A stretch of 64,000 nt of DNA, from contig JBBRRH010000001.1 of NCBI GenBank assembly GCA_038201105.1, positions 8,864 to 72,863 on the forward strand, read 5' to 3'. The translations under genes and the position numbers were made by a program. Below are positions 1 to 64,000 of the stretch, piece by piece. The stretch comes from Nitrososphaera sp. (GTDB lineage: Archaea > Thermoproteota > Nitrososphaeria > Nitrososphaerales > Nitrososphaeraceae). The stretch's first letter is position 1. Each line of letters begins with the position of its first letter. A model generated the notes under the pieces. It did not search any database. It was given only the letters and a program-made list of their open reading frames with translations, and had not been told where the DNA came from.

Positions 1-60
1 ACCGCTGATTATCATAAGGATTGCTATAATTGTAATTCCTATCGGTCTATTTTTCTCCAA
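1..60 (-). CDS. N-terminal part of a membrane protein running off the left edge
   Basis: Reverse strand from TTG at 60 reads (M)EKNRPIGITIIAILMIISG with no stop; RPxG(I/V)TIIAIL followed by a TM helix is typical of small thaumarchaeal membrane proteins. Not in the ORF track; the start could lie further upstream. Confidence 0.55.
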   Translation of the reverse strand, partial: MEKNRPIGITIIAILMIISG

Positions 61-415
61 TTGGTTCCTTTTTATTAGAAAACAGACCAGCATAAAGGTC
101 TTTTCATACGTATGCAGTTTGTGAATAGCACGTCTAACTAAAGGAGTTGATACCAAGATTGCGGCGAAATATACTACTTGATAAGATTCACCTAATTCGC
201 ACCACATCTCGTAATATCGTCTTTTCTATGTTTATATAGAGTTCTTGGCCATGTCCGGACGAGATACAATGAGGGTATTTTTGACTTAGAAGGCTATGAA
301 TTCGAAATCTTGGTGTGGCGAATGTTTGAGGATGATTGGATCTCCCGACATGAGACCAGCGCAAACTTTAGTTCCAGTAAAGCGATTAATACTACCTTGA
401 TGTAATAGATACTAT

Positions 416-685
416 ATGGTATCAGCACTCATTTTGATTAATTGTCATTTTCCATTTGACAAACAAATTACCGAAAAACTGAAAAGATTATCTGCAATTT
501 CAGATGTTTACAGAACACAAGGAGTCTATGATTTAATTACAAAAATTGTTTATTCTTCCGAGAAAGAATTTAAAGAAACCATGACAGGGATTACTAGAAT
601 AGAAGGAGTAAATTCTACATTGACCTTGTTAATAGCTGACAAGCGCAAAGTGATAGAAGAAATGGAACCGATCGCCTTAAATTGA
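416..685 (+). CDS. Lrp/AsnC ligand-binding (RAM) domain protein
   Basis: ALILINC...VYRTQGVYDLITKI...IEGVNSTLTLLI matches the AsnC C-terminal domain; no HTH. Confidence 0.8.
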   Translation: MVSALILINCHFPFDKQITEKLKRLSAISDVYRTQGVYDLITKIVYSSEKEFKETMTGITRIEGVNSTLTLLIADKRKVIEEMEPIALN

Positions 686-766
686 TAGTATAAGTGGTAT
701 CTTCATAGTCAATTAGAGGAAGTCTCCCTACTATGATTATGTTCTCTTTCTTTTGCTAATAAGGAA

Positions 767-1078
767 TTATTGCGTCAATGAAACTTCGATGTACACGTCA
801 TCAGGGATCTTTAGTCGCATGAGTTGACGAAGGGATCTATCATCTGCTCCCAAATCTATTACTCTCCTATGGATTCTCATTTCATACTTATCCCACGTAT
901 TGGTCCCCTGACCACATGGAGATTTCCTTGTAACAACTTTCATTTTCTTTGTCGGAAGGGGATGAGGTCCTGTCAGCTTGATACCATTTTTTTCGCCAAT
1001 TCCTTTTATTTCTGAGCAAACGCTCTCTAACATAGGTAAATTGGTGCTGGTAAGTTTTATTCGTGCTTGTTGTGCCAT
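767..1078 (-). CDS. rps10: 30S ribosomal protein S10 (uS10)
   Basis: ARIKLTS, GPHPLPTKK, RKSPCGQG, YEMRIHRRVID; downstream of tuf. Confidence 0.98.
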   Translation of the reverse strand: MAQQARIKLTSTNLPMLESVCSEIKGIGEKNGIKLTGPHPLPTKKMKVVTRKSPCGQGTNTWDKYEMRIHRRVIDLGADDRSLRQLMRLKIPDDVYIEVSLTQ

Positions 1079-1108
1079 AGGATAGAATCACTTGTTTTAA
1101 TTCATGTT

Positions 1109-2425
1109 TTACTTCTTTGCGCCAGGGTCGTACTTTTCGATTATGGCTTTGACTACACCTGCTGCTATGGTCGTTCCCATATCACGCAAAGCAAATCTTC
1201 CGATCTCTGGAAATTCTTTAAAAGTCTCTATTGCAAGTGGCCTTACAGGTTTAATTCTCACTATCGCAGCATCACCTGTCTTCAGAAACTTTGGCTTGTC
1301 CTCAGTTGCTCCTCCTGTCTTTGGGTCTATTTTTGCTATGAATTCTGAAAGCGTTGCGGCTACTTGAGCTGTGTGAGCATGTAGCACTGGAGTATATCCT
1401 GGAGCCATAGCAGTTGGGTGATGTATCACGATTATCTGTGCTTCAAATTCTTTTGCCACTGCAGGAGGATTATTGACTGGACCGATAACATCTCCACGGT
1501 GTATCGATTTCTTGTCCACGCCTCTAAGGTTAAAACCAATGTTGTCTCCAGCTTCTGCTGATTCCATTTGCGTGTGATGAGTTTCTATAGACTTTACTTC
1601 TCCCGTTACACCAGAAGGCATCACGATTACTTTTTCGTTTGCCCTCAACACACCCGTTTCCACTCTCCCCACCGGAACCGTACCAACACCCGTAATGGTA
1701 TAAACATCCTGAATCGGAATTCTTAGAGGCTTGCCCGTCGGTTTTTCTGGTGGATCAAACATGTCCAATGCTTCAGAAAGCGTTGGTCCCTTGTACCATG
1801 GCATGTTTTCCGATTTCTTGACAAGGTTATCGCCCTTCCAACCCGATACGGGGATAAAGTTGATCTTTGTGGTGTTATACCCTACGAGTCTGAGCATTTT
1901 TTCCACGGTTTCTTTAACTTCCTTGAACCGTGCTTCCGAGTAATTGCAATCATCCATTTTATTTAATGCGACAGTCATCTGTCCTACACCCAGGGTTCTT
2001 GATAGGAAGGCGTGTTCTCGTGCTTGCCCTCCAGGGTCTGTAGCAGCTTCAGTTTCGCCAGACTTTGTGGATACGACCAAAATAGCTACATCAGCTTCTG
2101 ATGCGCCAGTGATCATGTTCTTAATGAAATCCCGATGGCCTGGTGCGTCTATTAAAGTGTAAAAATATTTGGCGGTTTCAAATTTCTGGAAAGCAAGATC
2201 GATGGTAATACCTCTTTCTCTCTCGTCCTTGATGCTATCGAGCACCCAAGCATACTTGAAGGTATCCCCCTTTCCAGTAGCTTCAGATTCTTTTGCAAAG
2301 GCATCTATAGTTCTCTGGTCGATCACACCCATATCGACCAATAAATGACCAACGATAGTGGATTTACCATTATCGACATGGCCAACAACCACGAGGTTCA
2401 AGTGTGGCTTTTTACTTGCGCTCAT
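1109..2425 (-). CDS. tuf: Translation elongation factor EF-1 alpha
   Basis: GHVDNGKST, ERERGITID, DAPGHRDF, NKMD, GRFALRDMG. Confidence 0.99.
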   Translation of the reverse strand: MSASKKPHLNLVVVGHVDNGKSTIVGHLLVDMGVIDQRTIDAFAKESEATGKGDTFKYAWVLDSIKDERERGITIDLAFQKFETAKYFYTLIDAPGHRDFIKNMITGASEADVAILVVSTKSGETEAATDPGGQAREHAFLSRTLGVGQMTVALNKMDDCNYSEARFKEVKETVEKMLRLVGYNTTKINFIPVSGWKGDNLVKKSENMPWYKGPTLSEALDMFDPPEKPTGKPLRIPIQDVYTITGVGTVPVGRVETGVLRANEKVIVMPSGVTGEVKSIETHHTQMESAEAGDNIGFNLRGVDKKSIHRGDVIGPVNNPPAVAKEFEAQIIVIHHPTAMAPGYTPVLHAHTAQVAATLSEFIAKIDPKTGGATEDKPKFLKTGDAAIVRIKPVRPLAIETFKEFPEIGRFALRDMGTTIAAGVVKAIIEKYDPGAKK

Positions 2426-2585
2426 TATGGGTAGAGCAATGCATGGGCTTTATTTGTATTTCGTTAACAAGAGTATTTGTATTTAGTTCTGTACGACACT
2501 CTGATTCTAATTGTAGATATCAGGTCGCATTGATATTATTTTGTTATTTTTCATTAAAGGCAAAATAGCAACCTTGCCGCACTTC

Positions 2586-2927
2586 TTAAATCCTCTTATA
2601 ATCATCCTCAATTCTGACTATGTCATTTTCATCGAATTCACCGAACGATAATTCCAGAATAACGCAGTCGGAGTTTGGTGCTGTTACTCGGTGTTTTGCT
2701 CCCCTGGGTATTGCTATGTCTTCACCTTCAGTCAAATGCACTTCTTTGTCCTGAACTTGTACAAGTGCCTGACCTTTGATAATTCTCCAAAATTCATTTC
2801 TTTTTGTATGATATTGAAGACTTAAACGAGAACCCTGATTGATGTAGAGAAGTTTAACGGTACAAGGTGTATTTTCATTAAATTTTTCGAACCTTCCCCA
2901 AGGTCTCGCCTCAGAATAAACGTTCAT
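2586..2927 (-). CDS. Phosphomannose isomerase type II C-terminal cupin domain protein
   Basis: RPWG, LSLQYH..R.EFW, IP.GAKHR, DENDIVRIEDDY.R; ATG at 2927 preferred over the track start 2951. Confidence 0.88.
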   Translation of the reverse strand: MNVYSEARPWGRFEKFNENTPCTVKLLYINQGSRLSLQYHTKRNEFWRIIKGQALVQVQDKEVHLTEGEDIAIPRGAKHRVTAPNSDCVILELSFGEFDENDIVRIEDDYKRI

Positions 2928-3279
2928 CCTGAAACGATTTGTATATATCAAATTTAATGATTACCTTGTGCCTATTGTAAAAATTAATGTGAGATTCTTT
3001 GTTATCTTTTACACATTACAAAGCTCAAATATGAGATGAATCATCAGAATGCATCCTTCAACGGAAGCACGAAATTAAGGGATAAATTTCTACATATGCC
3101 CCTTTCACGAAAACTTAGTTATTCGCATTAGGTTACATTAGTAAATAGTTCCGGATCTAGGTAACATTTATTGGTAGTTCGTTGACACTTTGGACTTGAA
3201 GGACCGATCAATAACTAGAGCAGTCTAGTTGGAGTATAAACACTACGTAGAAAACCTGGCATATATTGGAATTGCCCGT

Positions 3280-3651
3280 TTAATTCTTGAAAACTTCAAC
3301 ACATTTACAGTTTAGTAAGTTTTCAACACATTCAGAAAATAGATCCTTGCTCCTCTTGTAAATCCATTGTGAAAATTCATCCAAAGTAAAAAGACACTGT
3401 ATCTGGATTATTGGCGGAATAAAACCACCGTGGTTTATAACTTGTATTACAACATGGTCCCCGATAGCTGTAGCGATTTCTTCTTCTAGACTTGATTCAG
3501 TTACCTCTAGAGAATTCCGATACAATTCAAATGATCTGCCCGTTTTAACGGTATTGGCAGATACATCAGATAATATTTTCTTGAAGAAGCTAAGCTGGCA
3601 ATAGTCCAATGTCGTCTGTTCACCGTCGAATATCAAGGGCTTGCCTCTCAA
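3280..3651 (-). CDS. Hypothetical protein
   Basis: 123-aa ORF co-oriented with ileS; no motif recognised. Confidence 0.55.
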   Translation of the reverse strand: MRGKPLIFDGEQTTLDYCQLSFFKKILSDVSANTVKTGRSFELYRNSLEVTESSLEEEIATAIGDHVVIQVINHGGFIPPIIQIQCLFTLDEFSQWIYKRSKDLFSECVENLLNCKCVEVFKN

Positions 3652-3768
3652 TTGATGATCTTTGATGATTTCACAATTTATACCTAAATGACAACAAACA
3701 TTGACATAAAGTTATGAGATTATAAAGTAACACCGTCTGTAAAATTTATTCAATATAGATTATTATCA

Positions 3769-6700
3769 CTATTCTATCGACATGAACACTCTTCTTCCAT
3801 CAATTTCTACCTCCTTATATTTCTCATCATCATTTGGTCGCAAACTCAATTTCACTGATTTTACTCTTACTAAATAAGATAGATTCTCCCTAAAATCCAG
3901 AAGAGAAGTCAACTCCTCTTCATTCAAGTTCGACACATAGGCGCATGATAATACGTCAGTCGGCAAGTAACCTTTCTCTTTTCTTAGTTGTTGTATATTT
4001 CTAGCTAGATCTTTGACCAAGCCTTTAGTAAGTAGATCATTGTTTCGGATAGTTTCTATTAAGACTATGATGTCTCCAGTATCCGTCTCTGCCATAGAAA
4101 ATCCTGGAGCTGGAGAATAAGATAACTCTACATCTTCTTTCAATATCTCGAAATCATTACCGTCATATTCTACCAAGCATTTTCCTTCGGATATCAAAGT
4201 CTTTATGATTTTACTTTGGTCTGCGTTCTCAAAAGATCTTAATATCTTGGGAAGATCGTTCTTTAAAAGTGGAGCAATTCGCTTTGTCTTTAGCTTGGCT
4301 GATATTTCCACTACATTGTAATTCAATAAACCTGCCAATCTACCATAAACATCCCTTATTTTGGGTATTGTCAATATCTCCAGAGAATCAGTGTTCATTT
4401 GTGTTTTCATGATCTCCGTAAGCTCGTTCACCTTTGCTATGTCATCATCTTCCATAAAGACTATAATTCTACTTATCGGCCATCTTCTCTTTATTTTTGC
4501 CTTCGTTCTTGCAGAATTTGCTAGGGAGACGATTTCCTTCGCTATATTGACATTTGTTTCCACTCTAGGATTTATTAATGAATCCTTTATTTTTGGCCAA
4601 GATTCTATCAAGATAGATTGTTTGGTCGTGAAGAACATCAAGTGTAGATAATTACTGATAAATGGGCATAGAGGATGAATCAATATATCGACCTGGCTTA
4701 GTGCTTGACCTAAAATTGAGTATATTACTGATCTTCGTTCCAAGGTGTTTGGACTGTCATCCCACAGATCGTCTCTTGTAAAAGGAACGTATACCTGACT
4801 TAAATCGTTTATTATAAAATACTCTATTGCCTTTGCACCTTCATTAAATCTGCATCTTTCAAAGGACCGCGTAACTATAGTTATAAGCGATTGTAATTTT
4901 GAAATAATCCACTCTTCAATTATTCCAAATAATTTACTTTTAACCACATTTTCAATGTCCATATTCTTTGTATCAAAATTATCATATTGACTGTTTTGAT
5001 GTAAGTATACATGCAAGTTGTACAGGGTATTCAATACTTGATATGGTCGTGCGACCAATTCGGTAAGACTGAAATTAAGGGAGTCTATAGGAGAAGCCTT
5101 CCACAAAAGATAGAAGCGCACTAAATCCACAGAGTTTTTAGACAATAGTTCTTTAGCATCCATAACATTTCCCAGGCTCTTGCTCATTTTGTTACCTTTT
5201 TCATCAAGCATATGGCCTTGAAAGAGGAAAGCATGGAATGGCGCCTGATCCGTATTCCGCATAATAACATTTTCCATTAATAGAGTATAAGCCCACCCTC
5301 TCGTTTGATCTATTCCTTCCGTTAAAAATGCAGCCGGAATCAGCTGTGAATATTCACTGTCACTAAGGGATGCATATGGAGAAGCGCCACTGTTATGCCA
5401 GGTATCGAGCACGAAGGGTTCTCGAGACATTATATCCTTACAATGAGAACACTTAAGTTGTATTCGATCTATCCATGGTCGATGTAGTTCGAAATCGGTA
5501 CCATCAGGGAGCTCACTTGCTCTTTCAATTATTTCGCTCCTCGAGAACAAAGCCTCTTTTTTTCCACAGGAGTTACACTTCCATATCGGTAGAGGAGTTC
5601 CCCAAATACGTTCCCTAGAAATACACCAAGGAACTTTCTCTTTGATAATTTCCAAAAATCTGTTTCTGGGCGAATCAAAGAAGTATTCTACCTTTGATGC
5701 AGCAGACAATGGGTTTTGGCCAAGCTTATCTATCATGTAAAAATATTCTCGCCGTGCCAACCAAACGATTTTGTGTCCAGACCTCCAACATGTCGGATAC
5801 TGGTGTACTATCTTTCCTACTTTGACATACGCTGAAGCTTCCCTCATGGCATTAATGACCATTTCATCGGCATCTCTTACATACATTCCTCGAAACTGAC
5901 CTGCCTCTTCAGTAAAAACTACTTTATCGTCTATAGGAACGAAAATTGGAATACGGCGCTTGGTTGCTATTTCAAAATCCTCTTCCCCATTTGCCGGGGC
6001 CAAATGCACTAATCCGCTTCCAGTGCTTATATCTACAAATTGTTCTGCAACAACAAAATGGATGCTCTTTTCATCGGATAGCCTCTTTAATCCTGGAATC
6101 ATTTCCAAAAGCGGATGGATGTACCTTCTTCCTTCGAGATTCTTGCCCAAGACAGTACGTATCGATTCATAATTTAATATTCCCAGTTCATTCATGAGTG
6201 ATTGCAAACGATCCTGTCCTACGACCCAAACCTGGTCATTAACATTTACGTAGACGTACGTGGCGTCAGGATTTACACCAATTAATTCGTCAGTTATTAA
6301 GGTGAATGGCATCGTTGTCCAGACAATCAAAAACGCGTCTTCTTCTGACATTTTTACCTTATAATAAAACGACGGATCCTCCACATTCTTGTAACCTTGA
6401 TTGACTTCGGCATTGCTAAGAGAAGTCTGACAAGATGGACAATATGCTACCACCCTGAACCACTCCTTCAGAATGCCAATTTCCCATGCCTTCTTCAGGT
6501 ACTTCCACTCTCTTTCTATATACTCATCTTTATAAGTCCAGTATGCTCTCTCGTAGTCAAAAGACATGCCGAGGAGATGATCTACTTCGATCCATTTAGT
6601 TGCGTTTGTCTGTATCAATTGCTTACAAGCATTTACTATACTCTCAACACCAACTCTCTTGATGTTTTCTGATTTGCTGCCGGTTAGGCCTAGAAGTTTT

Positions 6701-6987
6701 TCTGCCTGCAACTCAATCGGGAGACCCTGGGTATCCCAACCTGCTCGGAAAATCACTTTATACTTTTGTAAAGTTTTAAACCTATACCACATGTCCTTGA
6801 TAATTCTACCTCTCAGGTGCCCTACGTGTGGTTCCCCGTTTAGGGTCGGAGGACCTTCTATGTAACCCAGAACAGAATTTACATTCGACTTTTCTTTATC
6901 AATTAGAGATGCTTGATCGACATCACCCAGATACGACCTAATATCACCTTCTATCTTTTTTGGATCAAACTTAGTATAGACTTCCAT
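3769..6987 (-). CDS. ileS: Isoleucyl-tRNA synthetase (archaeal/eukaryotic type)
   Basis: EGPPTLNGEPHVGH (HIGH), GWDTQGLPIE, WTTMPFTL editing domain, WCISRERIWG, KMSKS. Confidence 0.97.
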   Translation of the reverse strand: MEVYTKFDPKKIEGDIRSYLGDVDQASLIDKEKSNVNSVLGYIEGPPTLNGEPHVGHLRGRIIKDMWYRFKTLQKYKVIFRAGWDTQGLPIELQAEKLLGLTGSKSENIKRVGVESIVNACKQLIQTNATKWIEVDHLLGMSFDYERAYWTYKDEYIEREWKYLKKAWEIGILKEWFRVVAYCPSCQTSLSNAEVNQGYKNVEDPSFYYKVKMSEEDAFLIVWTTMPFTLITDELIGVNPDATYVYVNVNDQVWVVGQDRLQSLMNELGILNYESIRTVLGKNLEGRRYIHPLLEMIPGLKRLSDEKSIHFVVAEQFVDISTGSGLVHLAPANGEEDFEIATKRRIPIFVPIDDKVVFTEEAGQFRGMYVRDADEMVINAMREASAYVKVGKIVHQYPTCWRSGHKIVWLARREYFYMIDKLGQNPLSAASKVEYFFDSPRNRFLEIIKEKVPWCISRERIWGTPLPIWKCNSCGKKEALFSRSEIIERASELPDGTDFELHRPWIDRIQLKCSHCKDIMSREPFVLDTWHNSGASPYASLSDSEYSQLIPAAFLTEGIDQTRGWAYTLLMENVIMRNTDQAPFHAFLFQGHMLDEKGNKMSKSLGNVMDAKELLSKNSVDLVRFYLLWKASPIDSLNFSLTELVARPYQVLNTLYNLHVYLHQNSQYDNFDTKNMDIENVVKSKLFGIIEEWIISKLQSLITIVTRSFERCRFNEGAKAIEYFIINDLSQVYVPFTRDDLWDDSPNTLERRSVIYSILGQALSQVDILIHPLCPFISNYLHLMFFTTKQSILIESWPKIKDSLINPRVETNVNIAKEIVSLANSARTKAKIKRRWPISRIIVFMEDDDIAKVNELTEIMKTQMNTDSLEILTIPKIRDVYGRLAGLLNYNVVEISAKLKTKRIAPLLKNDLPKILRSFENADQSKIIKTLISEGKCLVEYDGNDFEILKEDVELSYSPAPGFSMAETDTGDIIVLIETIRNNDLLTKGLVKDLARNIQQLRKEKGYLPTDVLSCAYVSNLNEEELTSLLDFRENLSYLVRVKSVKLSLRPNDDEKYKEVEIDGRRVFMSIE

Positions 6988-7204
6988 CTAGTGCGCTAGT
7001 GCCATAAACGGATCCACAATTTTTATTTGTACTGATTATTCGGATAGTCTGAAAGAAGAGCAATCGAAGAGGTATACCAATTCAACTTTGATAATTTGGC
7101 AGCTTTCAATTTTTTCGGTTAAAAGTGCAGGGTAATTCAGACTTTGGTGATATTAATGCGAACCAATCCTTTCAAATATAAATACCGGTGAATATGATTT
7201 TTAC

Positions 7205-7762
7205 GTGACTGAGCCGACGGTTTTAGATAAACGTAATTTGCCGAACAGTATACCCGAAAATATTCACGTAGTCGTAGAGATTCCAAAGGGGAGTAATATC
7301 AAATACGAATTTGATCCCACAACCGGATTTCTTTCCGTCGACAGAAAACTGTATACTGCCATGCATTATCCATGCAATTATGGTTTTATACCAAACACGT
7401 TGGAGGACGACGGAGATCCCGTTGATGTCCTGGTGTTAGGTGATTGGCCAGTGGTACCTATGTCAATGATAAAAGCAGTGCCCGTTGGTCTCCTATTTAC
7501 GAAAGATGAAGAAGGTAATGACTCTAAGATTATATCTGTACCCAACTCAAAAATAGATCCAAGATTTTCCAATATTAAAAATATTGATGACATTCCATCT
7601 TATCTACTTGACGAGATCAAACATTTTTTTGAACATTATAAAGAACTCGAACTTGGGAAATATGTGAAGGTAACAGGTTGGGGGAATAGAGAATCCGCTT
7701 CAGAAAAAATTTCCGAGGGTATTGAAAGATTCAAAAATGGAGATTCATCTAAAGGGCCTTGA
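7205..7762 (+). CDS. ppa: Inorganic pyrophosphatase (family I)
   Basis: KYEFD, YPCNYGFIPNTL, DGDPVDVLV, HFFEHYKELE. Confidence 0.97.
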   Translation: MTEPTVLDKRNLPNSIPENIHVVVEIPKGSNIKYEFDPTTGFLSVDRKLYTAMHYPCNYGFIPNTLEDDGDPVDVLVLGDWPVVPMSMIKAVPVGLLFTKDEEGNDSKIISVPNSKIDPRFSNIKNIDDIPSYLLDEIKHFFEHYKELELGKYVKVTGWGNRESASEKISEGIERFKNGDSSKGP

Positions 7763-8975
7763 ACTGTTCACTCCATCGGCTATAGGCACGCATCATGTCT
7801 ACACTAACACTCGGTTTTCTCATCTTTAGGATCTCTTTGAAATCCGATGGGGATATAGACCTAGTGTTTGCCTCCTCCTCCAGTGCCTTTCCACTTTGAA
7901 AAAGTTCATCGACTACTCGAAGCTGTGCGGACTGACAAATATCCTTTACGTCACTAGCACTATAGCCTTCGGTCAACTTGGCAAGATCTTCAGATTTCAG
8001 CGATTTTTCCATCTTTAGCCTTTCTGTATATTGGCGAAATAGATGTATCCTGGATGCCTGGTCTGGAAGAGAGACGTATATCCTTTTTTGGAAGCGTCGC
8101 AAGAATCCTGCCTCTAAACTCCAAGGTTTATTGGTTGCGCCAATTACATACAATTTTGAATCTTTGGATTTTCCATTTATTCCGTCCATTTCTGTAAGAA
8201 ATTGGTTCTTCACTCTTACCTCGCCCCCTACTTCACTGTTTCTTGTTCCAAGAAGTGAATCTATTTCGTCTATGAAAAGAAGGACTGGTACACCTTCAGA
8301 ATCGTGGAGTCTTCGAGCCAAATTGAAAAGTTTTGAAACATTCTTTTCTGCTTCCCCTAGCCATTTGCTCATCATAGAAGCCGCATCAACATTGATGAAA
8401 TAACCTTCTATCTCAGCGGCAGCGGCGGCTGCTAGTAAAGTTTTGCCACATCCTGGTGGCCCGTACAACAAAATGCCACGGGGCCACCCCAATGGAAATA
8501 GATCCATTCGCTTTGTAGGGTATACTATAGATTCTCTGATCGCACGTTTTGCATCATCTAATCCTATGACCTCTTCCCAAGAAACGTGTGGTTTGTCTTT
8601 CATCACCAGATCATCGAATTCAGCACCAAGACTTTCCGTTCCAGCATCTCTTTTACGATTAGTGCTGTTGGCCGGTGTATTTGATGAATAAGTTGTTGTC
8701 CTACGCGGGGTTTGATCTATTTTTTCATGGTGAACATCAGCAATGCCATTAGTCATTTGTAGTGCTTTTACTCTATTTTGGTAGGCGCTTGCTCTCTCCA
8801 TGTAAATCTTGTTCAATTTGTATTCTGGATATATTTGGATGAGCTTTACCAACGCCTCGATTGCTCTTTGATATGCTTGAATTGCCATCCCTCTAGAACC
8901 TTCTGAATCTAATCTTATGGCCTCAGCGGCATACTTACTGGCACTATTTTCCAATTCTTGTGGAGCAAGACTCAT
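7749..8975 (-). CDS. cdvC: Vps4/CdvC AAA ATPase with N-terminal MIT domain
   Basis: MIT-like helices, GPPGCGKT, FIDEID, GATNKPW, RRFQKR, C-terminal Vps4-like helix. Confidence 0.9.
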   Translation of the reverse strand: MSLAPQELENSASKYAAEAIRLDSEGSRGMAIQAYQRAIEALVKLIQIYPEYKLNKIYMERASAYQNRVKALQMTNGIADVHHEKIDQTPRRTTTYSSNTPANSTNRKRDAGTESLGAEFDDLVMKDKPHVSWEEVIGLDDAKRAIRESIVYPTKRMDLFPLGWPRGILLYGPPGCGKTLLAAAAAAEIEGYFINVDAASMMSKWLGEAEKNVSKLFNLARRLHDSEGVPVLLFIDEIDSLLGTRNSEVGGEVRVKNQFLTEMDGINGKSKDSKLYVIGATNKPWSLEAGFLRRFQKRIYVSLPDQASRIHLFRQYTERLKMEKSLKSEDLAKLTEGYSASDVKDICQSAQLRVVDELFQSGKALEEEANTRSISPSDFKEILKMRKPSVSVDMMRAYSRWSEQFKAL

Positions 8976-9786
8976 GATAATAATACAAACCTCATTGAAA
9001 ATTGGTGCTGATACTTTGAATTACTATGTTGTGAATCTATGTTGTGTAAGGAACAAAATAAATTGAACCAATTCAGCTGATCTTAAATGAGAGGAGATTC
9101 ACTACAATAGATCTTTGTGGAGATTCCTTGTATGAGATTTTCCACGATACACATAGTGCGTATCCAATCTAGCAAGCCATCTTGGTTAATATCTCTATTC
9201 TCATTTCAGCAATACGAGGACTCCTCTAATTCGCATTTGCTTTTACTGTTTACAGATCCGAAATGGATTACTTTGATGGTAAGATTAGACGCTCTCAACC
9301 TCGTTGGTCCTTTGTTCGTTTCGCAGGTTGCTTAGGAATTAAATTATAATTTATTACTCTGCAAGATATTTTTTAGTGTCGGAACATAAGTTCTGTTGGA
9401 ATTACCACCGATCCGTAGGCATTATTATGTTCCTCAATAGAGGATAATAAAGAGTTTGGCTAGGTCTCACAAATTAAGCCCTCATAATTCAACTTTAAAA
9501 ATTTCGTCTTCTAAGCTTTTTCATGTTGGAATTTACTCATCCCAGCTAATTGAATTTTAGATTTGACGGAAGGTTCGAAGATGTTGTAGTGGATAGCCAT
9601 TACCCTTCAATATCTAACGCCGTGTTTCTACAAGCCCCCTTAACCCCGATCTCAAATCTTCCTAATTGCATTTGTAATTAAAGTGACGGCAGTTAAAGTA
9701 TGATTAGTCACAGCTCGACAATTTTTTCAGTTTTATATAATCTATTTGACATCCAACTTTACTTCTATTAAATAAGATTTGTCCGC

Positions 9787-10983
9787 ATGACTGACGCTAA
9801 GACATATTCCTCATCACTGGAGTTTGATATAATTGGAAATCTCGAGGAATTCGGACTGTCAAAATACGAAGCTAGGGCATACATTACATTGGTTGAAAAA
9901 GGTACATTGGGCGCAAGTGAAATAGCTTACTACTCTCATTTACCTCGAACTAAAATCTATACAACTCTAAAAAAACTCGAGAAAAAGGGCCTTTCTACAA
10001 TAACAGAGCGGAAACCGCTGACTGCCTCTGCAGTCCCCCCCGAAGAAGGATTTATGGAGATTATGAAACTCCATGAAAAGAGATTAAAAAATATGAAAGG
10101 AATTGTTCTTGCACTAAAGAAGATCGAAAACGACGGTAGAAGATCATCCAACATGGAAGAAAAAAAATACATTATCCTTGATCCAATCTTTGCTGAGGAA
10201 AAAATTCGGGACCTGATTCAGGATGCCAGAAGCTCCATAAACGTAATGGTAGATTCGTGGGGGTTGAATGTCGTTTCTAGATGTAAAGAAGCCCTCCTGT
10301 CTGCCATTATGAGAGGAATTAAAGTCAGACTACTGATAGGATTTCAATGCGCAGACAACCCTAATATTCATTCAATTCCAAGAGGACTCGAAATTAGACT
10401 TCACCAAATTCACGATAATATTCTAACCATAGACACTTCAAAAGTAGTTACTATTGACGGGACCAATGGAAAAGCGGCTGTTCTTAATTCCTTGGATATC
10501 TTTGCATCTAGCCACATTCGGTTGTTTGAGGAAAAATGGGAAGGAGCAATAAAAGTTGGCAATCTTTGTGACTTGGAGAATGGTATACTTGTAAATGCAC
10601 TAAGATTAACAAGAACCCTTGAAGATAAAGTGGCAACTCAGATATATGATTATGTGGCTAGACCAGATTCAGATCTTACGCCAATAGTCAATGCAATAGA
10701 ACACGCCGGGATAAGAATTATGCAATACAGCATAAATGAATTGATACGATTGATAGATTATGCAATGAGATTATTTTATGAAGGAGATCTAAGATATGAC
10801 ATAATGTATAATATGTTAGTCTTAAGATCCGAGTCTTCTGAGAAATCGCTTATTCCTTGGGCTCTCGTAATCATGTCATATCTTAACAAAATTGGGAATG
10901 AGGCAAAGATGATATGTGATCCTGAGAAAGTAATAGGAAATCGTGTTCATTTAAAACTATCCAACCCAATATCTAGTTCATGA
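9787..10983 (+). CDS. TrmB-family transcriptional regulator
   Basis: FGLSKYEARAY...LPRTKIYTTLKKLEKKGL wHTH plus an effector-like C-terminal region. Confidence 0.85.
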   Translation: MTDAKTYSSSLEFDIIGNLEEFGLSKYEARAYITLVEKGTLGASEIAYYSHLPRTKIYTTLKKLEKKGLSTITERKPLTASAVPPEEGFMEIMKLHEKRLKNMKGIVLALKKIENDGRRSSNMEEKKYIILDPIFAEEKIRDLIQDARSSINVMVDSWGLNVVSRCKEALLSAIMRGIKVRLLIGFQCADNPNIHSIPRGLEIRLHQIHDNILTIDTSKVVTIDGTNGKAAVLNSLDIFASSHIRLFEEKWEGAIKVGNLCDLENGILVNALRLTRTLEDKVATQIYDYVARPDSDLTPIVNAIEHAGIRIMQYSINELIRLIDYAMRLFYEGDLRYDIMYNMLVLRSESSEKSLIPWALVIMSYLNKIGNEAKMICDPEKVIGNRVHLKLSNPISSS

Positions 10984-11174
10984 TAATCATAGAGGCCTCG
11001 CAGGCTCATGTTAACTTTAGGAAATGTCCCGATATTTTCGTGCTTTTTTATTTAGGATGTAATCAGTGTTTAAGGATGATAAAACTGATTGGCCACCATT
11101 CTTAAAGGAGCTCATGTGTTAACAATGGACAATGGATCACATTACTTTATAATGTGAGTATTTGATCTTTACTT

Positions 11175-11690
11175 CTAGTTCGCGCCATCATTGAATTTAC
11201 GTTCTCTGTATCTGACTGATAGAGAATTACCACAGATAGAACATGAACTTGCACTTGACGAATACTGCTTTCTACATTCTTTGCAAAATTTGGTCCATTT
11301 TCTTATTCCTTTTATTCCGTGGCTGGCCAGATTCCAGGTGCGAACAGACATCACCTTAGCCAAGTTGCAAACTCTATAGTCATCTGACACAATTGTACCT
11401 CCATAGTCAATTGCCAAAGATATGACTGATATGTCAGGCCCAGAAATTTTGGAATCTCCTATTTGTCGGGCCATCGTCTTCACTCGATTGATAGATTCTT
11501 GTTTTGGCTCTAGGATTGAAATTTTTTGGCCTTCTATTAAGAAACTCATGAGCGAAATATTTTTTCTTATGTGAGAAACCTCATTAATTATCTGATCGGT
11601 GGTAATACACTTTTCACTAACTCTTAGATGGAATCCCTGATAGAAAGCCGTTGCATCCAACACAAAAATATCAGAAGCCAAGCCTTGCAA
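11175..11690 (-). CDS. nob1: Nob1-family PIN endonuclease with Zn ribbon
   Basis: VLDATAF, SGPDISVISLA, SDDYRVCNLA, CKEC...CSICG. Confidence 0.88.
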   Translation of the reverse strand: MQGLASDIFVLDATAFYQGFHLRVSEKCITTDQIINEVSHIRKNISLMSFLIEGQKISILEPKQESINRVKTMARQIGDSKISGPDISVISLAIDYGGTIVSDDYRVCNLAKVMSVRTWNLASHGIKGIRKWTKFCKECRKQYSSSASSCSICGNSLSVRYRERKFNDGAN

Positions 11691-12543
11691 CCTGCTGTAT
11701 CCCTCTTTTGTTTAATCGGACAAACATTCCGTCAAATGGATACCGCGAGATTGTTATAGGAGATTCTGCCTTCACATCGAAAACTTCTTGTCCGTCAATC
11801 ACTACTTTGGAATCGTTGGAAGAAGTTATGGATATGTCTTGAGGTTCTACGATCAAACAGGGCATCTTATTAACTGGGGCGACAGGATGGAGCAGCAAAC
11901 ATTTTACCTGTTCATGAATTATGGGTCCGTCCAATGAGAGTGAGTGTCCTGTTGAACCAGTGGGTGTAGAAATAATTATACCGTCCATTCTTTGGGAAAC
12001 ATGTTCGTTTAAAAGACTTATTCTGAGTGACGGGGTTCGCGTTAAATTCACTCTTGTGATTACTACATCATTCAATGCTGGACCAAGTATCTTTCCTTCG
12101 ATTTGGGCTTGCAGCCTTATCCTAGAATCAAGAAAGTACTCACCTTTAACAATGGCCTCTAATTGGGTGCCGATATCGGAATGTCCAACTTCTGCCAAAA
12201 TTCCTCTTGTACCACCAATATTAATGCTGAAAATAGGCGTCGTATGTGGGACCATTCTAAATGTCCGTAGAGTTGTTCCATCCCCTCCTACTGCGAAGAC
12301 TAAATCCAAATCGAGATCCCTAATTTTTTGAGGAGAAACCAAAATTACATCAGGATGATCGATATTGTTTACTGAGAAAACCTGTACATTCCTTGTCTCG
12401 AAGTACTCCGCAATTTTTCTTCCTGCATCTATGGCTACAGGATTATTAAATTTTGTAACTATAGCCACGTTACGGATTTCCAATTGTTTCTTACCTTCAC
12501 TCCCATTTGTGACGTTTAAATGCATTGTTGTGCTAGATGGCAA
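11671..12543 (-). CDS. nadK: NAD(+) kinase
   Basis: GGDGT, ALND, DGIIISTPTGSTGHSLS. Confidence 0.93.
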   Translation of the reverse strand: MPSSTTMHLNVTNGSEGKKQLEIRNVAIVTKFNNPVAIDAGRKIAEYFETRNVQVFSVNNIDHPDVILVSPQKIRDLDLDLVFAVGGDGTTLRTFRMVPHTTPIFSINIGGTRGILAEVGHSDIGTQLEAIVKGEYFLDSRIRLQAQIEGKILGPALNDVVITRVNLTRTPSLRISLLNEHVSQRMDGIIISTPTGSTGHSLSLDGPIIHEQVKCLLLHPVAPVNKMPCLIVEPQDISITSSNDSKVVIDGQEVFDVKAESPITISRYPFDGMFVRLNKRGIQQVARLGF

Positions 12544-12612
12544 ATTCGAAATTGCTGAAATTCATTCGAAATATCCACAAGAATAAATAACGACAATAAA
12601 AATGATTTTGGT

Positions 12613-12686
12613 GGGCCGATAGCTCAGCTTGGTGGAGCGTTCGACTGATAATCGAAAGGTCAAGGGTCCAAATCCCTTTCGGCCCA
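12613..12686 (+). tRNA. tRNA-Ile(GAT)
   Basis: Acceptor GGGCCGA/TCGGCCC, D stem GCTC/GAGC, anticodon stem TTCGA/TCGAA with loop CT-GAT-AA, T arm AAGGG-TCCAAAT-CCCTT. Confidence 0.95.
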
Positions 12687-12754
12687 CTCTACATTGTGGC
12701 CAATCTCGATTGCGAGATTTTTCTCAACTTTGACCACACTTGATTCATTTGAAA

Positions 12755-13671
12755 CTATGCGTAAGTTTTCTTATATTCGTGTTCTACCCACTTGATAAGA
12801 GAGCCAAAATCTGAGCTTACAAAATCAGGCCCTAGTGTCAGAGCCTTATCACACAGATCTTCTTTAGTAAAAAGAATTAATCTAATATCACCTGAAAATC
12901 TAGCTTTCGAACTTTTCAATGCATTGCAAAGAAATCTTAGGGTGTTCTCTGAGAACGAGAAAATCAGAATCAGAATCAGGCCATTTCTGTTTCCATATGT
13001 TTTCAATACGTATCTTTGCAGATCTATGTCAAAGAAAGGATCTATTTTTTGCTCGACATTTCCTATAAAAGTAGAATCCCAACCAGAAAGGTGCATTAGA
13101 GTAGAGGCGATTTTCGCAAAATGAATTGAATCTTCAGATCCTGCCACACATAAAGAATGCGCCCTTAGTTTGTTTCGAGCATCATATGGAATGAATCTGA
13201 TGAATGCCACAAGATCCATGGCGAAAGTAAGAATAGATAGCCTCTCGCTTTCCCCAATCCGTCCTCTGTTGTAGAGATTGTCGACGATATTTATAGTTGG
13301 TAATACCACATCGATTAATAGGCGCTCCTTTGTTATGTCAGAAGTTATAAGATTGTAGACAAGATTCTTTGCTTCCGTATCGTTACCAGAAAGTAAAGAA
13401 TCTAGAAACTTCTGCTGAACCTGAACGTAATTGACGGGAAACTCGAGTTGAGAGACGCTTTGGTCTAAATACCATATATTCAACGCTCCAATTTTTTTTT
13501 TCTAATAAGTCCTTTGGCTAGCATCAAATCCAAGTATCTTGCCAAAGTCATTCTATTTATCTTGGTCCTAGATGCCAACTCTACACCAGAAAGTCCAGCA
13601 TGACTTTCAGCGAGCTCCGAATATACTTTCCTTGTTATCTCTTCTAAAGTGTATCTTCTGTACAATGACAT
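12755..13671 (-). pseudogene. wHTH plus cobalamin-binding-like domain regulator, split by a frameshift in an A10 tract (or a sequencing error)
   Basis: ORF 13480-13671 (HTH: GLSGVELASRTKINRMTLARYL) ends RKKKLER*; one extra A in T10 at 13492-13501 gives RKKKIGALNIWYL, continuing into ORF 12755-13483 (helical cap plus Rossmann-like GWDSTFIG). Confidence 0.75.
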
Positions 13672-14291
13672 ATAAAATATCAGTTATTCTGTTTTTTAAT
13701 GGTTTCCTTTGAATAGTTTGCTAAAATGCAAGTCAAACGGATCTTCAACATGACAGGCGACTTTGCGTGGGCTTTTGAGTATTCTATCCGTAAAAAAGCT
13801 TGTTTATTTATATTCGGCGATTAACTTTCCTGATTTTATTTTAAATTCATCTATGACTAATTAGTTTATTGTGGATCCGCGCTACTTGATTTCAACAAAT
13901 TGCATCGTTTAGATACAGTACAAAACTTTGGCGAATTTTGTGAAGCACAACATGTGGTAATGTATAACCTCTCAAACATCAGTTTCCTTGTATGATAACT
14001 TTGAAGTCTGAAACAAATCAGGATTCTAATGTAAGCCGGATCAGATCGTATGTACAAACCCGTCTTGATTAATGTTGTCAGCTAACAAAATCAAGTGATT
14101 GCAATCCTGTTTACATATTATCATCCATGATTCAACGTTGCCATTTAGAAGATACCAACAGATCCCAGATTTGAACGGTCCAGGAAACAAGCTGACGAAA
14201 TCGCAAGTTTCGAATTTTAGCCGCTATTAAAAGCCAAACATCCTGTAACAACCAAAAATATAAATTTAGTTTGAAATTGCTTGCATTAGCC

Positions 14292-15506
14292 ATGACGAAA
14301 GACAAGGTGATTCTGGCTTTTTCTGGAGGTCTGGATACATCAGTTTGCGTTAAGTATCTTCAGATGGAGCATAACATGGATGTTATCACAGCAACTGTTG
14401 ATTGCGGGCAGGATGATGATTTTGATGCAATATGTCGAAAATCTGAATTACTAGGTACTATAAAACATGTGTATGTTGACGCTAGAACTGATTTTGTAGA
14501 AAATTATGTGTCTAAAGCTATTAGAGCCAATGCCCTATATCAAGGAAAGTATCCTCTTGCCACTGCCTTAGCTCGTCCGCTCATTGCATCCAGAACAATG
14601 GAAGTCGCACGCAAGGAAGGGGCTAGATATGTTTCCCATGGCTGTACTGGGAAAGGGAACGATCAGGTGAGGTTGGATCTTGCACTACGTGCAATTGATC
14701 CCAAAATTGGGATCATCGCCCCCATAAGAGACATGAATTTGACCAGAGATATTGAAATCAAGTATGCCAACGAACACAACATACCCATTAATGAGGAAAC
14801 TAAACGGTATAGCATTGACGTAAATTTGTGGGGTAGAGCTATTGAGGGCGGACAACTGGAAGATCCGTGGTTTGAGGTCCCCGACGACGCATTACACCTA
14901 GTCAAGAAAGCAGAGAATTCAATTGAATATATTGAACTCGAATTTGAACAGGGAATACCGAAATCCGCAGACGGTAAAAAAATGAATTTAGTTGACCTGA
15001 TAGCATACCTGAATGAGAAAGTTGGAAGGCACGGGGTGGGTATAATTGATCATGTGGAAGACAGGATAGTAGGAATCAAGTCCCGAGAAATATACGAAGC
15101 TCCAGCGGCTACTGCCATAATTGAAGCGCACAGAGACCTTGAAAAAATGGTTCTTACGAATTTTGAATTTAGATTTAAGCAGACCGTTGAGGAGGAATGG
15201 AGTTGGTTAGCATATAGTGGACTTTGGTTTGATCCCCTAAGAGAAGATCTGGATACATTTATAGATGCAACCCAAAAAAGGGTTACTGGAAAAGTAAGGA
15301 TGAAGCTGCAAAATGGATCTTTGAATGTTGTTGGAAGAAAATCTGAATTTTCGTTGTATAGTAATGATCTTGCAACATACACTTCTAAATCGACATTTGA
15401 CCAGCGTTTGGCAAAGGGTTTTGTAGAATTATGGGGCATGCAAACGGTACTTGCAAACAGTCTAAAGACAAGTGACTCTAGAAAAGAAGGTGAAAAAATA
15501 ATATGA
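14292..15506 (+). CDS. argG: Argininosuccinate synthase
   Basis: LAFSGGLDTS, YPLATALARP, HGCTGKGNDQVR, IKSREIYEAP; ATG at 14292 preferred. Confidence 0.97.
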   Translation: MTKDKVILAFSGGLDTSVCVKYLQMEHNMDVITATVDCGQDDDFDAICRKSELLGTIKHVYVDARTDFVENYVSKAIRANALYQGKYPLATALARPLIASRTMEVARKEGARYVSHGCTGKGNDQVRLDLALRAIDPKIGIIAPIRDMNLTRDIEIKYANEHNIPINEETKRYSIDVNLWGRAIEGGQLEDPWFEVPDDALHLVKKAENSIEYIELEFEQGIPKSADGKKMNLVDLIAYLNEKVGRHGVGIIDHVEDRIVGIKSREIYEAPAATAIIEAHRDLEKMVLTNFEFRFKQTVEEEWSWLAYSGLWFDPLREDLDTFIDATQKRVTGKVRMKLQNGSLNVVGRKSEFSLYSNDLATYTSKSTFDQRLAKGFVELWGMQTVLANSLKTSDSRKEGEKII

Positions 15507-15676
15507 ACATAGAGTGTAAGGATTGTGGAGCGCAGATAACCGTGACCCAAGACTCGATGGTTGGCGAAATCATAACTTGTCCTGACTGTGGTGCTGATTT
15601 TGAGATAACCCTTAAAACTGGAGAATCAATCGAAATCAAGCCTGCAGAATCAGTCGGTGAAGACTGGGGACAATAG
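15503..15676 (+). CDS. lysW: LysW-type amino-group carrier protein, C-terminus EDWGQ (57 aa)
   Basis: Manual translation MNIECKDCGAQITVTQDSMVGEIITCPDCGADFEITLKTGESIEIKPAESVGEDWGQ; two CxxC; ATGA overlap with argG. Missing from the ORF track. Confidence 0.92.
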   Translation: MNIECKDCGAQITVTQDSMVGEIITCPDCGADFEITLKTGESIEIKPAESVGEDWGQ

Positions 15677-16537
15677 ATGGTGCAGGTATGTGTAATTTAT
15701 GATAAAATTCGTTTCGAAGAAAAGATCCTGCATAACAAAATAAAAGAAAAAGGTTTAACATCCAATCTTGTTGATGGTAAATCTCTAATTTTCAATACGA
15801 ATTCAGAGAAAGTAGACTTTGAGTTAGGAGATATCATTTTTCAGCGAGAGATAAGCCACTATAGAGGCCTGTATATTACCTCGTGTTTGGAATCACTAGG
15901 GTTTAAAGTGATCAATCCATTTTCTGTCAGTGAAATATGTGGGAATAAGCTACTCACCAGCTTGGCATTAGTGAAACACGACGTGCCTACTCCCAATACT
16001 AGCTTTGCGTTTAGCTCCAACTCAGCTCTTCAATTGATGGATAAGTTAGGGTATCCTCTGGTAGTGAAACCACTTGTAGGATCTTGGGGAAGAGGAGTTT
16101 ATCTAATTAAGGATAGATCAGCAGCTGAAATGCTAATAGATAGTAGAGAGGAAATTGGAAGTCCACTTTCTCGAATTTATTATATCCAAGAGAAGATAGA
16201 TCGTCCGCCTAGGGATATAAGATGCATAGTCATCGCTGAAAATATTGTTGCATCAATTTATCGAAATGCTGCAGAAAACGAATGGCTAACGAATGTGGCA
16301 ATTGGTGGAACGACAGAACAAGCACAGATGAATCTGGAGTTAGAAGAAATCACGCTAAGAGCTGCAAAAGCCGTAGGTGGAGGAATACTTGGCATTGACT
16401 TGATGGAGGATGCGAAGAGAGGATACTTGGTTCATGAGATAAATAACACGGTCGAATTTAGAGGCGCGTCAATGGTTTCTACCCAAGATATTCCCGCAGC
16501 CATGATTGATTACCTGGTCCATGAATGCAGAAAGTAA
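15677..16537 (+). CDS. argX: ATP-grasp glutamate--LysW ligase (ArgX type)
   Basis: RimK/LysX family: KPLVGSWGRG, DIR, TNVAIGG, HEINNTVEFRG; G after EFx as in ArgX, and argG context. Confidence 0.82.
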   Translation: MVQVCVIYDKIRFEEKILHNKIKEKGLTSNLVDGKSLIFNTNSEKVDFELGDIIFQREISHYRGLYITSCLESLGFKVINPFSVSEICGNKLLTSLALVKHDVPTPNTSFAFSSNSALQLMDKLGYPLVVKPLVGSWGRGVYLIKDRSAAEMLIDSREEIGSPLSRIYYIQEKIDRPPRDIRCIVIAENIVASIYRNAAENEWLTNVAIGGTTEQAQMNLELEEITLRAAKAVGGGILGIDLMEDAKRGYLVHEINNTVEFRGASMVSTQDIPAAMIDYLVHECRK

Positions 16538-16679
16538 GGACCGAGCCAAATATTAACTCGACTGGAAGAAAAGTCTCCTCGACTTTGGACTATGGAACAC
16601 TTCGAACTCGTTCACAATGTTTGCAGATAATAAAATTCATAAGATGCTATATTGAGACTTTTTCAAAGGATTCAAAGTT

Positions 16680-17732
16680 ATGAAAGTAGGAGTCATAGGA
16701 GCATCTGGCTACGTCGGGGGCGAACTTTTGAGATTATTGGTTGTGCATCCCCAGGTAGAAATAAGCATGGTCACGTCAAGGCAGCATGTTGGAGAATATG
16801 TTCACAGAGTACATCCAAGTCTGAAAAGCTTCATAGACTTGACGTTCTCGCCAATGGATATTGACAAGCTAACCAGTAAATGTGATATTGTCTTTGTTTC
16901 TGTTCCACATGGGAATGCGGTTAATGTCGTCAAAGAGCTTTATGAAAGAGGTATCAAGATAATTGATTTATCTGCAGATTTTAGATTGAAGAATCCTAAA
17001 GATTATGTGAAATGGTATGGATGGGAGCACCCTTTCCCGGAAATGCTCTCAAAATCTACTTATGGAGTTCCAGAACTATATAGAAATAAAATTAAGGAGT
17101 CGAAGCTAGTATCTTGCCCAGGATGTATGGCAGTAACATCAATTCTTGCTTTAAAGCCTTTGATTGAGAAAAACTTGGTAGATACGGAACATGTTATTGT
17201 TGATAGCAAGATAGGCTCTTCGGGCGCTGGCTCTCAGGAGGGAATTGGAACTCACCATGCTATGCGATATGGAGTCATTAGACCGTACAAACCCGCCAAG
17301 CACAGACATACCGGAGAAATTGAACAAGAATTGGGCATACTTGCACACAAGAAAGTGATGGTCAGTATGAGTCCCCATGCGGTCAATTTGGTCAGGGGAA
17401 TATTGACTACCAATCATGTCTTTTTGAAAGAGCCTGTCTCGGAAATAGAGTTGTGGAAATATTACAGAGATGCTTACAAAAGTGAACCGTTCATCAGATT
17501 AATAAGAGACAAAAAGGGATTGTACAAGTTCCCTGATCCGAAATTTGTGGTAGGATCTAATTTTTGCGATGTAGGATTTGATTTAGATGAAGATAATAAT
17601 AGAGTTGTAGCGCTTTCAGCCTCTGATAATTTAATGAAAGGTGCAGCAGGCTCGGCAATACAGAATATGAATATTATGAGTGGATTTAGTGAAGTGGAAG
17701 GCCTAAGATACACACCGTTAACCCCGGTATGA
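16680..17732 (+). CDS. argC: LysW-aminoadipate/glutamate semialdehyde dehydrogenase (ArgC/LysY)
   Basis: GASGYVGGEL, IIDLSADFRL, CPGC, DNLMKGAAG. Confidence 0.94.
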   Translation: MKVGVIGASGYVGGELLRLLVVHPQVEISMVTSRQHVGEYVHRVHPSLKSFIDLTFSPMDIDKLTSKCDIVFVSVPHGNAVNVVKELYERGIKIIDLSADFRLKNPKDYVKWYGWEHPFPEMLSKSTYGVPELYRNKIKESKLVSCPGCMAVTSILALKPLIEKNLVDTEHVIVDSKIGSSGAGSQEGIGTHHAMRYGVIRPYKPAKHRHTGEIEQELGILAHKKVMVSMSPHAVNLVRGILTTNHVFLKEPVSEIELWKYYRDAYKSEPFIRLIRDKKGLYKFPDPKFVVGSNFCDVGFDLDEDNNRVVALSASDNLMKGAAGSAIQNMNIMSGFSEVEGLRYTPLTPV

Positions 17733-18529
17733 TCGTCATAAAAATTGGGGGTAGCATAGTAAACGATTTGCATTCATCCGCTATAAAAGACATTCACAAT
17801 ATTATGTCGAACGAAAAGTTATTGTTGGTTCACGGAGGAGGAAAGGAGGTAACATCTATAGCAACTCAACTTGGAAAGGAACAGCGGTTTATAGTATCTC
17901 CGGGGGGTATAAGAAGTAGATATACTGACAAAGAAACTGCTGAAATCTATACCATGGTGATGTCGGGCAAGATAAACAAACTGATAGTCAAAATGTTACT
18001 CAAGGAAGAGATTAAAGCAGTCGGTCTTTCTGGAATAGATAATCACATTTTGGGAGCAATTAGAAAGAGCAAATTAACTGTCATAAATGAAAAGGGAAGA
18101 AAGATGGTAATCGACGGGGGTTACACTGGTAAGATAAAAACAGTGGGAACAGAATTATTAAACTTGTTATTAAACGAAGGATATGTCCCAGTCATTTCTC
18201 CAGTTGCACTCAGCGAAGAATTTGATTTTTTGAACGTTGATGGAGATAGAGCTGCAGCTTATATTGCAGGTAGCCTAGGTGCAGACAAGGTAATATTTCT
18301 TACAAATGTTAATGGTCTATATTTGGATGACAATCTAGTACAGAAGATTTCACTTGAAGGAGCAAAGGAAATATTGCCGAAAATTGGTTTTGGAATGGAA
18401 AAAAAAGTTCTAGCTTGTACAGAAGCTCTCTCTCTTGGTGCCAACGAAGCTATTATTTCTTCAGGAATGGTCTCCAACCCGATCTCCTCTGCAATAGCCC
18501 ACAGCAATTGTACGGTGATTTCTAAATGA
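17729..18529 (+). CDS. argB: LysW-aminoadipate/glutamate kinase (ArgB/LysZ)
   Basis: VIKIGGS, VHGGG, LNVDGDRAA, GMEKK. Confidence 0.93.
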   Translation: MIVIKIGGSIVNDLHSSAIKDIHNIMSNEKLLLVHGGGKEVTSIATQLGKEQRFIVSPGGIRSRYTDKETAEIYTMVMSGKINKLIVKMLLKEEIKAVGLSGIDNHILGAIRKSKLTVINEKGRKMVIDGGYTGKIKTVGTELLNLLLNEGYVPVISPVALSEEFDFLNVDGDRAAAYIAGSLGADKVIFLTNVNGLYLDDNLVQKISLEGAKEILPKIGFGMEKKVLACTEALSLGANEAIISSGMVSNPISSAIAHSNCTVISK

Positions 18530-19713
18530 CAGACGTAGAAGGCGAGGATTCCTACCTACTGAACGTTTATCAGAGATTCCCTATTACGGTTGAGAGGGGT
18601 GAGGGTGCGACAATTTGGGATGCAGACGGCAAGAAATACATTGATTGTATGGGTGGCTATGGTATTGGTCTAATAGGCTATTCCAATAAGAAGGTAATTG
18701 CCGGAGTAGAAGAGCAGCTGAAAAAAATTATGGTCTGTCACATGTCGGCTTATAACAATACCCGATTAAGATTTCTGAAAAAACTAACTGATATTGCGCC
18801 TCCCGGTGTAACAAAAATATTTTTCAGTAACAGTGGTGCAGAATCAGTGGAAGCAGCTTTAAAGTTTGCACGCAAGTATAGTCAAAAACCTGGAATTATT
18901 TCTATGTATGGTGGATACCATGGGAAGACATTTGGTGCTCTATCGGTGACGCACAATGCGAAGTATAGAAAGTCTTTTGTTCCTTTACTGGATAACATTA
19001 AATTTATCCCATATGGGAACGTAGGTAGCCTAATCGATGCAATTGATGACAAGACTGGGACGGTGATTTTGGAGCCGATTCAGGGAGAAACAGGAGTCAT
19101 TTTGCCTCCAGATGGTTTCCTTAATTCAGTAAGAAAAATATGTGATGAAAAAAATGTTGTACTAATATTTGATGAAATCCAGACAGGTCTGGGAAGGACT
19201 GGCAAAATGTGGGCTGGAGAGCACTGGGAAACAGTACCTGACATTATGTGCCTTGCCAAAGGAATTGCAGCGGGTATCCCTATGGGAGTAACATTTTTGA
19301 AACCTAAGGTAGCTGAAGCAATGAGAGTAGGTGAACACTCCTCTACATTTGCTGGCAATCCAATTGCGTGCGCAGCCGGGAATGCGGTCTTAGATGTGAT
19401 CAGTGAAGGCAATTTGGTAAAGAGGGCTGCTGAAACAGGAAATCACTTTAAATGCGGGCTACTTGAGCTTAAAGAGCGCCATCCTATTATCAGGGAAGTT
19501 AGGGGTTTAGGAATGATGCTCGCAATGGAAATGCGATTTGACGTGCGAGACATATTACTTGATGGCATCAAGAATGGACTCTTAATGTTGTATTCCGGAA
19601 GAAACATAATCCGGTTGCTTCCCCCATTGATAATGGATAAGGACATGGTCGACCAAGCCTTGTCGGTAATGGATTCCCTTTTAGTAGCAGAGGCGAAAAG
19701 ACATAGTATCTGA
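18526..19713 (+). CDS. argD: Class III PLP aminotransferase (ArgD/LysJ)
   Basis: NSGAESVEAA, YHGKT, EPIQGETG, FDEIQTGLGRTG, AKG. Confidence 0.94.
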   Translation: MTDVEGEDSYLLNVYQRFPITVERGEGATIWDADGKKYIDCMGGYGIGLIGYSNKKVIAGVEEQLKKIMVCHMSAYNNTRLRFLKKLTDIAPPGVTKIFFSNSGAESVEAALKFARKYSQKPGIISMYGGYHGKTFGALSVTHNAKYRKSFVPLLDNIKFIPYGNVGSLIDAIDDKTGTVILEPIQGETGVILPPDGFLNSVRKICDEKNVVLIFDEIQTGLGRTGKMWAGEHWETVPDIMCLAKGIAAGIPMGVTFLKPKVAEAMRVGEHSSTFAGNPIACAAGNAVLDVISEGNLVKRAAETGNHFKCGLLELKERHPIIREVRGLGMMLAMEMRFDVRDILLDGIKNGLLMLYSGRNIIRLLPPLIMDKDMVDQALSVMDSLLVAEAKRHSI

Positions 19714-19744
19714 AAATAATAGTTTTGATCTAGATCAGAAAATT

Positions 19745-20134
19745 TTGGACATCCTTAAAAATGACTCAAGAAAGTCATTCGTCGACATAGGTAAGGAAAT
19801 TGGTTTATCCGAATCAGCGGTGAGGCGAAGAGTCAGAAATTTAGTTGACACAGGTATCATAAAGCGTTTTACAGTAGACGTTGATTCGGGAGATAAAACT
19901 AGTGCAATAACACTCCTATCCATTAGTTCTTCTGCAGATACTGCTGCAGTCACGGCAAAACTGCCTGATGTCAAAGGCGTTAAAATAGTTTATGAAATAA
20001 CAGGTCAATTTGACATCGCTGCTATAATATCTGCTCCATCTATATCTGAGATAAATCACTGCATCGACCTGATTCGCAAAATTGAAGGAGTACATGACAC
20101 AAATACGGTAATCATTCTAAGGACGCTAAGTTGA
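19745..20134 (+). CDS. lysM: Lrp/AsnC family regulator (LysM-like); true start probably upstream
   Basis: DILKNDSRKSF...GLSESAVRRRVRNL HTH plus RAM domain, inside the lys/arg operon. Confidence 0.82.
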   Translation: MDILKNDSRKSFVDIGKEIGLSESAVRRRVRNLVDTGIIKRFTVDVDSGDKTSAITLLSISSSADTAAVTAKLPDVKGVKIVYEITGQFDIAAIISAPSISEINHCIDLIRKIEGVHDTNTVIILRTLS

Positions 20135-20216
20135 TTTGCAGATTTTCAAGGTATCCCTTAAGAATATAGCCGAGAAGATTTATATCTTATACGAATTAAT
20201 TTAATTTAGAATAAAA

Positions 20217-21413
20217 ATGTCGCTGAAATCAGACGATCCTAATCATTTTGCGCACCAGCTTAACGAACCTCAGCTAGTTACCAAGAATATAAGAATTCTG
20301 GATTCTACTCTCAGGGAGGGCGAACAGCATCCCGGTGTAGCGTTTACCATTAAGCAGAGAATACAGATCGCATGGATGCTTGATTCCTTCGGCGTTGACC
20401 AAATAGAGATAAGTCCTGTTGTATCTCACGATCACTTTGAAGCAACAAAGACGATAATAAAGCAAGATTTAAGGGCAGATATACTAGCCCATGTTAGGGC
20501 CATCAAATCGGATGTCGATGTGGCAATAGACACAGGTGCTACATGGATAGCCACTTACATGGGGATATCAGACATACATCTTTCAGCCAAGCTAAGGATA
20601 TCCCGTGAGGAGGCCAAAATCAGAGCACTAGAAGTGGCAGATTATATAAAATCACACGGCTTAAAATCACGCTTTACAATGGAAGATGCTAGCAGAACTG
20701 ATCCTAACTTCTTGATTGAGATGTGTAAGGAAATGAACTCGCGGGGTATTGAGCGCATCAGTATTCCAGATACTGTTGGCATAATGAGACCACATGGCAT
20801 GTATAATCTCGTAAGAATGGTGTGTGAGAATATTGATTTGTCCAGATCTTCAATAGATGTCCATTGTCATAATGATGTAGGTCTCGCGCTTGCTAACGCA
20901 CTGGCGGGATGTGAGGCTGGAGCTGATCAAATCCACACGACCATAGACGGCCTCGGCGAGCGAACTGGAATACCTTCACTTGCGGAAACTGCGGTCGCCC
21001 TCACATTAATCTATAAAGTACCGAATAATTTTAGGTTGCATCTCCTGCGCGATCTATCGAGGACCATAAGCGAATATACAGAAATACCTACTCCAGAATC
21101 GAAACCCATAGTAGGAGATAGTGCGTACAAACACAAGGCAGGTACCCACTTGGCTGCTATATTGAGAAACCCATCGGCCTATGAAATTCTTGAACCGAAG
21201 ATTGTGGGGAACAGAAGAAAGATAGTTTTTGGAGAACTTGCCGGCAAGAATGGCGCTGCTTACCTTCTGTCACTTCTTGGTTTGGAGACTTCCAAAGCAG
21301 AAGCAGAAAAGATGGCAAAAGGCTTGAAAGAATTGAGAATGGGCGATATATTAGAACTGTATCTGGACGAAAGGCTGGAAAGTAAAATACTTAACGATGC
21401 CCAATTAAAATAA
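20217..21413 (+). CDS. hcs: Homocitrate synthase (LeuA family)
   Basis: DSTLREGEQ, HCHND, GLGERTG, HKAGTH; lacks the LeuA regulatory domain; upstream of lysW-lysX. Confidence 0.85.
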   Translation: MSLKSDDPNHFAHQLNEPQLVTKNIRILDSTLREGEQHPGVAFTIKQRIQIAWMLDSFGVDQIEISPVVSHDHFEATKTIIKQDLRADILAHVRAIKSDVDVAIDTGATWIATYMGISDIHLSAKLRISREEAKIRALEVADYIKSHGLKSRFTMEDASRTDPNFLIEMCKEMNSRGIERISIPDTVGIMRPHGMYNLVRMVCENIDLSRSSIDVHCHNDVGLALANALAGCEAGADQIHTTIDGLGERTGIPSLAETAVALTLIYKVPNNFRLHLLRDLSRTISEYTEIPTPESKPIVGDSAYKHKAGTHLAAILRNPSAYEILEPKIVGNRRKIVFGELAGKNGAAYLLSLLGLETSKAEAEKMAKGLKELRMGDILELYLDERLESKILNDAQLK

Positions 21414-21426
21414 AGGTGTTAGGGAA

Positions 21427-21594
21427 ATGACAAAATGTCCAGAATGTGACGCAGAGATAAAGATCGCTGAAGATGCAATGGAAGGAGAAATTGTGACATG
21501 TCCAGATTGTGGAGCCAGCTACGAGATTATCAAGTCTGGAATGGTGTTTGACTTGAGGCCTGCACAATCAATTGGAGAGGATTGGGGCGAGTGA
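21427..21594 (+). CDS. lysW: LysW amino-group carrier protein, canonical EDWGE terminus (55 aa)
   Basis: Manual translation MTKCPECDAEIKIAEDAMEGEIVTCPDCGASYEIIKSGMVFDLRPAQSIGEDWGE. Missing from the ORF track. Confidence 0.95.
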   Translation: MTKCPECDAEIKIAEDAMEGEIVTCPDCGASYEIIKSGMVFDLRPAQSIGEDWGE

Positions 21595-22460
21595 ATACTG
21601 GGAAGACTGGATCTTCTCTTTTCATACTCTATGACCAACTTCGTTGGGAAGAAAAAGCAATTATAGAATCTGCAAAGAAGAAAGGAATTGATATTGGTAT
21701 TGCGAATTGCAGGGACGCTATTATCGACCTAGAGCAGAATATGGAATATTCAGATAGAATTATGATTCAAAGATGTATCAGTTATTACAATAACGTTCAC
21801 TCCACTGCAGCTATAGAAGGATTAGGAGCAACGGTAATTAATTCTCTGCAGACGGCAATCTATTGCGGAAATAAGTTATTTTCACATATGGAATTAAGAA
21901 AGGCGGGCGTTCCCGTCCCCAGAGCATTCTGCGCTTTTTCGCAAGAGTCTGCTCTAATAGGATTAGGCGAGCGTGGATACCCAAAAGTTATAAAACCTGT
22001 GGTCGGAAGTTGGGGGAGACTGATAGCATTGTTAAAGGACAAAGACTCGGCAGAAGCAGTTATTGAAAGTAGAGAACACATGTACCCGCTATATCATGTT
22101 TACTATTTAGAGGACTATATTACAAGACCTCCCCGTGATATAAGAGCCATCGTTGTTGGTGATAATGTAGCTGCAGCGATATACCGATATTCAGGCGATG
22201 GCTCATGGAAGACAAATATGGCGCTGGGTGGCACGGCAGAGGCCTGCGAAATTACGAAGGAGTTAGAAGACATATGTCTGCGAGCTGCCAAAGCAGTCAA
22301 TGCTGAAATAGCGGGTGTGGATTTGATGGAAAGCGATGAACAGGGTTTGCTTGTACATGAAGTCAATAATACTACTGAATTCAAGAACACTGTACGAGTG
22401 ACAGGCGTGGATATTCCATCTATTATGATAGACCATTGTATTAAATTAAAAAAACATTAA
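21591..22460 (+). CDS. lysX: Alpha-aminoadipate--LysW ligase
   Basis: KPVVGSWGR, DIR, HEVNNTTEFKNT (NT signature); GTG at 21591 overlaps the lysW stop (GTGA). Confidence 0.88.
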   Translation: MNTGKTGSSLFILYDQLRWEEKAIIESAKKKGIDIGIANCRDAIIDLEQNMEYSDRIMIQRCISYYNNVHSTAAIEGLGATVINSLQTAIYCGNKLFSHMELRKAGVPVPRAFCAFSQESALIGLGERGYPKVIKPVVGSWGRLIALLKDKDSAEAVIESREHMYPLYHVYYLEDYITRPPRDIRAIVVGDNVAAAIYRYSGDGSWKTNMALGGTAEACEITKELEDICLRAAKAVNAEIAGVDLMESDEQGLLVHEVNNTTEFKNTVRVTGVDIPSIMIDHCIKLKKH

Positions 22461-22469
22461 CAGATCGAA

Positions 22470-23612
22470 TTGGTCTCTCCAGCTTACGCGGTGGAACTAC
22501 TGAAAAATTCATTAGAGATCTATACACCCTCCAGGTCGGAGGGAGGGCTTGCGAACCTTATTAAGGAAAGGTGTATGAGCGATTTAGGATTCGAAAGAGT
22601 TACCATCGACAGTGTAGGAAATGTGATTGCAACAAAGGGTTCTGGAGAACCGAAAATGCTTCTTTGTGGCCACATGGATACCGTTCCAGGTCAGGTACCG
22701 GTTAGGATTGACTCAGGATTCATATATGGAAGAGGTGCATCTGACGCGAAAGGACCTCTTATTTCAATGCTCCTAGCGGCCTCGGAATTTAAACAAAAGG
22801 GAACCATAATTTTTGCAGGTGTAGTTGATGAGGAGGGGAACGCTACAGGTGTGAAAGAACTTGTCAAGAGCAAGCTGTTCCCAGATTATGCAATTTTCGG
22901 AGAGCCGAGTGGCATAAGCAATATAACAATTGCTTACAAGGGGAGATTAGCACTCCGTCTAATTTGTGATGTAGGTGAGACCGCACATGCAAGTGCACCG
23001 TGGCTTGCAATGAATTCCATTGAAGAGATGCAGTATATTTGGAATGATCTTAAGAGGATATTAAATGAAGGTAATATAGAATTAAACAAGAAAAGTACTG
23101 CTGTTACTTGCAGTCTTACTGAAATTTCAGGCGGAACGAGTCACAATGTAACGCCGCAAAAGTGTAAAGCCACGATAGATATAAGGATACCAACCAACAG
23201 GACATGTCTAGAAATTCTAGGCATTGTTGACGAGATTCTCAACAAATTGGCCAAACAAAGGAATGTAAAGCTGACATATAGAATAGAAGATATGACTGAA
23301 TCATTCGAAGCTGAACACTCTTCAGCTCTTGTGAGAGCACTTTCGCTATCTATTTTGGATGTGTGTAGGACACGACCTATGTTGATAAGAAAAACCGGAA
23401 CGGGCGACATGAATGTTTTGGGTAATTCTTTAAAAATTCCTGTAGTAACATATGGGCCAGGTGAGCCACATGCATCACACTCAAAAGATGAAAGAATTGA
23501 GATAGAGTCTTACCTTACAAGTATCGAAGTATTCGGTCGGGCACTATTCCACATATCACGATTACATCAGATCAAAAAGCAAAATGTTAACAAACCAAAA
23601 ATAATAAACTAA
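22470..23612 (+). CDS. lysK: LysW-lysine/ornithine hydrolase (M20, LysK/ArgE)
   Basis: GHMDTV, GRGASDAKG, DEE, GEPS, YGPG, HS.DE. Confidence 0.92.
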   Translation: MVSPAYAVELLKNSLEIYTPSRSEGGLANLIKERCMSDLGFERVTIDSVGNVIATKGSGEPKMLLCGHMDTVPGQVPVRIDSGFIYGRGASDAKGPLISMLLAASEFKQKGTIIFAGVVDEEGNATGVKELVKSKLFPDYAIFGEPSGISNITIAYKGRLALRLICDVGETAHASAPWLAMNSIEEMQYIWNDLKRILNEGNIELNKKSTAVTCSLTEISGGTSHNVTPQKCKATIDIRIPTNRTCLEILGIVDEILNKLAKQRNVKLTYRIEDMTESFEAEHSSALVRALSLSILDVCRTRPMLIRKTGTGDMNVLGNSLKIPVVTYGPGEPHASHSKDERIEIESYLTSIEVFGRALFHISRLHQIKKQNVNKPKIIN

Positions 23613-23625
23613 AGGTCAAATTGTA

Positions 23626-24720
23626 ATGTTAACTTTCATCGGAATTGGCATATACGGGATCTCTGGCTTGAGCCAAAAAGCAGCAGCAATCCTAGCCATC
23701 TGTGATTTAATATATGTAGAAAGATTCACGTCTTCAATCTCCAATGACGATTTACAAAACCTAACATCCTTATTTTCTTCGTCTAATAGTAAACAGGTGA
23801 TTCCAGTTAAACGATGGTTTGTTGAAGATGGAAGAGAAATCCTGCAAGAGGCCAAGGACCGAAATGTGGCCTTGCTAAGTTATGGAGATCCCATGATTGC
23901 AACAACATTTATGGAATTGAGACTCAGGGCAATTGATAGAAATGTTAAAGTCGAAGTAGTTTATGGAGCATCCGGAGTGACCTCACTCATCAGTGAATGC
24001 GGGCTTCAGATTTACAAGATTGGGAAAATTGTTACTATGATGGAAGAAAGTCATTCTGCGATTAGTGTTTATAATTCTGTAACCACTGATCTTCAGCTCA
24101 AGTGCCATACACTCATTCTTACGGAATATAGATCCAATGAAGACCAGTCTATATTTTTTTTGGATCCCAGGCAAGTAATTTTAAGATTGCTGGAAGTGGA
24201 AAAAGATCTTAGATACAACATCATAACTTTTGACTCGTTCATCATAGTCGCTTCTCGCATTGGTACCAAAGAACAAAAAATACTAAGTGGTAAAGTAAGC
24301 TCTTTGTTAGGAATAGAGTATGGGCAAGGACCCCATTCATTAATTTTTCCCGGTAAATTACACTTTATTGAAGAAGAGGGAATAATGAAGTTAACAGAGA
24401 CCCTTGATTCACCTTCTGACAACACAGCTTATTTTGATAATATTGCCACGAGAATGATAAAAAAATATGTTCCAATGATTCATGATGAAATAAATCAAAT
24501 ACGCAGCCGAGAGACGTCTAGATTAGACTATAACAAAAAAATTGTAGAGATATTAGATAATGCAGAGTACTATGTTGATGACGCAATTAACTTTATGGAT
24601 CAGGGAAAAAATGAACTTGCAGTATTGTCCATTGGATATGCGGACGGTTTGGTAGACTGTTTAAAGTTCGTGTCGCTAGGAAAGAAATCCGACAAAAGTA
24701 ACCTAAGCCTGAACTTTTAA
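23626..24720 (+). CDS. dph5: Diphthine synthase with C-terminal DUF357-like extension
   Basis: FIGIG, YVERFTS, GDPMIATT, GPHSLIFPG; tail NAEYYVDDA...SIGYADGLVD. Confidence 0.88.
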   Translation: MLTFIGIGIYGISGLSQKAAAILAICDLIYVERFTSSISNDDLQNLTSLFSSSNSKQVIPVKRWFVEDGREILQEAKDRNVALLSYGDPMIATTFMELRLRAIDRNVKVEVVYGASGVTSLISECGLQIYKIGKIVTMMEESHSAISVYNSVTTDLQLKCHTLILTEYRSNEDQSIFFLDPRQVILRLLEVEKDLRYNIITFDSFIIVASRIGTKEQKILSGKVSSLLGIEYGQGPHSLIFPGKLHFIEEEGIMKLTETLDSPSDNTAYFDNIATRMIKKYVPMIHDEINQIRSRETSRLDYNKKIVEILDNAEYYVDDAINFMDQGKNELAVLSIGYADGLVDCLKFVSLGKKSDKSNLSLNF

Positions 24721-24919
24721 TTGGTAAGGATGGGTGAATTCCTATTCCGATACCCTACAATAGTAAGGTTTTTGAAATACTCCATCAAATAGAATTCAGA
24801 GTCGAAAGTGTTGCCAACTTTGTCTGACAGTTATGGATTAGTATTTCGCAAATAGTCAAATGACTTTATTAAATCAAGTCTAGAGATTCAGTTACACAAT
24901 TCTTTTATAAAAGTAAATT

Positions 24920-25465
24920 ATGATAACACTAATGAAGCTTAATCTTGCTCTCTTGCCACTGGCTTCAATCATAGTATTGGCAGTACTGACGGAATCTAGT
25001 TTCGCTAATGCTGAACTCGAATCTTTGGCAGAATTATCTGGATTTTCAGAAGTGCCCCAAATTTTTAGTGAAGCTCTAGGTACGGCAACGCTACGGGGTA
25101 ACGGAACCGTATTAAACTATCAAATTAACATAACGGGAATAGAGCAGGTAACTGGAGCTGACATTCACCAAGGAGAAGAAACAGAGAACGGAGAAATCGT
25201 TGTCACACTTTTCAGAGCTAATGCATCAGAGGGCCCTCTTAATGGTGTTTTGGCAGGAACTATAACTAATTCATCTCTTCAAGGACCACTAGCAGGTAAG
25301 GGCACGAAAGACTTGATTGATTTAATTAATCAAAATAGAACATACGTGAATATATATACCACGAAATTCCCTAATGGTGAGCTAAGAGGCACTATTGTTA
25401 CTAGAGGAAATGTGTCTGTGGATGGTGGTATGAATAATGGAAGCATGCCAACGACAACTAGTTAA
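24920..25465 (+). CDS. Secreted CHRD-domain protein
   Basis: Signal peptide; LSGFSEVP, ALGTATL, IHQG..ENGEIV, YVNIYT..FPNGELRG. Confidence 0.82.
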   Translation: MITLMKLNLALLPLASIIVLAVLTESSFANAELESLAELSGFSEVPQIFSEALGTATLRGNGTVLNYQINITGIEQVTGADIHQGEETENGEIVVTLFRANASEGPLNGVLAGTITNSSLQGPLAGKGTKDLIDLINQNRTYVNIYTTKFPNGELRGTIVTRGNVSVDGGMNNGSMPTTTS

Positions 25466-25635
25466 GGAGATATTCTGTTCATCCTATTTGAAATTTCGAC
25501 ATTTCGAGCACTTGTCAGGATCTGTTTCTTTCTGTTTGACGGCGATTCACGATAGTGGATACAGGTCTTCGGTATGTCGAGTAATTATTGGTAAAAAACA
25601 GGAATACTTTAAAATCTTTATTATAATACTACGAT

Positions 25636-26442
25636 ATGTCCTATTTTAAATCAGGAATTAGATCTGAATTCTTAAGTAAGATTCCAAATTTGCGCTCACC
25701 TTATCTGATTTGTGGATTCCCTGGAACAGGTTATGTAGGTAAGATGGTTGTAGATCATTTGATACAGGAATTGAAGGCGGTACACCTTGCCGACATATAC
25801 TGTACATCATTCCCTCCCAGAGTAATCATAGGAACCGACGGAACTGTGGATCTTACCAGAAATTCAATATACTATTCAAGACATTGCGAGGCACACAAAG
25901 ACGATCTAGTTTTCGTTACGGGAGACGCACAGCCTGTCAGTCCAGAATCAGAGTATTACTTAGCTGAAGAAATACTGAAAATCGTAACTCAGTTTGACAC
26001 AAAGCAAGTTTTTACCCTTGGTGCGTACATTACTGGCGCCTTTGCTGAGAAACCCAAAGTATATTGTATGTCGACAGATCTAGAGACATTACATTCTTTA
26101 TCTACTCAAGATATTGCCCATCTTGACAATGGGAGTGTTACTGGAATGAATGGACTAGTAATAGGAATAGCCAAGCTCCTCGACATGAAAGGTGTATGTT
26201 TCTTGGCGGAAACATCTGGATATGTCATAGACGCCATTGCTTCAAAGAATATATTGGAGGCTTTGATGTTCACAATAACTTTGAAGGTTAACATGGAGAG
26301 CATGATACTGAGAGCTAAGGATACAGAAATGCTCATAAGAACAATAGAGCAGCAGATAGTCAATAAAGTAGCTCCACCCAATTCTGAAGTTGGAGCGCAG
26401 GTCTCTCCTAAAAGACAGCCGGATACCGGATACATCAGCTAA
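25636..26442 (+). CDS. PAC2-family proteasome assembly chaperone
   Basis: GFPGTGYVGK, GDAQP, TLGAY, GMNGLVIG, ETSGY. Confidence 0.88.
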   Translation: MSYFKSGIRSEFLSKIPNLRSPYLICGFPGTGYVGKMVVDHLIQELKAVHLADIYCTSFPPRVIIGTDGTVDLTRNSIYYSRHCEAHKDDLVFVTGDAQPVSPESEYYLAEEILKIVTQFDTKQVFTLGAYITGAFAEKPKVYCMSTDLETLHSLSTQDIAHLDNGSVTGMNGLVIGIAKLLDMKGVCFLAETSGYVIDAIASKNILEALMFTITLKVNMESMILRAKDTEMLIRTIEQQIVNKVAPPNSEVGAQVSPKRQPDTGYIS

Positions 26443-26491
26443 TGCACAATACTTGTCTTAACGTCGTATGCCTTCCTTACAACAAGGATTT

Positions 26492-26779
26492 TTACAGCTT
26501 CGCTAATTTACCATATCTACCTATGTTCAAACTATTCTCCCCTCTGAATGCTTGGGTATAACCGTTTTCAATTGAAACCTCATCGCCTTCATTCATCATC
26601 CCTATTTGATCATCCCATAAAGACAGTTTGATCTTACCAGTATCGTCGGATAAAACGGCATCAGCTACTTGAGCCGTTCCCCCAGTCCTAAGATTGACCG
26701 TCCTCGGTTCCCCCAATGATTCAACTCTCCCGTTCACATTGACATTACGCATTCCTGCCCGCAGTTCGTTTATCTTCAT
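26492..26779 (-). CDS. ssb: Single OB-fold single-stranded DNA-binding protein
   Basis: KINEL..G..NVNV.G.V, DDTGKIKLSLWD, IENGY..FRG..SLNIGRYG. Confidence 0.88.
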   Translation of the reverse strand: MKINELRAGMRNVNVNGRVESLGEPRTVNLRTGGTAQVADAVLSDDTGKIKLSLWDDQIGMMNEGDEVSIENGYTQAFRGENSLNIGRYGKLAKL

Positions 26780-26925
26780 GTTCCCAATGTTTTGTTATTG
26801 CCTATAATAAAAATTCTACGATGCAATGACATGGTGTACTAATAAACATATATTTTACTTACTAGCTTCCAGAAGTTTTGGAAAGAGATAGGATGAAATA
26901 ATGTCCTGAATTACAAGTATACGGA

Positions 26926-27037
26926 GGAGGGATAGCGAAGCATGGCCAACCGCGCAGGACTCAAGATGATTATTATCGGCGTGACATGTGAAATCCCGTC
27001 CCTAAGGGGTTCGTGGGTTCAAATCCCACTCCCTCCA
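26926..27037 (+). tRNA. tRNA-Leu(CAA) with 27-nt intron at 37/38 (26966-26992)
   Basis: Acceptor GGAGGGA/TCCCTCC, CT-CAA-G then intron, long variable arm, GTGGG-TTCAAAT-CCCAC; one A:C mismatch in the anticodon stem. Confidence 0.88.
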
Positions 27038-27176
27038 CTACATATTCGGTCAGATATCCAAGAAAAAACATGATCAGCAATATTCAGGAAGAAACTGATA
27101 CACTAACGCGCCCAATGGCACAAGTTTATTGCCAGACTCATGAGTATTCAACTTCCCCGAAATCTTTCTTATAGAT

Positions 27177-28400
27177 TTAAGTATCTTCCAAGCCCTTTGA
27201 AGTTATTTTCAGTCTACTACCAAGCCTCAAGATATAAGGTGTTATGAAAGTGGTTACTACTGTTACTACACCCAGTATTGGAAAGATGAATGACGAAATA
27301 GCACCAACGTCTTGGCCGCCCTTGGCTACAACCAGTGAAAGTTCACCTCTCGCAGAAGACATTCCTAGTCCGGTCCGCAACGCCGTAGTACTACTGTACC
27401 CTGATCTAACGAGTATAACGTAAATTATCAACAACTTTGATACGAAGGATGTTACAATGAGAACAAGTGCAGGAATTATAAATATTGGGATTTTGGAGAC
27501 GTCCATTAACGCACCTACAGATACAAAAAATAACGCTGCGAAAACATCCCGTAGTGGAACTGTTATTACGCGGGCAATACTGGCGCTGTTAGATTCGGCG
27601 ACCAAAACACCAGCTAAGAATGCCCCTATTACAACAGATAATCCAAGTGCAATACTGACGAATGATAATCCAAATGCCAGTCCGAGAATTACTATTAGGA
27701 GAACAGAATAGTCATTGGTCTTAGCTACCTTATCGATGATAAGAGGCAAGAATTTCGAACCAAGGACAAGAACTCCACCTATGAATCCAGCCACGATTGC
27801 TAATGACACTGATATCTGTACAATAGAGACGTTACTAGTTGCCGCTATAGATTGCAAAATACCTAAGGCAGTAATCACGACAATATCTTCTACTATTGAT
27901 ATCCCTAACAACAGTACGGTAGATTTTTCTCTCAACATGTTAAGCTCTTCAAGTACTCGAACTGTCACAACCGTACTTGTTACAGACATGGCCAATGCTA
28001 GAAACATAGAGTCATACTGTGAAAACCCCAGTGTCTGGGCTACAAAAAATACCAATGTAAGAGTTCCTAGTGATTCTGAGAGCGCGACAATAATCGAAGT
28101 CCTTCCAACTGATCTGAGTTTTGCGATTGGAAATTCTGTCCCTATGACAAACATTAGCATGATTATTCCTAATTCTGCGAGGACATTCAAAGCATTAATA
28201 TCATGAATTAATCTGAATGGCGGAGTATAAGGACCTATTACCATCCCTGCAAGCAGATAGCCTATGACCATCGGCTGTTTCAACTTGAAAGTAACAACCA
28301 ACATTATAGCAGCAACTATCATAATCACTGCGAAATCTTGAACTAAATAGTTAGGATTAGAACCTAATGTCTGACTTACTAAACCGCTTGTAAAATTCAT
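27177..28400 (-). CDS. Cation:proton antiporter (CPA2/KefB-like)
   Basis: KLKQPMVIGYLLAGMVIGP, LAELGII.LMF.IG, GAFLAG, RGELSL; ATG at 28400 preferred. Confidence 0.9.
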   Translation of the reverse strand: MNFTSGLVSQTLGSNPNYLVQDFAVIMIVAAIMLVVTFKLKQPMVIGYLLAGMVIGPYTPPFRLIHDINALNVLAELGIIMLMFVIGTEFPIAKLRSVGRTSIIVALSESLGTLTLVFFVAQTLGFSQYDSMFLALAMSVTSTVVTVRVLEELNMLREKSTVLLLGISIVEDIVVITALGILQSIAATSNVSIVQISVSLAIVAGFIGGVLVLGSKFLPLIIDKVAKTNDYSVLLIVILGLAFGLSFVSIALGLSVVIGAFLAGVLVAESNSASIARVITVPLRDVFAALFFVSVGALMDVSKIPIFIIPALVLIVTSFVSKLLIIYVILVRSGYSSTTALRTGLGMSSARGELSLVVAKGGQDVGAISSFIFPILGVVTVVTTFITPYILRLGSRLKITSKGLEDT

Positions 28401-28833
28401 AACCACCAGGTCAAAGACAAATGAGTTTGATGTTAAAACTATAGTTATCTGAATGTAGTTTTGGAATTGACACAACCATTAGGGAAAAGCCAATTCAGAA
28501 TAAGATAGATGGAGACAATTAAGAAGTATTTTAGGCGTTCACTCTGATCATGAATATTAGAATAGCCCTTCATCCATTCAAATTGTTCATTCTCGTAGTG
28601 CGATTTTCCTTGTCTCTGTCTTGTGATCTCGTCCACAGATAGATCATAGCATTTAAAATTTATCAATTATCTCTAAGACAAAGTAGTCATAGTTAAATCT
28701 ATGTCACTATCAACTCTGGCATTCTAGCCATCGAAACTGGAAAGAAGATGTTTGCATTGTCATTGAACCTATTTATTAGAACGATTCCTCCATTTCTTGC
28801 AGTGTATCTTCATCAAACATTCATAAACACTAA

Positions 28834-28974
28834 TTAAATTAATAATCCTGTTACGTACATTACGAATATTCCAACTGCAAGGCCCGCAACAATTGGACCA
28901 TTATCTAATCCATTATTTCCGTTAGTCTATTACCTCAATTACCCTACCTGGTAAACTATCTAAAATAATGCACC
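28834..28974 (-). pseudogene. Decayed C-terminal remnant of a ZIP-family metal transporter
   Basis: Reverse frame reads GALF*IVYQVG*LR**TNGNNGLDNGPIVAGLAVGIFVMYVTGLLI*, resembling the last two helices of thaumarchaeal ZIP proteins, with several in-frame stops. Family call from memory. Confidence 0.5.
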
Positions 28975-29420
28975 TGAGTTTTCAGAGATACCTGTATCAG
29001 CCTATTCATGTGAATTTGAACTTGATGATGCACGGAGTAAATTGGTATTCCATTGACTCTAAAAGTTGTTTTCAGGAGAAGTCCGTCAGTGAGGGTGTCT
29101 CGGGATCAGGTATGAATCACCCAGCGCGGTGACGTGTTCTTTGAGAAAAATTCATGTGACAATGATACGGAAATATCCCAAAAGGTTTTGCTCAAGTTCA
29201 TAAACGAATTTTCCTCCGTGCACAATTCCTTCAGACCAACATTTTACAGCAAGTTTCGAACTATGTTCCTTAACCTTGAGCAATGAGGACGAATTATTCC
29301 CTTAGCTACTGATTTTGATGCAATTCTAGCGAGTTTATCTAGCTTGCCCAAACACGTGTCGTTCGGTCGTTTACTTAGCTTTAAATAACAAGAAAATATT
29401 TTGTGAGCTGATCTTAATAT

Positions 29421-30884
29421 ATGGAATCTAAGACGCCAGATTATGACATCATAATAGCAGGAGGTGGACTTGCCGGCATGATAGTAGCAAGCTCGGCTGC
29501 ATATTATTCTAATCAGACTTTAAGAATACTGGTGATTGACAGGAATTTACCGCCCGAATTAGGAAAGAAGACTGTTTCGGGATGGATATGTGGCGATGCT
29601 GTTGGAAAGAAAAGTGTAGATTTTATGACTTCAAGAATAGGGATTGCTTGGGACTCGCCTGAAATTGAACATCCAGTCAAGGGAGTTGTAGCGTATTCTC
29701 CAAACCACGAAACATCTGTTTCTTTTGATGGAGAAGGATACATTCTAAATAGAAAACTTTTGCCTCAAAAACAACTCAAAGACGTGTTGAAATTGGGGGT
29801 AGAGATGAAGTACAATATTGCGTTAAGAAATCTCCTGGTAGAAGATGGCGTTGTAATTGGTGTAGAAGGAGAGGATATGGAGAACAAATCTCCAATTAGG
29901 AAGACGTCAAAGGTGGTCGTCGATTGTACTGGCGTAACATCGGTTCTTCGTACTAACCTTCCTATAAAGTCATTTATCCAGCGCAGGATTGACAGAGATG
30001 ATTTAGAAGCCACGGGTAGATACATCTACAGCTTTGAACGAGGAAACGAAGACGAAACATTTTTTGACCCAGATTACTGCATAATTCATCTTGATCAGAG
30101 ACTAGCTCCTGGTGGATACGCTTGGGTTTTTCCCAAGGGTACCAATAAAGTAAATGTTGGCCTGGGAGTTCAACAACGAGCATTGGATACTTTTAATAAA
30201 AGTAATGGAACGCACAAGAATCTCAGAACACTCATAGACGATTACGTAGGAATCAATCCTGTCATCAAAAACCCTCAAATCGTTGATTCTGAAGCCGATA
30301 ATGGAAACGCATGGGGAACATGGCAGGTCTCCGTAAGAAGGCAGAACGACTGCCTAGTTGCGAATGGCTATATATTGGTAGGGGATTCAGCGTGGATGCC
30401 AAAACCATTGGATGCTGGTGGAATAGGACCTGCAATTATTGCTGCTACCATCGCTGGAGAAGATGCTGTACAGGCAATCGAGGCTGGGGATTGCTCGGAA
30501 AGCTCACTATGGGGATACAATAAACATTTTATCGATGCATATGGTTACAAGACGGCGGGACTTGAAGTTTTTCGCAGGATGCTGCAGGGCTTAAACAATG
30601 ATCAAATTAATTACGGTATGAAACATTTTCTGTCCAAATTTGACATAGATAAAATTACAAATGGTGAACATCCTGAATTTGGTATGGTGGATAAAGTCAG
30701 CATGTTGATAAGGGGAGCAATTAACAAGCGATTAGCAGAGGACTTGAAATATACAGCACGAGTCAATAAGCAATTGGTCGATCATTATCACAATTATCCC
30801 TCCGATCCAAACCGCTTTCCCGAATGGCAAAAAGTCCTTTTCAATTACATGGATGAAGCATTAGTCCGTTTTGGACATTCTTAG
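29421..30884 (+). CDS. Digeranylgeranylglycerophospholipid reductase (GGR family)
   Basis: IIAGGGLAG, CGDA, PGGYAWVFPKG, VGDSA..PKPLDAGGI. Confidence 0.85.
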   Translation: MESKTPDYDIIIAGGGLAGMIVASSAAYYSNQTLRILVIDRNLPPELGKKTVSGWICGDAVGKKSVDFMTSRIGIAWDSPEIEHPVKGVVAYSPNHETSVSFDGEGYILNRKLLPQKQLKDVLKLGVEMKYNIALRNLLVEDGVVIGVEGEDMENKSPIRKTSKVVVDCTGVTSVLRTNLPIKSFIQRRIDRDDLEATGRYIYSFERGNEDETFFDPDYCIIHLDQRLAPGGYAWVFPKGTNKVNVGLGVQQRALDTFNKSNGTHKNLRTLIDDYVGINPVIKNPQIVDSEADNGNAWGTWQVSVRRQNDCLVANGYILVGDSAWMPKPLDAGGIGPAIIAATIAGEDAVQAIEAGDCSESSLWGYNKHFIDAYGYKTAGLEVFRRMLQGLNNDQINYGMKHFLSKFDIDKITNGEHPEFGMVDKVSMLIRGAINKRLAEDLKYTARVNKQLVDHYHNYPSDPNRFPEWQKVLFNYMDEALVRFGHS

Positions 30885-30895
30885 TTATTTTCATC

Positions 30896-31549
30896 TCAAT
30901 TTTTCTGCCGTCGATCCTCTGCTGAAAAGGGCTGTGGAGTCTCTGCAAACGCATCTATTCTCTTCATCAGAACTCTCCTTCTTTCTTCCTCAGTCATCAT
31001 TGACCTTACATCTTCTATCAGGTGTCTTGATACATCCAATTTCTTTCTTAACCCTGGAACCAGATTATCAAATACCGCAAGAGGATATATTGATCCGTAG
31101 ATATCGTCCATAATCTTAAAGAGATTCTCGATATCTTCCACCTTATTTTTTCTAAGTTTGTCGTAAATAATCCGCTTGATTTCACCAATACAATCCAAGA
31201 GACCCAGAACGTAAGATGGACCATCTACGTCGATATCGCCCATACTAGGAATCTCGGAGCATCTTACAATCGAAAGAAGCGATAGTCCTTCAGTTAGTTC
31301 TTGTTCTGGAACCGACAAATATTTGGCTAGATCCGTTCTTGCAATGTTTTTGAAATTTGCGAGAAGATCTTTTGCCTGTGAAAACATCTTTTCTGCTTCT
31401 ATGTTATCACCATTATGAATTGATACAATACCTTTAGCGCATAGAATGACTACGTCCCTTGTTCCTTTGATCAGAGATTCTCGTCTGCCTTCCAGATCTT
31501 TCAGCAACTCGTTGATTTTTTCTAAGTCTGATGTCACATTCGATAGCAT
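30896..31549 (-). CDS. Translin-family RNA/DNA-binding protein
   Basis: RRESLIK.TRDV, EQELTE, SYVLGLLDCIGEIKR, GLRKKLDVSR; ATG at 31549 preferred. Confidence 0.82.
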   Translation of the reverse strand: MLSNVTSDLEKINELLKDLEGRRESLIKGTRDVVILCAKGIVSIHNGDNIEAEKMFSQAKDLLANFKNIARTDLAKYLSVPEQELTEGLSLLSIVRCSEIPSMGDIDVDGPSYVLGLLDCIGEIKRIIYDKLRKNKVEDIENLFKIMDDIYGSIYPLAVFDNLVPGLRKKLDVSRHLIEDVRSMMTEEERRRVLMKRIDAFAETPQPFSAEDRRQKN

Positions 31550-31718
31550 GGCATAGTGTGTTGTTTGACTGTGATATAATCGCTCTACAGGTAGCAGAGT
31601 GTACAATCAGAATATTGTCTAAGCCAGAAAACTATCATATTACATCTAGAAATTTTCTCAGCCACCTCAAAAAAAAATTAAAAAAAGTCTAAAAGTAGGG
31701 CATACAAATTTTGGATCG

Positions 31719-32204
31719 TTGGCGAATATTCGACGGAGCAGAGGCTATGGTTTTGAACATACTCTCGTTCAAAAATTCAACAGAACAAGGTGGGATGCCC
31801 GCCGACTTGGAGGGTCAAGTACTAACCTTCCCGATATAGTGGCAGTCAATAATGTGCATTCTATCTTATTGTCTATTGAAGCAAAATCTGGGACCAGCGA
31901 TAATCTTTATGTGCCCTCTGACCAGATAGAAAGATGCATCCAGATTAAAAAGATGTTTGGAGTCTACAGGACGAGCCATGCAATCCTAGCGTTCAAATTT
32001 ATGAGAAAGAAGAGAGTCCTACAAAATGGCGAGAAAACATACGTCAAGAGGAAATTACAAGAGTATTATAAAATCGCAGACAAATACGCTGGTCCAAGTC
32101 CACCTAATATAAGATGTACTTATGATGGAAAAACGTATGAAATAAGAGGAGATATAACAAGAAAATGCCATCTTGTAGATTATCCCATGCCATTCCAACG
32201 ATGA
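31719..32204 (+). CDS. hjc: Hjc-like Holliday junction resolvase (PD-(D/E)xK)
   Basis: RG..FE..LV, LPDIVA, IEAKS. Confidence 0.72.
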   Translation: MANIRRSRGYGFEHTLVQKFNRTRWDARRLGGSSTNLPDIVAVNNVHSILLSIEAKSGTSDNLYVPSDQIERCIQIKKMFGVYRTSHAILAFKFMRKKRVLQNGEKTYVKRKLQEYYKIADKYAGPSPPNIRCTYDGKTYEIRGDITRKCHLVDYPMPFQR

Positions 32205-32225
32205 TCAACTTCTAGACTTGCTTGA

Positions 32226-32957
32226 ATGCGTATAGCTTTTATTTTAGAATCCGGTGAGAAAGATTCTACTATGAATCCAAAAGAAGCCTCTATTTCATCT
32301 AGACAAATGTATCAGATTGAAAACAATGGTTATTCCCTCTTAGGAATGCACAAGTCGTACATGATGGAAAATGCAGGACACGGATTGGCCGATTTCATCA
32401 TATCAAAAATGGGAGCTTCTTTGTCAGGGAAGAGCATTGTTTCGTTATGTGGAACAGGAAATAATGGCGGTGACGCAATTGTTGCATCCAGACATCTTGC
32501 AGGGTACTACGGTGCAAAGGTTACAGTAATCATCTTAGGGAATCCAGATGAAATAAGCACTGAAGAATGCAGAGCAAATTGGAACTTGATTAAGAAAATG
32601 AGGTCGATTAGAATCTTCTCCGGAACCAACGCATTGGAGAGCGCTGCAGAAGAAATTTCAAATGGAGACATAATAATAGATGGAATTTTCGGTACGGGGA
32701 TTAAGGGCAATATACGCGATCCACATTCTTCTGCTATTGATATGATCAACAATTCCAAGGGGTATATAGTATCGGTCGACATTCCCTCTGGACTTGACCC
32801 TGATACCGGCATGACTCATGATAAATGTGTAAAGGCTGATGCTACGGTCACCTTCCACAGAATGAAAAATGGTTTAATAGGGAGACAGGAATATACTGGC
32901 CAATTGCACCTGGAAAAGATTGGAATACCGATTGAAGCTGAAGATAATGTCCTTTAA
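32226..32957 (+). CDS. nnrE: NAD(P)H-hydrate epimerase (YjeF_N)
   Basis: MENAG, GTGNNGGD, DGIFGTG, VDIPSG, TVTFH..K.GL. Confidence 0.9.
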   Translation: MRIAFILESGEKDSTMNPKEASISSRQMYQIENNGYSLLGMHKSYMMENAGHGLADFIISKMGASLSGKSIVSLCGTGNNGGDAIVASRHLAGYYGAKVTVIILGNPDEISTEECRANWNLIKKMRSIRIFSGTNALESAAEEISNGDIIIDGIFGTGIKGNIRDPHSSAIDMINNSKGYIVSVDIPSGLDPDTGMTHDKCVKADATVTFHRMKNGLIGRQEYTGQLHLEKIGIPIEAEDNVL

Positions 32958-32972
32958 TCTGGGGGTGGAACC

Positions 32973-33593
32973 ATGAAAATTATTCAACTTCCGGTAGGAC
33001 AAATGGCAAACTTTTGTTACATAATAGCAGATGAGAAGTCTTCGGAGTCTGGAATAGTGGATCCTTCATGGGATCTGGAAAAAATATTTTCGGCATTGAA
33101 AACCAATGGATTGAATGCCAAGTATATCCTAAACACGCATACACATTTTGACCACATACTTGGAAACGAACAGGTAGCCGCTGTGACTGGAGCAAAAATA
33201 ATTCAGCATGAAAATTCTACTTCGTACAAGGACATAACAGTTAAGGACGGCCAAGTTATAACGATTGGAACTATATCCGTTCGAGTTATGTTCACCCCGG
33301 GTCATTCAAACGATAGCATTAGCCTCATAGTTGATGAAGATTCTATACTTAGTGGCGATACCTTGTTTGTCGGCAATTGTGGAAGAACAGACCTTCCTGG
33401 AAGTAATTCTGTGGCAATGTACGATAGTCTGTACAACAAAATCTGGAACTTGAAAGAATCCATGGTACTTTACCCCGGTCATGATTATGGGCCTACTCCC
33501 ACCTCAACCATTTATGCTGAAAAAATGAAAAATCCGGTGTTAGGCTTCAAATCCAAGGATTCATTTTTAAAATATCTTAATAGCGATGATTAG
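32973..33593 (+). CDS. Metallo-beta-lactamase-fold hydrolase (glyoxalase II-like)
   Basis: THTHFDH, TPGHS, GDTLF, PGHDYG. Confidence 0.9.
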   Translation: MKIIQLPVGQMANFCYIIADEKSSESGIVDPSWDLEKIFSALKTNGLNAKYILNTHTHFDHILGNEQVAAVTGAKIIQHENSTSYKDITVKDGQVITIGTISVRVMFTPGHSNDSISLIVDEDSILSGDTLFVGNCGRTDLPGSNSVAMYDSLYNKIWNLKESMVLYPGHDYGPTPTSTIYAEKMKNPVLGFKSKDSFLKYLNSDD

Positions 33594-33595
33594 TT

Positions 33596-34723
33596 GTGTC
33601 TTCAATCCATATTGATGCAAAAAGTTCTGGCCCTCATAAAGCATCCGTAACTGATTTTATCGGTAAAAATCCCATATTTGTGTGCGTCACATCCTATACC
33701 GAGACTAGCCAGATTCCTGGCATTACAATTGCAGGCGCAGATCCTGAATTAATCCCTTGCACCCCTGCTGCCGATGCTGAATTTTTATACTATGGACAAT
33801 GTAAATCTATTTCTGGGGTTCCAGCAACCCCTGATGGCATCCCTACTCCAGCATTGATTACACGGGCAGCGTTACGAAGATCTCGAATACCAATTTTGAT
33901 AGTGGATGCGGGATCGAAAATAAAACCACAATTGCCTGCCATTTCATTCGGCATCAAGTACGGGAGGGATATAAGAAACCAAAGGGCGTTAGAACGGTCC
34001 GATGCTCAGAGAGCATTTGAATTTGGAAAAATGATTGGAATTCAACTTGCCATGTCTAATGATATACTGATCATTGGAGAAAGTATACCTGGCGGTACCA
34101 CAACAGCTTTAGCAGTATTAACGGCTCTAGGCATAGATGCAAAAAATAAGATCAGTAGTAGCATGTCGGTAAATCCACACGAATTAAAAAATGAAGTTGT
34201 TTCTAGTGCTATGCGTGGGTTAGAAGACCGTATTTTGCAACTGCGTAATGATCCCATAGATTTGGTATCCAGGATAGGAGATCCTATGATACCTTCGGTA
34301 GCAGGAATTGCAAGTGGTGCAATATCTCAAAAAACAAGAGTCATGCTTGCAGGAGGCACACAAATGACAGCTGTATTATGTTTGTTGAAAGCCATGCAAA
34401 TACCGCTAGACGGGATATGTATTGGCACTACATCCTACGTCAAAAATGACAAATCGTCCGATATCTTGGAGCTAGTCAGATCTATCTGTGAAAATGTTCC
34501 TATTCTGTCTGTTGAATTAGGTTTGAAGTTCTCCAGAAAGGAAGGACTAAGAATGTATAACAGCGGAGTTGTAAAGGAAGGCGTTGGGGCTGGTGGAGCT
34601 GCAATAACATCAATTTTAAAATCCAAGGGGAATTTAAACTCCACCTCATTATTGCATTCTATTGAAATTGAATATGAAATTAGTATCGAAAGTCAAAGAG
34701 TTGGAAGTCTTCAAAATCGTTAA
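33596..34723 (+). CDS. cobT: Nicotinate-nucleotide--dimethylbenzimidazole phosphoribosyltransferase (archaeal CobT)
   Basis: IPGITIAG, TPAADAE, GESIPGGTTTA, LAGGTQM, KEGVGAGG. Confidence 0.9.
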   Translation: MSSIHIDAKSSGPHKASVTDFIGKNPIFVCVTSYTETSQIPGITIAGADPELIPCTPAADAEFLYYGQCKSISGVPATPDGIPTPALITRAALRRSRIPILIVDAGSKIKPQLPAISFGIKYGRDIRNQRALERSDAQRAFEFGKMIGIQLAMSNDILIIGESIPGGTTTALAVLTALGIDAKNKISSSMSVNPHELKNEVVSSAMRGLEDRILQLRNDPIDLVSRIGDPMIPSVAGIASGAISQKTRVMLAGGTQMTAVLCLLKAMQIPLDGICIGTTSYVKNDKSSDILELVRSICENVPILSVELGLKFSRKEGLRMYNSGVVKEGVGAGGAAITSILKSKGNLNSTSLLHSIEIEYEISIESQRVGSLQNR

Positions 34724-35464
34724 GTAAAACATCATGTGTTTTTGAATCTTCATGGTACTTCTTTTTTTTTAGTAACCAAAAAAAATGAACTGATTTTCCC
34801 TTAACATGGCCTGATGCCCTAGATCAAGTCCTAAAATTAAGAAATTTGCAATTTGGTTTGAGATATTCCACAATTAATGCGATTCTTTCTTTACAATGAC
34901 AAGATGCTAAAAAAATTCTCGGTTACCTTATCGAATTTGATCTCTATAACATGTTCCTCTTTGTTTTCATACTAGATTCCTTATCAAACGATACATTAAA
35001 GGGTAATATCGATTAACTAAAGCTGTGGTAGCCTCACAATCACAGAGAGGCAACATGCGTCCGAATGTCGACCAAATAATAGAGCTGTTAAAATAAAGTA
35101 AACACGATGAAACTCGAGTGTAAGAATGACATTAGAGGAGCATTATCTCGGATCAGAGGCGATATTGAAAGTAAGGTATAGGAAATTTAGTTCCGGCTCT
35201 AAGTAACGTACCTACCTTTAACGTCTCACATAATACTTATACATTCTTTACACAACATCAACTGGTACCCTCAAGCATGAATGCTGCTTTCCAAGATTGA
35301 TAAACTTTCCTATATGTTAAAGGTGAATATTATACCATTAGGTAGACCAAGGTAAGTGGTATTCGCTAAGATACCTGTGATTCACAATTAAGATGTGAAT
35401 TGAATAATAGATAGAATATTATTTTGACATGAAATATATGGTCCCACTATGGTAAATATAGATC

Positions 35465-37228
35465 CTACTTCACAGTCACAGATTTTGCCAAATTACGTGG
35501 ATAATCGGGGTCTGCATTGTTGTAGAGAGCTAGATGGTAGACCAATATCTGTAGTGGTATCACTACAACCAATGGTAACAATGATTCTTTGACATAGGGT
35601 ATAGAGATACAATAATCATATATTGGATCTTGCTTATTTGATATACCGATTAGTTTCGCGCCTCTCGATTTAATCACATTCGCATTGGAAAGAGTATCGA
35701 CGTATGTCGAGTCAAAAGGATTCAAAATGATAACTAGGCTATTCGTGTCGATTATTGCTAGGGGGCCGTGTTTCAGTTCTCCAGCTGCCATTCCCTCTGC
35801 GTGAATATACGCAAGTTCTTTGATCTTCAAGGCACCTTCAAGACAAATGGGGAAGTGTATTGAGCGGCCTAGGATGTAAATGTCCTTTACGTCTTTAACG
35901 TGCGCGGCTATCTCTGCAATCTTTGTTTCCAATTGTAGAGTTTTTTCAATCGCATTCGACAGTTCTCTCCCTTCAGTTGAAATACCTGTCAAGTTACCAC
36001 CGACACGGTCAGCTATATAATAAATTATTGATAACTGGCTTGTAAAGCTCTTAGTGGCAGCCACACCTATCTCAGGCCCGCATTTTACTTCTAAAAAACA
36101 ATCGCTAAGTCTGGCAAGAGAAGACGTAGAAACATTCACGATTGAAAGCACTCTAGCCCCTTTCTCTTTTGCTGATTTAACCGACTGTAGGACATCGGCA
36201 GTTTCACCACTTTGAGAGATAGCAATGAGAACTGAATTTTTATCGAGTAATTCAGAAGAATATTGGAATTCACTTGACATGATTGACTCTACACGAATCT
36301 TTGAGTATCTAGACAGGATGTGTTTAGCTAATAATGCCGAATGATAACTAGTGCCACTACCTGTAATGAATACATCTTCTGCCTTTGCAAGGATATCACA
36401 AAATGTTTCTAGATTTGGTTTCGTTTGATGGATACTTGTGAAAATTGTCTGGCTCTGTTCATAGATTTCCTTCAGAGTAAAATGTGTGTATCGTCCTTTA
36501 TCAACAGACCCCAGTTCCCATGCAACTTGAGTTGGGGTCCGGTTTACTTTATCGCCATCAAAGTTATTTAGAGAGATATTGTTCCCCTCTAACATTACTA
36601 TATCTCTGTTGTCTAAGAATATAGCGCGATCCGTGTAATCTAGAAAACCCAATACGTCACTGGAAATGAAATAGCCATCGGGCTTGATTCCAATTATTAG
36701 CGGCTCATCGTATCTTGCGCCACACAGTGTTGAATCTTCAAATATGGCAACAAAAGCAAATGAACCCAGTAATCGGTTCATATGAATCATCGCCTCTTTA
36801 ATGTCATTCTTTAATGACCAATAGTGTTCTAAGAGGTGCGCTATAACATCGCTATCAGTCTGGCTCTTGAATACATGACCATCTTTTAACAAGCAATCTC
36901 TTAATTCATGATAGTTTTCTATTACGCCATTATGTACTACAGCCACATTGGCTGAACAAGCAGAATGTGGGTGGGCATTCAGGTCTGTAACTCCTCCATG
37001 GGTGGCCCATCTTGTATGACCTATACCTAATAGTCCTGGCATCTCCTTTAATGCCAGTGATGCATTTACTTCTGCAACTTTGCCTATCCCTTTTCTTATA
37101 AGCAATTTTCCATTGTTCAGGGTGGCTATTCCTACACTATCATACCCTCTGTATTCCATTTTTTGTAGTCCGTCAACCAATATAGGAGCGACCTCTCCTA
37201 TCCCTGAATATCCTATTATTGAACACAT
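35465..37228 (-). CDS. glmS: Glutamine--fructose-6-phosphate transaminase
   Basis: MCSIIG, EYRGYDS, GHTRWATHG, SQSGETAD, ELKHGP, PRNLAKSVTVK. Confidence 0.98.
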   Translation of the reverse strand: MCSIIGYSGIGEVAPILVDGLQKMEYRGYDSVGIATLNNGKLLIRKGIGKVAEVNASLALKEMPGLLGIGHTRWATHGGVTDLNAHPHSACSANVAVVHNGVIENYHELRDCLLKDGHVFKSQTDSDVIAHLLEHYWSLKNDIKEAMIHMNRLLGSFAFVAIFEDSTLCGARYDEPLIIGIKPDGYFISSDVLGFLDYTDRAIFLDNRDIVMLEGNNISLNNFDGDKVNRTPTQVAWELGSVDKGRYTHFTLKEIYEQSQTIFTSIHQTKPNLETFCDILAKAEDVFITGSGTSYHSALLAKHILSRYSKIRVESIMSSEFQYSSELLDKNSVLIAISQSGETADVLQSVKSAKEKGARVLSIVNVSTSSLARLSDCFLEVKCGPEIGVAATKSFTSQLSIIYYIADRVGGNLTGISTEGRELSNAIEKTLQLETKIAEIAAHVKDVKDIYILGRSIHFPICLEGALKIKELAYIHAEGMAAGELKHGPLAIIDTNSLVIILNPFDSTYVDTLSNANVIKSRGAKLIGISNKQDPIYDYCISIPYVKESLLPLVVVIPLQILVYHLALYNNADPDYPRNLAKSVTVK

Positions 37229-37419
37229 GTTAAGACGCAGATTTTCGACAATTCTGGCTTAAAATACTTATGAAGATAGATTCTAACCACTACAAAATTC
37301 ATTATAAGTTTTACATACACGCATTGGGAATAGGTAAGAAGGAATTTGTTTCGAAGCTTATAAATTTACATATAGCGGACAAAATCCATATATAATCTTC
37401 GCTGGCAAGAACAGTCCGT

Positions 37420-38387
37420 TTGGATAGAAAAAACCTCGTCTACGATGGCGATCACCAATCCTTGACAAAGGAAATAGGAGTTCTTGAAAAGGCCAGTCAT
37501 ATGAGAATACTTTCAAATCCGGTGGCGTGGAGGATACTAAATTTGCTCTCTAGAGAGCCGTTATATCCAGCTCAGATAGCCAAGGAACTAAAGATATACG
37601 AACAAAGCGCCTATTACTACATCCGAAAACTACTCTCTATTGGTGCTATCACTCATGTCGAAACATCAATGGTCCGTGGTGGCACTGCGAAATTTTACAG
37701 AACATCATGTGCGGCATTTGGTTTGGAAATGGATTGGGGTGAGGAACGAATTGAAGGCAAGAGAAAGCAAACAAAATATCACAAAGTCCAGTTATTCTTT
37801 GAGGATTTCATTAAAGATGGTTCATTTAACGGACTAATAGTGGTAGGTGCCCCGGATCCCCATAGACCATATAGATCTTCCTCAAGAGATGGTCATTATG
37901 CTATTCATCTCGCCTTTCTATTAGGAACGTTTTGTGGCATTCCCCGTAACTTTTCAGTCAAATTAGATGCCGACGCAAAAGCTGAAAAAGTTACAACAGC
38001 AGAGAACATCATAACAATAGGGGGGCTGGTACTAACATAATAACGGCAGAATTTAACCGCTTCCTCCCAATCCGCTTTAACGAAAATAATTTTTGGTCTG
38101 GCTTGACTAGCCCTAGCGGAAAATCTTATACTCTGGATAATCACGGACTAATTGCAAAAATTAGAAACCCTTTCAATGATAAGAGCAATGTTATCGTCTT
38201 GGCTGGAGTAAGATCAGTTGGCACCAAATCTTCCATCATTGGCCTCACAAATTATGCTGACGGTATTCTTAGAAATTATAAGAAAGACCTGAACTGGGCT
38301 TTGGTAGTTCAAGGCTTTGACATGGACTCCGATGGCAAGATCGATAATGTGGATATATTGGATGAAGTTTTTCTTCCAATTCCTTAA
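37420..38387 (+). pseudogene. ArsR-type HTH regulator with C-terminal alpha/beta domain, split by a frameshift at a G6 run (or a sequencing error)
   Basis: ORF 37420-38040 ends ITIGGLVLT*; one added base at 38020-38026 gives GG(P/A)GTNIITAEFNRFLPIRF..., in frame with ORF 38103-38387. Confidence 0.75.
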
Positions 38388-38427
38388 CGACCTTATGGCA
38401 ACTATGTAATAAGTGGACTTTTTTACG

Positions 38428-38922
38428 CTATTCTTTGGCTATTTGTGGAACTTCCAAATGAACCAGTATTTGGGGCTCTTCTTCACGCTTTACCAAATAT
38501 CCAGGTAGATTCACTTTTCTGTTCCCAACTGATACGAATCCGTGGACAACCACCTGCCTTGCTTGCAGAGGGGACTTTATTGCCATCTTTTTCATAATAA
38601 TTGTCTGAAGCCTCCTCTCAAGAATATCTTCGATCTTGAGATTTAGAACGTCATCAAGGGTGGCAGAATCCTTAACCAATGCAAGTCGGTTCAAAAAAGA
38701 CAGCAAGTTGGATTCTTTGCCATGCCTATCTTCAGTAGTCAATGCGAGAAGAGTTCTGGCCTGATTTCGAAAGTTAGCCACCTTTGTTTGGGCTTTCCAT
38801 AATTCTTTCTTATTTCTCAGGCCATAGGAACCAACTACATAGAGCTCCGAACTAAGCTGATCTGAGGTCCAGATACGTCTCGGACGCCTATAGCTTTTTT
38901 TAGGTTTTTTTGGATCTCCCAT
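38428..38922 (-). CDS. rps4: 30S ribosomal protein S4 (uS4)
   Basis: MGDPKKPKK.Y.RP, YGLRNKKELW, ERRLQT, ARQ.VVHG. Confidence 0.97.
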   Translation of the reverse strand: MGDPKKPKKSYRRPRRIWTSDQLSSELYVVGSYGLRNKKELWKAQTKVANFRNQARTLLALTTEDRHGKESNLLSFLNRLALVKDSATLDDVLNLKIEDILERRLQTIIMKKMAIKSPLQARQVVVHGFVSVGNRKVNLPGYLVKREEEPQILVHLEVPQIAKE

Positions 38923-38934
38923 TCTAAACCACGA

Positions 38935-39489
38935 CTATTTTGATGGCTCCACTTTTTCAGACGCAGCTTTTGGTGCACTTGTTCCGCTCACAGGAGGCGT
39001 TTCTTTTGCGGGAGCGCCAGGTGCACCGGCAGGACCAGGCTTAGGCAATTTCTTTACTCCAACAGCTCCGGCCTTTCTACCAGAAGTTCGGGTACACTGT
39101 CCTCTAACTTTCAGTCCAAACATATGTCTGTAACCTCTCCAACTATACACTGTCTTTTCTCTTTCAATATCATTGGATATAGTAAAGTCAAGATCTGAGG
39201 TCAGAAGGTGTGTGTCCAAGCCCGTATCCATGTTTTTACGCCTATTGAGATAGAAGCTTGGAACACCAATTTGTGCGGGATTCCTAATAGCTGTTTCAAT
39301 GTCTGATATTTCTCTCTCGCTCAAGAACCCAACTCTCATATTTGGGTTAATGTTTAACGATTGAACTATCACCTGAGAAAGATTATAACCTAAACCTCTA
39401 ACTTGACTTAAAGCAACAATTAATTTCTTACCACCCTCGATATCCTTGCCTGCAATTCTAAGGATATGTTTATACTCGGCTACCGACAA
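38935..39489 (-). CDS. rps13: 30S ribosomal protein S13 (uS13)
   Basis: RIAGKDI, NRRK, WRGYRH.FGLKVRGQ.TRT.GR; Pro/Ala-rich tail. Confidence 0.97.
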   Translation of the reverse strand: MSVAEYKHILRIAGKDIEGGKKLIVALSQVRGLGYNLSQVIVQSLNINPNMRVGFLSEREISDIETAIRNPAQIGVPSFYLNRRKNMDTGLDTHLLTSDLDFTISNDIEREKTVYSWRGYRHMFGLKVRGQCTRTSGRKAGAVGVKKLPKPGPAGAPGAPAKETPPVSGTSAPKAASEKVEPSK

Positions 39490-39899
39490 CGGTGCAATAA
39501 ACTAATATTCCGCAATAAAAACCATGCTGGCATCATTTATCTTGAATGTGTTTGTGATGTTGACTGGATCATCCTAACAACTAGCGAAAAAGTAATGACT
39601 TTGGTAGAACACCATAACCTCAGTTAATACCGAAGGTTCTATATTGTTTCTAACGATTAAGGTATCAATATGATGGGAAATGGAATTTATTTTATATTAG
39701 ATCATTCTACCAACGAAACAAGCTAAATAATACGATAATTGTAGATGTATTGACCTCAAGACCAACGTTTAATTTGGACTCGCACAAAAATTGTTACTAA
39801 TAATAAATATAAAACTGGAAGCATGAAGATGCTTAAGAAGCATTATTTTGAAATAGATGTTTGAAACCTTTAAATTTGCAAACCAAGAGAGATGCATGA

Positions 39900-41564
39900 A
39901 TGATTTCTGACGATTTTTATGAGATTGTTCATAAGAGTTATTCATCGAATCCAAATTACACCTCGTCAAGTCCGGGTCTACCAGAAAATTACCATGACAT
40001 TAAGACTCTTGGCGACCTATTAGGAATTAATTACAAGCATTTTGCAGTGGAGGAACAGCTTCGTAATAATTTAATAAGCAAACTAAAAAGCGGGGAGGCT
40101 CCCTACCCTGGAATTATAGGATATGATAATGAAGTAGTTCCTTCCTTAAATAGAGCTATACTCTCTGGGCACGATATCCTTTTAGTAGGACAGATAGGGC
40201 AAGCCAAGACGAAAATAGCTGAAACTATCGCGCAGAGTTTATTATCACCTATTCCTGTTGTCAGGGGAACAATTACTAATGATGTTCCGACTTTAATTCC
40301 TGAGCCTGAATTGGTTGCTTTACTCGGTGATAAAGATGTAATTCGAACTAAGCCAGAATTTTCTGTGTCTATTGAATGTGAAAACATTATTAGAAACAAC
40401 AAGCTTGACACCAAAATCGATTGGATTGACGGTCATTCCAGGTTTAAATATATATTGGCTACACCCGACATTTCGGTAAAAGATCTGGTGGGACAAATTG
40501 ATGCAATTAAGATCGCCAAAAGAGGAGTCGAGATTTATAGCATGGAATCATATTCTCCAGGCCAGCTTCTCCAGGCCAGACATGGGATACTATGCATAGA
40601 CGAGATTCCCGTATTGGATCCCAGGAAACAGGTAGCATTACTGAGTGTTCTTCAAGAAGGTAAATTCACAACAGGATCTTATCCGGTTGAATTTAGACCG
40701 GATGCAAAAATCATAGCTACCGCAAATCCTGTCGATTATACACATTCGGGAAAAATTATTGAACCGCTGTATGACAGACTTCGAAGTCACATAACTACAC
40801 ATTATCCTAGAACTCCTTTAGATGAAATGTTGATTATAGTGCAAGAGTCACGGGTCTTTGATCTAACCAATGTGTTCGTTCCATTCTATATTCTGCAAAC
40901 CCTTTCCGAAATTTCACACATATCACGTGCGCACCCAGAAATCAATCATGACAAAGGAGTGAGCGTGAGGATGTCTATACATTCCTTTGAGATAGTAGTA
41001 TCTGAGGCTGAAAGGACACGGGGATTTCTCTACGCCGCTAGGGTAATTCCCAGATTCAGTGACCTTCATTGTATCCATCAGACGGCAAAGTTCGAGCTAG
41101 CTGAGATTGATGATACATTTGAAAATAGAAAAAAGATATTGGATTCCATCATCTTAGAGGCAATAAAGAAGATTTCTACATCGTATCTTACAGATATTCA
41201 GCCTGAAAAACTTCTGAGATTAAAGGATGAATTCAAGGATGGTAGAAATTTTCAAGCCTCGCAAGACATTCCGGGAGGATATAATGCATCTATCCAAAGT
41301 TATGAATTGCAAATGGAAAAATTTCCAGTATTAAAAGAGATCGTGGGAATAGTGTCAAGAAAAGTTTTTGAAGAACAAAAACGGTTTGAGGAAAACGCAA
41401 AAAAACATCGAATAGAAATGCCATATATCTCCACAGGCAAACAGAACGATTCAGAATTTACTGCATCTGTGGCAGAATTGGTTTTGGAAGGCCTCAGATT
41501 CATAGATCCACCGTTAATAGAACGAAAGGACGGATTGTATGTCAGCTCCAGCGTCAGCGTTTAA
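39900..41564 (+). CDS. ChlI/MoxR-like AAA+ ATPase
   Basis: Variant Walker A GQIGQAKT, Walker B LCIDE, ATANP, DRLRSH, SVRMSI. Confidence 0.82.
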   Translation: MISDDFYEIVHKSYSSNPNYTSSSPGLPENYHDIKTLGDLLGINYKHFAVEEQLRNNLISKLKSGEAPYPGIIGYDNEVVPSLNRAILSGHDILLVGQIGQAKTKIAETIAQSLLSPIPVVRGTITNDVPTLIPEPELVALLGDKDVIRTKPEFSVSIECENIIRNNKLDTKIDWIDGHSRFKYILATPDISVKDLVGQIDAIKIAKRGVEIYSMESYSPGQLLQARHGILCIDEIPVLDPRKQVALLSVLQEGKFTTGSYPVEFRPDAKIIATANPVDYTHSGKIIEPLYDRLRSHITTHYPRTPLDEMLIIVQESRVFDLTNVFVPFYILQTLSEISHISRAHPEINHDKGVSVRMSIHSFEIVVSEAERTRGFLYAARVIPRFSDLHCIHQTAKFELAEIDDTFENRKKILDSIILEAIKKISTSYLTDIQPEKLLRLKDEFKDGRNFQASQDIPGGYNASIQSYELQMEKFPVLKEIVGIVSRKVFEEQKRFEENAKKHRIEMPYISTGKQNDSEFTASVAELVLEGLRFIDPPLIERKDGLYVSSSVSV

Positions 41565-42951
41565 CCCCGAGGAAAGTATCAAAAGATTCACCTATTTCGG
41601 CATCAGTAAATTATTGAAAGAATCAGAATACGGTAATAATTACGATAGTAAGGGATCACAAGATTCTATTCCCAACAATTTGCTGAACAAATACTTGGAA
41701 TTAATTGGTCGAGAGATAATGAGAGATGAAGCACCCAGCCTTGATGATATTGAAACAAAGCTACAGGCTACAAGGGAGCAAATGGGATATTCAGACAATG
41801 GTCGAACAAATGCAAACGAAAAGTACAATGATTCAACAATAGATGCTAGTCAAACCTCTGTATCCATAATCGCAGAGCTTGAGCGTAGGGGATATTTGAA
41901 GGATTCCAGTAAATGGCTGAGTAAAAAAGGATTTCTAGCAGTAGGAGGAAGGTTACTTCATGACGTAATGAAGGCACTGAAAAATGCAGATTCTGGTATG
42001 CATGAAACCACACATGTTGGAAGTGGTTCGTTACTCTTCGATACCACTAAAAAGTATGAGGCTGGAAACGACATCAGACTCCTAAATGTACCGAAGAGCA
42101 TGTTGAATGCAATAGAGAGAATGTCTAAAACAAAACAGAAGATCTCCATCCCTGTGGAAATTACGATAGATGACCTAGAAGAATACGAAACGAAACAAGA
42201 CGTTAGAATGTCTGTTGTATATTGTATCGACCTTAGTTCTACAATGAGATATTCTACGATGTATGGAGACATGAGCAGAATTGAAGCAGCAAAACGTGCT
42301 TTATGGAGTTTGTATTTTCTAAACCAAAAATACTTTTCATCTGATTCAATTTACATAATTGGATTTGGGGCCTTAGCTTCAAAAGTCTCCCCATTTGATA
42401 TACCATATCTTAAGACGTTTGAACCCGGGTCAGATTTCTTACACTACACAAATTATCAGGCCGCTTTTAGATTAGCGAGAAAGGTACTCCAAAAAGACGG
42501 ATCAGCTAACAAACGAATAGTAATGGTCACTGATGGACATCCTAGTGCCTGCTTTGTCGATTCCCCTGATGAAAGAGAAAAAATATTGTCCCAAAGACCA
42601 TATTCTCAATTTTATGCTCCTGAAACAAAGACACTAAATGCAATAAAGAAAAATCTGGACATGGTGCTTGATACATCTTCTGGCAGAACAGTATATCTGT
42701 GCTATCGGTACAGACAAGTTGATCAGTACATTGGAGAAAAAACGATTCTAGAGGCGAGGAAGTGCCGTAACACAGGCATTGAAATTGACACCATCATGAT
42801 CAGCGAAGAAGATTCTCTGCTGAGCTATGTTAACGAATTAGAGAGATTAGTCAAAGGCCGCTCTTACTACATTAACCCTGCAGACATTGACAAAATACTG
42901 CTCACTGACTACTTAAATAACAAGAAAATCATCCTATCCTCACATACATAG
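41539..42951 (+). CDS. vWA-domain protein
   Basis: CIDLSSTM, TNYQAA, VTDGHP (MIDAS-like); overlaps the upstream AAA gene. Confidence 0.82.
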   Translation: MSAPASAFNPEESIKRFTYFGISKLLKESEYGNNYDSKGSQDSIPNNLLNKYLELIGREIMRDEAPSLDDIETKLQATREQMGYSDNGRTNANEKYNDSTIDASQTSVSIIAELERRGYLKDSSKWLSKKGFLAVGGRLLHDVMKALKNADSGMHETTHVGSGSLLFDTTKKYEAGNDIRLLNVPKSMLNAIERMSKTKQKISIPVEITIDDLEEYETKQDVRMSVVYCIDLSSTMRYSTMYGDMSRIEAAKRALWSLYFLNQKYFSSDSIYIIGFGALASKVSPFDIPYLKTFEPGSDFLHYTNYQAAFRLARKVLQKDGSANKRIVMVTDGHPSACFVDSPDEREKILSQRPYSQFYAPETKTLNAIKKNLDMVLDTSSGRTVYLCYRYRQVDQYIGEKTILEARKCRNTGIEIDTIMISEEDSLLSYVNELERLVKGRSYYINPADIDKILLTDYLNNKKIILSSHT

Positions 42952-42996
42952 TTTATACCATTAGTTTTTATTTACAACACGAGGAACTGAATTACG

Positions 42997-43806
42997 ATGA
43001 TGGCCAATACAGATATGATTTACTTGGATTGGAATAACTCATTTAACATATTAAGGAAGGCTCACAAAGCTTCCTTATTTGTACTTATAATTGGTCCTAA
43101 AGGAACAGGGAAGACTAGTCTTGTTAGGAAATTCACATCGGATCTCCACAAAGAGCTTCATTCTGTTAACTTCAGTCTTCGAACAAGGGAATCTCATTTA
43201 GTTGGCTCTAAAACAATGAATCAAGGGGAGATCAGTTTTGTAGAAGGGATATTGATCAAATCAATGAAAAATGGTGGAATTCTTTATTTGGATGAATTAA
43301 ACGCTGCTGAAGCTGATGTCCTCTTACGCCTTGATGAGGCACTCGATGACAGACGTCAAATCATTTTGAAAGAGGCGGAGGGACAAGTAATAAAGGCCGC
43401 CCAGGATTGGTTTGTTATTGCAACGATAAATCCATTGTCCCACGCAGGCACTAAAGAACTTCCACCCCAGATATTGAGTCGGTTTCCTGTCAGAATAAGA
43501 TTGGACTATCCCCCGAAAGATATCGAAATGCAAATTGTAAAAAATCATGTTAATGTTACTACTCTCGAAGAAAGAGAGCTGGAACGTGCGTTCAAGTTGG
43601 CAAACGGTTTAAGAGAAGCTGCTTCTCTTGAAGAGCTTTACTATAGTCCCAGCCTTAGGGAATCAATTGCTTTTGCAAAGCTCATAAGAGAAGGTGTTGC
43701 AGCAAAGGAAGCAGCAGAGGTAATATATGCTAATGTTTATGAGCAGTGGGGCGAGGTTGAATATAGGAAAGTCATGGACATGATAACCTCCATATTCGCT
43801 TCCTGA
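42997..43806 (+). CDS. CbbQ/NirQ/NorQ (MoxR) family AAA+ ATPase
   Basis: GPKGTGKT, LYLDELN, ATINP, SRFPV, SPSLRE. Confidence 0.88.
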   Translation: MMANTDMIYLDWNNSFNILRKAHKASLFVLIIGPKGTGKTSLVRKFTSDLHKELHSVNFSLRTRESHLVGSKTMNQGEISFVEGILIKSMKNGGILYLDELNAAEADVLLRLDEALDDRRQIILKEAEGQVIKAAQDWFVIATINPLSHAGTKELPPQILSRFPVRIRLDYPPKDIEMQIVKNHVNVTTLEERELERAFKLANGLREAASLEELYYSPSLRESIAFAKLIREGVAAKEAAEVIYANVYEQWGEVEYRKVMDMITSIFAS

Positions 43807-43807
43807 A

Positions 43808-45391
43808 TTGTCAGTTGGTTATAAACAACGTTTTGTGATGCGCAATGATGTTCTGATTAATATAGGTACTTTTTTAGCGAGACGTTGGTCTGGAAATACC
43901 AAAACTGTCGTCACACTGATAGATGGCGCCATACCCTTTGCCAACATCCAAAACTTCACAATCTCTTTACCTTCCCTAAATTATTATCTGGGAACTGAAT
44001 TTCAGAAATACAGACAATGGAGAGCGGCACTATGGTATGAATCAATGAGGATCGCATATTCTACCAAAGTTCTCAGCTATGACCTCGCCTTTGGATTTAT
44101 CCTCAATACTTTAGAAAGCAAGAGAATTGAGATTCTGGGTCTTGGGGAATGGGAAGGTATGGAAAACGAGGTTATATTCAATGAGGGAATTTCGTGGTTA
44201 TCTCGACCTCTACTAAATGCATTATACGGCAAACAAAAGCTCATTGAAGCGTTTTCTCAATACCTGCTGACAGGATACATAAAAGGAGAATTATTTGGAG
44301 GTGAATTAGAACGCGTGCACAAGGCTGTTGATTTTGCCAATGCCGTGGTTAAAGACGCCCTTTACAATAATCGGAGTACTGATTGGATAGAGCAACAGGT
44401 TCCACAAATTGTCAAATTACTTCAGATAAATCCATTGATAACTATTCCTCTAATTGCCCCCAGATCGAGAATAGGCCTCTCGCTTTCTCAAAGCGACTTA
44501 ATGAAACAAATCGAAAGAATAGTCAAGACAAAAAACAAGGAAAAAGATGGCCAGATTGTGAAATCCATAGTCGACGGAGCCCAGCTGCTTAAGGAATTTG
44601 AAAGTTTAGCACGAGAAAGTAAGCGTTCGGAAAGTAAAGGTTATGCGAGCTTGGAAGAATTTGGTTTGTCTGCGCCAGATAGTCTAGCCGTTGATGAGAG
44701 AGCCATATACGATAACGATCTTATTACAAGACTGAAGGCTGCGGTAAGATATTGGAAGAGTGGATGGATTGAAATGCATGATGAAAGAGGAGATGATTTG
44801 GACACTGATGCAGTCTTGGAATCACAACCTAAACCCTTTTTCACCGACTTCAAACTCTCTGTCAAAACAAAAATTGCTCTTTTGCTCGATCACTCCAGTA
44901 GTATCGAGGATGAAGAGATCGAATACAAAAAGGCTACCATAGCTTTGTGTGAATCTCTAAAATTCCTCGGAGTTAGTTTTGCCGTCTACGCGTTCAGCAC
45001 CAAGGAGAGGAAGGTTAAATGTTGGATCATAAAACGACCTGAAGAAAAATGGTCCTCTATTAATGCGCGAAATTTAGCTCAGATCAAGGCAAGTGGAGGG
45101 ACACCCCTCGCGGAGATCTATAACCTGTTATTGCCAGTAATGAAAATGTTCAGGCCAGATATCCTGATAACACTTACTGATGGAGAACCGGCCGATTATG
45201 GCGCAGTAAGATCCGCAGTTACCAGTTACAAGATGATGGGAATACGCATGGTGGGAATAGGACTGGGCAAAAACGTCAATAGTGCAGTGAATATTGGAAA
45301 AAACCTAAAAGGTTTGGAATTTGAAAAAACTTTGGCTGTAAGCAGACTACAGGATATCCCCCGTAAGGTATTGTCTCTGTTACAGATTTAA
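43808..45391 (+). CDS. vWA-domain protein (CbbO/NorD-like)
   Basis: C-terminal LLDHSSS, GGTPLA, LTDGEP, MVGIG. Confidence 0.82.
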   Translation: MSVGYKQRFVMRNDVLINIGTFLARRWSGNTKTVVTLIDGAIPFANIQNFTISLPSLNYYLGTEFQKYRQWRAALWYESMRIAYSTKVLSYDLAFGFILNTLESKRIEILGLGEWEGMENEVIFNEGISWLSRPLLNALYGKQKLIEAFSQYLLTGYIKGELFGGELERVHKAVDFANAVVKDALYNNRSTDWIEQQVPQIVKLLQINPLITIPLIAPRSRIGLSLSQSDLMKQIERIVKTKNKEKDGQIVKSIVDGAQLLKEFESLARESKRSESKGYASLEEFGLSAPDSLAVDERAIYDNDLITRLKAAVRYWKSGWIEMHDERGDDLDTDAVLESQPKPFFTDFKLSVKTKIALLLDHSSSIEDEEIEYKKATIALCESLKFLGVSFAVYAFSTKERKVKCWIIKRPEEKWSSINARNLAQIKASGGTPLAEIYNLLLPVMKMFRPDILITLTDGEPADYGAVRSAVTSYKMMGIRMVGIGLGKNVNSAVNIGKNLKGLEFEKTLAVSRLQDIPRKVLSLLQI

Positions 45392-45407
45392 CGATGGATC
45401 GATCTGT

Positions 45408-46070
45408 TTAGAAAGTAACTTGATATTGTTTAGTGATCTTCTCCCAGTCAGATAGAAAGGAATTCAGCCCCTTTTCTGTTAGCGGATGCAACATCATCTT
45501 ACCCAGTATCTCTGGTGGCAAAGTTACAATGTGCGCTCCAATTTTTGCAGCTTCTACTACATGAACTGGGTGCCTTACGCTTGCGACTAGAACTTCTGTG
45601 TCAAATTTATAATTAGCGAAAATCTGGACTATTTCTTTGATGATTATCATGCCATCATGGCCAATGTCATCAATTCTTCCAATAAACGGACTTACATAAG
45701 AAGCTCCTGCCTTGGCTGCAAGGAGAGCTTGATTTGATGAAAAGATTAGCGTAACATTTGTCTTAATGCCCTCTTCACGTAGCTGTCTAACTGCTTTCAG
45801 TCCCTCAGGGATCATTGGAATTTTTACTACTACATTAGGACCAAACTTTGTTAATCGATGTGCTTCTTCTATCATTCCGTCCGTTTCTATACCAACGACT
45901 TCAAGGCTGACAGGACCCTTGATAAGCTTCGTGATTTCTCTCATAATTTCTGCCGGATGTCCTTTTTCTTTAGACAAAAGAGTAGGATTCGTAGTTATTC
46001 CATCAACCGCCCCCATATCATTATACCGTTTTATGGATTCGATATTTGCAGTATCAAGAAAGATCTTCAT
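45408..46070 (-). CDS. tal: Transaldolase / fructose-6-phosphate aldolase family
   Basis: IFLDTA, GITTNP, VVKIP, TNVTL, YVSPFIGR, AASVRH-like motif. Confidence 0.93.
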   Translation of the reverse strand: MKIFLDTANIESIKRYNDMGAVDGITTNPTLLSKEKGHPAEIMREITKLIKGPVSLEVVGIETDGMIEEAHRLTKFGPNVVVKIPMIPEGLKAVRQLREEGIKTNVTLIFSSNQALLAAKAGASYVSPFIGRIDDIGHDGMIIIKEIVQIFANYKFDTEVLVASVRHPVHVVEAAKIGAHIVTLPPEILGKMMLHPLTEKGLNSFLSDWEKITKQYQVTF

Positions 46071-47041
46071 TTCTTTGTTTTTCTCCTCGTTTCAAGAACT
46101 AATTCCACGATATGATTGGAAGTTAAACCGTATTTATCCAGCAGTTCCTCTATTTCCTCATCACGTGCAGACTCACCAAATATATCAGAGACACCCATTC
46201 TCTTTACCAGAACAGGATAATTTTCTGACGTAACTTCTGAAACCGCACTGCCAAGTCCGCCAATTACATTATGTTCCTCGATAGTTATTATGAGTCCAGT
46301 TTCTATCGCCGCTTGATATATTATTTGAGCGTCTATTGGTTTGATTGAATACATGTCTATTACTCTACAACATAGACTGTAATCTCTTTGAAGTATTTCT
46401 GCAGCCTTGAGCGCGTCTGTAACCATAAGACCGCAAGCAATAATAGTTGCGTCAGAGCCATCCCGAAGAACACTTGCTTTTCCAATCTCAAAGGAATTCA
46501 CATGTTCATCATACACCAAGTTGCTTGACGGCCGTGCTAGACGCATATAAAAAGGGCCAGGAGTTTTAGCAATAAGTGGTATCAAATGTTTTACGGTTAT
46601 TGCATCACATGGTACTAGTACTCTCATATTTGGTATTGTTCTCATAATAGATATATCTTCAATTTGTTGATGCGATGCCCCATCAGGTCCGACAGTGAGT
46701 CCCGCGTGTGAAACCACGAGTTTAACATTAAGAAAGGGATAGCATATTGTATTGCGAATTTGGTCAAGACATCTCCCCGGTAAAAATGCTGCATATGTAC
46801 TGGCAAACACTACTTTTCCTGCAATAGAGAGACCAGCCGCTATCGATACAAGATTGGCCTCAGCTATGCCAACATTATATAATCTTGTTGGAAATTTATC
46901 TCCAAATTTTTTTGTTTTGAGTGAATCAGTAGTATCGGCTCCAACACAAACAACATTCTGATCATTTAGTCCAAGTTCAATTAGAGCGTCACTATAGGCA
47001 GATCTCATGTCTGCAAGCTTCCTTTCACTACTTAATTGCAT
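46067..47041 (-). CDS. tkt: Transketolase C-terminal subunit
   Basis: NVGIAE, GPDGASHQ, YMRLAR, EEHN.IGGLG. Confidence 0.93.
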   Translation of the reverse strand: MQLSSERKLADMRSAYSDALIELGLNDQNVVCVGADTTDSLKTKKFGDKFPTRLYNVGIAEANLVSIAAGLSIAGKVVFASTYAAFLPGRCLDQIRNTICYPFLNVKLVVSHAGLTVGPDGASHQQIEDISIMRTIPNMRVLVPCDAITVKHLIPLIAKTPGPFYMRLARPSSNLVYDEHVNSFEIGKASVLRDGSDATIIACGLMVTDALKAAEILQRDYSLCCRVIDMYSIKPIDAQIIYQAAIETGLIITIEEHNVIGGLGSAVSEVTSENYPVLVKRMGVSDIFGESARDEEIEELLDKYGLTSNHIVELVLETRRKTKK

Positions 47042-48668
47042 GGAGTTCCTCCTCTATTCCCAACTCATTTGCCAATGGAATCAATATATGTTTACGTGTT
47101 TTCATCCAGTCATTACGAATATCCTTTATAGTTGCGATTTCCAATAATTTTCTTTCTAGTGCAACATTCGCCTTATGTCTTAATTGGATTATGTTAGAAT
47201 TTATATCTGCAGATCCGTATACTGCATTCCCTGCAACCATTATCCTAGCTCCTGCATCAAAAACTTGCTGGAGGTTCGTTGCGTCTACACCACCGTCCGC
47301 TTCAATGTAGCCATGATAATTGTGCTTTTTCAATTCTTTAGATATTTCGGCCATTTTGTCAAGACTGTCGGGGATGAACTTTTGACCTGCAAATCCTGGA
47401 TTAACTGACATTATTATTATAACATCTATTCTATCAAGATGCTTATACAGCCATGATGGAAATTTTGTATCAGGATTTATTGCGACGCCAGGACTAATCC
47501 CAGCTTTTAGTAGATTTTCATTTATTTCTAGAAATTCACTTTCATTACAGACCTCGGCATGTATGGTTATTATGTCACAGCGTGCTTCGATGTAATCTTG
47601 AATATGTTTCAGCGGTTCTTCGATCATTAAGTGGGCATCAAAAGGCAGACTCGTAATTTTTCGAAGATCCCTTATTTTGTTAGCAAAAAATGTTGTATTT
47701 GGAACAAATTTTCCATCCATAACATCAAGATGAATGAGATCAGCACCTCCACGTTCTGCCTTACGTACCTTTTCTTCATAATTTTCTCGTTCTCCCGCAA
47801 TAATCGATGGAGCGATCATAACCTCGCTTTGCAGTTCTTCTAACAGTATAGGCGTATGTTTCCTTGGCGGTGCCCTTCCATGCCATTGCGGGTTGTTTGC
47901 CATATGTTTTATACCGTTCCCTTTCACAGTATTGGCTATAATAATTGACGGTTTGTCCTCTAACCTCTCCACTCTGTTCAAAGCATCAATTAATTGCTCA
48001 ATCTTGTGTCCGTCAACCTCAAAAACATTCCAGTTAAATGCCATCCATTTGTCGCGAACAGGGTCGAGTGGCATTATTTCCTCAGTGAAACCGTCTTGCT
48101 GTATCTTGTTTCTATCCAAAATTGTGACAAGATTGTTAAGCCTGAACTTCGGGGCTGACATGGCAGCTTCCCAAATCTGTCCTTCATTTGATTCTCCATC
48201 TCCAATCAACGTATAAATTCGATTTCGCTTACCATCGGATTTCTTGGCAATTGCTATGCCTATAGAGACTGATAATCCGATACCTTCAGATCCACCTGAA
48301 TATTCAATACCCGGAAAGCTGTGTTGTTTCTGTAATTCTGAATACCTAACTGGATGGCCCTGAAGACGGGACCCAAGTTTTCTCAAGGTCTTCACTTCTT
48401 CGAAATCTATGTAACCAGCAACAGCAAGGGCAGCATAGAAGCCTGGAGCGGAATGTGCCTTTGAGTTTATGAAGTAGTCCCTGTCATCCCACAATGGTCG
48501 AGATGGGTCATGCTTCATCTTATGAAAGTAAAGGGCACCCATTATTTCAGCAGCTGAAAATGACGCGCCCGGGTGACCGGAACCGGCCTCTGCTATAGCT
48601 TGGATTGCAAGCATTCTTACATCCCTCACTTTTCTTTTGAGTTCTAAATATCGCATTTTAAATCCCAT
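47028..48668 (-). CDS. Transketolase N-terminal subunit fused to ribulose-phosphate 3-epimerase
   Basis: GSGHPG, SKAH, GDGESNEG, then APSI, HLDVMDG, DAHLM, MSVNPGFAGQ, ADGG. Confidence 0.92.
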   Translation of the reverse strand: MGFKMRYLELKRKVRDVRMLAIQAIAEAGSGHPGASFSAAEIMGALYFHKMKHDPSRPLWDDRDYFINSKAHSAPGFYAALAVAGYIDFEEVKTLRKLGSRLQGHPVRYSELQKQHSFPGIEYSGGSEGIGLSVSIGIAIAKKSDGKRNRIYTLIGDGESNEGQIWEAAMSAPKFRLNNLVTILDRNKIQQDGFTEEIMPLDPVRDKWMAFNWNVFEVDGHKIEQLIDALNRVERLEDKPSIIIANTVKGNGIKHMANNPQWHGRAPPRKHTPILLEELQSEVMIAPSIIAGERENYEEKVRKAERGGADLIHLDVMDGKFVPNTTFFANKIRDLRKITSLPFDAHLMIEEPLKHIQDYIEARCDIITIHAEVCNESEFLEINENLLKAGISPGVAINPDTKFPSWLYKHLDRIDVIIIMSVNPGFAGQKFIPDSLDKMAEISKELKKHNYHGYIEADGGVDATNLQQVFDAGARIMVAGNAVYGSADINSNIIQLRHKANVALERKLLEIATIKDIRNDWMKTRKHILIPLANELGIEEELHAIK

Positions 48669-50051
48669 AAAATCTGACTAAACCCCTTTCAACCTAATGG
48701 TTATTTTGGGGACAATGCTTGATAAAAAGATATACTTGTTATAAGAGGTTCCAAAAGATTCTAATTTCTATGCAGAATTTATTTGAACTCATTCAGTCAT
48801 GAACTGAATGCATTTCTGGCTCATTCGAGCATATTTCCAGTGTATTAATAGCCAACTACACACAATTTCCCGCAGGTTGGCATCGAATTCTAGATGTTTT
48901 GATAAATTTGGTAATCAATGGGATATGTTATCATGTTATAATCAATCCGCCATCCAAGAATTATGGGGGCCTCGAGGTTCTGGAATTGGATAGATTGGAC
49001 GAAAACGAAGTTGTTTCAGATGTAATTTGTGGTCAGGCAAACTAATCAACCTTATTTTCGGTAAAGTTCCCAAAAGATTTGTTTATGTCGTAGACATAGA
49101 TCCACCTACGGGTCATAAGCAAGAAGAGATCTAGCTAAGTTAAAAATTTTGAAGTCATTGAAGTCGACATTTCTCCAAGTAATTCTACCAATACAAATTG
49201 ATGTGAGCTTTTCAAATGCAAACATACATTGAATGCTAGATGATAGACAAAAGTTTACGAATTTTTGGTAGCTCCTAAAAGAGCACGGTATGCTTACGTA
49301 CCAATATGAATGAGAAGGAAAACTGGTATGATCCCTCGGGATATCGGACAGGGTTAGGCAGGATAACGATTTCAATAAGTATGGGGATGGATAGATCTTG
49401 GCATCTAGAAAGAGCGCCAGAAATTAAAAAACTGGATCAGTTAGGATTTGAAGAAATCAAATATGATTCTCTTAACTAGATGACTACTTTTCCAATGTCG
49501 ATCAATTCACGAATTTTAAGGACTCTTGTTAAAAGCCCACATTTTCTTTACTTATCAGGACAAGCTGACAGAGAATCGTGATAGCAGTAATTGAACATAA
49601 TAAGATTAGTCTTGAATCGTATAAAAAAATACAAATTATGAAACTTACAGTAATTACAAATTGAAATGTTACATAGTGTTAAAAGGAACATACAGGACGT
49701 GCATTATTCGATAATGCCGACAGGAAGCTGTAAGAGTTCTTGCAATATTGTTCATCTAGTCAAATCCAAAATAGTTGGAAATGTGGATTTTTTTAGATAT
49801 AGACCTGCTTACGTGCAATCGTTTATAGTTATGACAGGGTTCTCCTGGGGGACATATTAGTAACGTTTGGCATACGACAACTTGCAGTATGCGGTGTGAT
49901 GATTGGCTCTGCGATAAATGTTATGAAGGTTGACAATAACTTTTTACCCTTATTAGTTGACCATGGCGTTTCTACACTAGGAACTGATTTGAGTAAATTG
50001 TACCGTCCAGTTCTTGGTCCCTAATTCATTCAAATATTGAGCGTGAAAGAT

Positions 50052-50125
50052 AGCCTTGGCCGGGATTTGGACCCGGGACCTTTGCCTTACCAAGGCAACG
50101 CTCTACCAGGCTGAGCTACCAAGGC
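50052..50125 (-). tRNA. tRNA-Thr(GGT)
   Basis: Acceptor GCCTTGG/CCAAGGC, anticodon arm TTGCC-TT-GGT-AA-GGCAA, T arm CCGGG-TCCAAAT-CCCGG. Confidence 0.95.
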
Positions 50126-50135
50126 ACATTTGCAA
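50121..50135 (+). repeat. Left att core (overlaps tRNA-Thr nt 1-5 and 10 nt of upstream sequence)
   Basis: AAGGCACATTTGCAA, identical to 60788-60802. Confidence 0.8.
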
Positions 50136-50148
50136 CTAGATAAGTAAC

Positions 50149-50154
50149 TTTATA
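50149..50154 (-). promoter_or_regulatory. TATA box for tRNA-Thr, located inside the element
   Basis: TATAAA on the minus strand, 24-29 nt upstream of tRNA nt 1. Confidence 0.6.
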
Positions 50155-50186
50155 TTTGTTCTTACCCATTTACAAAGCTAACGAGA

Positions 50187-51518
50187 ATGCAGGTCATATC
50201 CTATAAAAAACCATTCGACAGATTCATTGACGCAATAGATAATGAAAAAACCAAGAGAGAGTATGTTAGCTGTCTTAGATTATTCATAATACACTATAAA
50301 GTTGGTAGATGGGAACAGATAGAGAAACAACCACTTAGAGACTCTGAAAGCAAAGAATTGATTTCGTTTAATTCTGAATGCGAAGAGTTAGTGAAGCTAA
50401 CAACAGAACAAGCCGAAGATATGATTATTGACTATATACTGTTCATGAAGAAAGAAGGTCTTTCGGAGGGCATTATAACTCAAAGAATAGCTGCATGTAG
50501 AAAGTTTTTCAGTTCTAATAGAATTAATCTAAATTGGGATTTTATCAATCAGCACAAGGGTAAATTTAAGAAAAAACAAAAGTCTGAAGCTTATACCCAT
50601 CAACAAATTCAGAAGCTATTGGAAACATGTGATTTAAGGACCCGTTGTATAGTCCTAATATTTTCCAGCACCGGGATTCGTATCGGTGCTCTACCTGAAC
50701 TCAAGCGTAGTAATTTGAAGAAGATTGGAGAAATTTATCAATTCACAATCTACGAAAATGAAGGCGAAGAGTATATGACATTTTGCACTCCTGAATGTGC
50801 TTCAGCAATAGATTCCTATTTAGATTACAGACAAAGGTCAGGAGAATCAATAACAGAAGACACCTATCTAATAAGAAGAGAATTTGATTCGGAAGACGTA
50901 AGACAGGTTCAAAGTGAATCACTCCCCATATCAGAGTCTACAATAAGAAATATTATGTCAAAAAGAATGGTAAAAGCCGGACTTAGAAAAGTAGAACATG
51001 GTGTTAATAAAACACATCGAAAAGAAATTCCTATTGACCACGGCTTCAGGAAATTCCATTCTTCACAGTTAGTTAATTCGAATATAAATACAGAGAAAAG
51101 ATGGCTGCTAGCAGGTCAAGCTTTACCAAAGAATGACGATGCTTATATTCGAGTAAAAAAAGAATTGTATCAAGAATACTGCAAGGCTATCCCTCTTCTT
51201 ACTATAGACCAGACCAAGAACCAAGAAAAAATTATTGAAAAGCAGCAACAGGAACTTAGCCAGATTGAATTATTGAAACTGGAACATAATCACCAGATGA
51301 AATTACTTTTAGAGGATAAGAAAAAAGGGAATAAACAAGTTGAACAACTCTCAGCTATGGTTCAGCAGTTAGCACAGAGAATGAAGGTATTAGATACTTT
51401 GGATATTAATGGAGATTTCAGCAAAGTTATAAACGAAAATTTTGAATTGAAAGAAATGATAAAACTAAACGACAACAAAGACCTATCTGAAATCGTTGAG
51501 GAATACACTGAAGAATAA
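50187..51518 (+). CDS. int: Tyrosine recombinase/integrase with coiled-coil tail
   Basis: STGIRIGAL (R), HGFRKF (HxxR), AGQALPKNDDAY (catalytic Y). Confidence 0.92.
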   Translation: MQVISYKKPFDRFIDAIDNEKTKREYVSCLRLFIIHYKVGRWEQIEKQPLRDSESKELISFNSECEELVKLTTEQAEDMIIDYILFMKKEGLSEGIITQRIAACRKFFSSNRINLNWDFINQHKGKFKKKQKSEAYTHQQIQKLLETCDLRTRCIVLIFSSTGIRIGALPELKRSNLKKIGEIYQFTIYENEGEEYMTFCTPECASAIDSYLDYRQRSGESITEDTYLIRREFDSEDVRQVQSESLPISESTIRNIMSKRMVKAGLRKVEHGVNKTHRKEIPIDHGFRKFHSSQLVNSNINTEKRWLLAGQALPKNDDAYIRVKKELYQEYCKAIPLLTIDQTKNQEKIIEKQQQELSQIELLKLEHNHQMKLLLEDKKKGNKQVEQLSAMVQQLAQRMKVLDTLDINGDFSKVINENFELKEMIKLNDNKDLSEIVEEYTEE

Positions 51519-51635
51519 GTTTGAGTCCCCTCAGCTGAAGAAGGACTGGGGAGAGGGATGGCTGTCAGTTACAACCCCTTACGAAACCTTACTTTTGTAT
51601 ACGTGCTGGAAGCATTTAGCTGTTTTGGAAATTAG

Positions 51636-51671
51636 TGTAAGAATTATTGTAAGAATTATTGTTAGAGTTAC
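51636..51671 (+). repeat. Three tandem 12-bp units
   Basis: TGTAAGAATTAT twice plus TGTTAGAGTTAC. Confidence 0.6.
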
Positions 51672-51909
51672 TATTCGTGGCTAGCTATTCACAGTAGGAA
51701 CAAAACATAAGATATGTTCCTTGTGCGGTACAAGATGCCGTAATTTACATATTAATGCCTATTTTCCTGTAAAATGCAATTTCACAATTAATTTTTATAG
51801 CATAATATTGATTAATTTAACCTCTACCATATTATTTTTTAGTAAGATAACCCTCTTAAGCTAAGAAATTAATGTATAGGACGGGATACAAGAAAATAAT
51901 CCTAGTCAT

Positions 51910-52140
51910 TTGACTAGTATACCAATATCTCGGGGAGTAGAATTCCAGCTCTCAAAGATAATGAAAGACAAATCCTATAGTAATGTGATACAAAATCTAA
52001 TCATAAACTATTGGAAGCAAAACGGAAATTGTAAGAGTGAAAATATAAGAACGGGAGGAGATATGCCCTGCAAGACTAGTCTCCAACCCAAAGCACATGA
52101 ATTGTCGTTAGGAGTCGATACAGCACACACGTATGGCTAA
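51910..52140 (+). CDS. Ribbon-helix-helix-like DNA-binding protein
   Basis: TSIPISRGVEFQLSKIM..KSYSNVIQNLI has the beta-helix-helix RHH pattern. Confidence 0.55.
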   Translation: MTSIPISRGVEFQLSKIMKDKSYSNVIQNLIINYWKQNGNCKSENIRTGGDMPCKTSLQPKAHELSLGVDTAHTYG

Positions 52141-52375
52141 TGTTTGTAAGTCAAGTAATGATAAGAAGTCCAAATATAAAAAGCAACCGGATTTATTAGC
52201 AAATAGGCAGGATGTTAATAACTCTGAACCTGTTCCAGAATATCATAGGAGGCTTGGCAAAACTGGTCCTCATAACAAGGCTAGAGGGTGGCGCAGCACC
52301 GAGGAGATTGAAGCTTCAAAGTATGATTTCTGGAAAAGCGTAGCCGAAGCTAGAAGGACCTCAAAAGTTGGCTAA
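52133..52375 (+). CDS. Hypothetical basic protein
   Basis: 80-aa ORF tightly packed in an operon. Confidence 0.6.
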   Translation: MANVCKSSNDKKSKYKKQPDLLANRQDVNNSEPVPEYHRRLGKTGPHNKARGWRSTEEIEASKYDFWKSVAEARRTSKVG

Positions 52376-52376
52376 C

Positions 52377-52517
52377 ATGTTCCAGTGCCGATATTGTGAG
52401 ACGTGGTGTGTTTGGATGAAGAACTACAAGTATGATAAGTGGTATCCAGTTAATGCCGTTTCAGGAACAAATCATACTTGTCTCAAAGATTACGTTAGGA
52501 AAGTGAGGATATACTAA
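52377..52517 (+). CDS. Small CxxC...HxC zinc-finger protein (46 aa)
   Basis: Manual translation MFQCRYCETWCVWMKNYKYDKWYPVNAVSGTNHTCLKDYVRKVRIY; 1-bp gaps to both neighbours. Confidence 0.75.
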   Translation: MFQCRYCETWCVWMKNYKYDKWYPVNAVSGTNHTCLKDYVRKVRIY

Positions 52518-52518
52518 A

Positions 52519-53130
52519 TTGACTTCTCCTGATGACGTCTATGGTACATTTAGTAAGTTCGATGCTATCAAAGATTATAAGTATAATCCTAATCCTAGTA
52601 ACTCAGAAGACCTCACCAAAGACCAACAAAGAGATATTGATAGACTAGAAGCAAAATGTGGTAAGATAGTAGTTACTAAGCAAAAGAAGGAAGAGGATAA
52701 GGTGAGTTTAGTCGAGGAAGCAAGCAGAACCATAATGGGATGGTATAATTTCGTAACTATAGAAGAGACGAAAGAAATTCTGTATTACAAAGACGGAGTC
52801 TATCTTACAGGTGGAGATATCATTATCGAGAAAGAAACAGAAAAGATATGTGGTTTTGAGTTAAGCAATAGCCAGATATCAGAGATTAAAGGACACATTA
52901 TGAGAAGGACTTATCAGATGAAAGGCATTTTACAACTAGCTTCCAGAATATATTATTTCTTTATGATTTCTCAAATTTTCGGAGGTGAGAATAGTGTTTA
53001 TCTGTCTCATCTGTCTCAACTTGTCTTCCTTGGTAAACAATCACATTCTTCTATAACACCTAATTTTACGACCAGTGCCAGCACCTCCAGTCCTTCACCA
53101 CAGCCTCACTTTACTACTCCAAAACCATAG
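52519..53130 (+). pseudogene. Truncated P4/D5-type primase-helicase (N-terminal part only)
   Basis: YNFVTIEETKEILYYKDGVY..GG..IIE...EIKGHIMRRTY resembles the region before D5-like helicases; no Walker A follows, and the frame turns low-complexity after about 52915. Confidence 0.6.
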
Positions 53131-53361
53131 CCTTTCTAAATCACAGTTGCTAGCTGAAGTCTCTTCCCATCCTTTACAGAAATCCTACTAACTTAGCTGT
53201 GCTTAAATTAATTTCACAGTGCTTGGCTAGCTGAGAGTTGGTAGGGTACTTCAGTTACTTAACAAAAGAGAAGTCTTCTAGTCTATTATATACAGAAACA
53301 CATATATACTAATATTCTATATTAATATACTGATGGCTGTGCAAACTATGAATGTCCTTAG

Positions 53362-53631
53362 TATGATTACTCTCTGATAACTACTGCTATCACCAAGTAT
53401 CTGGATGCAATACCTGTATCTGAAAGTGAGATTGATGGTATATTTTATAGTGTTTGGACATATTATGAAAGATGTGATATAGAACAGTGCCACACAACAA
53501 GAAGGACAGAAACAGGAAGAACAGAAAGAGGGAGAGAAACCGGCGGAGAAATTAGATAAGAAAAACAGATTAGTTGCAACTGCTAGTAGAACTAGAATGA
53601 AGCGTTATAATTTTATCACCATAGAAGAATC
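53362..53631 (+). pseudogene. Second primase-helicase remnant (frameshifted)
   Basis: LVATASRTRMKRYNFITIEES parallels LVEEASRTIMGWYNFVTIEET of the 52519 ORF; an upstream frame reads IPVSESEIDGIFYSVWTYY (PriCT-like). Confidence 0.6.
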
Positions 53632-53940
53632 TGTTAACTGCTCGACTTTCTTCTGGAGTTGGTTGCTAGGGTCAATAGTAAGATTGGGAATTGCTTTTTG
53701 ATATTCAGTTAAAAGTTGGTCCTCCTGTCTTAGATAGCTGGGGTCATTTGCTTTCAATTTTCTACCTTCAAGAAGCCACCTCCTTTCTGTTATTAACCCA
53801 GCGTCGACGCACTGGTTACTGAACCATTTTCTGAATCCATGACAAACTTTTACATACAGTCGGCTTCAAGTAAACTTTCCTGTACTTTAGTCCTGCTTAA
53901 TTTAATTCAGTCACGCTTAACTTACTCATAGTTGGTTGAG
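53605..53940 (-). pseudogene. Inverted C-terminal fragment of a second tyrosine integrase
   Basis: Frame 53865 to 53605 reads VKVCHGFRKWFSNQCVDAGLITERRWLLEGRKLKANDPSYLRQEDQLLTEYQKAIPNLTID, versus HGFRKFHSSQLVNSNINTEKRWLLAGQALPKNDDAY...EYCKAIPLLTID in the intact integrase; disrupted MSKL..*AGL upstream. Confidence 0.88.
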
Positions 53941-54275
53941 TACTATTGCAATTATTTTACTGCCCCATAACAACCCCTTTTACAGGACCAGACCTAGAAG
54001 ATTCTTCTACTTCAATAGTTTTCCAACAAGGTAGCCCAAGGACCTTAACTAGAGATTATCTCAACATAATCTCACTATCTAGTTGTGATTACCCAAATTA
54101 CTCCATTGTTAACTACTGTGCAGCTCAATGCCTTTTTTTGGACAAGCAGCATCTACAACTGTTTAATTGTTCATTCATGTAAAAACAGTGACATTTTTAG
54201 GACAATCGGTATTCTGTTATTACGATATTGGGTTGACATGACAATTCAGCAATAGCTAAATAGTATGAAGTGTCT

Positions 54276-54416
54276 ATGAACATTATGGTTAATCGAACCA
54301 ATAGTAAACGTAATAGCACTATAGAATATACTGTTCATGGAAGCCCATTAAGTAAACGTAAAGGAAAGAAAGGTATTCAGACCTTCGTTAATGTGTCTGA
54401 TAGGAGTTCTAGGTAA
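54276..54416 (+). CDS. Small basic hypothetical protein (46 aa)
   Basis: Manual translation MNIMVNRTNSKRNSTIEYTVHGSPLSKRKGKKGIQTFVNVSDRSSR. Confidence 0.4.
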   Translation: MNIMVNRTNSKRNSTIEYTVHGSPLSKRKGKKGIQTFVNVSDRSSR

Positions 54417-54430
54417 TGTCTGATACAGTT

Positions 54431-54592
54431 ATGACTAATAGTCCTATCATAAGACATATCCAGAAATGTAATGGGTCTATGTCAGTTAATGTTCCTTCAG
54501 CATTAGCCAAGAAACTAGGTTTGACAGCACATAGTTTAGTCAAGTTCTCTACTCAAGAGAACAAGTTAGTATTAGAGGGTGTTCAAATTTGA
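54431..54592 (+). CDS. AbrB/MazE/SpoVT-family DNA-binding protein (53 aa)
   Basis: RHIQKCNGSMSVNVPSALAKKLGLTAHSLVKFSTQENKLVLE; TTGA overlap with the next gene. Confidence 0.8.
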   Translation: MTNSPIIRHIQKCNGSMSVNVPSALAKKLGLTAHSLVKFSTQENKLVLEGVQI

Positions 54593-55389
54593 GCAGTCCA
54601 GAGTCTACTACAGCAAGTAGTGAATTGTCCGGTGACCTGAATAGTAGGACTAGAGTCGTAGATACGACTACCAAAACCACACAACCCTTCAAGTTACAGC
54701 AAGTTGCCCTAGCCAAGACGTTTAAAGACGGTCAAACTAAAGTCAAAACAAGAGAGCAAGTAATAGCTGAACATGCAGTATATGTGTATCCTTTACTTGC
54801 TAAGCAGTACGCAGACTTGGGACTGCAGCTGGAGATAGACTCAGAGACAAGTAACTTGACTGAAATATCATTATACTGTAAGCCAGAAACTAGAACCAGC
54901 AAAGTTACTACTGTGGTCCTTGAACACCGTCTTAACCGACTTAACAATACCAAAGGTACTTGGCTAGTATGGTACTCGTGGGAGTTCGGTATCACTGATA
55001 AGAAACAAACACTATCAGCATGGGTTAGTCATGGACTCGATTATCAGGTATCTCTTATCCCAGAGCATGATAATGATGGTAATGAGATTATGCCATCCAT
55101 AGGTGAGAAATATCAAATATTTTCAGTACCATTTAGTAAAGAAGAATTGGATAAGGTTCTTGAAGGTCAAGACACTGACAGCATAGCCTTCACTGTAAAC
55201 TATGGTTCTAGTTCACACACTGGCTTCAGTTATGAGGAATTTGCTAACTTACCAATAGAAGAGGTCATCGAGCGTGGGAAAATCGGGAGGCAAAATAGTG
55301 ATTTATCGTTAATGTTCTCCGAGTTATCAACAAAGGACAAGGTTGCATTGACGTTACAAGGTCAGAGGGCTAAGGACCTAAAGGTATGA
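54589..55389 (+). CDS. Hypothetical protein (266 aa, beta-rich core)
   Basis: Translationally coupled to AbrB genes on both sides; no catalytic motif recognised. Confidence 0.75.
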   Translation: MSSPESTTASSELSGDLNSRTRVVDTTTKTTQPFKLQQVALAKTFKDGQTKVKTREQVIAEHAVYVYPLLAKQYADLGLQLEIDSETSNLTEISLYCKPETRTSKVTTVVLEHRLNRLNNTKGTWLVWYSWEFGITDKKQTLSAWVSHGLDYQVSLIPEHDNDGNEIMPSIGEKYQIFSVPFSKEELDKVLEGQDTDSIAFTVNYGSSSHTGFSYEEFANLPIEEVIERGKIGRQNSDLSLMFSELSTKDKVALTLQGQRAKDLKV

Positions 55390-55547
55390 CAGCAAAACTC
55401 ATTCGTGTAGGACAAAATAATAACTATAGCAAATCAATAATACTACCTTACAAGGTCTGCAGGTCTCTAAATATTTCTAAAGGTGATATTCTGTCTTGCA
55501 GGATATCGAAAACTAACATAGTCTTAAGTAAAGTGGAGGTTTCCTAA
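55386..55547 (+). CDS. AbrB/MazE/SpoVT-family DNA-binding protein (53 aa)
   Basis: KLIRVGQNNNYSKSIILPYKVCRSLNISKGDILSCRISKTNIVLSKV; ATGA overlap. Confidence 0.8.
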   Translation: MTAKLIRVGQNNNYSKSIILPYKVCRSLNISKGDILSCRISKTNIVLSKVEVS

Positions 55548-55548
55548 G

Positions 55549-55704
55549 TTGAATGTTAATAAGAAGTCTGATAGTCATTTAGTAGATAAATTATTAGCTG
55601 AAATAGAAGCTGATAAGAATCCTAAGACGAAGTCCCGTCCCGACCCATTGGACAAAAGCCTAAGTCAGTTCTTCAAGCCAATTTCAGTAAGGGATAACCG
55701 ATAA
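55549..55704 (+). CDS. Small hypothetical protein (51 aa)
   Basis: TTG-start ORF filling the gap exactly; TAATG overlap with the next gene. Confidence 0.5.
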   Translation: MNVNKKSDSHLVDKLLAEIEADKNPKTKSRPDPLDKSLSQFFKPISVRDNR

Positions 55705-56102
55705 TGAGCCAAGGTCCAGATAGTAAATTACCAAGTCCCTTAGCACCTCTAGCACCTAGTATAACTGACGACCCAAGACATACTATAAAACAAATTAGCA
55801 AACGTAGGGAAGCATTTCATAACCAAGTATCTTCTATTAACAAAAGAACTCAAGAACAAATGGAATCTAGAGAACAAGCAATACAAGCAACCAAAAACTT
55901 TAGTGGAGTTAGGATACTATTTTGTGGTCTTTGTAATAGCCGATTAGTAAAGTCCAAGAAAACAATTCATAATGAAGTTCTCAATATGGATACTCCTATT
56001 TACAAGTGCAGCGTCTGCTCGGCTAAGTATAATGGGTTTATTCCCTTTATTAGACATAGTAGCAAGTCCGATTTACTTGCAGAGATAGTCGAGTATCAGT
56101 AA
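55704..56102 (+). CDS. Coiled-coil plus Zn-ribbon protein
   Basis: CGLC...CSVC. Confidence 0.7.
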   Translation: MSQGPDSKLPSPLAPLAPSITDDPRHTIKQISKRREAFHNQVSSINKRTQEQMESREQAIQATKNFSGVRILFCGLCNSRLVKSKKTIHNEVLNMDTPIYKCSVCSAKYNGFIPFIRHSSKSDLLAEIVEYQ

Positions 56103-56533
56103 TGACCATTAGAAGAAAGAAGGCTAATTCGTATCTAGACGAAGAAGACGAAATTGAAAAGTCAATGTGTTCGGCTTGCTACAACCTTGACGAGCTGGTC
56201 ATATTCATGGTACCCTATGTTATGTCCAATGGGAAAAGGGATAAAGGGTTTATGCGCTGCCCTGAATGTCAAAACGTTGTAAGTATCAAACAAGCCCGTT
56301 ACTTCTCAGAGACAGGAGTGCTTGGGAGAGAAGGAGGTATTTCTAAACCTCACTTTGAAACAGTCACAAAGAGACGCAGGATTGATAGGAATTTACAATC
56401 TGAAGGACCTGAGTTCAATCCTGACGACTACAAGTTTTCATTTGGTCCAGATAAAGACCTTGAGTACTGGAATAATGTAGGAGTCGTTACCAGTGTTACT
56501 GACTCTGGTATTGACTCTGAAGAATCTCCATGA
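56102..56533 (+). CDS. Zn-ribbon protein
   Basis: CSAC...CPEC; TAATG coupling. Confidence 0.7.
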   Translation: MTIRRKKANSYLDEEDEIEKSMCSACYNLDELVIFMVPYVMSNGKRDKGFMRCPECQNVVSIKQARYFSETGVLGREGGISKPHFETVTKRRRIDRNLQSEGPEFNPDDYKFSFGPDKDLEYWNNVGVVTSVTDSGIDSEESP

Positions 56534-56670
56534 CGGATATTTCCACTTATGACCCTCCTACTTTAGGAGTGAAAAAGGACTCACTTGGGTCTGAGAATAA
56601 CAATGATAGGTTATACCATTACTATCGAACAATATTCTCAGACCCAGCTCACACAACCTTGGTGAAATAA
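56530..56670 (+). CDS. Small hypothetical protein (46 aa)
   Basis: MTDISTYDPPTLGVKKDSLGSENNNDRLYHYYRTIFSDPAHTTLVK; ATGA overlap. Confidence 0.45.
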   Translation: MTDISTYDPPTLGVKKDSLGSENNNDRLYHYYRTIFSDPAHTTLVK

Positions 56671-56674
56671 TATA

Positions 56675-56953
56675 GTGAATGCTGATTGGTATCTTGAGAA
56701 AGCACAGACCTTTTATGATAAAGGTCAAATCGAGTTAGCAGAGTTAAAAATACTAGCAGGTATTATTAAGAACCCTCTTAATGAAGACCTTCGAATAGCA
56801 CTATCCAATATCTACTTCTATCAATCAAAATACAAAGAATGTCTGTATGAATTAGAACAATTAAAGAAATTTTCAAATAATCTAAAGGTTGACGGAGCTA
56901 TAGTATTGGTAAAAGTAAAATTATCCAATAAACCAATGATTCCATATGGCTAA
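56675..56953 (+). CDS. TPR-like helical protein
   Basis: YLEKAQTFYDKGQ.E.A...IIKNP.NEDLRIALSNIYF...KYKECL. Confidence 0.65.
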   Translation: MNADWYLEKAQTFYDKGQIELAELKILAGIIKNPLNEDLRIALSNIYFYQSKYKECLYELEQLKKFSNNLKVDGAIVLVKVKLSNKPMIPYG

Positions 56954-57030
56954 ATTCATGGAGAGGATATATTGTTTAGCTCTATATCTTTCTTCTGTAA
57001 CTATAGCTCGAAACGATATATAAAGAGCTC

Positions 57031-57252
57031 ATGTATAATATGTATTTGATAGCTGCAATGGAGCATGGCAAATACTGTACCATAAGGTTTCCCACAATTG
57101 AGGATATGGGTAAAGCATTTGAGGTGATTATAAATGATAATGGTAGATTCTCAGGTGTTGACCAAGATACAATAACCATTTCTGGTGCTCAATGTGAGAT
57201 TTTGGAAGGTCTAAAAACAAATAATGAATTAAATTATGACCACTTAGAATAA
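57031..57252 (+). CDS. Hypothetical protein (73 aa)
   Basis: ORF 4 bp upstream of the 57257 gene. Confidence 0.6.
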   Translation: MYNMYLIAAMEHGKYCTIRFPTIEDMGKAFEVIINDNGRFSGVDQDTITISGAQCEILEGLKTNNELNYDHLE

Positions 57253-57256
57253 TCAT

Positions 57257-57577
57257 GTGGTTCATCAAACCAAAGCAGAGATAATCATTCCAATTTATTA
57301 TAATGATGGAACCAAGATAGAATCTGTCAAACATGTATATACTTATCGAGAAATAATTACTCAATTCAATCACTGCACAGAAGACAAATCTTTGCTTGTA
57401 GGGGATTGGACAGATGATGCTGGTAAGCAATATAAAGATAGAAACTTTGCATATTTTGTTTTGTATAACGATTCATATGACAACATCTATTTTTTAGATG
57501 AATTAAAAAAAAGGCTAGAAGACAGATACCAACAATACGAAATATTGATTTATCTCACCAATGTGACAAGATTATGA
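57257..57577 (+). CDS. Hypothetical protein, IIIP..YNDG...G.W...Y.D...LK.R..Q.EI family
   Basis: Pattern recalled from a widespread uncharacterised small alpha/beta family; not database-verified. Confidence 0.65.
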   Translation: MVHQTKAEIIIPIYYNDGTKIESVKHVYTYREIITQFNHCTEDKSLLVGDWTDDAGKQYKDRNFAYFVLYNDSYDNIYFLDELKKRLEDRYQQYEILIYLTNVTRL

Positions 57578-57659
57578 GCTCGGTAACTAGTAAGTCTTTA
57601 CCATTTTGGGAGCTCTGAACTTTTCCGTTTACAATAATTATAGTTTTGATAAAATTACT

Positions 57660-58178
57660 TCAACACAACAAAACTTCTCTTTCTTCCAATGCTACGTGGG
57701 GATGATTTTCTATTATTAGACCATTCTCCACGATATCTTTTTCTTCGAATACTCCAATTATTAATTTACCCTTGCCTTTTGTTAAAGTTGGTTTGGGTTG
57801 TATAGACCATTCAAACTTACGTTTTTTGTTTTCAAAATTGAGGGTACCGGTCTGCCTATTTGACCCCAAATCCATTACAGTGTTTCTATTCTCGCACCAG
57901 TTATAATCGTTTAAACAATCTACAATTTTACAGCTTAGGAATCCACGTTTAACAGTTCCATCAAATTTTGCTGAGATATTCGTAAAACTACCTATCTTTA
58001 TTTCATATGGAGTCTTAACTTTGCTAAGTTTCTGTTTACCATCCTTCGAAATATCGTTAGTATATCTTTTAAGTCGCTTTTTTAAGTATGCGTAGAAATC
58101 TTCATTTCGAGCAACGACGAAGCTAGTAATAATCGAACCGATTATAGCTATAATGCCAGATAGCCAACCATCAACCAA
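57660..58178 (-). CDS. Membrane-anchored beta-rich protein
   Basis: N-terminal TM segment WLSGIIAIIGSIITSFVVA followed by a beta-rich domain. Confidence 0.65.
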   Translation of the reverse strand: MVDGWLSGIIAIIGSIITSFVVARNEDFYAYLKKRLKRYTNDISKDGKQKLSKVKTPYEIKIGSFTNISAKFDGTVKRGFLSCKIVDCLNDYNWCENRNTVMDLGSNRQTGTLNFENKKRKFEWSIQPKPTLTKGKGKLIIGVFEEKDIVENGLIIENHPHVALEEREVLLC

Positions 58179-58458
58179 TATACCAATAACAAGAAGGGAA
58201 GATATAACTTTTAATTGTGACTACATTTAAAGTGACCTTACTTAATTGAAGAAGAATTGACTGATATCCTTCCACATTTCCAAGTTTAGGTTTTGGGTTC
58301 TAATTCGATACCTGATATTTTTTTATATTTTCAATCGATACTCAAGATACTGTTCATCCGACTTACTATGAACTCTAGACCCTTCATTTCCTTTTCTATT
58401 TTAAAAAATTATAAATATGGTTTTTGGAATTTGGAAGCTCCCTTACAAACTCTTTCAT

Positions 58459-58597
58459 AACTGGGAGGGTCTGGTTTCCCTCAGAACTCAGACCTTTCCA
58501 GTTTTATCTTAAACATTTCTGACACCAATATTACTAACTCCCAACAGCATTTTCTTACTGGAGGTCTGTATCGAGTCCAATTGAATGGACCTCCAGT
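58459..58597. repeat. Hairpin cluster A (58459-58503, 58557-58597)
   Basis: AACTGGGAGGGTCTG/CAGACCTTTCCAGTT (15 bp including G-T pairs); ACTGGAGGTC/GACCTCCAGT (10 bp perfect). Confidence 0.8.
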
Positions 58598-58605
58598 TAT
58601 TCCAT

Positions 58606-58725
58606 TTATCCAGATAATGAGTCTTTGTCTCTATAACCGAATCCACAACTAGGACATTTTTTTCCCGTTTCCAGTTTCTCCAATTCGTCTCCACATTCAG
58701 GACATTGTTCAACTTCTTTGGTCAT
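58606..58725 (-). CDS. CPxCG zinc-finger microprotein (39 aa)
   Basis: MTKEVEQCPECGDELEKLETGKKCPSCGFGYRDKDSLSG. Confidence 0.75.
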   Translation of the reverse strand: MTKEVEQCPECGDELEKLETGKKCPSCGFGYRDKDSLSG

Positions 58726-58816
58726 TGAATTGAATAAAGCCTTTTCAGAATATAACTTTTTATAATCTGATATGCGTATAAAAGACTCCTAACAGCATTT
58801 TCTTACAGGAGGTCCC

Positions 58817-59191
58817 TTATCTTGGAACAGTTAAGTAGAAATCTGTTCCAGAATTAAAGTTTAAAGTTGTTGAATAACACGATGGTACTCCAGGTATCCC
58901 ATTACCAACATCTGTTAAACATGCTGTTGCTGATTCTCCATTCGTAAAACCGTAGCTTGTGTCGAGGAATCTTGTAAATTCATTCCCTATAAAAGGTGCT
59001 AACCATAATCTCCATAGTTGATACTCCCCATGACTACCGGTTACCGTTACAATTACACTATTACCAAAGGCTCCTATTCCTTGAAAGTGAAAATACACAT
59101 TAGTGGTATATGCGTTTACAAGCGGCATCATTGGAACAACACTTGAAAAAACCCCTAGCAGAATTGCTATTATTAAAATTGATTTTTTCAT
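58817..59191 (-). CDS. Secreted beta-rich protein with a Cys pair
   Basis: Signal peptide MKKSILIIAILLGVFSSVVPMMPLVNA; mature domain with two Cys. Confidence 0.72.
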   Translation of the reverse strand: MKKSILIIAILLGVFSSVVPMMPLVNAYTTNVYFHFQGIGAFGNSVIVTVTGSHGEYQLWRLWLAPFIGNEFTRFLDTSYGFTNGESATACLTDVGNGIPGVPSCYSTTLNFNSGTDFYLTVPR

Positions 59192-59586
59192 TTTATTTTA
59201 TCACATCTGGTTACGCCTGTTAACATAATGTTTAATTGAATTATTGTTCAATTGTATTATGCTATGTGTATCTACCTAGTAAGGATTTGGTATCAGACTT
59301 CAGAAAAATGGTATGGTATAATGTAACTTTCAGTCCATCCCAAAACTTGACCCTCAGCCTCCAAATTAATGATGGATAGACTTACGTTCTTGAAATCCTA
59401 AATTCACTGTTACTTACTGCCTTACCAATAGTTTGAATACAAATGAAATCGAATAAGAATTGCCGAAATAAAGGGAAAAAGAGCACTAGATATCTGGAAA
59501 GCCTTAGGAACTGATGGACTAAGTTATAACATGACTCCCAAAGGAGTTTTAGAATTCTATAGAGAAGAGGTGAGTACCATCTGAAA

Positions 59587-59694
59587 ATGAATTTTGCAGT
59601 TAAAGAGAAACCCAAACCAGAGACATACTATGACCAGTTTGAGAAAAACTGTAACTGTATCATATGTAAAATAACCAAGGGAGCTAAGGCTTGA
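59587..59694 (+). CDS. Cys-rich microprotein (35 aa)
   Basis: MNFAVKEKPKPETYYDQFEKNCNCIICKITKGAKA; TTGA overlap with the next ORF. Confidence 0.45.
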   Translation: MNFAVKEKPKPETYYDQFEKNCNCIICKITKGAKA

Positions 59695-59897
59695 ATACTG
59701 AACAATCTAGATGTATTATCAATCTGTCCAGTTCTATAGACACACTTAATCATGAGTATCATACTGAGAGTGAGATGGTTGCATTTGATAAAATAAAGAG
59801 GGTATTCATTGACCTATGTCAACTCGATTTAACTAACCACGATAATATCGAGATACACGAATTTAAAGGTGAGTTGTTCCAAAAGGTAGCAAATTAA
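59691..59897 (+). CDS. Hypothetical protein (68 aa)
   Basis: Operon packing with both neighbours. Confidence 0.5.
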   Translation: MNTEQSRCIINLSSSIDTLNHEYHTESEMVAFDKIKRVFIDLCQLDLTNHDNIEIHEFKGELFQKVAN

Positions 59898-59898
59898 A

Positions 59899-60276
59899 AT
59901 GTCCAAGTTTGTAGAAATTATAATTTTGGTTGCTATCCTATCACTAATTTTAGTAGGCTTAAAGATTGCTTACGGACAGGATTGGCTTACTGAGCATGGA
60001 AATGACTCCATTACTGGGACTCCATCTATGCAACAAATAATAAAGAACGCTCAGAATATGACTCATAAAAATGTCACTACTGATATTATAAAAGTAGGTG
60101 AAGAGAACTTGAAACTTATTAATAGATTGACAATGGTACTTAACTCATGCACAGAAATAATTACGTCTGAAGACTCAAGTTCAACATGTGAGAAGTTTCA
60201 GAGATTGGAGAATAAATATCTTAAACAACTATTCAATGAAACCAGACCTGAAGTAGAAAAGATTCTCTTAGACTAA
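59899..60276 (+). CDS. Secreted helical protein
   Basis: Signal peptide MSKFVEIIILVAILSLILVGLKIAYG; helical body with a Cys pair. Confidence 0.65.
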   Translation: MSKFVEIIILVAILSLILVGLKIAYGQDWLTEHGNDSITGTPSMQQIIKNAQNMTHKNVTTDIIKVGEENLKLINRLTMVLNSCTEIITSEDSSSTCEKFQRLENKYLKQLFNETRPEVEKILLD

Positions 60277-60475
60277 CCTTATCTATGGACCACACTGATA
60301 TTTTCTAGAGCCAATAGGAACAGCTATATCTCCCTATTTTACTTTATTACTTCCGAAGAAACGAATTGTCTACAAACAGTCACGTGTGAAGGGGAGTAAT
60401 CCCTTTCATTTTCTTACAAGTCCTTTTATTCTATGAAGCTCTTAGTAATTACCTTACTAATGAGAATCAAATCTT

Positions 60476-60748
60476 CTGGAGGGAGTTGCCTTTGACATCA
60501 CCTCCCTCCAGTTTAAATAGAATCATAATTAACTTGGAGACTTACTCATTCGCTGGAGAGACCAGAGGTTTTACAAATTTTCCTCTGGACCTACTCCAGC
60601 TTCTGAAATTTGAAACTAAAATAACAGCAAGATGTATTGAATATTATACCTCTAATGTTTTTATAGTTAGTTGAAAACGTTTATCGTTTAGCAACAAACT
60701 GGAGGAGTCCAAAGGTAGGCTGATAGCTCCTCTTGGATTCTCCAGTTT
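60476..60748. repeat. Hairpin cluster B (60476-60511, 60552-60600, 60696-60748)
   Basis: CTGGAGGGAG/CTCCCTCCAG; GCTGGAG/CTCCAGC plus CCAGAGG/CCTCTGG; AAACTGGAG/CTCCAGTTT plus GTCCAA/TTGGAT. Confidence 0.82.
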
Positions 60749-60787
60749 TCAATTATCTCATTCTTTGTTACCATTTAAATATACACA

Positions 60788-60802
60788 AAGGCACATTTGC
60801 AA
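60788..60802 (+). repeat. Right att core
   Basis: AAGGCACATTTGCAA, identical to 50121-50135. Confidence 0.8.
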
Positions 60803-60894
60803 GATATCAAGAACCGATGAGGGTTTCATTAAGGTATCTATGCATTTTGTAACATTTAATTACCAAGAAATTCATCAATCTCGCTGGTATTTTT

Positions 60895-61010
60895 GCGGGG
60901 GTTGTAGAGCCTGGCCAAATAATTAACGTTTGGAGACGCGGGACTTAAGATCTTACTCAGGAGGGATCCCGTCCTTCAGGGGTTCGTGGGTTCAAATCCC
61001 ACCCCCCGCA
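60895..61010 (+). tRNA. tRNA-Leu(TAA) with two introns (60921-60935 in the D arm; 60950-60965 at 37/38)
   Basis: Acceptor GCGGGGG/CCCCCGC; removing AATTAACGTTTGGAG restores D stem GTA/TAC; anticodon stem CGGGA/TCCCG; T arm GTGGG-TTCAAAT-CCCAC. Confidence 0.85.
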
Positions 61011-61027
61011 CCTTAAGCTCGTATTAG

Positions 61028-61657
61028 CTATTCTCTCCTAGATCTCATTATTAATGCAACGAGAAGTTTATGAAACCTCAGATCACCAGAAAGCTCAGGG
61101 TGGAATGAAGTACCAATTATATTTCCTTGCTGAACGGCAACTACTTTCTCTGCGAACCTGCCAAGTATCTTAACATTTGTCCCAACCTTGGTAACTGATG
61201 GAGCTCTTATGAAGACACCTCTAAAATCCTCTCCCTCAAGTCCGTCAATGGGTAAATTCGCCTCAAATGATTCATTCTGCCTTCCAAAGGAATTCCGCTC
61301 TACTACAATGTCTAAAACACCCAAGAGTTGCTGGTTCATTTCGCCAACCACACTGTCATATGCTTTCTTAGCCATCACAATCATCCCCGCACAAGTACCC
61401 ATTGCAGGCATTCCCTGTATCAGCCTTTTTTGCAAAGTTGTCTGTATGCCGGACTTTAATGTTAGTAGATTCCCTATAACAGTACTTTCTCCACCTGGAA
61501 TGATCAAGCCATCAACACTTTCAAGCTCTTTCTGATATCGAACAGGCGTTGTATAGGCATTCAAGGAAAGCGAACTCATTGCATCTCTTGTGGCGACAAT
61601 ATTTTCTTCGATATCTCCCTGCAGAGCAAGGATACCTATATTAATTTCATGGCTCAT
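61028..61657 (-). CDS. pdxT: PLP synthase glutaminase subunit
   Basis: [35 protein letters not shown]. Confidence 0.96.
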
Positions 61658-62625
61658 ACAGAGGGTCCTCTCTCTTGCATCTTTAGATCCAAGTTCTTTG
61701 TATCTAATCCAAGCATAGACTTCCTCTCATCGACCATTTTCTGTGCCTCCATAACGATTTTTGGATCATCAAAGTAGGTCGTAGCCAGTACAATTGCCTT
61801 TGCACGTTCCAAGGGGTCCTCAGCTATGAATACACCTGAACCGACAAATATGCCATCACAACCCAGGTTCATCAGCAAAGCAGCGTCAGCCGGAGTTGAT
61901 ACTCCTCCTGCGGCGAAATTCACAACAGGTAACCGTCCGAGACGACCAGTTTCCTTCACTAATTCAAAGGATGTCCTAAATTCGCGTCCAACTCTTATTA
62001 ACTCTTGAAGATCTTCGTCTTCGTAGACGGATCTTATTTTTCGTATATCACCATTCACACTCTGTATGTGCGTCACCGCTTCAGCTACGTTCCCGGTACC
62101 AGGCTCTCCTTTAGTTCTAATCATAGCCGCGCCTTCCTCTATTCTTCTTAGAGCTTCACCGAGGTTTTTGGCACCATTGACAAATGGAGTTGTATAATCC
62201 CATTTCCAGATGTGTCGTTCTTCATCTGCAGGTGTAAGAACTTCACTCTCATCTACCATGTCAACGCCTACCTCTTGGAGGATAAGAGCTTCAGAGGCGT
62301 GACCAATTCTACATTTTGCCATAATGGGTATACTTATCGAATCCAAAATCTGCTCAATTACTTTTACACTTGCTGTCCTAGCTACACCCCCTGCTTTTCT
62401 CACGTCAAATGGTAGCTTGTCCAGTACCATAACTGCCACTGCACCGGCCTCTTCCGCGATGTGTGCCTGTTCTACATTAGTTACGTCCATGATTACCCCG
62501 TGTTTTTGCATATGGGCAAATCCACGTTTTACTAGCGAAGTTCCTCTAACAACTTCTTTTTTACCGATGATAGATTTCTTTATTCCCCTGAAAGAATCTG
62601 CAGAGGGAATAAGGGATATGGTCAT
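61654..62625 (-). CDS. pdxS: PLP synthase lyase subunit
   Basis: [44 protein letters not shown]. Confidence 0.97.
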
Positions 62626-62792
62626 AATTCTAGTGTCTGAAATGCAATATTTAGGTATTAGTTTCCATTGAAGGCAGGATCAGTGCTAGACATTGAATAA
62701 GTGCAAACTATTTTCTTCAATAGTACGAGGATTTTTTTTCTCTGCATTGGCATAATGAAAATCCAATTAGTTCAGCTCACTTCAAGTTTGCT

Positions 62793-64000
62793 TCAAGTTC
62801 TTCTTCGAAGTACATTTAATGCCGATCCAGCACGGAACCAATCAAGCTGAGAAGTGCTATAAGAATGGTTCAATAGTATTTCTTCAACTTTGCCGTCCTC
62901 GTGGCGCAAACTGCATGTTACCGGCTTACCTTGTTCGAGATCTTTTAGCCCAACTATGCTCAATTTGTCTCCTTCCATTATTTTGTCGTAATCACGAGGA
63001 TCCGTGAATGTAAGAGCAAGGATTCCCTGTTTCTTAATATTTGTCTCGTGGATCCTAGCAAAACTCTTTGCAATAATGGCGGCGCATCCCAGATATCTGG
63101 GGGTCATTGCCGCATGTTCTCTGCTGCTTCCTTCCCCATAGTTTTGATCCCCGATAATTATCCACATGATATGCTTCAACTTGTAATCTCTTGCAATTTC
63201 AGGGAAGGACTGGGTACTACCATCTAGAATATTTCTTCCACTTCCTACATTTCCATTGAAAGCATTAACGGCCCCAAGAAGAAGATTGTCACTTATCTTG
63301 TCTATGTGTCCTCTGAACATCAGCCATGTTCCAGCAGGTGAAATATGATCGGTGGTACACTTTCCCTTTACCTTTGCCAGTATTGGCAGATTATCAAAAT
63401 CATTACCGTCCCATGGTTGAAAAGGCTCAAGTTTTTGTAGCCTGTTACTGTTATTCTTTATTATAAGATTTACACTATCAGGTTCAGCAGATGGTGGAAC
63501 ATATACATCAGTAACTTGGATAAAGCCTTTAGCTGGAATTTCTGGTGCTGGTTCGGGGGGTTCTAATTTGACTCTTGACCCATCTTCCGCAGTAATCTCG
63601 TCTACAATAGGATTGAATGATAGTCTGCCAGAAAGAGCCAAGGCTATTACAACCTCTGGACTCGATATGAAATTCATAGTTTCCCTTCTTCCATCATTTC
63701 GGCCTGGAAAGTTTCTGTTATACGAAGTTACGATAGTGTTTGTTTCACCCTTTTTCAATTCAGGTCTACTCCATTGTCCTATACACGGTCCGCAGGCATT
63801 CGCAAGGACTGTAGCGCCAATTGATTGCAGCAAACTTATTTGCCCGTCCCTATCAATCGTCGCTCTAATCATTTCTGAGCCAGGAGTAACAAGCAGAGAG
63901 GTCTTTATCTTTAGCCCCTTAATTTTAGCTTGCTCTGCAATGCTTGCCGCGCGGGACATATCCTCGTATGAAGAGTTAGTACAACTACCAATAAGTGCTA
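62793..64000 (-). CDS. acn: Aconitate hydratase, C-terminal part (5' end outside the window)
   Basis: IGSCTNSS at the edge, ANACGPCIGQW, NRNFPGR, TTDHISPAG, NYGEGSSREHAA. Confidence 0.95.
   Translation of the reverse strand, partial: ALIGSCTNSSYEDMSRAASIAEQAKIKGLKIKTSLLVTPGSEMIRATIDRDGQISLLQSIGATVLANACGPCIGQWSRPELKKGETNTIVTSYNRNFPGRNDGRRETMNFISSPEVVIALALSGRLSFNPIVDEITAEDGSRVKLEPPEPAPEIPAKGFIQVTDVYVPPSAEPDSVNLIIKNNSNRLQKLEPFQPWDGNDFDNLPILAKVKGKCTTDHISPAGTWLMFRGHIDKISDNLLLGAVNAFNGNVGSGRNILDGSTQSFPEIARDYKLKHIMWIIIGDQNYGEGSSREHAAMTPRYLGCAAIIAKSFARIHETNIKKQGILALTFTDPRDYDKIMEGDKLSIVGLKDLEQGKPVTCSLRHEDGKVEEILLNHSYSTSQLDWFRAGSALNVLRRRT

Follow-up and report, generated by a model that had tools for sequence, protein, structure and literature searches.

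A conserved C-terminal glutamine in LysW/ArgW-type carrier proteins of Nitrososphaeria: a possible Pup-like pro-carrier

In the characterized LysW/ArgW systems the substrate is joined to the γ-carboxyl group of a C-terminal glutamate, and replacement of this residue in Natrinema ArgW (E54A) causes arginine auxotrophy (PMC10433800). In the 64 000-nucleotide stretch of Nitrososphaera DNA analysed here (the window), however, a carrier gene of this family ends with a codon for glutamine, a residue that has no γ-carboxyl group. How can such a protein carry an amino acid? The puzzle had been raised in an earlier note on this DNA and is a genuine one, given the γ-glutamyl attachment in the characterized systems and the phenotype of the Natrinema mutant. 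In this study, we address it by examining the gene and its product, the surrounding cluster, the occurrence of terminal Gln and Glu among relatives and the alternative chemistries that could accommodate a terminal Gln.

The earlier note placed a LysW-type gene with the ending EDWGQ (CAA TAG) between argG and argX, and the open reading frame, the family scores and the homologues all bear this out. The frame runs from ATG to TAG and encodes 57 residues, MNIECKDCGAQITVTQDSMVGEIITCPDCGADFEITLKTGESIEIKPAESVGEDWGQ, with the C-terminus ...AESVGEDWGQ. Its ATG overlaps the argG stop codon (ATGA), and its TAG is directly abutted by the ATG of the argX-side ligase gene. The protein scores 48.8 bits against Pfam PF21344 (Zn_ribbon_LysW; cut-off 27) and 82.6 bits against NCBIfam NF041070 ('LysW/ArgW'; cut-off 75), and has 280 homologues at E ≤ 1e-3. 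In an alignment of 119 homologues the zinc-ribbon cysteines C5, C8, C26 and C29 (CxxC...CxxC) and the tail residues E53, D54, W55 and G56 are invariant. The AF2 model comprises a β-ribbon (pLDDT 88–94 for residues 1–50) and a flexible tail (pLDDT 59), and the solved LysW chains 3wwl, 3vpb_E and 5k2m_E are matched end to end. The zinc-ribbon fold, the acidic EDWG tail, the adjacent ligase gene and the clustering with lysZ, lysY, lysJ and lysK that mark LysW/ArgW proteins are all found here; the C-terminal Glu with its γ-carboxyl group is replaced at the encoded level by Gln. At the level of sequence and predicted fold, the gene is thus confirmed as a genuine member of the LysW/ArgW carrier family and not a chance reading frame.

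Table 1. Features of the carrier-dependent lysine/arginine cluster in the window
Feature	Position	Strand	Basis
argG, argininosuccinate synthase	14271–15506	+	PF00764, PF20979; NF001770 526.7 bits
ArgW-type amino-group carrier protein, 57 residues	15503–15676	+	PF21344, NF041070, AF2 model, PDB LysW chains
Terminal Gln codon CAA (15671–15673), then stop TAG (15674–15676)	15671–15676	+	Read from sequence
ArgX-type ATP-grasp ligase, GSWGR motif	15677–16537	+	PF08443, PF22626, TIGR02144; aligned to TtLysX, StArgX
lysY/argC-type [carrier]-glutamyl/aminoadipyl-phosphate reductase	16680–17732	+	TIGR01850 422.5 bits
lysZ/argB-type [LysW]-aminoadipate/[LysW]-glutamate kinase	17729–18529	+	NF010662 287.8 bits
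lysJ/argD-type aminotransferase	18526–19713	+	PF00202; TIGR00707 407 bits, slightly below the 410.05-bit cut-off
Lrp/AsnC-family regulator	19745–20134	+	PF01037, PF13404
Homocitrate synthase-like enzyme, entry to the aminoadipate route	20217–21413	+	PF00682, PF22617; TIGR02146 365.9 bits, under the cut-off
LysW-type carrier, 55 residues, ends GEDWGE (GAG TGA)	21427–21594	+	PF21344 56.2 bits, NF041070 84.7 bits
LysX-type ATP-grasp ligase	21582–22460	+	TIGR02144 309.2 bits
lysK, M20 [LysW]-lysine/ornithine hydrolase	22470–23612	+	TIGR01902 256 bits (above cut-off); NF003367 268.5 bits (below the 363-bit cut-off)

The sister carrier ending in EDWGE that the earlier note described ahead of lysX is likewise present, and genes for a LysX-type ligase and LysK come after it (Table 1). 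It shares 52% identity with the Gln-terminated carrier, and the two ligases share 44%. The two carrier/ligase pairs lie about 6 kb apart and have one LysZ/LysY/LysJ/LysK set in common, with lysK in a single copy within the window. The order argG–carrier–argX–lysY–lysZ–lysJ–lrp–hcs–carrier–lysX–lysK is kept in 80 species loci and also in Nitrosopumilales and Nitrosomirales; the Lrp/AsnC-family regulator holds its position in most related loci, and the argX-linked carrier paralogue is conserved across the class Nitrososphaeria. A five-residue specificity motif distinguishes ligases of the ArgX type (I-Y-V-GF) from those of the LysX type (F-I-T-NS; PMC12998189). The ligase next to the Gln-terminated carrier has I-I-V-GA, which is ArgX-like at three of the five positions, and the lysX-linked ligase has I-I-M-NT, sharing the N of the LysX type. 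Both motifs are kept in their respective orthologue sets (I-I-V-GA in 75 orthologues), and the gene context, argG in one case and homocitrate synthase in the other, is consistent with the ArgX and LysX assignments.

The terminal Gln might be an artefact that arose in sequencing or assembly, or else a private mutation in a degenerating copy, but the probability of this is negligible. The same CAA TAG is found in contigs from four independent metagenome runs (word depth 15–22), although two of these show some 20 further differences from the window over the same 600 bases, and it is intact in soil metatranscriptome contigs (four assemblies) that are approximately 96% identical and span argG–carrier–argX. 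The agreement of four independent assemblies rules out a read or assembly error. A private substitution is ruled out by the terminal Gln in 110 of the top 120 homologue clusters and in 73 of 79 argX-linked carriers of Nitrososphaerales species genomes. Both Gln codons are used by the argX-linked Gln-terminated carriers (CAA 59 times, CAG 14 times), and the rest of the protein is clearly constrained. The earlier note had proposed aligning the argX-linked copies and had named a private substitution, a read error, or loading of only the EDWGE carrier by ArgX with the Gln-terminated protein unexpressed, as grounds for giving up its idea; since Gln is conserved neither of the first two applies, and close relatives of the gene do occur in metatranscriptome assemblies. 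A nucleotide constraint, by which the abutting argX start would force C over G in the last codon, was also considered and rejected: both CAA and CAG and three different stop codons are seen, and lysX-linked carriers end in Gln despite a different overlap geometry. Two database relatives (P0111 and P0440) contain frameshifts, so errors do occur in this small gene.

The earlier note regarded Gln as the mark of a dedicated arginine carrier, an idea that the distribution among relatives contradicts. Among Nitrososphaerales clusters of the same gene order, 14 of 32 lysX-linked carriers also end in Gln, as do lysX-linked carriers in Nitrosopumilales and Nitrosomirales, and some argX-linked carriers end in Glu. 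All four combinations of argX-side and lysX-side termini exist (Q/E, Q/Q, E/Q and E/E). Ten species clusters have Gln-terminated carriers alone, counting the carriers within the cluster, and seven species (four Nitrososphaerales, three Nitrosopumilales/Nitrosomirales) have Gln on the lysX side instead. The last residue of 469 distinct carriers is Gln in 345, Glu in 124 and never anything else; this restriction to Glx points to the γ-carbonyl, rather than the α-carboxyl, as the part that matters. The tree of argX-linked carriers requires at least 11 changes of the terminal codon, only two of which alter the residue while nine or more are synonymous, and independent switches between Glu and Gln are few (2–3 per paralogue). 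Judged by this comparison, selection has long maintained the encoded C-terminal Gln in the Nitrososphaeria carriers; the residue occurs in either paralogue and has been swapped with Glu several times.

A stricter rule, that every cluster keeps at least one Gln-terminated carrier, fits the 32 Nitrososphaerales clusters and two Nitrosopumilales/Nitrosomirales species (four loci) but was dropped because one locus (L088) is E/E. Outside the class, classical aminoadipate/lysine clusters also contain a Gln-terminated LysW, and in one of these (L089) it is the only carrier called on the 5.5-kb contig. Gln-terminated LysW-like genes are also present on virus-like or mobile-element-like contigs without biosynthetic neighbours; a PHROGs scan of these contigs gave only one PAPS reductase and one HNH match, which do not establish a viral origin.

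The partner enzymes were compared with respect to the terminus of the carrier. The ArgX and LysX alignments have no column that separates enzymes partnered with Glu-terminated carriers from those partnered with Gln-terminated ones, and in LysZ, LysY and LysJ no column tracks the terminus of the argX-linked carrier. With respect to the lysX-linked terminus, LysZ, LysY and LysJ each have one or two separating columns and LysK has several; LysK has clade-specific columns with respect to the argX-linked carrier too. All of these columns are confounded by phylogeny. The ArgX of a locus with a Glu-terminated carrier (L069) is 95% identical to that of a locus with a Gln-terminated one (L045). The cluster contains no dedicated deamidase or extra gene accompanying Gln-terminated carriers, and gene order is unchanged by the Glu/Gln state. 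Glu and Gln may thus be exchangeable without changes in the partners, although the missing covarying columns are weak evidence because independent switches are few. In the window, a single LysZ/LysY/LysJ/LysK set would have to handle the adducts of both kinds of carrier, which is simplest to understand if the linkage is identical.

The best reading of these observations, to which we give about an even chance, is that the Gln-terminated protein is a Pup-like pro-carrier from which the terminal amide would be removed once, after which canonical γ-glutamyl chemistry would follow. As with Pup, near relatives that share one ligation machinery can differ in whether the terminal residue is Gln or Glu. 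The gene would be transcribed together with argG and the gene for the ArgX-type ligase and coupled to them in translation; its product would be a functional ArgW-type carrier and would feed the LysZ/LysY/LysJ/LysK set shared with the downstream LysW/LysX pair. The side-chain amide would be lost at first use, as in mycobacterial PupQ, to give an ordinary terminal Glu or a γ-glutamyl phosphate. Its removal could occur by hydrolysis, with LysK as the closest candidate since its normal reaction splits γ-glutamyl amides of this very residue, by ligase-catalysed phosphorolysis along the lines proposed for Dop or by an unlinked amidase. ArgX would then join glutamate to the γ-carboxyl group of the carrier, LysK would eventually release ornithine and the carrier would recycle in its Glu form. 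The loading of the carrier, the removal of the amide and the identity of the removing enzyme are what we infer here, and LysK is put forward as a candidate deamidase only. LysK belongs to the M20 hydrolases, which as a rule require a leaving group with a carboxylate, and it may thus be poor at hydrolysing a primary amide. The lack of a dedicated deamidase or other extra gene in the cluster also speaks against a pro-carrier. Another point against it is that a neutral pro-form would need some further benefit, given how strongly Gln is retained (nine or more synonymous against two nonsynonymous changes). On balance, the evidence favours, short of proof, maturation to ordinary Glu chemistry over the undescribed branch of carrier chemistry suggested in the earlier note, although the puzzle behind that suggestion stands.

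Direct use of the Gln-terminated carrier by the ligases, either by ATP/phosphate-dependent displacement of the amide nitrogen or by α-carboxyl ligation, is a distinctly less probable solution; on this reading, the retained Gln might also couple activation of the carrier to nitrogen status. In α-carboxyl ligation, which taken by itself is improbable, glutamate or aminoadipate would be joined to the terminal α-carboxyl in the manner of RimK acting on S6, and the side chain could be that of Glu or Gln. LysX/ArgX and RimK do belong to one family, and both ligases of the window are matched by RimK models and by RimK chains from the PDB; the α-carboxylate is the only carboxylate that a Gln-terminated protein offers to an ATP-grasp enzyme, and interchange of Glu and Gln leaves the ligases unchanged. 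However, if only the α-carboxyl mattered then other terminal residues would be expected, whereas the 469 carriers are strictly Glx-terminated, and the E54A variant of Natrinema ArgW retains its α-carboxyl group and yet is an arginine auxotroph (PMC10433800). The GSWGR and EDWG motifs and the length of the tail match those of γ-ligating systems, all characterized homologues use the γ-carboxyl, and LysZ, LysY, LysJ and LysK, LysK above all, would face a different linkage geometry. Activation of the amide itself is about as improbable as α-ligation. Here, ArgX or LysX would act on the Gln amide, by phosphorylation of the amide oxygen or by phosphorolysis with bound ADP and phosphate, and the amino group of the substrate would displace ammonia with no free Glu form; where the ligase performs the activation, this becomes a sub-case of the pro-carrier model with new chemistry for an ATP-grasp enzyme. 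A comparable attack on the amide, with an active-site phosphate or via the amide oxygen, has been proposed for the PafA homologue Dop (PMC8599861). The lack of a separate deamidase gene in the cluster and the service of the same ligase sequences to both kinds of carrier fit amide activation, but ArgX and LysX have no sequence feature that sets them apart from the characterized enzymes. We know of no ATP-grasp enzyme that activates a carboxamide, and the route is purely conjectural.

It is very improbable that the Gln-terminated protein instead cannot be loaded and binds to ArgX or to the enzymes that follow as a decoy or regulator, while the Glu-terminated paralogue serves both pathways. Such an arrangement would resemble that in Sulfolobus, in which a single LysW serves both (PMC10433800); the window does encode a Glu-terminated carrier 6 kb downstream, and on the virus-like or mobile-element-like contigs a decoy would be a sensible function. 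Nevertheless, ten species clusters have only Gln-terminated carriers, which must therefore work, and for the same reason the purely regulatory, noncarrier role entertained in the earlier note is unlikely. The seven species with Gln on the lysX side instead, the conservation of the argX-linked paralogue across the class together with its translational coupling to ArgX, and the Gln-terminated LysW of the classical lysine cluster L089, the sole carrier called on its contig, argue in the same direction.

Since Gln is encoded where the known chemistry needs Glu, the carriers of ammonia-oxidizing archaea probably pass through an activation step that is so far undescribed, or else follow a variant of the chemistry. 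A search of the literature, subscription-only papers aside, found no description of LysW, AmCP or ArgW proteins with an EDWGQ ending or a C-terminal glutamine. Ammonia-oxidizing archaea are abundant, play a key part in the global nitrogen cycle and are autotrophs that need to make their own lysine and arginine. Most of their carriers are encoded with Gln and, in some species, all of the carriers in the cluster are. An unrecognized maturation step would, if true, represent a second, independent Gln pro-form of the Pup type; otherwise the chemistry differs, and direct use of the Gln-terminated carrier would place lysine and arginine synthesis in highly abundant microbes off the textbook γ-glutamyl route. 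The finding also bears on annotation and metabolic models. The short carrier genes are often missed by gene callers or are labelled LysW/ArgW with the absent acceptor residue unremarked, and the metabolic model of Nitrosopumilus maritimus assumes the Sulfolobus reaction (PMC6038301).

The closest known systems are those of LysW in Thermus thermophilus, Sulfolobus and Thermococcus and of ArgW in Natrinema gari. These carriers have the same fold and size, the four-cysteine zinc ribbon and the EDWG tail; they are likewise encoded directly upstream of a GSWGR-containing LysX/ArgX ligase and are followed by the same LysZ, LysY, LysJ and LysK. The characterized members bear the substrate on a C-terminal Glu, the position encoded as Gln in the window carrier. 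In Sulfolobus a single carrier works with two ligases, and in Natrinema only ArgW is present, whereas the window encodes two carrier paralogues, each paired with a separate ligase, and one downstream set. RimK, a homologue of LysX/ArgX, likewise modifies the last residue of a small protein, ribosomal protein S6, but extends the α-carboxyl with glutamates where characterized LysX/ArgX use the γ-carboxyl. The likeness to Pup, Dop and PafA is one of function without homology. Pup is a small protein attached through the γ-carboxyl of a C-terminal Glu; it ends in Gln in some actinobacteria and in Glu in others, and PupQ is deamidated ahead of ligation by Dop, the enzyme that also strips Pup from its substrates (PMC8599861). 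Its enzymes are glutamine synthetase-like, with folds unrelated to the ATP-grasp and M20 enzymes of the present cluster, and Pup tags proteins that are to be degraded, whereas the cargo of LysW is a metabolite. In the Pup system the isopeptide-cleaving enzyme is the one that deamidates the Gln form; its counterpart in the window is LysK, which may act on the Gln-terminated carrier in the same way.

The carrier ending EDWGQ (CAA TAG), described in the earlier note as lying between argG and an ArgX-type ligase, was confirmed and passes the family cut-offs, scoring 48.8 bits against the curated 27 of Pfam PF21344 and 82.6 bits against the 75 of NCBIfam NF041070 ('alpha-aminoadipate/glutamate carrier protein LysW/ArgW'). 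Solved LysW structures from Thermus, Sulfolobus and Thermococcus, whose chains all end EDWGE, align with it over the whole length. Its AlphaFold model (119 homologues) shows a confidently predicted zinc-ribbon of beta structure (pLDDT about 90 over residues 1–50) and a low-confidence tail (pLDDT 59), the architecture known from LysW. On every sequence criterion bar the residue that defines the chemistry, the protein is a member of the LysW/ArgW family. Its ATG overlaps the argG stop codon (ATGA) and the ATG of the ATP-grasp gene directly follows its own stop, so that the three genes look translationally coupled. Annotation of such a small gene is error-prone: it is missing from many ORF calls, and the database entries P0111, P0440 (Candidatus Nitrososphaera sp. 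FF02), P0123, P0181 and P0201 carry a frameshift in the second half that loses the EDWGQ tail, some of them coming from very long contigs that are probably long-read assemblies.

Features of the window, with positions and strand
Feature	Position	Strand	Remarks
AAA ATPase	7749–8975	-	N-terminal MIT domain
242-aa protein	12755–13483	-	without Pfam match
Winged-helix protein	13480–13671	-	63 aa; 4-base overlap with the 242-aa protein
Both preceding genes	12755–13671	-	may be a two-gene regulatory unit upstream of argG
argG	14271–15506		first gene in order
argX-linked carrier	15503–15676	+	57-codon ORF MNIECKDCGAQITVTQDSMVGEIITCPDCGADFEITLKTGESIEIKPAESVGEDWGQ, end CAA TAG
ArgX-type ligase	15677–16537		next after the argX-linked carrier
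lysX-linked carrier	21427–21594		55 aa, GEDWGE end, 52% identity to the argX-linked carrier
TP_methylase–DUF357 fusion	23626–24720	+	diphthine-synthase-like; directly 3' of lysK
tRNA match (Rfam)	26926–27037	+	112 bases, 36.7 bits; not called by ARAGORN; may be an intron-containing archaeal tRNA

The ArgX-type ligase is followed by lysY/argC, lysZ/argB, lysJ/argD, an Lrp-family regulator, a homocitrate synthase-like enzyme, the lysX-linked carrier, the LysX-type ligase and lysK, with lysY, lysZ, lysJ and lysK present in one copy each within the 64 kb window. The ligases share 44% identity, and each contains GSWGR, the motif by which the EDWG tail is recognised. The Nishiyama group's five-residue specificity motif, F-I-T-NS in LysX and I-Y-V-GF in ArgX (PMC12998189), maps to I-I-V-GA in the argX-linked and I-I-M-NT in the lysX-linked ligase; these are kept across 75 and 30 orthologues, respectively, which makes the assignments as ArgX and LysX reasonable, if not proven. 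The TP_methylase–DUF357 gene also lies downstream of lysK in the Nitrosopumilales and Nitrosomirales loci L081, L082, L083, L086 and L087, so conservation of this neighbourhood extends across the class. Elsewhere in the window, the MIT–AAA protein has the architecture of the archaeal cell-division ATPase Vps4/CdvC.

The possibility that Gln is a private substitution or a read error was refuted. Among the best 120 homologous database clusters, 110 end GEDWGQ and nine GEDWGE, the remaining one being frameshifted. One genome per GTDB species was scanned, which gave 80 loci of shared gene order, nearly all labelled Nitrososphaerales, its members or higher-rank names, with two Nitrosopumilales and one Chitinophaga-labelled MAG; the argX-linked carrier ends in Gln in 73 of 79 (CAA in 59, CAG in 14). 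On a neighbour-joining tree of ArgX, LysY and LysZ the terminal codon changes at least 11 times and the residue only twice, a pattern that would be expected under selection for Gln. CAA TAG also occurs in contigs of four independent metagenome runs, two of which depart from the window sequence at many further sites, and stands intact in contigs about 96% identical spanning argG, carrier and argX in four soil metatranscriptome runs, where contig depth measures expression poorly and DNA carry-over is possible. That the Gln is an artefact is scarcely conceivable. Nitrososphaeraceae-type carrier and argX sequences in the Chitinophaga sp. MAG (L027, NZ_DATCVJ010001056.1) and under Methanosarcina sp. 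(P0099) are probably binning contamination.

The Gln is not, as had been supposed, the mark of a dedicated arginine carrier. In 32 clusters with both carriers on the locus, the argX-linked/lysX-linked termini are Q/E in 18 (including the window), Q/Q in 10 and E/Q in four, and on the tree the Glu or Gln state switched at least twice per paralogue. Nitrosopumilales loci L081–L083 and the Nitrosomirales locus L087, outside these 32, are E/Q as well. The only E/E cluster seen (L088, NCBI GCA_053491895.1; 10001–10174 and 15789–15956) has an unchanged gene order, and its lineage would be a natural control when genomes are compared in search of a putative deamidase. Two metagenomic carriers 88–89% identical to that of the window (P0019 and P0021) end in Glu. 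Outside the class, a Q-terminated LysW stands in a classical aminoadipate cluster (L089: homoaconitase subunits, homoisocitrate dehydrogenase, LysW, LysX, LysY, LysZ) and a second lies after a homocitrate-synthase-like gene (L091). When 1.84 billion cluster representatives were searched, Gln was the last residue in 14 of 91 intact family members, a figure slightly biased by a query that itself ended in Gln. Gln is thus not tied to ArgX, and the puzzle of the missing gamma-carboxyl is real, not arginine-specific and wider than the earlier note thought.

Divergent LysW-family proteins with a GEDWGQ end were found at L084:10001–10165 (Logan SRR29483047, 83.9 kb) and L085:10001–10192 (ENA ERZ25039494, 40.5 kb); the type is represented by P0284 and P0272, with P0274 and P0278 as relatives, and the similar P0141 and P0144 may belong here too. 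These contigs hold no lysine or arginine genes, and carry many small ORFs without Pfam hits together with PAPS reductase, Evr1/Alr sulfhydryl oxidase, HNH, aspartic-protease-like and radical SAM genes; PHROGs matched the PAPS reductase and HNH only. The contigs resemble genomes of viruses or mobile elements that carry a mimic of the carrier.

The last residue of 469 distinct carriers is Gln in 345 and Glu in 124, a ratio biased by the queries, as the restricted alphabet is not; none of the 469 ends in the one-nucleotide neighbours K, D, G, A, V, H, R, L or P, which argues that a five-carbon side chain with a gamma-carbonyl is required. No alignment column separates E- from Q-partnered enzymes in ArgX or LysX, and the ArgX of L069, which has an isolated E carrier, is 95% identical to that of a Q-partnered neighbour. 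LysZ, LysY and LysJ have no separating column with respect to the argX-linked terminus; with respect to the lysX-linked terminus they have one, one and two, a separation that runs along the E and Q clades, and the LysK columns are clade-specific and confounded with phylogeny. The two independent lineages with an E-partnered ArgX (the L041/L064/L067/L073/L075 clade and L069) both have Leu 4 and Asn 47 (window approximately 15686–15688 and 15815–15817), where Val and Asp stand in close, Q-partnered relatives of L069; the pair also occurs in some Q-partnered enzymes, so it is not diagnostic, and could reflect convergence or chance.

In Q/E genomes, including the window, both adducts must pass through a single LysZ/Y/J/K set. 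Ammonia-oxidising archaea are autotrophs, so the existence of Q/Q clusters means that carriers ending in Gln must work. The Q/Q and E/Q clusters contradict the idea that the protein is a decoy or regulator and no carrier, which is very improbable. Ligation to the alpha-carboxyl in the manner of RimK is unlikely given the strict E/Q alphabet, the downstream enzymes common to both carriers and the Natrinema ArgW E54A mutant, which keeps its alpha-carboxyl and is yet an arginine auxotroph (PMC10433800). Direct activation of the amide, or transamidation, by the ATP-grasp ligase would be new chemistry, and we regard it as unlikely to a similar degree.

The Q/E-only alphabet, the lack of ligase co-variation, the common enzyme set, the Q/Q clusters and the E54A phenotype fit a pro-carrier, encoded with a terminal Gln, to which we give an even chance. 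The amide would be removed once, ordinary gamma-glutamyl chemistry would follow, and the carrier would thereafter cycle in its Glu form because hydrolysis by LysK regenerates Glu. By analogy, LysK would be the first candidate for amide removal, since it already hydrolyses a gamma-glutamyl amide on the same residue; the second would be the ligase itself, using bound phosphate to turn the amide into an acyl phosphate in the way that has been proposed for Dop, and the third an unlinked amidase. Pup offers a close functional precedent: PupQ of mycobacteria and PupE of other actinobacteria have their ligase in common, and PupQ is deamidated by Dop, which also strips Pup from substrates (PMC8599861). 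The pro-carrier model is weak in that its deamidase is only a candidate, that it is doubtful whether an M20 enzyme would hydrolyse a primary amide and that so faithful a retention of Gln is left without explanation. Of the undescribed branch with different chemistry proposed earlier, the puzzle stands, and its most likely resolution is a maturation step and not a separate biosynthetic branch.

That most carriers in a major archaeal class lack the acceptor Glu would surprise specialists, and the E/Q question is open to simple biochemistry. Full-text literature, with subscription papers outside its scope, gave no match for EDWGQ or for 'C-terminal glutamine' with LysW, AmCP or ArgW, and the one Nitrosopumilus maritimus metabolic model in which the genes are mentioned takes the Sulfolobus reaction for granted (PMC6038301). 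In having a separate ligase for each of two paralogous carriers and one common downstream enzyme set, the window is unlike the known systems: Sulfolobus pairs a single carrier with two ligases, Thermococcus has one of each and Natrinema ArgW only (PMC10433800).

Follow-up and report, generated by a model that had tools for sequence, protein, structure and literature searches.

One bacterial case has been cited in which recombination involves the 5'-distal part of a tRNA gene, and integrases in the classes of Williams (2002) reportedly cross over in the anticodon loop/arm, in the T loop/arm or at the 3' end of the tRNA gene, with the original promoter kept. According to summaries of the pTN3-like integrases (pTN3, TKV2/TKV3-type) from Thermococcales, these enzymes target the 5' part of a tRNA gene and reconstitute a full-length tRNA that has lost its original promoter, and expression of this tRNA has been inferred to proceed from element-borne (integrase) promoter sequences (Krupovic & Bamford 2008, Cossu et al. 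2017; PMC8371274 section 18; PMC5495485). Thaumarchaeal cryptic integrated elements (CIE) with XerC/XerD-like integrases were reported to have a median size of 17 kb, many being under 20 kb, and att sites with a median length of 17 bp (PMC6563490). In this survey, all elements of true Thaumarchaeota that target tRNA genes used the 3'-distal region, and integration at the 5'-distal part of a tRNA gene was found for one element, CalSub-E1 of Ca. Caldiarchaeum subterraneum (PMC6563490).

Here, we describe an element at the 5' boundary of tRNA-Thr(GGU) in a 64-kb stretch of Nitrososphaera sp. DNA, referred to as the window (Table 1). It resembles the pTN3-like elements in its tyrosine recombinase, its tRNA 5' target and the separation of the tRNA from its original promoter. 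In pTN3, attP lies inside the int ORF and integration splits int (SSV-type, "suicidal"), the 41-bp core covers the 5' half of tRNA-Leu, the tRNA is co-directional behind int(N), and the host is a hyperthermophile. By contrast, the window's int is a continuous ORF of 443 aa, the core of 15 bp consists of leader sequence except for 5 tRNA nucleotides, tRNA and int are divergent with one TATA region common to both, and the host is a mesophilic soil ammonia oxidizer. An int that remains intact after integration is shared with pNOB8-type (non-partitioning) integrases. CalSub-E1, likened here by its description, belongs to the same cryptic class, but to another host lineage (Caldarchaeales) and another tRNA, and is presented without a described promoter analysis or an integrase family of such habit (PMC6563490). 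In size, short att, ORFan cargo, position of the integrase beside one att and frequent tRNA targets, thaumarchaeal CIE are similar to the window's element; however, the true-thaumarchaeal survey elements are 3'-distal, whereas this element and at least five relatives occupy a tRNA 5' boundary (PMC6563490). With a core at -10 to +5 and no 3' tRNA part at attR, the element falls outside the Williams (2002) classes. The initial annotation had set this arrangement apart from established integrase habits. It is rare, yet already described in other archaea, and since 5' tRNA integration with promoter loss has been published (PMC8371274 section 18; PMC5495485; PMC6563490), our finding overturns nothing. 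New here are the unsplit integrase, the presence of only 5 tRNA bases in the core and the divergently shared TATA.

Table 1. Features of the integrated element and its flanks (positions in the window)
Feature	Position	Strand	Remarks
tRNA-Thr(GGT)	50052-50125	minus	intact; ARAGORN; Rfam 67.7 bits
attL core	50121-50135		15-bp exact repeat; tRNA nt 1-5 plus leader -1 to -10
Integrated element	50136-60802 (equivalently 50121-60787)		10,667 bp; low GC; missing from seven related genomes
Conserved integrase-side arm	50136-50166		CTAGATAAGTAACTTTATATTTGTTCTTACC; contains the putative TATA box 50149-50157
Tyrosine integrase	50187-51518	plus	443 aa; not split by integration; PF00589
43-nt block downstream of int	51703-51745		two small hairpins; 95% identical in L086 and L088 versus int DNA ~73%
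Cargo	51910-60276	mostly plus	~20 small ORFs; ORFans
Relic of a second, different integrase	53638-53862	minus	75 aa from the C-terminal catalytic portion; 45% identity with the element's Int
Right-end arm	60476-60745		two long hairpins built from six CTCCAG/CTGGAG motifs; may be arm sites or terminators
attR core	60788-60802		15 bp, identical to the attL core
Displaced native tRNA-Thr promoter motif	60821-60839	minus	AGATACCTTAATGAAACCC; 10.7 kb from the tRNA, pointing into the element's right end
Conserved TATA motif of divergent tRNA-Leu	60849-60864	plus	TTTAATTA-type; untouched by integration
tRNA-Leu(UAA), host flank	60895-61011	plus	two inserts (D-loop region, anticodon loop)

The 15-bp exact repeat AAGGCACATTTGCAA occurs in only 2 copies in the window, even with 2 mismatches allowed, compared with a mean of 0.24 matches in shuffles. 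The copies are spaced by 10,667 bp from start to start, and the similarity between attL and attR reaches 17/18 over 50118-50135 versus 60785-60802. The initial description of the repeat as tRNA nt 1-5 plus 10 upstream nt proved exact to the base in repeat search and alignment, and, likewise in agreement with it, no copy of the tRNA 3' part was found at attR. The base at tRNA position +6 is T rather than G on the attR side, which therefore derives from attP. GC content is 33-38% within the element versus 40-45% outside. A lone 15-bp repeat is weak evidence for insertion: 2 of 100 shuffles gave two matches with 2 mismatches allowed. The repeat might have arisen by chance with boundaries elsewhere, or the 10.7 kb might be ancestral and precisely deleted in relatives.

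It is the empty sites, not the repeat statistics, that are decisive for insertion. The search suggested at the outset, for an empty pdxT/tRNA-Leu/tRNA-Thr locus in relatives, was successful in seven related Nitrososphaeraceae genomes (L001-L007; 65-99% pdxT identity), in which window 44000-50135 is followed directly by 60785-64000, the two aligned segments sharing 18 bp. All seven possess the same spacer, with tRNA-Leu and tRNA-Thr divergent and their 5' ends 102 bp apart (as in L001), close to the distance of about 100 bp that excision had been predicted to leave. Excision from the window would restore the same 102 bp. The synteny breaks fall exactly on the repeats, in agreement with the boundaries proposed initially, and the direct repeats at both element ends coincide with the empty-site breakpoints, as in site-specific integration. 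The integrase at the start of the segment, its lower GC, the lack of a homolog of the segment in related host loci, and the occupation of the same junction by other members of the integrase family with different cargo also argue against ancestral DNA. Ancestral origin or a chance repeat is ruled out by the empty-site alignments, and we consider either one extremely improbable, the insertion with its exact boundaries being nearly certain. The tRNA-Thr(GGT) gene is 74/74 identical to its counterparts at the empty and the other occupied sites. ARAGORN and the Rfam tRNA model missed the flanking tRNA-Leu(UAA) because of its two inserts.

The integrase matches PF00589 (E=2.9e-7, above the curated cutoff) and the phrog_1 integrase (E=1.2e-10), and its catalytic residues R165, H285, R288, W306, and Y320 were located, placing it in the tyrosine recombinase superfamily. 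The best curated model, XerA_Arch, scored 48 bits against a cutoff of 220, a wide shortfall, and the part beyond residue ~340 forms a long C-terminal tail. Among eight contigs with related integrases, 5 are situated at the same tRNA-Thr 5' edge and 2 at non-tRNA sites. In the former (L084, L086, L087, L096, and L097), integrases with 60-63% identity are each divergent from an identical tRNA-Thr(GGT), and the junction of AAGGCACATTTGTAA with CTAGATAAG is common to all. In L089, L090, and L098, the integrase-side arm is conserved and no tRNA is adjacent. L098 was considered as a free attP junction, but its termini do not overlap, and on the left it is flanked by the last part of a host coding gene that resembles the core; it was therefore read as an off-target integration. 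The related elements have the integrase alone in common with the window's element. No second core copy was detected within 10 kb in L084, L086, L087, L088, L096, and L097. Apparent integrase frameshifts were observed in L086, L087, and L088, contigs that bear long-read-style names; since these may be sequencing errors, they were not taken as evidence of decay. An integrase scan of metagenome_contigs returned only two distant relatives, both at the 3' end of tRNA-Lys, and the scan of viral_contigs gave no match; the arm motif and the 43-nt block were absent from the IMG/VR viral_contigs.

Searches of the cargo ORFs against Pfam, PHROGs, NCBIfam, and PADLOC gave no significant match; weak AbrB/MazE-like matches were seen for two ORFs, and two resemble zinc ribbons. 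Replication, capsid, conjugation, virus or casposon hallmark genes were not detected in the same four collections. With an integrase and att sites and no virus, casposon or conjugation signature genes, the element is, judged by its gene content, a cryptic integrated element, although its ORFan cargo could hide unrecognized virion or replication genes. The provirus markers capsid, portal, and terminase, like other virion genes, gave no matches in these searches, and a novel virus would be compatible with the ORFan cargo.

The element could have lost its mobility. It might be a fixed, decayed remnant unable to excise, in which case the promoter swap would be a permanent host feature instead of a reversible coupling. 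The reduction of the second integrase to a short relic and the lack of detected replication, capsid or conjugation genes are in keeping with such a fate. Metagenomes X1-X4, the four best DNA runs, were examined as Logan contigs, which hide rare variants and cannot reveal rare excision products. Within this limit, contigs of X1, which probably resembles the source sample, showed attL and attR only, without attB/attP joints and with even depth over element and flanks, and no attP joint was found in any of the Logan contigs examined. On the other hand, the integrase ORF is not truncated and retains every catalytic residue, both 15-bp cores are identical, and hosts with 95-97% identical flanking DNA are empty. 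The empty site was also found in X2-X4, and X3 additionally holds the occupied junction of a related element. We regard a fixed remnant as quite possible, but lean against it.

About 30 loci (pdxT 50-99% identical to the window's) have the native motif AGATAYCTTAATGAARCCC conserved upstream of tRNA-Thr, and its TTAATGAA core ends 27-34 nt from tRNA-Thr in most of them. In the window, this deeply conserved motif is found at attR and the occupied tRNA-Thr retains just 10 nt of native upstream DNA; the tRNA is thus cut off from its own promoter, as had been proposed. The empty sites of the seven related genomes lack the TATA region 50136-50166, which therefore belongs to the element, and the alternative named beforehand, that 50136-50160 is host sequence, fails with them. 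The TATA box TTTATATTT, read on the plus strand, presents TATAAA at -29 to -24 on the tRNA strand and lies in the 61-bp gap between the tRNA-Thr 5' end (50125) and the divergent integrase ATG (50187), exactly where the initial annotation had placed it. Its flanks are inverted, BRE-like sequences, GTAAC and GTTCTTAC, each purine-rich on its own strand. A literature search on AOA TSS and BRE returned nothing relevant.

Whether this TATA serves the tRNA, the integrase or both is suggested by its position and conservation. Its distance of 30 nt to the integrase ATG downstream is normal for a promoter, and the att core lies 51 bp upstream of this ATG. Among hexamers upstream of the window's ORFs, TTTATA shows the strongest enrichment. 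The arm is identical at 31/31 positions in L086, L087, L088, and L096, at 30/31 in L084 and L085, and at 28/31 in L097; in L089, L090, and L098, identity over the first 24 nt is 22/24. The arm hardly varies among eight other contigs with related integrases (54-63% identity), with 28-31/31 in the tRNA-Thr-edge relatives versus ~73% for int DNA. The arm motif was present once in each of 11 related-integrase loci, including L081, the contig of the window's own integrase, and in 0 of 80 pdxT loci. Because the arm is conserved also in relatives that do not adjoin a tRNA, the TATA is probably in the first place an integrase promoter, and L089, L090, and L098 indicate that integrase promoter and arm-site roles alone explain the conservation.

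From this it could follow that the TATA serves the integrase alone, and that transcription of tRNA-Thr starts in some other part of the element or reaches it as antisense read-through from int, or that its expression is low and another tRNA makes up for it. Further tRNA-Thr(GGU) copies may lie outside the 64-kb window, in which case the one at attL may not need expression. However, the tRNA-strand reading AATATAAA ends 23 nt from tRNA-Thr +1, the same spacing as in the window's tRNA-Ile (AATAAATA at 23 nt) and the modal one across host tRNAs (mostly 23-29 nt; tRNA-Leu(CAA), 25 nt), and this form appears to be used as a forward TATA by the window gene at 14291 and by tRNA-Ile. The purine-rich flanks on either strand point in the same direction. 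Moreover, at least six occupied sites keep the tRNA unchanged, which argues that occupancy is tolerated, and in archaeal decoding GGU is the sole anticodon expected for ACC and ACU. We therefore consider exclusive use by the integrase unlikely. Of the promoter swap as initially proposed, the displacement of the native motif and the typical tRNA spacing of the element TATA stood, and its use by the tRNA has become a fairly likely second role of what is primarily an integrase promoter.

Taken together, insertion of the element by its own integrase at the tRNA-Thr(GGU) 5' boundary, with the element TATA replacing the promoter, is the probable explanation of the locus as a whole. The tyrosine integrase would act by site-specific recombination between an attP core (about ACAAAGGCACATTTGCAA), 51 bp upstream of int, and an attB that comprises leader positions -10 to -1 and tRNA nt 1-5 (1-8 with one mismatch). 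Based on two off-target sites, the TTTGYAA heptad (-10 to -4), which is not part of the mature tRNA, is the most likely position of strand exchange. The tRNA stays intact, the native TATA motif now lies at attR, 10.7 kb away, and the integrase promoter region takes its place at attL. The quasi-symmetric TTTATATTT, with BRE-like purine-rich sequences on both sides, is most likely bidirectional, driving int and tRNA-Thr on opposite strands, and the tRNA-Thr start would lie at +1 or no more than a few nt away, compared to ~10 nt upstream predicted for the native promoter. The pTN3-like elements provide precedent for a tRNA parted from its original promoter (PMC5495485; PMC8371274 section 18).

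More tentatively, and with some doubt, we speculate that a Nitrososphaeraceae integrase clade evolved an attP with a symmetric BRE-TATA-BRE integrase promoter that serves int as well as tRNA-Thr(GGU), presumed to be the sole copy, with a start at or next to +1 and strand exchange in the leader at the native start site. If so, a leader-bearing tRNA would become leaderless or near-leaderless, and host tRNA supply and integrase transcription would compete for, or share, one TBP/TFB site. The displaced host promoter would read into the hairpin-rich right end, giving rise to an RNA specific to the integrated state.

Mobile elements of ammonia-oxidizing archaea are known almost only from sequence. 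This locus and at least five relatives define an integrase lineage that uses the tRNA-Thr(GGU) 5' boundary and therefore must replace the promoter of a probably essential tRNA. With 61 bp and one TATA, it may represent a compact case of a shared divergent archaeal promoter, and its defined attP/attB pair of 15-18 bp, together with the intact integrase of this mesophilic archaeon, could aid the development of genetic tools for Nitrososphaera.

Comparison with related genomes supported, with near certainty, the structural interpretation that the segment between the two 15-bp repeats is an insertion at the 5' boundary of tRNA-Thr. A genome scan with pdxT yielded 80 loci, nearly all of them from Nitrososphaeraceae MAGs. 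In L001-L004, whose pdxT is 92-99% identical, and likewise in L005-L007 (pdxT 65-70% identical), 44000-50135 joins 60785-64000 directly, with alignments overlapping by 18 bp. Synteny thus switches at the repeats that the initial annotation had proposed as boundaries. These empty sites all lack 50136-50186, which identifies the TATA region next to the tRNA as element-borne rather than host sequence, and they show tRNA-Leu and tRNA-Thr divergent across a 102-bp spacer, in agreement with the distance of about 100 bp anticipated for the excised locus. With no TATA region in the empty sites and no boundaries elsewhere, the segment constitutes a 10,667-bp insertion.

The 15-mer AAGGCACATTTGCAA is present in two exact copies, and no third copy was detected in the window when up to two mismatches were allowed. 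On the tRNA strand it reads TTGCAAATGT followed by GCCTT, i.e., 10 leader nucleotides plus tRNA positions 1-5, as originally described. A repeat finder extended it to 17 of 18 bases (50118-50135 versus 60785-60802; spacing 10,667 bp). The sole mismatch falls on tRNA position +6, G in attL and T in attR, which implies that attR holds the element's imperfect copy and that exchange occurred between -10 and +5. GC content is 33-38% within the element versus 40-45% in the flanks, which are ordinary Nitrososphaeraceae genes (a transketolase/ribulose-phosphate epimerase fusion on the left; pdxT, pdxS, and an aconitase-family gene on the right).

Features of the element and its flanks (window coordinates)
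Feature	Position	Strand	Remarks
tRNA-Thr(GGT)	50052-50125	minus	ARAGORN, Rfam
attL core	50121-50135		exact 15-bp repeat
Element-borne TATA	50149-50157		in the 61-bp tRNA-int gap
int, tyrosine recombinase	50187-51518		443 aa; PF00589 above cutoff, phrog_1, partial XerA match
43-nt block	51703-51745		downstream of int; two small hairpins
Second, different integrase relic	53638-53862	minus	75 aa, C-terminal (HGFRKW...RWLLEG...SYLR)
Right-end 270 bp	60476-60745		two long hairpins with six CTCCAG/CTGGAG motifs; RNA fold z-score -4.6
attR core	60788-60802		exact 15-bp repeat
Displaced native tRNA-Thr promoter motif	60821-60839	minus	beside attR, 10.7 kb from the tRNA
tRNA-Leu(UAA)	60895-61011	plus	two variable inserts (D-loop region, anticodon loop) versus orthologues

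In about 30 loci, among them lineages whose pdxT is no more than approximately 50% identical, the region upstream of tRNA-Thr retains the motif AGATAYCTTAATGAARCCC, whereas the adjoining spacer is not conserved. We read this motif as the putative native BRE/TATA element. In most of these loci, 27-34 nt separate the end of its core, TTAATGAA, from tRNA +1. Archaeal TATA boxes are usually centred about 26-27 nt before the transcription start, and this geometry would place the start inside the att core, about 8-12 nt ahead of the mature 5' end. The occupied tRNA-Thr retains only 10 nt of native upstream DNA, and the displaced motif faces the right end of the element. One contig of metagenome X4 carries an identical tRNA-Thr directly preceded by a different AT-rich sequence, TTTTATTATAAAAAATTA, which matches the Nitrosocosmicus-type upstream region of L060 and L074-L077. 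The tRNA sequence is therefore common across genera, while the promoters differ.

What now lies upstream of tRNA-Thr is the 61-bp gap to the integrase gene, which contains TTTATATTT, TATAAA at -29 to -24 on the tRNA strand, just as initially annotated; the int ATG is 30 nt away from it. This element-borne motif, AATATAAA, ends 23 nt before tRNA-Thr +1, compared with 23 nt for AATAAATA at tRNA-Ile and 25 nt for ATGAAATA at tRNA-Leu(CAA) in the same window, and mostly 23-29 nt for various motifs in 39 non-redundant host tRNA upstream regions. Among hexamers preceding the window's long ORFs, TTTATA is the most strongly over-represented, and the motif is seen in both orientations as a forward TATA box. 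The flanks of the element-borne TATA are inverted, each purine-rich on its own strand (GTAAC...GTTCTTAC), and would fit a two-way BRE-TATA-BRE arrangement. Judged from sequence, this TATA is the predicted integrase promoter; that it also drives tRNA-Thr is plausible, and we consider it rather probable.

Int has the catalytic residues R165, H285, R288, W306, and Y320. Beyond the catalytic tyrosine, a charged, coiled-coil-like tail of about 100 aa (residues ~340-443; 51200-51518) is missing in many shorter homologues (352-380 aa). We compared the contigs of ten integrase homologues. In L084/L085, L086, L087, L096, and L097 (Int 60-63% identical), the integrase gene is divergent from a 74/74 identical tRNA-Thr(GGT), with the common junction AAGGCACATTTGTAA to CTAGATAAGTAAC. 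A further contig, L088, begins within the core and thus has no flank by which to classify its site. Among these tRNA-Thr-site relatives and L088, the 31-nt arm CTAGATAAGTAACTTTATATTTGTTCTTACC is identical at 28-31 of 31 positions, against about 73% identity for the int DNA; the arm motif was found in 0 of the 80 pdxT loci. However, the arm is also 22/24 identical in L089/L090 and L098 (Int 54-57% identical), where no tRNA adjoins. Integrase expression or binding therefore suffices to explain its conservation, which does not by itself prove a role for the tRNA. The left flanks at these non-tRNA sites resemble the core (CAAATTCACCTTTGTAA in L089/L090; ACACAAAGGCGAATTTGTGA, a coding-gene end, in L098). 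They mimic the attP core (L098 1-130; L089 4100-4185), and at one of them the TGA stop of the coding gene lies inside the core-like sequence. All sites share TTTGYRA, which at tRNA-Thr sites reads TTTGYAA; we take this stretch as the likely 7-bp overlap. More distant homologues, L082 and L083 (Int 26-32% identical), occupy the classical position past the 3' end of tRNA-Lys.

The site is empty in hosts whose flanking DNA is 95-97% identical, and same-site elements elsewhere diverge more than their hosts do (in L086, host flank 90% and int 73% identical to the window). Taken together, these comparisons indicate repeated gain and loss at the tRNA-Thr site. Among metagenomes seen as Logan contigs, X1 contains the whole element at a depth equal to the flanks, with attL and attR only, X2 and X4 contain the empty site, and X3 contains the empty site together with a TTTGTAA-type junction that is occupied. 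These metagenome contigs, which are assemblies rather than reads, yielded no attP or excision joint.

Apart from int, no ORF of the element had a significant match in family databases, and the integrase is the only thing it has in common with related elements. This is consistent with the thaumarchaeal class of "cryptic integrated elements" (PMC6563490). The integrase relic is 45% identical to the element's Int and 50-60% to relatives, with the N-terminal 277 residues gone, implying that the element is mosaic or partly decayed; the fragment points to an earlier nested or tandem insertion, or to elements having recombined with each other. The 43-nt block is 95% identical in L086 (11048-11090) and L088 (1376-1418), compared with just ~73% for int DNA. 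It is preceded, right after int, by two copies of the iteron-like GTAAGAATTATT, repeats and block together occupying 51636-51745, and Logan contigs of four metagenomes end at 51703. These repeats and the block could represent an origin, a terminator, or a regulatory RNA. CTCCAG/CTGGAG occurs 47 times in the full 64 kb, including the six copies at the right end. Since the displaced native promoter points into this right-end region, it could be transcribed only when the element is integrated.

The neighbouring tRNA-Leu(UAA) is genuine. Its two inserts cause tRNA finders to miss or misname the gene: ARAGORN and the Rfam tRNA model missed it, and ARAGORN assigned varied amino acids to orthologues at other loci. 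The 1.4 kb at the 3' side of tRNA-Thr (48669-50051; GC 35-37%) is much less conserved than its surroundings (75% versus 92% identity in L004; 90% versus 97% in L001), and its counterpart in L084 measures just ~455 nt. Older insertions at the tRNA-Thr 3' end may have left this stretch as a remnant. The first 7-8 nt of tRNA-Thr are doubled immediately upstream in L022 (~7190-7205; GCCTTGGT followed by GCCTTGGT) and L021 (~10860-10880; CCTTGGTCTTGGT), and about 22-24 extra nt separate the native TATA motif from tRNA-Thr in L022 and L033. Earlier recombination events at the site may have left these duplications and extra sequences as scars.

According to a review of archaeal tyrosine recombinases, no archaeal integrases other than the pTN3-like ones target a tRNA gene in its 5' half, the integrase promoter then expressing the recombinant tRNA, as rarely happens in bacteria (PMC8371274, section 18). 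Cossu et al. described a reconstituted tRNA-Leu "separated from its original promoter" (PMC5495485), and in a thaumarchaeal survey all tRNA-targeting elements but one, CalSub-E1, were at the 3' end (PMC6563490). Given these cases, the principle was already known. Unlike the pTN3-like integrases, that of the present element is unpartitioned, with attP situated 51 bp ahead of the int gene. In contrast to known cases, the core extends a mere 5 nt into the tRNA, and tRNA and int diverge around a single TATA. The novelty is modest. A further difference is that the 5'-boundary habit is here that of a recognisable integrase lineage of mesophilic soil ammonia oxidisers.

Follow-up and report, generated by a model that had tools for sequence, protein, structure and literature searches.

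Five GC-rich hairpins (H1-H5) and a truncated sixth copy were characterized in a 64,000-nt stretch of Nitrososphaera sp. DNA (the window). All belong to an element of 10.7 kb that is integrated at tRNA-Thr. Each is part of a module of ~100 nt, in which a TATA-like box ~40-55 nt upstream of the hairpin and an unstructured leader precede the hairpin and a T-rich tail. Tentatively, and with a little less than even confidence, we read these modules as small-RNA transcription units that are exchanged among elements. They apparently form an undescribed family, of which no published description was found. Coordinates are reported in Table 1.

Table 1. Features of the integrated element and its hairpin units, in window coordinates.
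Feature	Position	Strand	Details
tRNA-Thr(GGT), integration target	50052-50125	-	ARAGORN and Rfam; first 5 nt inside left att core
Left att core	50121-50135		AAGGCACATTTGCAA; exact 15-nt direct repeat with 60788-60802
Tyrosine integrase gene, 443 aa	50187-51518	+	Pfam Phage_integrase, E = 2.9e-7
Unit 1	58393-58505	+	A run and TATA-like TTATAAATA (58409-58417), leader CTCCCTTACAAACTCTTTCATA (58438-58459), H1, tail TTTT
H1	58459-58503	+	Variant foot CTGGGAG/TTTCCAG
Unit 2	58518-58600	+	Leader is copy A of repeat D1 (58518-58556), then H2
H2	58557-58597	+	CTGGAG/CTCCAG foot
Cargo gene, 39-aa zinc-ribbon protein	58606-58725	-	ORF; zinc-ribbon Pfam matches sub-threshold
Truncated sixth unit	58766-58821	+	Copy B of repeat D1 and 5′ arm ACAGGAGGTC (58805-58814)
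Cargo gene, 124 aa	58817-59191	-	N-terminal signal-like segment; no family match
Cargo genes, 68 aa and 125 aa	59691-60276	+	ORFs; 125-aa protein has an N-terminal hydrophobic helix
Small hairpin	60386-60409	+	GTGAAGGGGAGTAATCCCTTTCAT, then TTTCTTAC; terminator-like scan
Unit 3	60418-60514	+	TATA-like CTTTTATTC (60423-60431), leader, H3, tail TTT
H3	60476-60511	+	CTGGAG/CTCCAG foot
Unit 4	60512-60609	+	TATA-like TTTAAATAG (60512-60520), leader with TTAC, H4
H4	60552-60600	+	CTGGAG/CTCCAG foot
Unit 5	60657-60752	+	TATA-like TTTTATAG (60659-60666), leader, H5 flanked by AAA and TTTT
H5	60696-60748	+	CTGGAG/CTCCAG foot
Right att core	60788-60802		AAGGCACATTTGCAA; exact 15-nt direct repeat with 50121-50135

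The earlier note had reported five hairpins, four closed by CTGGAG/CTCCAG and one variant, and all five were located. CTGGAG-N8-38-CTCCAG has four matches in 64 kb versus 0.04 expected by chance from shuffles, and all four lie within 58459-60748. Folded as single strands, H1-H5 reach -18.7 to -26.9 kcal/mol (z = -3.6 to -6.0 against dinucleotide shuffles). Of the further description, a common base with unrelated inner stems, the second part holds only in part: H1, H2, and H3 have similar arms (CTGG(G)AGG(G)TCTG-like), and TCCARAGG/CCTCTKGGA is common to the inner sequences of H4 and H5. The apex motif of H2, TCGAGTCCA, is found again in variants from other samples. Downstream of the closing CCAG, the 3′ flanks read TTTTATC (H1), TTATTCC (H2), TTTAAAT (H3), CTTCTGA (H4), and TTTTCAA (H5). 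The sixth unit is a 78% direct repeat of 58518-58566, and only the 5′ arm of its H2-type hairpin is left (58805-58821); the 3′ half is replaced by the end of the 124-aa gene. The complete form of this hairpin is present in metagenome run X8, where the stretch continues as ...GAGTACAATTGATGTTGACCTCCAGTTTTC. The small hairpin at 60386-60409, which ends in a T tail, shares GTGTGAAGGGG with unit 3 of a related locus, L110, in a comparison by eye, and may be a decayed unit.

The right boundary of the element was confirmed by empty-site contigs from six other runs, which join tRNA-Thr straight to 60788. H5 ends 39 nt before the right att core, in agreement with the ~40 bp first given. The integrase has 503 relatives in a protein collection, the closest of which also adjoin tRNA-Thr(GGT); as a single-sequence query against genome contigs and viral contigs it returned no relatives. 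Between the two hairpin clusters lies a 1.9-kb block of two leftward and two rightward genes. The cargo proteins match no family of note in Pfam, PHROG, or PADLOC. A weak match of one of them to a Csx1 model (E = 0.001) was judged chance. The module at 59323-60279, which holds the 68-aa and 125-aa genes, is ~97% identical in other contexts (L116; runs X2-X5).

The hairpins might be DNA sites that a protein recognizes as folded single strands or cruciforms, whether as attC-like targets of the integrase, as HUH-type ends, or as signals in replication or transfer. Like integron attC sites, they are imperfect palindromes, conserved at the base and variable in the middle, on tyrosine-recombinase elements. 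The family is linked to elements that share only a tyrosine integrase gene, and breaks in homology fall in or close to hairpins (58821, 60514). For an archaeal XerA, weak binding of stem-looped att sites is reported (review of archaeal tyrosine recombinases, PMC8371274). Unlike attC sites, the hairpins lack RYYYAAC/GTTRRRY boxes, and GTT is never followed by three purines in the 3′ flanks of H1-H5. They do not supply one site per promoterless cassette; the 1.9-kb block is four genes in divergent orientation, and the units themselves have promoter-like boxes and T tails. Nor is the integrase of the IntI type: among NCBIfam models it scores best on recomb_XerA_Arch, with 48 bits where the cut-off is 220, and it reaches none of the integron-integrase models. 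The attC-like sites suggested in the earlier note are thus unsupported, because no ORF separates the hairpins, their flanks misfit R boxes, and the integrase is far below cut-off. HUH-type ends fare no better, as Pfam scans of the 20 element ORFs found no Y1/HUH domain. The foot is also unlike the att core and absent near attL, and four further relatives of the element have the same type of integrase and no such hairpins. Upstream boxes, T tails, and a one-strand excess of G-U pairs are not expected of DNA sites, and we consider recognition as folded DNA very improbable.

The word TTAC lies 5-22 nt 5′ of many of these hairpins. TTAC is the cleavage word of IS608, which is no more than a lead, and the subterminal hairpins of IS200/IS605 elements and their gene-less derivatives likewise act on one strand. 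Unlike in those elements, the distance to TTAC is variable, several hairpins stand in a row, and there are no matching left and right ends. No TnpA, TnpB, RAYT-like, or other transposase gene was found among the element ORFs in Pfam scans.

The wider family was surveyed in 85 related loci. None has the exact CTGGAG foot, but a wider family is present there with the foot CTG(G/A)(T/A)GGG...CCC(A/T)(C/T)CAG. A census of CTGR..YCAG-footed stems counted 31 copies (~20 non-redundant) in 275.5 kb downstream of the integrase gene, taken by assumption as element interior for most metagenome loci, and none in 208 kb upstream. In a strict census, the ~249 kb classed as host side had 24 hairpins, none of them a family member, and the single foot match lies between tRNA and integrase gene. 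The 53 kb of host DNA in the window also contains no copies. The hairpins are therefore linked to elements, not scattered in the host. An unbiased hairpin census of the element side returned sub-words of ACTGGTGGG/CTGATGG as the commonest foot words. The foot is kept among elements with integrases only 35-45% identical, while everything else has diverged. L110, which was retrieved solely because it has a homologue of the 125-aa cargo gene at 85% identity, is a second, independent locus and has four CTGG-footed hairpins within 1 kb of non-coding DNA. Contig L116 opens with an H5-like hairpin, at 87% identity, that precedes the 59323-60279 module. As the four hairpin-free relatives lack them altogether, the units are optional.

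Several other searches gave no further members. An nhmmer profile of four whole units recovered only its own members, and blastn of two non-coding regions against all loci gave nothing significant. The right-end word TTCTTTGTTACCATTTAAA had 23 chance matches in genome contigs (22 bacterial and one in a methanogen MAG) and none in Nitrososphaerota. Viral contigs scanned with the repeat D1 motif, the H2 foot, the H1 leader, and the CTGGTGGGCC foot gave no matches, or chance matches in unrelated or high-GC phage contigs. As far as these sequences indicate, the family is found only in tRNA-integrating mobile elements of soil and sediment ammonia-oxidizing archaea.

Units recur as blocks in unlike surroundings. 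Homology to other contexts begins at the box (60512, 60418/60424, 58393) and ends 1-10 nt past the hairpin (60514, 58504, 60609). Unit 1 (58393-58504) reappears in runs X2, X3, X4, and X8 between different neighboring sequences. The H2 variants of X2 and X4 have retained both the apex motif and the 10-bp foot. Unit 3 is retained in X2 and X8 as a ~95-nt block (60418/60424-60514) with both flanks different; its 10-bp stem is intact and its leader has 4-7 changes. The unit 4 block (60512-60586/60609) is found behind different upstream hairpins in X1 (second contig), X2, X4, X6, X8, and X10. Box and leader are conserved beside different hairpins in L028 and L053 (ATTTTATAATTTAATG.GCATTGAAATATAAC...), and a 23-nt box is identical in L110 units 2 and 3, the hairpins of which differ. 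The H1 leader is homologous to those of L110 unit 4 and the X8 copy (CCCTTAC..ACTC..), again with different hairpins.

Such mobility might be that of selfish palindromic repeats, REP-like or MITE-like, that have spread among archaeal mobile elements and have no function for them. The units are multi-copy, the same ~100-nt blocks sit in many contexts, and decayed or truncated copies exist (58805-58821, 60386-60409). Read depth over the H4 leader is 4-5-fold that of the element in its own sample; in X1, depth at 60524-60559 is 66-74 versus ~15, and this leader is on at least three contigs. Like REP/BIME sequences, which are GTAG- or CGTC-tagged and RAYT-mobilized, the hairpins are GC-rich intergenic palindromes with a constant foot and are often clustered. 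According to PMC3733652, REPs are 20-40 bp, compared with 35-50 nt for the hairpins here, and are thought to affect termination and mRNA stability. REPs populate chromosomes in high copy and go with a RAYT gene, whereas these hairpins have a different foot, are confined to the element side of integrases, and are missing from ~250 kb of host-side DNA. Module edges show no terminal inverted repeats or target duplications, and the lack of a transposase or RAYT-like gene counts further against a selfish repeat. Stem pairing and boxes are conserved while flanks drift. A purely selfish origin therefore seems improbable.

The preferred alternative, transcription into small RNAs, draws on strand asymmetries. 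Between -75 and -31 on the T-tail strand, 18 of 34 units have a TATA-like word, compared with 6 of 34 for the mirrored side and 7.4% of 45-nt windows drawn at random. Such words are common in AT-rich spacers. In the 10 nt past the hairpin, the T count of the + strand equals or exceeds that of the - strand in all nine core hairpins, and seven of the nine fold better on the + strand; H3 and H4 fold ~2 kcal/mol better on the - strand. Read on the T-tail strand, positions 4-8 of the foot in 33 units contain 17 G-U-type and 5 A-C-type pairs, in a small sample of units selected for pairing. The orientations given by G-U pairs and by T tails conflict in ~4 of the 16 cases that are informative. In each of two alignments (A4, A5), two to three pairs of the foot are changed on both sides, also in small samples selected for pairing. 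In X2 and X4 the H4 variant reads CTATAG/CTACAG, a T-A replacing one G-C, and pairs fully only on the - strand. Boxes, T tails, and G-U pairs together favor one strand, which points to RNA. Folding of the predicted unit transcripts yields a single-stranded leader followed by a hairpin. The repeated RNA structures proposed in the earlier note are thus the reading that the evidence favors.

Known RNA classes and RNA data were also searched. With Rfam 15 covariance models, only tRNAs reach gathering score; H1-H5 have chance-level matches to miRNA precursors (E 0.85-4), and the earlier view that no standard feature class explains the hairpins is fair. Box C/D and H/ACA RNAs, BHB splice motifs, and a tRNA minihelix were dropped as candidates, as were a Shine-Dalgarno/anti-Shine-Dalgarno decoy and a link to the E. 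coli Chi letters GCTGGTGG. No RNA run contains the element; metatranscriptomes with the host's genes are without it. Runs X33-X36, the type of which is not on record, have an empty att site. Complementary targets of the five leaders were sought within the window, and nothing exceeded shuffled leaders.

The hairpins could also act only in cis, as terminators or insulators that end transcripts of neighboring genes, including read-in from the tRNA promoter at att sites. Spacers would then be promoters of the next genes, and the common foot would reflect local duplication and gene conversion, not recognition. Every hairpin does lie at a gene or module border. H2, with which unit 2 closes, is 9 nt past the stop of the convergent 39-aa gene, a hairpin in L018 is 4 nt past an ORF stop, and the 138-aa gene of L110 is followed by another hairpin and T5. 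H1/H2/H3 and H4/H5 resemble local duplicates. The excised-circle idea of the earlier note is sound in its geometry: a TATA-like box at ~50151-50160 faces leftward and on the circle would read across attP into H5. Between its 5′ A run and 3′ T run, 39 nt from attR, H5 looks more like a stop for such read-in than its product. Read-in from the tRNA side is not needed for transcription of the units, because each has its own promoter-like box on the opposite (+) strand.

Other observations argue against termination as the sole role. Units follow one another 41-97 nt apart, with gaps of 53 nt (H1-H2), 40 nt (H3-H4), and 95 nt (H4-H5) and no credible ORF between consecutive hairpins, and L110 has its four in succession. 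A terminator needs neither a box at a set distance nor a conserved leader, and retention of the foot between such diverged elements is likewise unexplained by it. Archaeal transcription generally needs no hairpin to terminate, an oligo-T tract being enough. Termination alone is a rather unlikely explanation. A scan for bacterial-type intrinsic terminators (a short stem rich in GC, a 3-8 nt loop, and 5 or more T among the 8 nt that follow) flagged only the hairpin at 60386-60409 and none of H1-H5; this and the shortness of the T tails (2-5 T) also count against the small-RNA reading.

As small-RNA units, the modules have partial counterparts. Hfq-type bacterial sRNAs and the antisense RNAs of plasmids and phages likewise have their own promoter (here predicted), a short unstructured 5′ part, one strong GC-rich hairpin, a U-rich end, and carriage on mobile elements. 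The units differ from them in their archaeal host, tandem arrays, and a foot sequence conserved across very different units. RNA anti-CRISPRs and solitary CRISPR-repeat units consist of a promoter, a short hairpin RNA, and a terminator, sometimes in tandem, in non-coding DNA of viruses and plasmids near small accessory genes. Their architecture and setting resemble those proposed here. RNA anti-CRISPRs copy one fixed CRISPR repeat, whereas length and apex vary among these units and only a 6-8 bp foot is constant.

In the proposed mechanism, each hairpin would form the body of a short transcription unit, complete in itself, on the element, as well as its 3′ end. On the + strand, an archaeal-type BRE/TATA-like box would be followed by the unstructured leader, a GC-rich hairpin of 35-50 nt, and a T-rich stop. 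Transcription would start ~20-30 nt past the box, giving a leader of ~10-30 nt and an RNA of ~60-90 nt in which a free 5′ leader precedes a stable stem and a U tail. The foot would be the constant part, serving as a protein handle or as a processing or termination signal, and leader and apex the variable parts of an RNA that might act in trans. Units stand singly or in tandem arrays, in non-coding stretches and at gene-module borders, and would be traded as ~100-nt blocks among co-resident elements. Those at module edges and 39 nt from attR would also stop read-through.

A more specific proposal, which we regard as quite unlikely, is an element-borne archaeal RNA system in which a dedicated host or element protein binds foot and U tail, leader or apex sets the target, and RNA genes of ~100 nt are traded like cassettes. 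If it is true, the traded RNA genes might serve inter-element interference, immunity, or counter-defense. Mobile elements of ammonia-oxidizing archaea are mostly cryptic, with almost no known roles beyond the integrase (PMC6563490). A non-coding, element-restricted unit with a conserved foot, its own promoter-like box, and block mobility would be their first shared functional module besides the integrase. It would offer an entry point to small-RNA biology in this phylum.

The window contains a 10.7-kb integrated element, whose features are listed in the table with the hairpin units. Contigs of six other metagenome runs carry the empty site, with tRNA-Thr joined straight to position 60788, which fixes the right boundary there. 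The short att and tRNA target agree with thaumarchaeal 'cryptic integrated elements' as described (PMC6563490). The minus strand holds the 3′-end remnant of a second integrase gene (53605-53845), with blastn matches to integrase genes of ~35 related loci (57–68% identity), so the element looks composite or decayed. Downstream of the integrase gene, a 43-nt non-coding sequence (51703-51745) is 95% identical to metagenome loci L004 and L006, while the DNA around it, integrase gene included, is only ~67–75% identical; it may be a conserved site or small RNA. Between two element ORFs, at 56586-56646, a 35-nt spacer separates the arms of a perfect 13-bp inverted repeat (TGGGTCTGAGAAT...ATTCTCAGACCCA); GGGTCTG / CTCAGACC is common to this repeat and the inner stem of hairpin H1. 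A probable intron-bearing tRNA gene lies at 60894-61013 on the plus strand (acceptor GCGGGGG/CCCCCGC, T arm GTGGGTTCAAATCCCAC). It has a weak tRNA-clan match (E = 3.5e-4) and was missed by ARAGORN and the Rfam gathering threshold. Many contigs of other metagenomes match the window just over 60966/60978-61003/61014 and diverge beyond, a pattern that fits an att hot spot used by other elements.

Features of the integrated element, the hairpin units and the wider hairpin family (X, metagenome runs; L, metagenome loci)
Feature	Position	Details
tRNA-Thr(GGT)	50052-50125	minus strand
15-nt direct repeat AAGGCACATTTGCAA	50121-50135 and 60788-60802	
Tyrosine integrase gene	50187-51518	next after left repeat; Pfam Phage_integrase
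Box + leader + H1	58393-58504	recurs in X2, X3, X4, X8, with canonical CTGGAG foot there
Box + leader + H3	60418/60424-60514	retained in X2, X8; both flanks unlike window
TTTAAATAG + leader + H4	60512-60586/60609	X1, X2, X4, X6, X8, X10; at least three different hairpins upstream
Wider-family foot examples		ACTGGTGGGCC..GGCCCATCAGT and AATCTGATGGGA..TCCCATCAGATT
GTTG.TTCTTGTTCAT sub-family	L086 3172-3242, L084 10384-10453, L056 10276-10341, L022 13492-13542, L018 70-137	

All five hairpins (H1–H5) reported in an earlier note were found at 58459-60748. Four matches to CTGGAG-N8-38-CTCCAG are present in the 64 kb (0.04 expected), all within 58558-60745, and H1 is the variant described, with the foot (outer stem end) CTGGGAG/TTTCCAG. 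All five are far more stable in folding than shuffled controls. The note had them share a base but have unrelated inner stems and loops; the foot is indeed common, but one arm sequence is also common to H1, H2 and H3, and another to H4 and H5. The window also holds a broken sixth copy. A 49-nt direct repeat (58518-58566 / 58766-58814) terminates in the 5′ arm of an H2-type hairpin. Its second copy runs on into a complete hairpin in run X8; in the window, the end of the gene for the 124-aa cargo protein stands from 58821 onward in place of the 3′ half. Another decayed copy may be represented by a small T-tailed hairpin at 60386-60409.

Four additional CTGG-footed hairpins lie in <1 kb of non-coding DNA at locus L110, which was picked solely for encoding an 85% identical homologue of the 125-aa cargo protein. 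Two are preceded by the same 23-nt box, AGAAAAATATAAATTAAATTTAC, and related leaders with TCTTTCAYA at the 3′ end, abutting the foot. H1 in the window is laid out likewise, with TTATAAATA at 58409-58417 followed by the leader CTCCCTTACAAACTCTTTCATA. A third L110 unit combines a homologue of the H1 leader with an apex resembling that of H2. Comparison of contigs from other runs with the window showed that such ~100-nt blocks travel as units. Sequencing depth over the H4 leader in the source sample is four to five times that of the element, and at least three contigs contain this leader. Contig depth at 60524-60559 in run X1 is 66–74, versus ~15 for the remaining element; the source community therefore has several copies of the H4 promoter-like box and leader.

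The exact CTGGAG...CTCCAG pattern was absent from all 85 loci around related integrases (33–62% identical). Scanning for GC-rich stems of any kind with a T-rich tail behind them recovered numerous hairpins whose foot is CTG(G/A)(T/A)GGG...CCC(A/T)(C/T)CAG, frequently two to four in tandem. The proposed link to elements was borne out: the 275.5 kb searched downstream of the integrase gene, which for most metagenome loci is assumed to be element interior, contains all 31 copies (~20 non-redundant), and none was found upstream in 208 kb or in 53 kb of host DNA in the window. The assumption is true in the window, and the closest relatives also have a tRNA directly upstream of the integrase gene. 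In an unbiased census, hairpin density was 2.4 times higher on the element side. The most frequent foot words there were pieces of the one longer foot, which made a 4-mer foot count misleading. Four further relatives of the element have no family hairpins; the family is optional and patchy among elements. Locus L005 beyond ~6800, where ~35% G+C archaeal-like DNA shifts to high-G+C actinobacterial-like genes, was left out of all counts; L005 is probably a chimeric assembly. A sub-family of footed hairpins, from elements with very different integrases, retains the apex motif GTTG.TTCTTGTTCAT, and this loop conservation hints at a binding site. At L053 4086-4093 and in other family feet, the foot is GCTGGTGG, identical in letters to the E. 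coli Chi site; archaea are not known to have RecBCD, and the likeness was taken as coincidence.

The note's interpretation is supported in part: among its suggestions, repeated RNA structures are what the evidence favours. A TATA-like word lies 31–75 nt upstream on the T-tail strand in 18 of 34 units, versus 6 of 34 on the mirrored side and 7.4% of random windows. L028 and L053 conserve box and leader ahead of different hairpins. In each of nine core hairpins, Ts 3′ of the stem are at least as numerous on the plus strand as on the minus strand, and seven of the nine fold better on plus. Foot positions 4–8 of 33 units, read on the T-tail strand, have 17 G-U-type and 5 A-C-type pairs. In X2 and X4, the foot of an H4 variant is CTATAG/CTACAG, with one compensatory change; a few foot pairs in the alignments have changes on both sides. 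Folding of predicted transcripts gives a free leader, then the hairpin. Counting against an RNA are the short T tails, a slight minus-strand folding preference in H3 and H4, and conflict between two strand-assignment methods in about one-quarter of informative cases.

We tentatively read the units as putative small transcription units, at slightly under even confidence. Archaeal TATA boxes usually lie ~26 nt before the start, and transcription would accordingly begin ~20–30 nt past the box, continue through leader and hairpin, and end at a U-rich stop, giving an RNA of 60–90 nt. The foot is identical between elements whose integrases are only 35–45% identical, while leaders and apexes vary, which suggests recognition by sequence, not shape alone. 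Units stand at module borders, and H5 is 39 nt from attR; a further role in blocking read-through in either direction is therefore probable. That they are pure terminators or insulators is doubtful; the position at borders is consistent with it, but a terminator would not require such boxes and conserved leaders. A scan for bacterial-type terminators flagged none of H1–H5. Selfish palindromic repeats are improbable: the units recur in new surroundings, but REP/RAYT repeats are chromosome-wide, and the host DNA searched has none of these hairpins. Folded-DNA recombination or replication sites, for which a constant foot might serve, are very unlikely. The attC-like sites and HUH-type ends proposed earlier found no support, as the hairpins lack the R boxes, cassette layout and IntI-type integrase of integrons, and none of 20 element ORFs shows the Y1 domain that HUH ends and REP/RAYT systems need.

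The original observation is confirmed, and it is extended by the broken sixth copy, the larger units around the hairpins and the wider family. The hairpins match no Rfam family, and literature searches covering thaumarchaeal mobile elements, archaeal tyrosine recombinases and small RNAs of archaea found no such units described. Closest in working principle is a seed-plus-terminator-hairpin small RNA on a mobile element. The units look like a variant of the small structured RNA genes or the palindromic units that mobile elements carry; from this phylum, none is known to have been described.
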